From contig MEDY01000083.1 of NCBI GenBank assembly GCA_001724265.1, positions 62,001 to 85,874 on the forward strand: DNA of 23,874 nt, written 5' to 3'. Below, in pieces: positions 1 to 23,874 of this stretch. The position numbers and the translations under genes were made by a program. The notes below the pieces were generated by a model. That model had not been told where the DNA came from. It made no database searches and worked only from the letters and a program-made list of their open reading frames with translations. This DNA comes from Rhizaria sp. SCN 62-66 (taxonomy: Eukaryota). The first letter of the stretch is position 1. Every line of letters begins with the position of its first letter.

Positions 1-1
1 C

Positions 2-3000
2 GCCGGCGCCCGACGCCGTGGCTTGGAGGGCAGCCGGCGCGACGGCGGGCGGCGGCGGCGCGCCCGTCGCAACCGGCAGCGTGGCTAGCGTAAGCAGCCA
101 GGCGTGCAAGTCACTCGGTAGCGCCGTGGCCGTGGCACTGAGCTCGGTGACCAGCGGCAGGAGCATGCGGTAGAGGCCCAGCGTGACGGGAGAGATGGAC
201 ACGACGGAGCGAGGTTCACTGCCACCAACAGACGAGCTCAGGCTCGCACTCGCGCCACTGCTGCTCGTGCCGGCGGCGGCGCCCGCACTAGCGCTGCTGG
301 CGTTGGTGCTAGGGACAATAGGACGCTTGCCTGAACGGGAGAGGGGCAGCGCTGTCGCCTTGTCATTGTCCTCAACCGAAGCGACACTGCTAGCGTTGCT
401 GTTACCGCTGTTGATAACACCTTCAGTGACAAGGCCCCACAGCACAGCGGTCGACGCAACGACACCAAGCGTGACAAGAGCCTCTGATTCGGCCAAGAGC
501 TGTTGCGCCAGCGCTTGCGCAACGACACCGACACCCGAGCCGGAGCCCGCGCCATTGGTACTGCTACTGTAAGTGGCCGCGGCAATGAGTTGCGTAAGCT
601 GACCGGCGCCGACGCCGGAGAGCGCCAGCGAGGACGGGGTGGAGAAGCGGCTCGGCTTGTTGTGCTCGGTGACACGAAGGGAGAGTGAGTCGAGAGCGAC
701 TGGGGCCGCAACGCTAGCGGCGCTGTCGTCAGCAGTACTGTTGATTGCGTTGCGCAACGCAGGAGCGCTGGCCGCAGCAGAAGCTAGTGTTGAGGTGATA
801 GCGACGCTGAATGGGGACGGGAACAACAGCATGTTACTGCTAACAATAGGCTGTTGTTGCTGTTTCTGCTGCTGCTTCTGAGGGATGGCAAGAGTGAGCG
901 CAAGGGCACGCGCGCTCTCAAGGTCGTCAACACCGTTCGCACCAGCAGCACCGCCGCTGCCACTGCTATTGTTGCTGATGTTGCTGCTCGTCTTCCTGCC
1001 AGTGCCCTTGCGCTCCACACTCTTGCCCGACGCGCCCTTGCCAGCAGCGTTGTTGTTTTGCAAGGCAGCAGAGAAGTGGTTGAGCGAAAGCAAGTTGCTC
1101 GCGTCGGACGGCGAAAAGCTCCACGGCGCCAGCGCGCGCGTCTGGCAGTACAGTGCCGCAGACATCGAACGCGCGCGCGCAACGGCCTCGCGCGCGACCT
1201 GCACTGCGCGGCCCGGCTCGCCGGCGAGCAGGTGCGTCACGGCGGCGTTGGACAGCAGGCGTGAGAGCGAGTCGGCGCCGAAGAAGGCGTTAACGCTCGA
1301 GTGCTCACTCAGCGGGCTCTGGCTCAGCATCACGCCGCGGTCCGCGCTCGCGGTGGCGGCCACCGCTGCGGTGGCTGCGGTTGCGGACGAGGACGAAGCC
1401 GCCGGGGCACGGAGCCGTGCGCCCGAGAGAGACCTCGTCAGCTGCGACGGACTGGGCGTGCGCGCAAGGCCGCTGGGCAGGCGCGCCAAGTTCTGACTGC
1501 CATGCGCAGAGTGACCGTGCGCCGCAACGGTGACGTTGCCGGTCAGGGAGCCGCGCGGCACGCCGGTGGACAGCGTGCGCACGTGGCGCCCCGGCCCAGG
1601 ACTGCCGCCGGGGCTCAAAGCGACGACCGTCATAGTGGGAGCCGTCGCGCCCGTGGTCGGCGCAGAGCTGTTGGAGACGGAGGTCGAGTTGCCCATGCTG
1701 CCGGAGCCGGTGCCCATCATAAAGTTGGAGCCTGAGGCTGAGGCTGCAGAGGCAGCGGCAGCAGCGGCGGCGGCAGCAGCCGCTGCGAGCTTGTGACCAT
1801 GAGTAATAGTGGAAAAGATTGAAGTCAAACCGCCTTCACCCATGCGTGCAGCATTAGTGCCACTGCTACTCGCAGTGGTACTCGCATTATTAGCATTATT
1901 CGCATTGGTCGCGAAGTTCGTATTTGCACTGCCAGTCGTGTTGGTAACATTGGCCGCGTTCGTACTCAGCGACGACGTCGTGAAATAGTTCGGCAAAGCA
2001 CCAAGAGCAGTACTTGTGTGAACACCTTGCCACTTTACGCGCGCAAGCCATGCTGCTAACACAGCACGGTGACTATGAGCAGCAGACAGCGCTGCAGCAC
2101 TAATACCGCTATTACCAGATGGGTCCGTGTTTAAAGATGAGCCACCATCCCGAGGCGAAGTGAGGCCGCTCCGCGAATTGGGGAAAACATCAGGTAACAC
2201 AAACGCATCAGCGCCGTTATTTGCAGAATCACTGCTGGTGTTCATGTTCGCAGAGGTGGACGTGTTATCAGTCGATGCAAGAGCGATGTTGGGCAATGGC
2301 GAAGGTAGGCTATACACAGGCGACAGAAGATAGGCCGCGTAGGCATAGAACCGGGCGGCCATTGCAGCCAACAGCCTGCGCGAGAGCGGCTCTGCCAGGA
2401 GCGCCGCCTGCTGCTTGACCAAGTCGGCCGTGAGAGCCCACACGCGCGACATCTGCATGTGCCACAGCGCGAGCTCAAAGTCCAGCAGCAGCGAGACCTC
2501 AACGGCAGAAGCCAGAGCCACGGCGGCGAGCGAGCGGTCGCAGGTCCAGGGCGCGAGGATCGGCGAGAGCAACATCGGGCGGGGCGCGGCGTCTGAGTCG
2601 GCCGCGGCAGTCAGCGTGGCCACGGCAGACGCATTGGTGTTGGCGTTGCTGTTGACGTTGGTGCTACTGGTGAACGGAACTTGGAAAGGAGAGCGAGGCC
2701 ATTGTGTCTGCGCAACAGTCGCTCTTGAAATCCCATTGGGAATCGGTGGGTACATGTCATAGCCGCCGCTGCCCGCAACGTACGTCGGCGTCGCCACAAG
2801 CGAGACTTGCGCCGGAGCAGGAGTTGCAGCAGCAAGATTGGTGCCGGTCTTGTTGCTCATTGAGCTACGCGCACCGCCCATCGTTGAGTTGAAGCCACCA
2901 GCATTTGCGCTCGCGGCTGCAGCGAGGTTAAGACCAATGTAGGTTCCGCTGCCACTGCGCCGGTGCTTATTGCGCCGCCCACCAGCATCGCGCGCCGCGT

Positions 3001-6000
3001 CGACGCGCGCCTTGACGGTCTCCACAGTGGGCACAGCCTCGAGCAGCTGCGTCATGAGCTCACTCAGCGCGCGCGCGGCCTCGCCGAAGTTCCAGCTCTG
3101 CACCAGCGCACCGGCGCGCACGAGCTTGAGGTCGAAGTTGCTCTGGCCCGACTTGCCCTTGAGTCCGCGCTCGGCCGCCTCGAATGCGTAGTGCGGGAAC
3201 CCGTTCTGTAGCAGCTTAAACGCGAAGACGGTCGCGATCACGGGCACCTGCCACAGCGCGCGCTCGGCGTGCGCGTTGTTGCGCGCGCCCAGGAAGACCG
3301 TGAGCAGCGCCATGCCGCCCAGCGGGGGTGGTGACTGGCGCAGCGGGCCGCCGCCGCGCAACGCAACGGTGACCGTCTCGCGCAGCTTCAGCACTGTGCG
3401 CGTCGCAGAGCGGGCCTGGCGGCGCGCGGCCGCGGCGGCGGCTTCCTGGGTTGTCATCGCAGGCGCAGAAGCGGCCGCAGCAGCGGCAGCAACCGCAGCA
3501 GCAGTCACTGCGGAAGTCTTGCTACTACCGCTGCTTGCATGCCCCTGTCCCTGCGTTTGCAGTTGCTGAGACTGCGCGTTGTTGTTAGCGCTGGCGACGG
3601 CCGCGTTGACGATCTCGACCGCAGCGAGCGCCGCCGTCACAGCGGCCGCAGTGCCCGCAGCGGAGCCTGCAGCGGCTTCTTCTTCGGCCGCAAGCGAAGC
3701 AATGGCGACGCGCATCATCTTGCGCTCCAGCACAACGCGCGAGACCACCGTGGTGTCGAGGTTCGCGTTGGCGAGTTGCTCGTGCGCGCCGGGCAGGCCC
3801 AGCGTGACGCCGTAGAGCAGTGTGAGGTTCATCGCGGCCTCCTCGTCCTCCTCGCCGGCCCGGCCGCCCGCGCCGCTGTGCGACAGCGACGCGGCCTCGG
3901 ACTCGGCGGCGCGGCGGCGCTCGTGGCGCTCCACGCGCCGCTGCTGCCGCCGCTGCGAGCGCAAGTATTGGCGCCGCTGCCGCTCGGCGTCCTGCTCCTG
4001 TTCCAGCTGCCACGCCGCGCGCCGCACGGCGCGCTCCGCGCGGCGCTGGTTGCGCTCGGCCAGCGCCGTGGGCGACAACGGCGGACGGGCGGGCGAGTTC
4101 GCCGCAGCGCTGGCGTTGTTCGAGCGCGGTGAGGGCGGGGAGAGACTGTTGCGACGGCGCAAAGCCGCGTTGCTGGGAGTGATTCCGTCGCCAGTGCTTG
4201 CAGTGGCGTTGTTGGCCGGGCTGCGGGTGCTAGTAACAAGCCCATCGTCGTCTGAATCCGTGTCCATGAGCTCGAGCGGCATCGGCAGCAGGTCAGGCTT
4301 GAATTCGGCCAACAGCCGGGCTTGTGTGCCGTCACCGTCGCCGTCATCGCCTGCGATGCCAGCGCCGCCGTCGTCATCGTCGTCGCCGCCGTTGAAGTCG
4401 TCATTGTTGACGCCGACGGGCCGGAGCGCAACGACGGAGCCGCGCCTGCCGCTGCTCATCGCGTTGGCGACCACAGAGGCCAGGCTCCCGTGCGCTGCGG
4501 AAGCCACGGCCGCCGAGGTGGGGCTGGCGGAGCCGCGGTGGTGTCCGCTGCTGGAGCTGTGATGCATCGAGAGACTGCTGCGGCGCGCGCTGCCGAGGTT
4601 CGCCACCGCGGCAACCGCGGCTGCAGCGGCGGCGGCGTTGGGGCTCAGCGTCGTGCGGTGGGCGCTGGCGCTGTCGAGGTCGTTGAGGTTAATACTGCTG
4701 CGCTTGCCCGCGCTGCGCTGGCGTGCGTGTGTTGACTTGCGTTTGATATCCTCGTCATCATCATCGCCGTCGTCGCCGTTGTCGCTGGTGTTAAGGGCCC
4801 GGGGGGTGCGCTTGCTGTTGCTGCCGCGGCGACTCGTGCCGCGGTCTTGCTCGTTATCGCCGCTATTGCTCGCGATGTGTAGGTGGCTCGCCGAGGCCGA
4901 GGCAGACGCTGTGGCGGAGGACGAGCCGCTGACGCTGCTATCGCGCGCGCTGCGGCGGTGGCGGCGACGGTGGGGGTAGCCTTTATCGTAGCCAGCACCG
5001 TCACTATCACTATCGGTCTCCGTGTCAGTGTTTGTTTCGGTGTCGGTCTCAGTCTCAGTCTCGGTCTCCGTGTCGGTATAGTAGTCGTGGTGCTTATTGT
5101 CTTGCCAGCCACCTTCGCCTTCATTACCGTCTTGCTCATTGCCTTCGTCGTCGCCATCGTTGTCACCTTCGCCCATAGTGTCAGGCAAAGCGGCAGAGGT
5201 AAAGAATGACTCGTATTCAGCAAGCAAATCTTCCTCTTCTTGCACTTTATCATCGGCCTCAGCATCATCAGCATCCTCATCCTCATCCTCTTCTTCGTTT
5301 AGCTCCTGATTCTGCTGCTGCTGCTGCAAAAGCATCATGCGCTGCTGTTGCTGCGCGTCGGGCAGCGGAGTTGACGAGATCGACGCGAAGCTCACGCCGC
5401 TTGCGCCGTACTGCAGCTGCGTAGTGCTGGTGGAGCCGGAGCCCGAGGGGGGCGCGGGTGACGGGGCCATGCTGCGGCTGTGCGCTGGCGTGCTGCTGGC
5501 GGCGCTCGCGCCGCTGTGGTAGCGGCTGAGCCGCCTCGCGCCGAACTGTTGGCTACCGGAAACGGAGGTGTGTTCGAAGTTGTCGACACTTCCACGATCA
5601 ATAGATGGTCTCGCGGCAGGCTGCGCAATTCCAGCACCGTCGTTGACGTTATGATCGTTATTCTTGGCCTCCCATAGGACGGCGTCTTCCTCGTCTTCGT
5701 TGTATCCATGGAGATTGCTAACACTGTTGTTGTTCGTGTTGTTGTTGGTCATGCTAGGATAGTAGTCGTCGCTCTCGCCAGCCTGACCGAACATCCCCGC
5801 AGCGTTCATGTCCACCGCGACAGCCACGGTCTCGGGCTCGAACGCCGCGGCCAGCCGCTGCGCGCGCACACTGGCCGAGATGCCCAGCCCGCGCAGGTCG
5901 CTCTGCACGGCCGCGCGGCGCGCCGCGGGCGACATGTGCAGTACGCCGCCGCCAACGGCGCTGCTGCCGTAGCTCAGGCCGGGCGGACTGGCGGCGCGCT

Positions 6001-9000
6001 GCGCGAGCATCAGCGGCGAGGTCGTGCCGTTCGCGCTGCCGGTGGTGCTGAAGGTGCGGGAGCCGCCGTAGGGACTGGCTGAGCGCATACTCGGCGAGGG
6101 CCGCATACCACTGGTCACACCGGGCAATCCAAGCTGTTCGTCACCGTTGTTGTTCAAGTTAGCGCCAGTGAAGTTGTTCATGTCGTTGTTACGAGACGAA
6201 GACCTGGACTCGGCCCGCGATACGGCCCGGTCGAAGTTATTGAAGCCGCCTACGAAGCCCAAAGTAGGACTATTGTGAGCTGCAGGAGTGGCGCTGGAGA
6301 CGAGTGGCATCGCCAGCACGACGCCGTCGTTGCGGCGCGCCTTGGCGGCCTTGTACAGCGCAGCCCAGTCAATCTGCGGCATCGCGTCGAGCGTGCGCGC
6401 CACGGCGAGGCCGATGACGCCCGCGCGCTCGGCTGTGGAGCTGAGCACGCGCGCCCACGCCGCCTGCTGGCGCCCGCGGTAGCGCTTGTCGAGTGCGATG
6501 GCGTCGCGCTGCTGCAGCACGGCGACCGTGAGCCGCGACAGCATCCGCACCGTCGGGCGCGCGGCCGAGAGCGCAGCGCGGCGCAGCGTGGTGGTGCGCG
6601 AGGCCGCGTCGCGGATCGCGGTAAGCCAGAGCGAGAAGGCGCGGTAGTCGTTGTACGATAGAGAGGACTTGATGACCGTGAGCGCGAGGTGGCGGCGCGC
6701 GTGCCTGTCCGTGTCGTCGCTGCCAATATTTGCGCCGTCGCCGTCGACTGCGCAGACAGCGTTGGCGATGCTGTCACAAAAAAGAGGGTCGGTATTCCAC
6801 AGCAGGCGGACGTTGGCGAGCACGGAGCGCGACGGCGCTGCGGTCAGCACAGGCGCGCCGTGCGCGATCATCAGCGCCTCCATGCCGGCCACGTAGTACT
6901 CCTGCACCAGCAGTGGGCACGGCGGCTGCAGCAGCGGGTGCGCGGGTGCCGTGCCCGCGGACCACACCTCGGCCGTAGCCGGCGCGGCCGCCGTCCCCGC
7001 CGCGGACTGGCCGGGAGCAGAGCTGTGCATCAACGGCGAAGCGAGGGAGAACGGGGCCGGGGACGGGGCGTGCAGCATAGCCGCGGACAGCGCCGAGTAA
7101 AACGGCGACGCCGATGGAGACATCGAAGATGAGGAGTGCGACATATCGCCGCTCACCACAGACATATTGCCCCCAATCGCGCCGTTAACGGCGTTCGGGT
7201 TCGGGTGCAGCATTGGCGTCGAAGAAATAACAGCGTTACTCGAAGTGTTCGAGTTACTGGCAGCGTAAGGCGGGAATGCACCAGTCAGCGGCGCACGCGT
7301 TGCTGCGCTGGCAAAGGACACGATCGGTGTCGCTCCTACGCCCGCAATGACAACCGAGGGAGTCGCGGAAAAGGAAGCCCCATTCGAAGCAGCTGTATTC
7401 GTGATCGGGGTCACAATGTTGGTCGTGGCGGCGGCCGCGGCGGTTGTGCCAGGCGCGAAAGAAGGGAAGCTGGCAATGACAACGGCAGCGCGCGAGCGGC
7501 CGCCGTGGTGACCCATGCCTGAGGAACTCCGCGAAATCCCGTTGCTGCTCAGGCCGGAGCTGGGACTCGGGCTCGGGCTATGGCCGAGGGGAATCGGACT
7601 GTTGTTGCGGCGAGTAGCGACGACCGCGTTGCTGTCCACCGCCTGCTGTTGCTGCATCTGTAGCTGCGCCTGTTGCTGCACTTGCATGGATGTCAACCCG
7701 GTGCCTGCGCTGCTGGACGCGGGCTTGACGGAGAAGCCGTGGTTCGCGGCCACGGACTCGAACAGCGCGCCGACGCCGCTGCCGCCCGCGCCAGTGCTGC
7801 TGCTCTGATGCGATGACGAGCCGGCGACGGAACCGCTGTCGCTGCCGTTGCTGCAGACGCTGTTGGTGACCGAGTACGAGATCGTGGGCGCGGGGATGAA
7901 CGTGCCGTGAATGCCGCCCAGTAAGCCGGACGCCAGGTGCACCACACCGGGGGCGCCGCCAGCGCCAGCGCCAGGATGACCCGCAGCGTTCGCAGCAAAG
8001 TCTAGCGAGTTTTTGCGATTGTACAGCACCATGGCGCTGTTGGCGTCGGCGGGGTTGTGCGCGTTGGCGTGGGAAGACATCGGCAAGGACAACGACGTTC
8101 CAAGTGGCGGCGTGGGCGTCGGCAGGCGCAGCGGCGACGCGGGGTGAATGTTGTACATCTGACCGAGCGCGGGAGTGTTCAGGAAAGCGCCAGCACCGCC
8201 ATTAGCGCCCGCGGCTCTACCGCCGTTAGACTCCGTGGCCGACGCAGAATGATACTTCTTTAGAGAGCGCACCATTGCCAGTGACGAAGAAGGCCGCGAG
8301 CCCGTGTACTGTCCCTGCTGCGACAGCATCTGCATCTGCTGTTGCTGCATCAGCTGCAACTGCTGCTGCTGGAAAGTAGAGTTGTTGTAGTAGTTTGGAT
8401 TTGAGCTGAACGACAGCGCCGGCGTCGAGATCGGCGTGAGCGCAAAAAACTGGTCGTCGGCTTCTTCGCTGCAGAAGCTGCTGTTCGGTCCAGTTCCGAC
8501 GCCGTCAGTGCCAGCGTTGGCGCCGGAGGGGCCGGGGGCCGCGCGTGCCGTGCTGACCACAATGAGCGGCCGTGGCATCGGCGCGGCCGTCAACATCGGC
8601 GTATTGTGGAGAGACTTGTTGGCCGGGACAAGAGCGTTTCCCGCCACAACCGAGGTGGAAGCAGCGGCGGCAACGAACCAGACGTCGCCAGGCAGCGGCA
8701 TAGCGAGCGTCAACAGCGGATAAAGCCCCACTGCGGCCGTCAGCGCAGCTGCACCGGCCCAGCTGCCGACTGAGACCGCGCTGGCGCTGTTGCCATTGCC
8801 GTCAGCGGCCGTAGCGACGGCGGGTGACTGCGATAGAATGTGGATCAGCGCGCGGGCCTGCATCAAAGTCAAGTCATGCTCAGCAAGGACAGCGGTCATG
8901 TGCAAGGGCTGAAGAGCAGAGCTGTCGATTGAACTCTCGGCGGCGCTGTCATCAGTTGCAGAGACCTCGCTGATGGAGTTGATATTGACGTTGATAGGGC

Positions 9001-12000
9001 CGTTGTTGTTTGAAACGTTCAGGTCAAACTCATCAAACTCAGCAAATATGTCGATAGTGCCGCCGGCGCCCGCAGCGGCCACCGCCTCAGCAGCAGCTTC
9101 TGCGCGCGCCGCTGCATTCGCGGTCAACATGGGAGTGACGTCACCACTTGCTGCACCATTGTTGCTGTCGACAGCACTGCTGGGCATGTTGTACGCGCGC
9201 GCGCGTGCAGCGAGCCAGCGCTGCGCGCGCTCCCACCTGCGCTGGCCCTCGGCCTCGACGGCGGGCAGCACGGTAGCCGTGAGCGCGCGTTCGAGCAGAG
9301 CCGCGCGGGCCGTCGTCGCGGTGGCCAGCGTCGCCGCGGCGCCCGCCGAGCAATGCACGGCGGAGGACGCGGACACAGCGGGGGCCGAGGCAGGGACAGC
9401 AGGGGCAACCATGTCAGCAGTAGTCGTAGACTTCGTGGTCGTGCTTGCGGTGCTCTTCGTCGCAGCAGCAACGGCAACGTCAACAGAGCTCACGGGTTGC
9501 GAGGGCCACGTGCAGTCAATGTGCAGCGCAGAGCCGGTGCCACCGTTCGCAACAGCGCTGTTATTGGCGGGCGTGAAGAAGTGCTCTTGATCAGGCGACA
9601 GCTCAGTCACCGTGTACTTAAACTCAACAGCGAGGATCGCAGGGGCGCTAGACGAGTTGGCGTCCTGCCCAGCCACGGGCGAATAACTCCCATCGCTGAA
9701 TTTGTTGCCGTATGCAGACTTAGGCGCGACTGCAGTCAGCGTCGCGCTCACGGCATTGTACTCAGTCAGCGTCGGATGTGCCACCATCGACGGCGGCTGC
9801 GCGCCTCCGCTCACACCGGCGCCAGTGCCGGTGCCAGCACTGGCGCCGAGGCCGGGCAAGATCGACACCAGCTGCTCTACCGGCACAGACATGACGCGCC
9901 TCTGCACCGCGCTAGCGCCGGTACGGCTGCCGCCGGCGATCGCAGTGCTGACGCTGTTGCTGCCGAGGTTCGCGGTGAAGCGCGCGATGCGAGCGGCGGC
10001 GGCGGCGGGGTTAGCGGGCGCACAGGGAGGGGCCGGGGCGCGGCGGCGACCGGCCGCAAGCGCGAGCGCGGGCGCACGGGGCGCGCACGGCGGGGTCAGG
10101 GACGTGGCGTGAATCAACGCAGCGGTCACTGCGGCGTCCGTGAGAGGAACGAAGGTGCTCTTCACTGGGCTGCTGGCAACCACGGCCAGGTTCGTGCCCG
10201 TGGCGTTCATGTTCATGCTGTTGCGGAAGCCCGACGCGCTGGCGAGACTGGGCGCGCCAGCGCTCGACCGTGCAGAGCTGTTGCCGCCGTTTTCGCCGGC
10301 CGCACTCATGTCGGGGAAATGGGGGAACACTGCCAACAAAGCGGACATCGCAGTACGCTCGGTCGCCACGCGCACACCCCGAGTAACAGTCTGAGAGCTA
10401 GTGTTGCTGTGAGTTATCGGAGCAAAGCAGTAGCGTGTGCCGAGATCGCCGAGCCTTTTCTCCGCCTCAAACGCATTCGACAGCGACTGCAGCTGAGCCT
10501 GCGACTGCAACTGCGTCTGCGAGAGCGACGGCAAGAGTGACTGTGAGAGCGACGTCATGAGCCACGGCTCGCACAAACTCACGCCGCGGTGGCAGACTTC
10601 ACCCTCCAAAGGAGAGCTAGCTCTAACCGCGGCTGCGGCGTTGGTGCCGCTATCCGCCTTCACCGCGATCGTCGCAGTGGCCGAGGCCGTGGAGGTGGAC
10701 ATGGTTGACGTGAGGGCGGGACTGCCGGGCGCTGGCGACGCGCCGATGGGCACGATCGGCAGCTGCGGCGGCGCGAGCGGCGCCAGGACGGGGGAGCCGA
10801 GCGAATGGTGGCGCGAAAATTCGAACGGCGGGTTGACATCGTTCTGAGGCTGTTGTTGCGAGGTAGCAGTCGTGTAGTTGGCAGCGACTGTGTGCATTGC
10901 AAGGAGGTCGCCGAGACAGGTTTCGTTGACAGCAAGTGACGACAAATCATTGTTCTGACTCGTGCGTCCATTGATGCTGTTATTGTTACCGCGGAGAGAA
11001 GATGTACCGTGAACTGACGCGATGATCATATTGACTTCACTCGACATAAACATTGTGCTCAGAGAGTGCTCGCTGACGTTCACACCGTCATTGTCGCTGT
11101 TGTTATTGGCGGCAGTGAAGTGCGCGAGCAACGCATCAACAGTGTCAAAGTTAGTGGCGTTGACGCTGTTGCCAGTGGTATTACTGATGATGTTGCCGCT
11201 ACTGTCGTTGCTTGCGTTAGTGTCGTCCTCGCTCTGACTCAGAGTCCGCGCAAGGACGGGCCCCAGACTCCTCACGCGCGTCACAGTGGACAGCGGCCCC
11301 GGCGCAAGTCCATAACCGCCACTGATACTCGTGCTCGCACTCGCCAGCGCACTTGGCGCCGGCGTCGCAGTCACGAGCACGGTCACCGCGTCGACCGCGG
11401 CCCTGTCGGCCGCCGTGGCCGCGGCGAGCGCTAGCAGCGCCGCACCAAGCCCGGGCGCCCTGGCCGCGCGCATCAGCCCACGCACCGAGAGCGGCGCGTG
11501 CGTGAGCAACAGCACGGCCGGCAGCGCCTTGTGCAGGCACCGCAGCGGCGACACGGGCGCCGCCACGAGCGCGGGCACGACGGCCACGCCGGTCTGCGCA
11601 AGCAAAGCCCCGCGGTGGTGGCGCAGCTGGTGCTGCGGCGCCCCGAGTGGCCGTGAGCCCGTGCGCGAGCTGGCGCGCGTCTGCGGGGTCGACCGCGACA
11701 GCGACAGTGCACTGACAAAGCCCGACCCAGCGCCGAGACCGGTGTTGATGCCGCCGGCGTTGAAGGTGCCGGCAGAGGTGCCGGCGCGCGACTGCGAGCG
11801 CGATTGTGAACGCGACTGAGAGCGAGACTGCGACGGCGACTGCGACAGAGGTTGAACGGCGCCGAACGTCACATGAGTGCTCGCAATGGCGTTGTTGTTG
11901 TGTGCCGAGTTAGTGAGACTGCTGTGCAGGGCGCTAGGCGTCTGCAGCAGATTGAACACCGGGGAGACGCCGAGTCTGCGGGGCGGGCTGCCCAGCCCCG

Positions 12001-12064
12001 GGGAGCCGGCGACCGCTGCCGCCGCAGTCAGACTGGCCAGCGCCATTGCGATCGCGCTTGGCAG
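2..12064 (-). CDS. In-frame continuation of the giant ORF (4021 codons, runs off the window edge; first ATG at 12046); low-complexity, acidic, charged-helix and TPR-like segments
   Basis: Same frame as 12065..20944. I translated 11821-12064, 6241-6960, 3061-3420, 2281-2580, 1141-1320 and 1-180 by hand and found no stops. The ORF track lists no complete minus-strand ORF in this frame below 12065, which is expected only if the frame stays open to the edge. Confidence 0.85.
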   Translation of the reverse strand, partial: MPSAIAMALASLTAAAAVAGSPGLGSPPRRLGVSPVFNLLQTPSALHSSLTNSAHNNNAIASTHVTFGAVQPLSQSPSQSRSQSRSQSRSQSRAGTSAGTFNAGGINTGLGAGSGFVSALSLSRSTPQTRASSRTGSRPLGAPQHQLRHHRGALLAQTGVAVVPALVAAPVSPLRCLHKALPAVLLLTHAPLSVRGLMRAARAPGLGAALLALAAATAADRAAVDAVTVLVTATPAPSALASASTSISGGYGLAPGPLSTVTRVRSLGPVLARTLSQSEDDTNASNDSSGNIISNTTGNSVNATNFDTVDALLAHFTAANNNSDNDGVNVSEHSLSTMFMSSEVNMIIASVHGTSSLRGNNNSINGRTSQNNDLSSLAVNETCLGDLLAMHTVAANYTTATSQQQPQNDVNPPFEFSRHHSLGSPVLAPLAPPQLPIVPIGASPAPGSPALTSTMSTSTASATATIAVKADSGTNAAAAVRASSPLEGEVCHRGVSLCEPWLMTSLSQSLLPSLSQTQLQSQAQLQSLSNAFEAEKRLGDLGTRYCFAPITHSNTSSQTVTRGVRVATERTAMSALLAVFPHFPDMSAAGENGGNSSARSSAGAPSLASASGFRNSMNMNATGTNLAVVASSPVKSTFVPLTDAAVTAALIHATSLTPPCAPRAPALALAAGRRRAPAPPCAPANPAAAAARIARFTANLGSNSVSTAIAGGSRTGASAVQRRVMSVPVEQLVSILPGLGASAGTGTGAGVSGGAQPPSMVAHPTLTEYNAVSATLTAVAPKSAYGNKFSDGSYSPVAGQDANSSSAPAILAVEFKYTVTELSPDQEHFFTPANNSAVANGGTGSALHIDCTWPSQPVSSVDVAVAAATKSTASTTTKSTTTADMVAPAVPASAPAVSASSAVHCSAGAAATLATATTARAALLERALTATVLPAVEAEGQRRWERAQRWLAARARAYNMPSSAVDSNNGAASGDVTPMLTANAAARAEAAAEAVAAAGAGGTIDIFAEFDEFDLNVSNNNGPINVNINSISEVSATDDSAAESSIDSSALQPLHMTAVLAEHDLTLMQARALIHILSQSPAVATAADGNGNSASAVSVGSWAGAAALTAAVGLYPLLTLAMPLPGDVWFVAAAASTSVVAGNALVPANKSLHNTPMLTAAPMPRPLIVVSTARAAPGPSGANAGTDGVGTGPNSSFCSEEADDQFFALTPISTPALSFSSNPNYYNNSTFQQQQLQLMQQQQMQMLSQQGQYTGSRPSSSLAMVRSLKKYHSASATESNGGRAAGANGGAGAFLNTPALGQMYNIHPASPLRLPTPTPPLGTSLSLPMSSHANAHNPADANSAMVLYNRKNSLDFAANAAGHPGAGAGGAPGVVHLASGLLGGIHGTFIPAPTISYSVTNSVCSNGSDSGSVAGSSSHQSSSTGAGGSGVGALFESVAANHGFSVKPASSSAGTGLTSMQVQQQAQLQMQQQQAVDSNAVVATRRNNSPIPLGHSPSPSPSSGLSSNGISRSSSGMGHHGGRSRAAVVIASFPSFAPGTTAAAAATTNIVTPITNTAASNGASFSATPSVVIAGVGATPIVSFASAATRAPLTGAFPPYAASNSNTSSNAVISSTPMLHPNPNAVNGAIGGNMSVVSGDMSHSSSSMSPSASPFYSALSAAMLHAPSPAPFSLASPLMHSSAPGQSAAGTAAAPATAEVWSAGTAPAHPLLQPPCPLLVQEYYVAGMEALMIAHGAPVLTAAPSRSVLANVRLLWNTDPLFCDSIANAVCAVDGDGANIGSDDTDRHARRHLALTVIKSSLSYNDYRAFSLWLTAIRDAASRTTTLRRAALSAARPTVRMLSRLTVAVLQQRDAIALDKRYRGRQQAAWARVLSSTAERAGVIGLAVARTLDAMPQIDWAALYKAAKARRNDGVVLAMPLVSSATPAAHNSPTLGFVGGFNNFDRAVSRAESRSSSRNNDMNNFTGANLNNNGDEQLGLPGVTSGMRPSPSMRSASPYGGSRTFSTTGSANGTTSPLMLAQRAASPPGLSYGSSAVGGGVLHMSPAARRAAVQSDLRGLGISASVRAQRLAAAFEPETVAVAVDMNAAGMFGQAGESDDYYPSMTNNNTNNNSVSNLHGYNEDEEDAVLWEAKNNDHNVNDGAGIAQPAARPSIDRGSVDNFEHTSVSGSQQFGARRLSRYHSGASAASSTPAHSRSMAPSPAPPSGSGSTSTTQLQYGASGVSFASISSTPLPDAQQQQRMMLLQQQQQNQELNEEEDEDEDADDAEADDKVQEEEDLLAEYESFFTSAALPDTMGEGDNDGDDEGNEQDGNEGEGGWQDNKHHDYYTDTETETETETDTETNTDTETDSDSDGAGYDKGYPHRRRHRRSARDSSVSGSSSATASASASASHLHIASNSGDNEQDRGTSRRGSNSKRTPRALNTSDNGDDGDDDDEDIKRKSTHARQRSAGKRSSINLNDLDSASAHRTTLSPNAAAAAAAVAAVANLGSARRSSLSMHHSSSSGHHRGSASPTSAAVASAAHGSLASVVANAMSSGRRGSVVALRPVGVNNDDFNGGDDDDDGGAGIAGDDGDGDGTQARLLAEFKPDLLPMPLELMDTDSDDDGLVTSTRSPANNATASTGDGITPSNAALRRRNSLSPPSPRSNNASAAANSPARPPLSPTALAERNQRRAERAVRRAAWQLEQEQDAERQRRQYLRSQRRQQRRVERHERRRAAESEAASLSHSGAGGRAGEEDEEAAMNLTLLYGVTLGLPGAHEQLANANLDTTVVSRVVLERKMMRVAIASLAAEEEAAAGSAAGTAAAVTAALAAVEIVNAAVASANNNAQSQQLQTQGQGHASSGSSKTSAVTAAAVAAAAAAASAPAMTTQEAAAAAARRQARSATRTVLKLRETVTVALRGGGPLRQSPPPLGGMALLTVFLGARNNAHAERALWQVPVIATVFAFKLLQNGFPHYAFEAAERGLKGKSGQSNFDLKLVRAGALVQSWNFGEAARALSELMTQLLEAVPTVETVKARVDAARDAGGRRNKHRRSGSGTYIGLNLAAAASANAGGFNSTMGGARSSMSNKTGTNLAAATPAPAQVSLVATPTYVAGSGGYDMYPPIPNGISRATVAQTQWPRSPFQVPFTSSTNVNSNANTNASAVATLTAAADSDAAPRPMLLSPILAPWTCDRSLAAVALASAVEVSLLLDFELALWHMQMSRVWALTADLVKQQAALLAEPLSRRLLAAMAARFYAYAAYLLSPVYSLPSPLPNIALASTDNTSTSANMNTSSDSANNGADAFVLPDVFPNSRSGLTSPRDGGSSLNTDPSGNSGISAAALSAAHSHRAVLAAWLARVKWQGVHTSTALGALPNYFTTSSLSTNAANVTNTTGSANTNFATNANNANNASTTASSSGTNAARMGEGGLTSIFSTITHGHKLAAAAAAAAAAAASAASASGSNFMMGTGSGSMGNSTSVSNSSAPTTGATAPTMTVVALSPGGSPGPGRHVRTLSTGVPRGSLTGNVTVAAHGHSAHGSQNLARLPSGLARTPSPSQLTRSLSGARLRAPAASSSSATAATAAVAATASADRGVMLSQSPLSEHSSVNAFFGADSLSRLLSNAAVTHLLAGEPGRAVQVAREAVARARSMSAALYCQTRALAPWSFSPSDASNLLSLNHFSAALQNNNAAGKGASGKSVERKGTGRKTSSNISNNSSGSGGAAGANGVDDLESARALALTLAIPQKQQQKQQQQPIVSSNMLLFPSPFSVAITSTLASAAASAPALRNAINSTADDSAASVAAPVALDSLSLRVTEHNKPSRFSTPSSLALSGVGAGQLTQLIAAATYSSSTNGAGSGSGVGVVAQALAQQLLAESEALVTLGVVASTAVLWGLVTEGVINSGNSNASSVASVEDNDKATALPLSRSGKRPIVPSTNASSASAGAAAGTSSSGASASLSSSVGGSEPRSVVSISPVTLGLYRMLLPLVTELSATATALPSDLHAWLLTLATLPVATGAPPPPAVAPAALQATASGAG
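1160..1270 (-). other. TPR-like motif within the giant ORF
   Basis: Manual translation: SLSRLLSNAAVTHLLAGEPGRAVQVAREAVARARS, resembling the LxNxAxxxxxxGxxxxAxxxxxxA TPR pattern. Confidence 0.45.
3050..3240 (-). other. TPR-like helical repeat pair within the giant ORF
   Basis: Manual translation: VIATVFAFKLLQNGFPHYAFEAAERGLKGKSGQSNFDLKLVRAGALVQSWNFGEAARALSEL. The small/hydrophobic residue spacing resembles TPR helix pairs. Judged by eye only. Confidence 0.45.
5000..5296 (-). repeat. Acidic low-complexity tract with hexamer-derived (TE/TD)n repeat
   Basis: Translation EEEDEDEDADDAEADDKVQEEEDLL...GEGDNDGDDEGNEQDGNEGEGG...YYTDTETETETETDTETNTDTETDSDSDG; gtctca/gtctcg hexamers at about 5046-5070. 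Confidence 0.75.
11786..11845 (-). repeat. Coding (SQSR)n repeat
   Basis: Translation SQSPSQSRSQSRSQSRSQSR, encoded by synonymously diverged 12-nt units. Confidence 0.75.
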
Positions 12065-15000
12065 CTACGACTGATGAAACTGGTGGGGCTGAATCTGTTG
12101 CTGCTGTTGTTGCTGTTGCTGCTGGAGCAGAATGCGAGCGGGCGGAGGGCTGGGGGACGCCGTCACTTGATGCGTGGTCGACGTGTTGCTGTTCTGCCTG
12201 GACTGCAACCTCCGCACCGGCGGCTGCAGCGACTGTGCCGCGGACGCCGACGCCGAGGCCGTCACCGATGACGACGTTGTCGCCGGCGCAGAACCCGATG
12301 ATCCAGATGCAGAGGTTGGCCCAGAGGTCGACAGCAGTGACCGTGCCTGCGACACCACAGGCTGTTTGCAGTACAGCGCAGCGCGCGGGTTATACCGGAA
12401 CACCGATGGCGCAAACAATGCGCTCGTTTGCGCCGTTGCACCGGTGCGGATGACCGCGCCCGCGTGGTACGGCAGCGCGGCGGCGAGCTGAGGCACCGCA
12501 GCAACGTGGTCAAAGGCGACCTCGAAGTTCAGCCGCGCCGCCGCGAGAGCCGCGGCGGACCACGCGGGCGCGGGGACCGGGGTGGCGGCGGCGACTGTGG
12601 GCAGCGAGGCCGGGTCCGGCTGGGGGAACGCGCGGGATGTGAGAGGACGGTTGTGGGGCATGAGCAAGGAGTCCAGGCGCGGGACACCGGTGTTGGGCGT
12701 GGTGGCAATGGTGTAGCCAAGCATATCATGGGCGCTGTAGTTGACGTCACTGTTGCAGCGGCTCTCGCTCCGGCTCGCGTGGACATTTGTCGCAGCATGA
12801 CTCGCCGCCTTGCTGTGCGCAGCGCTGTTGCGAGTGTTGGTGTTAGGCGCACTGCTGTCGTTGCCGCCTTCATACAGAGACGAGTAAAACGGCTTCACGT
12901 CAGTTGCGACAGCGTTGTACTGCCGCAGCACTGCGCGCACGCGGGCCCGGATCACTGCGCGCTGCCGCAGCAGCACCGCGACGCGCAGCATCTTGCGCGC
13001 GGCGGCGGCGGCGACGCGGCGGGCCAGGCCGGCGCTCAGCAGCTCGCGCTGTGCAGCGAACCAAGCACTTCCACCGCGCGCACCAGCGCCAGCGCTGATT
13101 GATGACGCAGGTACAGAGGTGGAGGCAGTGGCCGTCGTCTCGAACGCCTCCGCAGGAAGCGAGCGCAAGTGCGTCAGAACCGCTGTGTAGACAGCGGCAA
13201 GCGCCGTATGCATGCGGCGCGCGCGCAGCAGCAGCCACAGCGGGGGCGCGCTAATGTCGCTCACAGCATCCCGGCCGTTACTATTGATGGCGTTCAGCGG
13301 AGTCTTCGCGGTACTAAAGCTGGCCGAGGAGTCCGTGCTGTTGTTCAACGTGACCGTAAATGCGGGCTCGCTAGACTCGGAGTAAAGCAGCTCGGAGGCG
13401 AGCGCGAGCTCCGGCTCCGGCAGGCCGCGCAGCACGGCGAGCTCGGCCGCGACCGGCATGGCCGCGCTGCCGCTGGCGCCGTCGCCGCGCAGCTTCGAGG
13501 TGCGCGCGCGGTCGACCGCGTGGGCGCCGGAGACAAAGACGTTGCTGTTGGCTACGCTCTCGTCATACAAGAGGCCAAGCGCAGCCGCATTGGACTCAAC
13601 GCTGCCACTAGCGGTACCGGGAGCATGATCACTGTTCACGTTGCTGTGGCTCTTGTTCGTGAGGAGCGCGCCGAATGTGAAGCCCTTGGCGACGCACACC
13701 GGCGCGGCCCCGGCCTCGCGCTTCTCGCCCTCAGTCAGTACCAGCGCCGCCGCGCCCCAGTTGCCCTCGGCGTCGGCTTCCGAGCCCGCAGCCGGGTCGG
13801 CGGCGGCCTCCGCGGCAGTCTCCCAGCCCTGCACGCGACCGAAACCGCAGAACACGTCCGCGCTTGCAGCGGCCGCGGTGCAAAGAGGCGCGCCACGGGC
13901 CGCGGCGGCTGCGGCTGCAGCGGTGGTCGTGACGGCAGCGACGCTGGTGCTGGCACTGGCGCTGCTGGAGACGGCGGAGGGAGGCAGGCCAAGCGCGCAG
14001 AGCAGGGGCGCCATGAGCGCGGAGGTCGCAGACAGGGCGGCTGCGGACGGGGGCTGCAGCAGCGCAAGACTCGCACTCGGACTAGCGCTAGTTGCCGAGT
14101 TGCTGTGTGACTTAACGTTGCCACAAGAAGCTGAGTAAACAAGACCGTTTGTAGCACTCACGAGATTCGTGGTAGTCGTTGTACTGGTCGTGTTGTTCGC
14201 AACAGCATTATTGTTGGTGTTCTTGGTGAGATTGCTCGTAATGGCAGAGAGTGCAGTCGTCGTCGTTTGCACGCCGGTCCAGAGTTGCGCGAGCGGAATC
14301 ATAAGCACACTTTCACTGACACTAACATTAGTTGCCGTCGCAGCAGCGACGGAAGCAGCACTGTCGGTGAAAAAAGGAGTGGCACCAGCAGTACTAGTGT
14401 TGCTGTTTTTGTTCAAAGGTGAACTCAAACGATACGCCCAAACACCGTTTCCAACAACAACACCACATCCGCTGATGAGATCATCAGTCTCATCGTAAAC
14501 GTCGTCACCCGAAGTCGCGGCTTGACTTTGATTCGCGAAGTACGCAATCTCCCGCGCGACGAGCGCGTGCACCTGCTGCAGCAGCACGGTGAGCACGAGC
14601 GCGCGCCGCGACAGCTGCGCCAGCGCCAGCGCGCGCGCCACAGCCGCGACGGCAGCCGCGGGCAACCCTAGCCCGGCGACCGCGGCGCCCACGGCGCCCG
14701 CCGCGTGGGCGTGGGCCGAGCCGGGCGCGAAGAGAGAGAGCCAGCCGCAGCCCTCAGCGGACCGCATGAGGGACAGGTGCTGGCTGTGCGCGCGCGGGTT
14801 GTAGCCGGAAGAAGTCAGGCCGCCCGGCGCCGAGGCAAAGCCGTCTGGAGCGGTAGTGAAGCCGCATGTGACGCCTGAGGCAGTGAGGCCGCGAGGGAAA
14901 AAGACGGGCCACAAACTAGGCACGATGACCTTGTCGCTCGTGTTCACACTCATCACAGGGTTCACGGTGCTACCATTCGCGCTAGTGCTGTTAGACGCAA

Positions 15001-18000
15001 GGGGTAGCGCGCCGTACTTGACAAGAGGACTCATGTTGGCGCTGAGGTCAGCCGCAATGATATTGGCATTCGCTTCGAGCGTGACGACGTCCAGCGGAGA
15101 CACCCCCCGGGCGCTCGCACTGGCAGTCGCCCCAGCCACAGTATCACCGTCCGTGGCAATCGCCGTCGCTGTCCTGAGCACGGAGCTCTGCACGGCGGCG
15201 TTCTCGTCGGCCGCGTGCTGCGTGAAGTGCAGTGCGCGCGCGATCTCAGCAAAACACACAGGGTTAGTCGCGTATGCCCACTCTAGCGACGCGCCGGCAC
15301 TCGCGCCAACCTCGGCCAGCGCGCGCGCGGCCACCCAGTCAAGGGCGCAGCCCTCGGTACGAGCAGACGCAGCGCTGTTGGTAGCAGCAGCGGAATCCGA
15401 GGCGGAGTTGGACGCGGATGCAGAGGCTGAGCTTGTCGCGGCTGCGTTGGTGGCCGCCGCGGTCGCGAGCGCGGCGGGCGAGAGCAGGGCAAGCAGTGAC
15501 GGCAGCAGCGTGTGCGCAGCGGCGTCAGGGTAGTACGACAGCCGCGCGACAGCCTTACTATTCACACTGGCGTTCGCATTCGCATTTGCACCAGTGCTAT
15601 TATTGTTGTTAGCGTTAGCAGCATTTGAGGCAAGGAGCTTCATTGTGTTGTTAAGCACACTCTTGACATCACTCACATTTGCAGTGTTGATGTTGTTATT
15701 CGCCAAGTAGAACGCGATGCGGCCAAGTTCAGGCCCCAAAGGCGGCACACCCACGGGAATACCGACCTTGCCAGTGCTACAGTCACTCTGTTCCTTCTGC
15801 TCCTTCTGCTCACAATGGCTCGAACTCGCACTGGAGCTCGCGCTGCCGAACAAAGTCGGGTTCGCGGCCGCGGCGACCGACGCGGCCGCGGTGGCGATCA
15901 CGAGCGCGCGCGCCTCGGCCGCCACATCGCTGTAGAGAGCGAGCGCGGGAGGCGGCACGGCGCCGGGGCCAGCGTACAGCACGCCCCAGTGTTCTAGCGT
16001 CGCCAGCGCGCGGGACACCGAGCGCAGCTGCGTACGGCGGGCGCGGACGGCGGCGGCGGACTGTGGGTCACTGCTCTGCAGCAGAGCGGCCTCGGCCTTG
16101 CCCACAGCAATATTCGCCTGGGCGCTCACACTCGCACTTGCGTTGGAGCCCGCGCTACTCCGGCCGGCGTTCGAGCTCGAGCTGGGGTTGGAACCGGCGC
16201 TGACGGCCCCTGAGCGCAGCGACTGGCGCTGCTGCAACTGCTGCATCTGCAGTTGCTGGTAGTGGTGGTTGCGTGCCGCCCACGTGAGCACCTCACCGGG
16301 CGCGCTGGCCAGCAGGAGCTCGACGCGCCGGGCCGCCACGCGCCGCTTGAGCCCCTGCTCGGCGCTCGCGGCGCAGCGCAGCAGCGCATCGCTCTCGACG
16401 GCGGCGGCCAGCGCGGGCAGCTTGCCGACGGCCTGCGCGCGCATGCGGCCCTGCCAGTCGGCCGTGTACGCGCCGCGCATCGCCCGGGACACGGCGTCGG
16501 CGCCTGCAACCGCGGTGGCAGCCGGCGCGGGAGCGCTGGCATCGTAGGTCGTCGTTGCGGCGGCCACGGCGGCGGCAGCCGCGGCGGTCGCGGCGTCGGC
16601 ATCCCCGGCGTCGGCCGCGGCGGCGACAGCGGTCGTGACTGCTGCGTTGGCGGCGGTCACGGCTGCGCGCCACTCGGCGTCCGCGCGCGTCACCGCGGCC
16701 GCCGTGAGGTGCGACAGCGCGCAGGCCCAGGCGTAGTCGAGCGCGGCCGGCAGCGCGGCGCCCGCGGTGGCAGCGGCGACCGCGCGCGGGAGCGACGCCG
16801 CAAAGGCCGCCACGAGGTCCGCGGGGGCGGGGGGCGCGCGCTCGGCCAGCGCGGCGTGGAGAGCCGCGACAGGCTCCGACACGGCGGCCGCGGCGCTGAG
16901 ACCGGCGGCGTCGTCGCCGGCGTCGGCCGTGTCCACGGGGGTCGTGGCAATGGACACCGCGTCGTCGTCATTGTCGTCGTCTTCGTCGTCGTCGTCGTCG
17001 CTGCCGCTGCCGTCGCCCGCGACGTCGTTGTCGCTGTTGCTGTTGCTGTGCGGGGTGCTGATGTGCTCGACGTGCGGCGCGTTGTCTGGAGTGCTGACGT
17101 ACCCGGTGGCGGCGCCGGTGGCCGAGCCCGAGTGCGAGTGGCCACCAGAGACAGCGTAGTAGTCGTCGTCACTGTTGCTGTTGCTGTTGCTCGCGCCGCC
17201 CCGCGCCCTGCCCTGGTGGACTTTAGCTGCCCTGACCTTGGCCTTGACCTTAGCCTTGGCTTCGAGAGCGTCCGCCTTGGCCTTGGCGCGCACCTTGGCT
17301 TTGGCCTTGGCCATATCGCCCACGGTCACGGCACCGGCCGCGCGCACCGCAGTGACGACCCTGCCGACGTGCCCCGCGGCCAGCAGCGCGCTCGCGTGCG
17401 CCGCGAAGAAGGCTTCGTACAGCCCCGCCACGTAGCGCCGGCCGCGCGCCGCCGAGGCCAAAGCGGCGGCGGCGGCGGCGGCGCGGCGGCGCGCAAGGCG
17501 GGACTCGATCGCGCGCAGCTGGCGCTGAGCGGGCGCGGGGGCCGCGGGCAGCGCCGGCCACTGCAGGTGAGTCGGCCGCGCCGCCAGCGCGAGCGCGCTA
17601 GTCGCCGCGGGCGCAGAAATGCTTCCACTCGTCGCGCTGGCGGTATTGTAGTTCGCGTTGCCCATGACGGAGATACGCTGAGGCACAGCGCCGTTAGTCT
17701 TCGGCGACAGAGCGCCGGCCGCAGTCGCGGTCTCGGTCGGGCTGCTGCCGCCAGTGATGTTACTAGCGCTGCTGCTGTTGTTCGAGGGCTGCTCGGCCCA
17801 CTGCACAGTGAGCTGCGCCAGCGTCAGCCGCAGCTTGTGCAGGGCGGCGGCGACGACGACGTCGGCAGGCGCGGTCTCGCAGTTGACGGTCACAGCTGCG
17901 CCGCCACTGGCGCTCTTGCCCGCTTTCTGAGATTGCAGGTGCTGTTGCTGCTGGGTGAGCAAAGAGGGCAGCGGGGGAAAGAAGGACTCGGGGACGCCAA

Positions 18001-20944
18001 AGCGTGCCTTGGAATAGCGCCCTTCGTCATCATCCTTATTGACAGTCGAGTTATTTGCACTCGTGGTGCTTGTACCCTCAGTCGCCGTCTTAGCATTCAC
18101 GCTGCCGCTGTTTTTCTCAGCAGTAATGCGTGCGCGCAGCAGCGCAAGTGAGCGCGCCAGCTTGTCCTCGATGCGCGCCTGCTGCGCGGCGGTCACTGGC
18201 AGCGCGACGGCGGCTACCGCGGCCACGGCGGCGTCGCTCGTCGTCGCGGTCGCGCTTGCGGCCGCAGAGTGGGGCAGGTCGGTGCTGGAGCAAGCGCTGG
18301 CGGGGCCGCGAGCAGTTGCGGGCGCAGAAGGCTGCTGCTGCTGTTGCTGTGTCTTCTTGTTGTTAGGGTCAGCGCTTGCCTTTGCACTGGTGACAGTGCC
18401 TGCAGGGACACCACCACTAGCACGCTTACTAGCAGTTGCAGCAGCAGCAGAAGTAACGGAAGTGACAGCGGGTGCGGAATCAGACTTCTCGGTGTCGTCA
18501 TTTGCAACGCTATGTTTTTCATCTTTCTCCGGCTGTTGCTGGTCCTGTGCCGCGCCATCAGTGCGCGTGACTTGGTTGATCACGGCGGCCAGATGCTCGC
18601 TCACGCGCGCAGCGTCGGCTTTGACGCTCTCCAGGTACTGCTCGAACGACGACTTCACCGCGGGGGTCGTGACGCGCGCAGAGGCGCTGACGCTGGGGAC
18701 ACTCACGACAATCTTCGACGGCCCACCCGCAGTCGCCGCAGCGGTGGCACCAGTACTGTTGACAGTATTCATGTTGCTTGTGTTGCCGTAGCTGCTGTTA
18801 GTGTTGTTGTTGTTGTTGACGATGTTGGTGTTGAGTTTGAGCATCGGACGCGCGTTGGCAGTCTGCGCAAGCCTCCTCACTGCACTGGCCGACAGCGCAC
18901 CCACCGCTGAAGCGCCAGAGCTAGAGTCAGCGCCGGAACTTGAGCTAGAGCTTGAGTTAGAGCTTGGGCTAAATGTAGCGGCCGCAGTAGAGCTTGTGAG
19001 AGCCGGTGTCGTTGCTGCGTTTGGTGGCGCAACGTACCGAATGGGTCCATTCCAGCGCCCCGCCGCGCTCGTCGCGGGGACGGTGCTGCCGTGGCTGCCC
19101 GCACCTGCAATGGCGCTGGTGCCGTTCGCGGTGTGATTGGCTTTCGCGGCAGAGTTCGCGCTGACCGGCTGCTGCCGCTGTTGCTGCTGCAAGTTGGGAT
19201 TCGGGGGCCGGACAGAGACGAGCGCAATCGGGCCGTACGGCTTGCTGCTGGAAGCTAGTCCGCCTTGCTGCTTCTCGGAAGTCAGGCCGTCGTCTTCAGT
19301 ACTCGTGAGGTACGCAGGAATCGCCGGCGACGTTTCGATCGCGGTGTCCAGCGCGTCGTATTTGGACAGCACAACGGCCGACAGGCGAGCAAGCTCGGCC
19401 CGCGTCTCCTCCTCGGTCGCGTTCTCGGCGTCGGCGTCGTCTTTGGCGTTCGAGTCGCTGTGAACGTTGTCGACGCGCTGCTTCAGGACGTTGAGCCGCC
19501 CCATCGCGGCCACGTAGCGGCGCATCGCCGCGTGCGCCGAGGCCGCCACGGCGCCGTGCGGATCCCGCAGCGCCTCGTGGAGCCGGTAGATGTGCGCCTG
19601 GTATTGGCTGCGCTCAGTTTCATCAGCACGTGCACTTGTACTCGCAGTCGCGCTCGCAGTGACAGCGGTGCCTGGCTGCTGCAAGGCGTTGCCGTTCACG
19701 AGTGCCGCAGTTGCGTTGGAGCTTGCTGCAGCAGTGTCCGACGCGGCGGCGGCAGGGGCGAGCAGAGACATGCCTAGCGCCCGGGTCTCGGCGTCAGCCC
19801 CAGACATGAACAGCCGGTTGTCCCCGCCGTTGCCGCTGCTGCTTTGGTTGTAATCACCACAGGGCAAGGCAACGGTGGGGTCGTTGAGCGCGTGCCTGAG
19901 CGCGCGCGAGCAGAGCGTGTTGGCGAGCACGACGCAGCCCAGCGCGCCGCGGTCCGAGGCAAGCAGCGGCAGCAGCAGCGAGACCGAGGCGTCGCTGACG
20001 GGGTTGTCGCTCAGGTCTAGCACGGCCAGTGCGCGCCCCCACCGCGCGCGCCCACCAGTGCCGCTGTCGCGGACGAGCGTGGCGACGGCGGCGGCGGCGG
20101 GCTCGAGCGCGGGCGGCCGCAGACCGGCGGGCAGCAGGGTGGCGACGAGCGGGAACAGCGCGGCGTCGGTCAAGCCCAGCGAGGCCAGCCGCAACAGCTG
20201 CAGCGCGGGTGCGCGGGACAGCAGCGCCGCCAGCACGGGCGTCTGGGCGGCCGGCAACAGCCCGCCGCCGCCATCGCGGCTGCCGCTGATAGAGTCAATG
20301 CTGCTGTTGCTGTTGTTGCTATAAGAGCTCTCGCTGTTGCTGTGACTCCTGCTGCTGGTGGGGATGCTTGTGTCAGTGAATGACCATTGATCGTCGTCAA
20401 AGCTCAGCGGCGCACGCGCAAACGCCGCGCCGCTGTTCCCGGCGCCGGCGCTGCTGCTGGAGTCACCGGCGCTGCCGCTGCCGATGCCGGCGAGAGCGGA
20501 GAGCAGCGGCGGCGCGGGCGAGACAACCGCGGCGGCGGAGCAGAGCGCCAGGAGCACCGAGAGCGGGGCCTGCGCGGCGGCACGCTCGGCGGGGTCCATG
20601 GGGGACTCGAAGGCAGCGCGGCCGGGGGGGCTGCGGGGAGCTGCCGGAGGGCTGGCTGCCGGGCGGGCGAGAGCGCGGGAAGGAGGGAGGGAGGAAAAGA
20701 GGCGGATATGCACTGGGTGGAGGTGTGCTGGGACTCTGCACGGGGGAGAACAAGTAATAAAACAAGAAAATGAAGTCATGTGCAGGTCACAGTTTGGTGA
20801 GGAGAGCGGTATGGAGGACACAGAGAGGCAAAAGCGCGGGGAGGGCACGACTTGCCAGAGTAACTGTTCGTCCACCGAAGCTCGCTGTTCGCTTGAATGG
20901 GGTGCAATAGGACATCCGTCAACAGAGACACGCATTCTTGTCAT
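12065..20944 (-). CDS. Giant low-complexity protein, N-terminal part (2959 aa from ATG 20944, or 2844 aa from ATG 20599, MDPAERAAA), with RI-like LRRs; ends at an in-frame TAG that may not be the true stop
   Basis: 8.9-kb stop-free frame in the ORF track with protein-like Ala/Ser/Asn/Gln composition and an LRR consensus near the N-terminus. The start is uncertain because 20656-20848 looks intron-like (pyrimidine tracts ending in CAG). Confidence 0.85.
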   Translation of the reverse strand: MTRMRVSVDGCPIAPHSSEQRASVDEQLLWQVVPSPRFCLSVSSIPLSSPNCDLHMTSFSCFITCSPPCRVPAHLHPVHIRLFSSLPPSRALARPAASPPAAPRSPPGRAAFESPMDPAERAAAQAPLSVLLALCSAAAVVSPAPPLLSALAGIGSGSAGDSSSSAGAGNSGAAFARAPLSFDDDQWSFTDTSIPTSSRSHSNSESSYSNNSNSSIDSISGSRDGGGGLLPAAQTPVLAALLSRAPALQLLRLASLGLTDAALFPLVATLLPAGLRPPALEPAAAAVATLVRDSGTGGRARWGRALAVLDLSDNPVSDASVSLLLPLLASDRGALGCVVLANTLCSRALRHALNDPTVALPCGDYNQSSSGNGGDNRLFMSGADAETRALGMSLLAPAAAASDTAAASSNATAALVNGNALQQPGTAVTASATASTSARADETERSQYQAHIYRLHEALRDPHGAVAASAHAAMRRYVAAMGRLNVLKQRVDNVHSDSNAKDDADAENATEEETRAELARLSAVVLSKYDALDTAIETSPAIPAYLTSTEDDGLTSEKQQGGLASSSKPYGPIALVSVRPPNPNLQQQQRQQPVSANSAAKANHTANGTSAIAGAGSHGSTVPATSAAGRWNGPIRYVAPPNAATTPALTSSTAAATFSPSSNSSSSSSSGADSSSGASAVGALSASAVRRLAQTANARPMLKLNTNIVNNNNNTNSSYGNTSNMNTVNSTGATAAATAGGPSKIVVSVPSVSASARVTTPAVKSSFEQYLESVKADAARVSEHLAAVINQVTRTDGAAQDQQQPEKDEKHSVANDDTEKSDSAPAVTSVTSAAAATASKRASGGVPAGTVTSAKASADPNNKKTQQQQQQPSAPATARGPASACSSTDLPHSAAASATATTSDAAVAAVAAVALPVTAAQQARIEDKLARSLALLRARITAEKNSGSVNAKTATEGTSTTSANNSTVNKDDDEGRYSKARFGVPESFFPPLPSLLTQQQQHLQSQKAGKSASGGAAVTVNCETAPADVVVAAALHKLRLTLAQLTVQWAEQPSNNSSSASNITGGSSPTETATAAGALSPKTNGAVPQRISVMGNANYNTASATSGSISAPAATSALALAARPTHLQWPALPAAPAPAQRQLRAIESRLARRRAAAAAAALASAARGRRYVAGLYEAFFAAHASALLAAGHVGRVVTAVRAAGAVTVGDMAKAKAKVRAKAKADALEAKAKVKAKVRAAKVHQGRARGGASNSNSNSDDDYYAVSGGHSHSGSATGAATGYVSTPDNAPHVEHISTPHSNSNSDNDVAGDGSGSDDDDDEDDDNDDDAVSIATTPVDTADAGDDAAGLSAAAAVSEPVAALHAALAERAPPAPADLVAAFAASLPRAVAAATAGAALPAALDYAWACALSHLTAAAVTRADAEWRAAVTAANAAVTTAVAAAADAGDADAATAAAAAAVAAATTTYDASAPAPAATAVAGADAVSRAMRGAYTADWQGRMRAQAVGKLPALAAAVESDALLRCAASAEQGLKRRVAARRVELLLASAPGEVLTWAARNHHYQQLQMQQLQQRQSLRSGAVSAGSNPSSSSNAGRSSAGSNASASVSAQANIAVGKAEAALLQSSDPQSAAAVRARRTQLRSVSRALATLEHWGVLYAGPGAVPPPALALYSDVAAEARALVIATAAASVAAAANPTLFGSASSSASSSHCEQKEQKEQSDCSTGKVGIPVGVPPLGPELGRIAFYLANNNINTANVSDVKSVLNNTMKLLASNAANANNNNSTGANANANASVNSKAVARLSYYPDAAAHTLLPSLLALLSPAALATAAATNAAATSSASASASNSASDSAAATNSAASARTEGCALDWVAARALAEVGASAGASLEWAYATNPVCFAEIARALHFTQHAADENAAVQSSVLRTATAIATDGDTVAGATASASARGVSPLDVVTLEANANIIAADLSANMSPLVKYGALPLASNSTSANGSTVNPVMSVNTSDKVIVPSLWPVFFPRGLTASGVTCGFTTAPDGFASAPGGLTSSGYNPRAHSQHLSLMRSAEGCGWLSLFAPGSAHAHAAGAVGAAVAGLGLPAAAVAAVARALALAQLSRRALVLTVLLQQVHALVAREIAYFANQSQAATSGDDVYDETDDLISGCGVVVGNGVWAYRLSSPLNKNSNTSTAGATPFFTDSAASVAAATATNVSVSESVLMIPLAQLWTGVQTTTTALSAITSNLTKNTNNNAVANNTTSTTTTTNLVSATNGLVYSASCGNVKSHSNSATSASPSASLALLQPPSAAALSATSALMAPLLCALGLPPSAVSSSASASTSVAAVTTTAAAAAAAARGAPLCTAAAASADVFCGFGRVQGWETAAEAAADPAAGSEADAEGNWGAAALVLTEGEKREAGAAPVCVAKGFTFGALLTNKSHSNVNSDHAPGTASGSVESNAAALGLLYDESVANSNVFVSGAHAVDRARTSKLRGDGASGSAAMPVAAELAVLRGLPEPELALASELLYSESSEPAFTVTLNNSTDSSASFSTAKTPLNAINSNGRDAVSDISAPPLWLLLRARRMHTALAAVYTAVLTHLRSLPAEAFETTATASTSVPASSISAGAGARGGSAWFAAQRELLSAGLARRVAAAAARKMLRVAVLLRQRAVIRARVRAVLRQYNAVATDVKPFYSSLYEGGNDSSAPNTNTRNSAAHSKAASHAATNVHASRSESRCNSDVNYSAHDMLGYTIATTPNTGVPRLDSLLMPHNRPLTSRAFPQPDPASLPTVAAATPVPAPAWSAAALAAARLNFEVAFDHVAAVPQLAAALPYHAGAVIRTGATAQTSALFAPSVFRYNPRAALYCKQPVVSQARSLLSTSGPTSASGSSGSAPATTSSSVTASASASAAQSLQPPVRRLQSRQNSNTSTTHQVTASPSPPPARILLQQQQQQQQQQIQPHQFHQS
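12096..12125 (-). repeat. Mixed CAG/CAA poly-Gln tract (Q10) just upstream of the in-frame TAG
   Basis: Plus strand ctgttgctgctgttgttgctgttgctgctg; translation RILLQQQQQQQQQQIQPHQFHQS*. Confidence 0.85.
17218..17314 (-). repeat. Basic Ala-Lys dipeptide repeat
   Basis: MAKAKAKVRAKAKADALEAKAKVKAKVRAAKV; cttggc hexamer repeats on the plus strand. Confidence 0.8.
19910..20240 (-). other. RI-like (ribonuclease-inhibitor class) leucine-rich repeats, about 2-3 units
   Basis: LAALLSRAPALQLLRLASLGLTDAALFPLVATL; ALAVLDLSDNPVSDASVSLLLPLL; ALGCVVLANTLCS. These match LxxLxLxxNxL followed by the helical segment typical of RI-like LRRs. Boundaries are approximate. Confidence 0.7.
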
Positions 20945-21239
20945 ATGACAAATTACAGAAATCTACCGGTAGCTTAAATTATAATGCAACAGTGCTCGAA
21001 TAGACATCACTATACATTCGAGACTGCTCCGCCACAGAGGGCGCGACTGCGAGCGGGGGCTTTCGAGAAATTGGGCTGAACGGGTGGGACTCTCGACATA
21101 ATTCACGTTGATACGATACCGTCTGACCGTCATTAGCTTTATCAGGTTGCCAGTTCTAGGTTTTACGTGACGAAAAGTTTATATTATTTAATAATACTCC
21201 ACTGCGCGCGCTCTGTCGTGTCTACTGGTTGCGTTCGAA
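20945..21239. promoter_or_regulatory. Short divergent intergenic region (probable bidirectional promoter) between the giant gene and PPP1R11/Ypi1
   Basis: The two genes are head-to-head. The region is more AT-rich than the flanking CDS, with AT-rich elements at each end (ttaaattataat at about 20974-20985; tttatattatttaataata at about 21178-21196). Promoter function is inferred from position. Confidence 0.5.
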
Positions 21240-21844
21240 ATGTCTACGACGATGACGCGCACGGCCACCGCGGGGACGCCCGTGGCGGGCCAGACGACGC
21301 CTTCCTCGGCCACCACGACCATGACGCTCACCGCCACGACCGCCGCGCCCGCGTCCTCCTCGCTCGCCGGCCCCGCGCCGTCCCAGCAGCAGCCCTGCTG
21401 CGGCAGCGGCGACGGCAGTGCGAGTGACGACGAGGCCAACGCTGCTGCTGGTGCCGAGCCCGAGCGGCTGGTGCTGCGCCTGCACCGCACCGAGGCGCGG
21501 CTGCGGCGCCTGGAGAAGCAGCGCCAGAACGATCTGCGCGTTGAGTGGGACGAAAGCGTCGTCGACAACGAGCACCTCAACCGCAAAAAGTCAAAGAGTA
21601 CGTTCATAACACTTCTTTTTCTGCTGCATCATCTCACCAAACAAGATGTATCTTCATGAAGTCGCAACCTACAACAAACATATTTATTATTCAACAAAAA
21701 ATAGCTAATGTACACGTTTTCAAATGTTTTTGTTTTATCTTGATCTAATTTCAGAGTGCTGTATCTTCCACAAGAAGGTCGAGTTCGGCGAGAGCGAGGA
21801 CGAGAGCGACTGGGAGAGCGTCAACCTCGGCCGTCCGCGCCGCG

Positions 21845-21875
<31 letters not shown>

Positions 21876-22143
21876 TGCTGCCACCGCCGAGGGGGGGCAC
21901 GCGGTCGGGGTGGGAGGAGACGGCTGCTGCCCGCAGCACCCCGCGGCGTCTAAAGTCAAACCTCCGCCCAAGGGGGTGTACCCGCGCGGCGTCACTTTCG
22001 ACGGCGACGGCGACGGCGACGATGATAAGGACGATGATAAGAATGGTGAGGGCGAGGAGGATGGCGCGGGCGCTTACGGGCACGCCCACGGTCACTCTCA
22101 TGGTCACGGTCACGGTCACGGTGAGTGCGGCGGCCATGCTTGA
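21240..22143 (+). CDS. PPP1R11: Protein phosphatase 1 inhibitor-3 (PPP1R11/Ypi1 family); exons 21240-21597 and 21755-22143, 248 aa
   Basis: Spliced product contains [40 protein letters not shown], the family signature (RVxW + VDNE + KKxSKxCCI). Removing intron 21598-21754 restores the frame (A+AG = Lys). Stop is TGA. Confidence 0.93.
21598..21754 (+). other. Spliceosomal intron of PPP1R11/Ypi1 (157 nt, phase 1)
   Basis: GTACGT donor, AT-rich body, CTAAT branch-like motif at 21745-21749 and TTTCAG acceptor. It splits the conserved KSK|KCC motif. Confidence 0.9.
21850..21882 (+). repeat. (GCC)8 microsatellite within an 11-Ala tract in PPP1R11/Ypi1 exon 2
   Basis: GCC x8 (21850-21873) followed by GCT GCT GCC. 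Confidence 0.9.
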
Positions 22144-22859
22144 AGCAGTGAAGTGAAAATCAAGTGAAAACGACACATTCAAGAGATTCATTGAGCCTGT
22201 AACAGATCATATGCTCTTATTCGATGTCATTATTGATGCATCGTTTAAATTGGGGTGTCGTGATAATCAATTTGTGCTGCCTTGCAAAGATGCAAAAAGT
22301 TCATTGTTTATGTGACATGTTGTAGCTTCTTAAAGGAAGGCCACCTTATCTACCTACTACTATCGAAACCAACTTGCGCTGACATTGTTGGCATGTTTAT
22401 CTTTAAGGTCGTATCCATTTGACTCCAACGACAACAATAAGCTTGTCTTACTTAAAGTTCAAGCGCATAATATCGACAATGTTACGTCTGCGGACTTGGG
22501 GAGAACTCTCGTGTCCAAAGATCACATAAGAAAACACAGTGCACACGCATTGCTTTCACAATAGAAAAGGCTTGGATGACATACGTTTTGTTTGTATTAC
22601 TTGGCACGAGTCAAAGAGCGCACACAATGAGTGCGTTAATATGAGGGAGAAGCTATGTAAGCAGAACACACGTGGACCTCTTGCAACACATGTGCTTAGA
22701 AAAGCGAGAATTGACGCATTGAGATCCGTCACAGTCCATATCCAAGCGCTCTGCCTCCTGATTAGTCTCAATCCTTGACAGACACTGATAGTGAGGTGGC
22801 AACACAATAAGCACTCCTAATCAATACTGTTGTGCTCGGGTTGCGTTGCTCAGCGGCGA

Positions 22860-23574
22860 TCAGCCGTAGAGGTTCTTGAACTGCTTCTCGAGCTCGACAG
22901 TGTACTCGTCAAGGCTCTGCATCACCTCCGTGAGGTTCAGCACCGTGTCGTGCAGCGCGTCGACCTTTGCGGCAGCAAGTGAAGCAAACAAAAGACAAAA
23001 CAGGAGCGTTCAGGGTGTTAGTGCTCACATGTAAACATACAACTATGATACATAGATATACAGATAAATAAACAGTGTTATACCATGAAATTGGTTTAAT
23101 TGGCAAATATATATGTCTGTTTTAACCGTGTTAAATAAAACTCGTACCTGCGCGAGGTAGGGCGCCATCTGCGCGCGGCGCGCGTGGACCGAGGCCGTGA
23201 GCTCGGCCAGCACAACCGTCTTCTTTGACATCTCCTCGTAGCGCGCCGCGGCGGCAACGTTGAGCTTCTCCAGGAGGACGTAGTCCTCGGCAGTGGCTGC
23301 GGGGGCGAGTTGCAGAGAGAACAAGTGAAGTCACAGTGAGCTTGAGGTCAGGAGGTGCAAGTCAAAAGCGGGAGTGCATAGAGGAGCAGAAGTGTTATGG
23401 CGTACCTTGGATCTCGCCGCTGACGTATTTGGTGATGCGGTCAATCATGTCGTAGGTCATCAGCTTCATCGGGTCCTGGATGAAGGCCGCAGTGGGCGCG
23501 GGGACCTTGCTTGCGACCTCGCCGGTCTTGAGGGGCAGCGACGCCGCTTCGGCGGGCGGGACAGGCGCGGACAT
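22860..23574 (-). CDS. BLOC1S2: Biogenesis of lysosome-related organelles complex 1 subunit 2; exons 23574-23406, 23296-23148 and 22964-22860, 140 aa
   Basis: Spliced product MSAPVPP...MTYDMIDRITKYVSGEIQATAEDYVLLEKLNVAAAARYEEM...MAPYLAQVDALHDTVLNLTEVMQSLDEYTVELEKQFKNLYG* matches the BLOC1S2 pattern (YxxGExxATxEDYxLLExxN...PYLxQ...LDxYxxxLExxxK). Exon lengths 169+149+105 = 423 nt are in frame. Stop is TGA. Confidence 0.92.
22965..23147 (-). other. BLOC1S2 intron 2 (183 nt, phase 0)
   Basis: GTACGA donor, AT-rich body and GCAAAG acceptor; joins PYLAQ to VDALHD. Confidence 0.85.
23297..23405 (-). other. BLOC1S2 intron 1 (109 nt, phase 1)
   Basis: GTACGC donor, pyrimidine-rich body and CCCGCAG acceptor; G+CC = Ala restores GEIQATAEDY. 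Confidence 0.88.
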
Positions 23575-23874
23575 TCCGTTCTTTGCAAATTAAGACCCGG
23601 AACAAGTTAAACAAGAGCAACGGCAGTATTCGTCTTTGATTAAAAGACGCCTGGTTTATGTAAAGTGCTTCATATCCCACTTCCCAGTGTTCGTCAGGTC
23701 AGGCTTGGTTCTTCGTGGAAGGCGTCGACGATTCTGTGTTCCGAAAAAATCTGGCATCTCTGCGATTGCTCGAGATGACACGGGGGTCGCGAATTGGGCC
23801 GTTTGCTGTTATTGACGAAATCTTGATGGATATGTCGTAAAACTGGGTTTTAGTTCGTGCACAACATTTCAATT

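Follow-up and report, generated by a model that had tools for sequence, protein, structure and literature searches.

The window analysed here, a stretch of 23,874 nucleotides, carries one giant open frame on its minus strand and, in its right-hand 3 kb, two small genes with GT..AG introns. One of these small genes, on the minus strand (23574..22860), has three exons, the second and third of which match consecutive positions of the Pfam profile BLOC1_2 (18-66 and 67-96). The other, on the plus strand (21240..22143), has two exons corresponding to positions 3-35 and 37-56 of Pfam PPI_Ypi1. An initial annotation made from the letters of the window had stated that both complete genes terminate in TGA. 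This is indeed the case, the consecutive profile positions backing the exon structure on which the statement depends, and neither gene contains a TAG codon. The three introns found in the window all begin with GTACG, are 109-183 nt long and have a GC content of 31-54%, and the three spacers between genes measure 295-716 nt with 42-54% GC. The GC content of the giant frame is 66-68% overall. From the GT..AG introns of the small genes and the GC values of the frame, the introns and the spacers, it follows that the source of the window is a GC-rich, intron-poor eukaryote. Neither a tRNA gene nor a member of an Rfam family was found in the window.

A giant open frame with one in-frame TAG codon

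The giant frame contains a TAG codon at 12067..12065 (minus strand), where the sequence reads ...CAT CAG TCG TAG CTG CCA AGC GCG ATC GCA ATG... Counted from the first ATG of the frame (20944) this is codon 2960, and counted from ATG 20599 it is codon 2845. It is the only stop of its frame in 6981 codons (about 21 kb), whereas the five other frames contain between 84 and 273 stops each over the same span, and none of them stays open for more than 645 codons. A frame of 6981 codons with one stop is therefore far beyond chance. Upstream of the TAG, open frame A (12068..20599, minus strand) comprises 2844 codons from ATG 20599, the start of a public protein, P0003. Read from ATG 20944, the frame before the TAG has 2959 codons, and the additional 115-codon stretch between the two ATGs is probably a 5' leader. 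The product of frame A would be Ala/Ser-rich and of low complexity. Downstream of the TAG, open frame B (2..12064, minus strand) continues in the same frame for 4021 codons and is still open at the window edge. The description from which we started, of a lone TAG in a frame of more than 20 kb with 2844 codons before it and 4021 after it, was thus confirmed by the stop count.

The immediate surroundings of the TAG were also as first described, with regard to the Q10 tract, the QIQPHQFHQS*L context and the C at position +4. The Q10 tract, (CAG/CAA)10, lies at 12095..12124 (minus strand) and ends 9 codons before the TAG. The hexamer directly 3' of the TAG, which was used for motif comparison, is CTGCCA (12059..12064, minus strand), and the first ATG past the TAG (12046..12048, minus strand) is in frame and 6 codons downstream, leaving a gap of about 15 nt. 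A scan around the TAG with bacterial promoter and terminator models returned nothing, a result that is irrelevant to a eukaryotic host. The TAG codon is one transition away from CAG, of which there are 199 in the ORF starting at ATG 20599, and likewise one transition away from TGG.

P0003 (source label ENA, 2843 aa) is encoded on a contig of 65,627 bp and matches frame A from ATG 20599 to an identical last residue (..FHQS). The sole difference is one Ala fewer in a GCG run at 17463-17491. Because P0003 has the same end as frame A, a second public sequence version ends at this position, the TAG having been taken as a stop by the annotators. If the two records are independent, the shared end argues against a one-off base error.

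When sub-blocks of the read-through frame were used as queries against protein collections, no orthologue in other organisms was found for A or for B. In word-indexed searches of proteins of 3839-12217 aa, residues 2500-3500 (with the TAG read as X) gave no match among 737 scored candidates, and residues 4460-6981 none among 748. An exhaustive phmmer search with residues 5850-6620 against 1.84 billion representatives was equally negative. Against shorter proteins, residues 2400-3560 produced a single match among 8000 scored candidates, which was P0003 from the same locus. As judged from residues 4460-6981 and 5850-6620, the collections searched contain no public protein model for B.

The initial annotation had labelled the product as LRR-containing upstream of the TAG and TPR-containing downstream of it. 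Pfam returned no family for the whole of A or the whole of B, nor for residues 115-400 and 215-400 taken separately. Residues 215-400 obtained an ESM Atlas score of 0.95 to LRR_6 clusters, which is a lead, with only 157 of 256 features shared. The single-sequence AF2 model of this LRR_6-like region was helical but unreliable (pLDDT 44). The last 462 residues matched TPR_12 below threshold (E=0.057; 14.1 bits, where the cutoff is 30.1), residues 5860-6210 gave no TPR profile match, and the single-sequence AF2 model of the TPR-candidate region was again helical yet unreliable (pLDDT 43). The quality of both models is too low to support a comparison of folds. For residues 4670-4890 the best ESM Atlas score was an uninformative 0.77. 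PDB sequence searches with the LRR-like and TPR-candidate regions gave no match. The two labels were not confirmed as given, as neither has a Pfam match at or above the curated threshold, and the picture of an LRR product versus an LRR+TPR product is weakly grounded.

Composition on the two sides of the TAG codon

Most blocks of 200 codons on either side of the TAG have a GC3 of 0.7-0.9, the range within B being 0.47-0.88. Codon usage is likewise shared: the RSCU values of A and B correlate with r=0.96, against 0.59 when B is read off-frame. The same holds close to the TAG, with r=0.86 between A and the first 400 codons of B (off-frame 0.54). The GC content of the 150 nt on each side of the TAG is 66%, and 150-nt windows moving across the codon range from 59 to 71% with no dip. 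The earlier remark that an AT-rich spacer is absent from the TAG therefore stands, the 66% GC measured there contrasting with 42-54% in the three spacers of the window. No AATAAA is present on the minus strand from 2 to 20600. An origin of A and B by tandem duplication was considered and ruled out: the best BLASTP alignment of A against B has an E value of 1.2, so that the two are not paralogues.

The continuous frame, GC3 and codon bias, together with the lack of a spacer, of AATAAA and of paralogy, support the conclusion that A and B belong to one coding unit and are not a pair of ordinary genes. The initial annotation had proposed one giant protein or a switch between a short, LRR-only isoform and a long, LRR+TPR one. 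Its premise of one coding unit is borne out by the continuous codon bias, while the isoforms as it named them are not, the domain labels being sub-threshold.

A and B could alternatively be two separate units, produced by gene fission or lying adjacent to each other, with A stopping at the TAG and B being translated from ATG 12046 by means of an internal promoter or of termination-reinitiation. In favour of this, the ATG located 6 codons past the TAG has a G at -3 and a G at +4, the public annotation closes a protein at the TAG, and A shows no similarity to B, so that they may be distinct modules. However, no AT-rich intergenic spacer with 3' end and promoter signals was found at the TAG: promoter-like or UTR-like AT-rich sequence, spacer and AATAAA are all missing, whereas the true spacers of the window extend over 295-716 nt at 42-54% GC. 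The frames of A and B moreover coincide and their codon bias is uninterrupted, and B has no protein annotation in any collection searched. We consider two separate units to be decidedly unlikely.

Decoding of the TAG codon

If A and B are one unit, the TAG could be absent from the mature message through splicing, as part of a small in-frame spliceosomal intron. Within 400 nt on either side, 239 frame-preserving GT..AG spans do extend over the TAG, but this is the number expected by chance. All three introns of the window start with GTACG, and no GTACG occurs in the 400 nt upstream of the TAG. Filtering on the 5' site retained 10 of the 239 frame-keeping spans, all with 64-67% GC. The sole GTAC-type donor (12374) yields spans of 318-705 nt whose GC content, 64-67%, is that of exons. 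The combination of a GTACG donor, an AG acceptor and an AT-richer composition is thus not found at the TAG, real introns having 31-54% GC, and removal of the codon by splicing appears extremely improbable.

A second possibility is that this host reads UAG as an amino acid, for instance Gln or Leu, and terminates translation with UGA and/or UAA. UAG-only reassignments do exist (PMC5304391), UAG standing for Gln in Iotanema spirale and for Leu in the rhizarian exLh. The present locus shares with these systems an in-frame UAG and the UGA terminators of the neighbouring genes, both complete genes of the window ending in TGA. For Iotanema spirale, 204 in-frame UAGs are reported from 126 genes, and UAG accounts for about 8% of the Gln codons (PMC5304391). 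The giant ORF contains 255 Gln codons (201 CAG and 54 CAA) for 1 TAG, that is 0.4% of the sum of CAG, CAA and TAG. At the usage of Iotanema spirale about 20 TAGs would be expected; the single one observed corresponds to a usage about 20-fold lower. Frequent in-frame UAGs in ordinary genes were not found, as the giant ORF has one TAG in 6981 codons and the two neighbouring genes have none. The absence of a tRNA gene from the window also speaks against reassignment, within the limit that it does not address the rest of the genome. The earlier argument that a lone TAG is at odds with heavy sense use of UAG therefore holds, such use being excluded for the giant ORF, the reassignment that had been listed among its candidate explanations received no positive support from 1 TAG against 255 CAG and CAA codons, and a change of code is highly improbable here.

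Programmed readthrough would leave the standard code in place. Most ribosomes would end at 2844 aa, and some would decode the UAG by a near-cognate tRNA, adding more than 4021 codons to the protein. Readthrough of UAG has been linked to the 3' motif CARYYA, as in TMV, and in yeast to CARNBA, with an effect of C at +4 (PMC4132726). The hexamer CTGCCA agrees with each motif at 5 of 6 positions, the mismatch in both being position 2, which is U and not A. Among the in-frame hexamers of the giant gene, 102 of 6863 (1.5%) match CARYYA and 207 of 6863 (3.0%) match CARNBA equally well, and a C is found at the equivalent of +4 in 1614 of 6863 positions. The C at +4 combined with a hexamer having such a low background in the gene is the one result leaning toward readthrough, although it is a near-miss and was observed post hoc. 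In the mutational scan described in PMC4132726, all six positions of the hexamer matter, and the U at position 2 means that the motif itself is absent.

Beyond the hexamer, an in-frame extension with a coding signature is present: the downstream frame is wholly open over 4021 codons, with GC3 of 0.47-0.88 and the codon bias of A retained (RSCU r=0.96). The same stop is moreover found in the second record, P0003. The locus thus resembles TMV-type readthrough in its UAG, in the C at +4, in five of the six motif positions and in having a coding extension in frame, and it departs from that system by the U at hexamer position 2 and by the length of the extension. To our knowledge, readthrough extensions of cellular genes are tens to hundreds of residues long, and not more than 4000. 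An addition of more than 4021 codons would be far longer than these cases. A 3' structure of significance was not predicted either, the 131-nt fold starting 3 nt before the TAG having z=-0.95. Taken up from the initial annotation, programmed readthrough thus found no positive support in a 5/6 CARYYA near-miss and an insignificant 3' structure, and we regard it as quite unlikely.

The same frame could be restored at the RNA level if, as filamentous ascomycetes do, the host converted UAG to UGG by A-to-I editing at one stage of its life cycle; the complete protein would then be confined to that stage. UAG is the stop that is repaired in this manner in fungi, and about 71 genes of Fusarium graminearum are reported to need the editing, which favours a U at -1 and adenosines located in hairpin loops (PMC11156358). 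The present UAG has a U at -1 of the A, trivially so as any UAG does, and, as in the premature stops corrected in filamentous ascomycetes (PMC11156358), the frame downstream of it is intact. The A was not placed in a hairpin loop in any of the predicted folds. In all three local folds centred on the codon (41-101 nt; z between -0.3 and -1.4, none significant) it is a lone nucleotide bulging out of a weak stem, and in the 131-nt fold it is paired. The two features favoured by the fungal activity, the U before the A and the hairpin loop, are therefore not found together. Nor does any feature of the window mark the host as a filamentous ascomycete. With the A predicted as a 1-nt bulge, editing, which had also been put forward at the outset, is without positive support and very unlikely. 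As to the background on which reassignment and editing had been proposed, namely UAG as Gln in Iotanema spirale and as Leu in a rhizarian, and fungal UAG-to-UGG editing, it agrees with the relevant passages of PMC5304391 and PMC11156358.

Taken in its general form, in which stage-specific editing, or low-level readthrough promoted by the +4 C and the CARYYA-like hexamer, at a maintained recoding site would switch an LRR-like protein of 2844 residues to one of more than 6980 residues, recoding of the TAG seems to us unlikely. Nothing in the sequence positively shows it. The observation of the lone TAG is real, yet probably ordinary.

Origin, significance and age of the stop

The explanation that we consider probable, though by no means certain, is that of one giant orphan gene with an ordinary premature UAG, due either to a young nonsense change or to a consensus or base-call error. 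A and B would be parts of a single intronless, low-complexity giant gene with a length of 6981 codons or more, and the TAG would be a very young single-base change in the sequenced genotype, unless introduced at the level of consensus or base calling. The standard code would hold, and translation would end at the TAG, giving a 2844-residue N-terminal product. That B is still open would mean either that the lesion is too recent for further damage to have accumulated or that no real lesion exists. Termination at the TAG and the recency of the change are both points that we infer. Given the second record P0003, a consensus error is less likely than a recent nonsense change. A nonsense allele or base-call error had originally been placed on an equal footing with the other readings; its plausibility is retained, and the equal rank is not, as after the tests described above it is clearly the most plausible. 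The probability left over goes to explanations beyond those discussed here.

With a premature termination codon or a nascent unitary pseudogene in an assembly, the locus shares a single stop in an intact long ORF without further downstream lesion. It differs from a typical premature termination codon in two respects, a 3' context unusually near to a readthrough motif and a lesion that is common to P0003. Against an ordinary nonsense change, a random hit would rarely land in a CTGCCA-like context, given the background of 1.5% or 3.0% in the gene, and a downstream frame of 4021 intact codons with full codon bias is just the picture that a translated extension would give.

Should the TAG prove to be a nonsense allele or an error, the matter is one of annotation: the public model ends at the TAG and represents one of the largest genes of the genome by its first 40%, while an uninterrupted coding frame of more than 12 kb is left uncalled. 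If instead the stop is conserved and is read through or edited, the locus would be an extreme example of a cellular gene whose isoforms are controlled by one stop codon. Readthrough or editing would in addition make the locus a handy natural reporter of how faithfully a little-studied eukaryote terminates translation, and a maintained recoding site, if true, would govern an extension longer than any other known to be gated by a stop codon in a cellular gene.

The state of B sets a limit on the age of the stop. An enumeration over B shows that a random substitution has a 2.0% chance of producing an in-frame stop. If substitutions are the sole source of change, the probability that B is still intact stays at P>=0.05 as long as neutral divergence does not exceed about 1.2%. 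This limit drops to about 0.28% when indels are included, in a model in which both the indel to substitution ratio (0.1) and the proportion of frameshifting indels (70%) were assumed. Such low limits fit a lesion of polymorphism age or an error; the alternative is that B is still under selection because it is translated, and the window by itself is compatible with both.

Start and composition of the giant frame

Upstream of its annotated ATG, the giant minus-strand frame remains free of stop codons for a further 115 codons (20600-20944, minus strand). The composition of this stretch is unlike that of the rest of the frame, being rich in Cys, Pro, His and Phe, and it is therefore probably a 5' leader rather than coding sequence. 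Downstream of the annotated ATG, comparison with P0003, the public 2843-residue protein from the same locus, revealed a single discrepancy over 2843 residues, a one-codon difference in the length of a GCG (Ala) run (17463-17491, minus strand). This suggests that P0003 comes from the same organism but from a second assembly, haplotype or isolate.

Frame B, the part of the giant frame that follows the TAG, contains short in-frame codon repeats on the minus strand: (SQSR)x5, which begins 74 codons past the TAG (11786-11845), and an acidic (TE/TD) tract (5013-5077). Both fit the low-complexity style that is typical of the protein as a whole. The strand opposite the giant gene also carries long open reading frames, the longest of which reaches 632 aa (16253-18151, plus strand). 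These antisense frames are most likely not genes but a side effect of high GC content together with Ala/Ser codon repeats.

Neighbouring genes

A gene with two exons (21240-22143, plus strand) encodes a protein phosphatase 1 inhibitor of the Ypi1/PPP1R11 type, and its transcription diverges from that of the giant gene. Its exon 1 matches PF07491 with 40.3 bits, and the protein displays a long Ala run and a C-terminal tail rich in His and Gly. The gene ends in TGA, as does a gene with three exons (22860-23574, minus strand) whose product is a homologue of BLOC-1 subunit 2. In the latter, positions 18-66 of the Pfam BLOC1_2 model are matched by exon 2 and positions 67-96 by exon 3, either exon alone scoring below the curated cutoff.

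Introns and donor sites

All three introns of the window (23297-23405 and 22965-23147, minus strand; 21598-21754, plus strand) start with GTACG, which, with n = 3, is a possible lineage-specific donor consensus. Their GC content is 31-54%, making them far more AT-rich than the exons.
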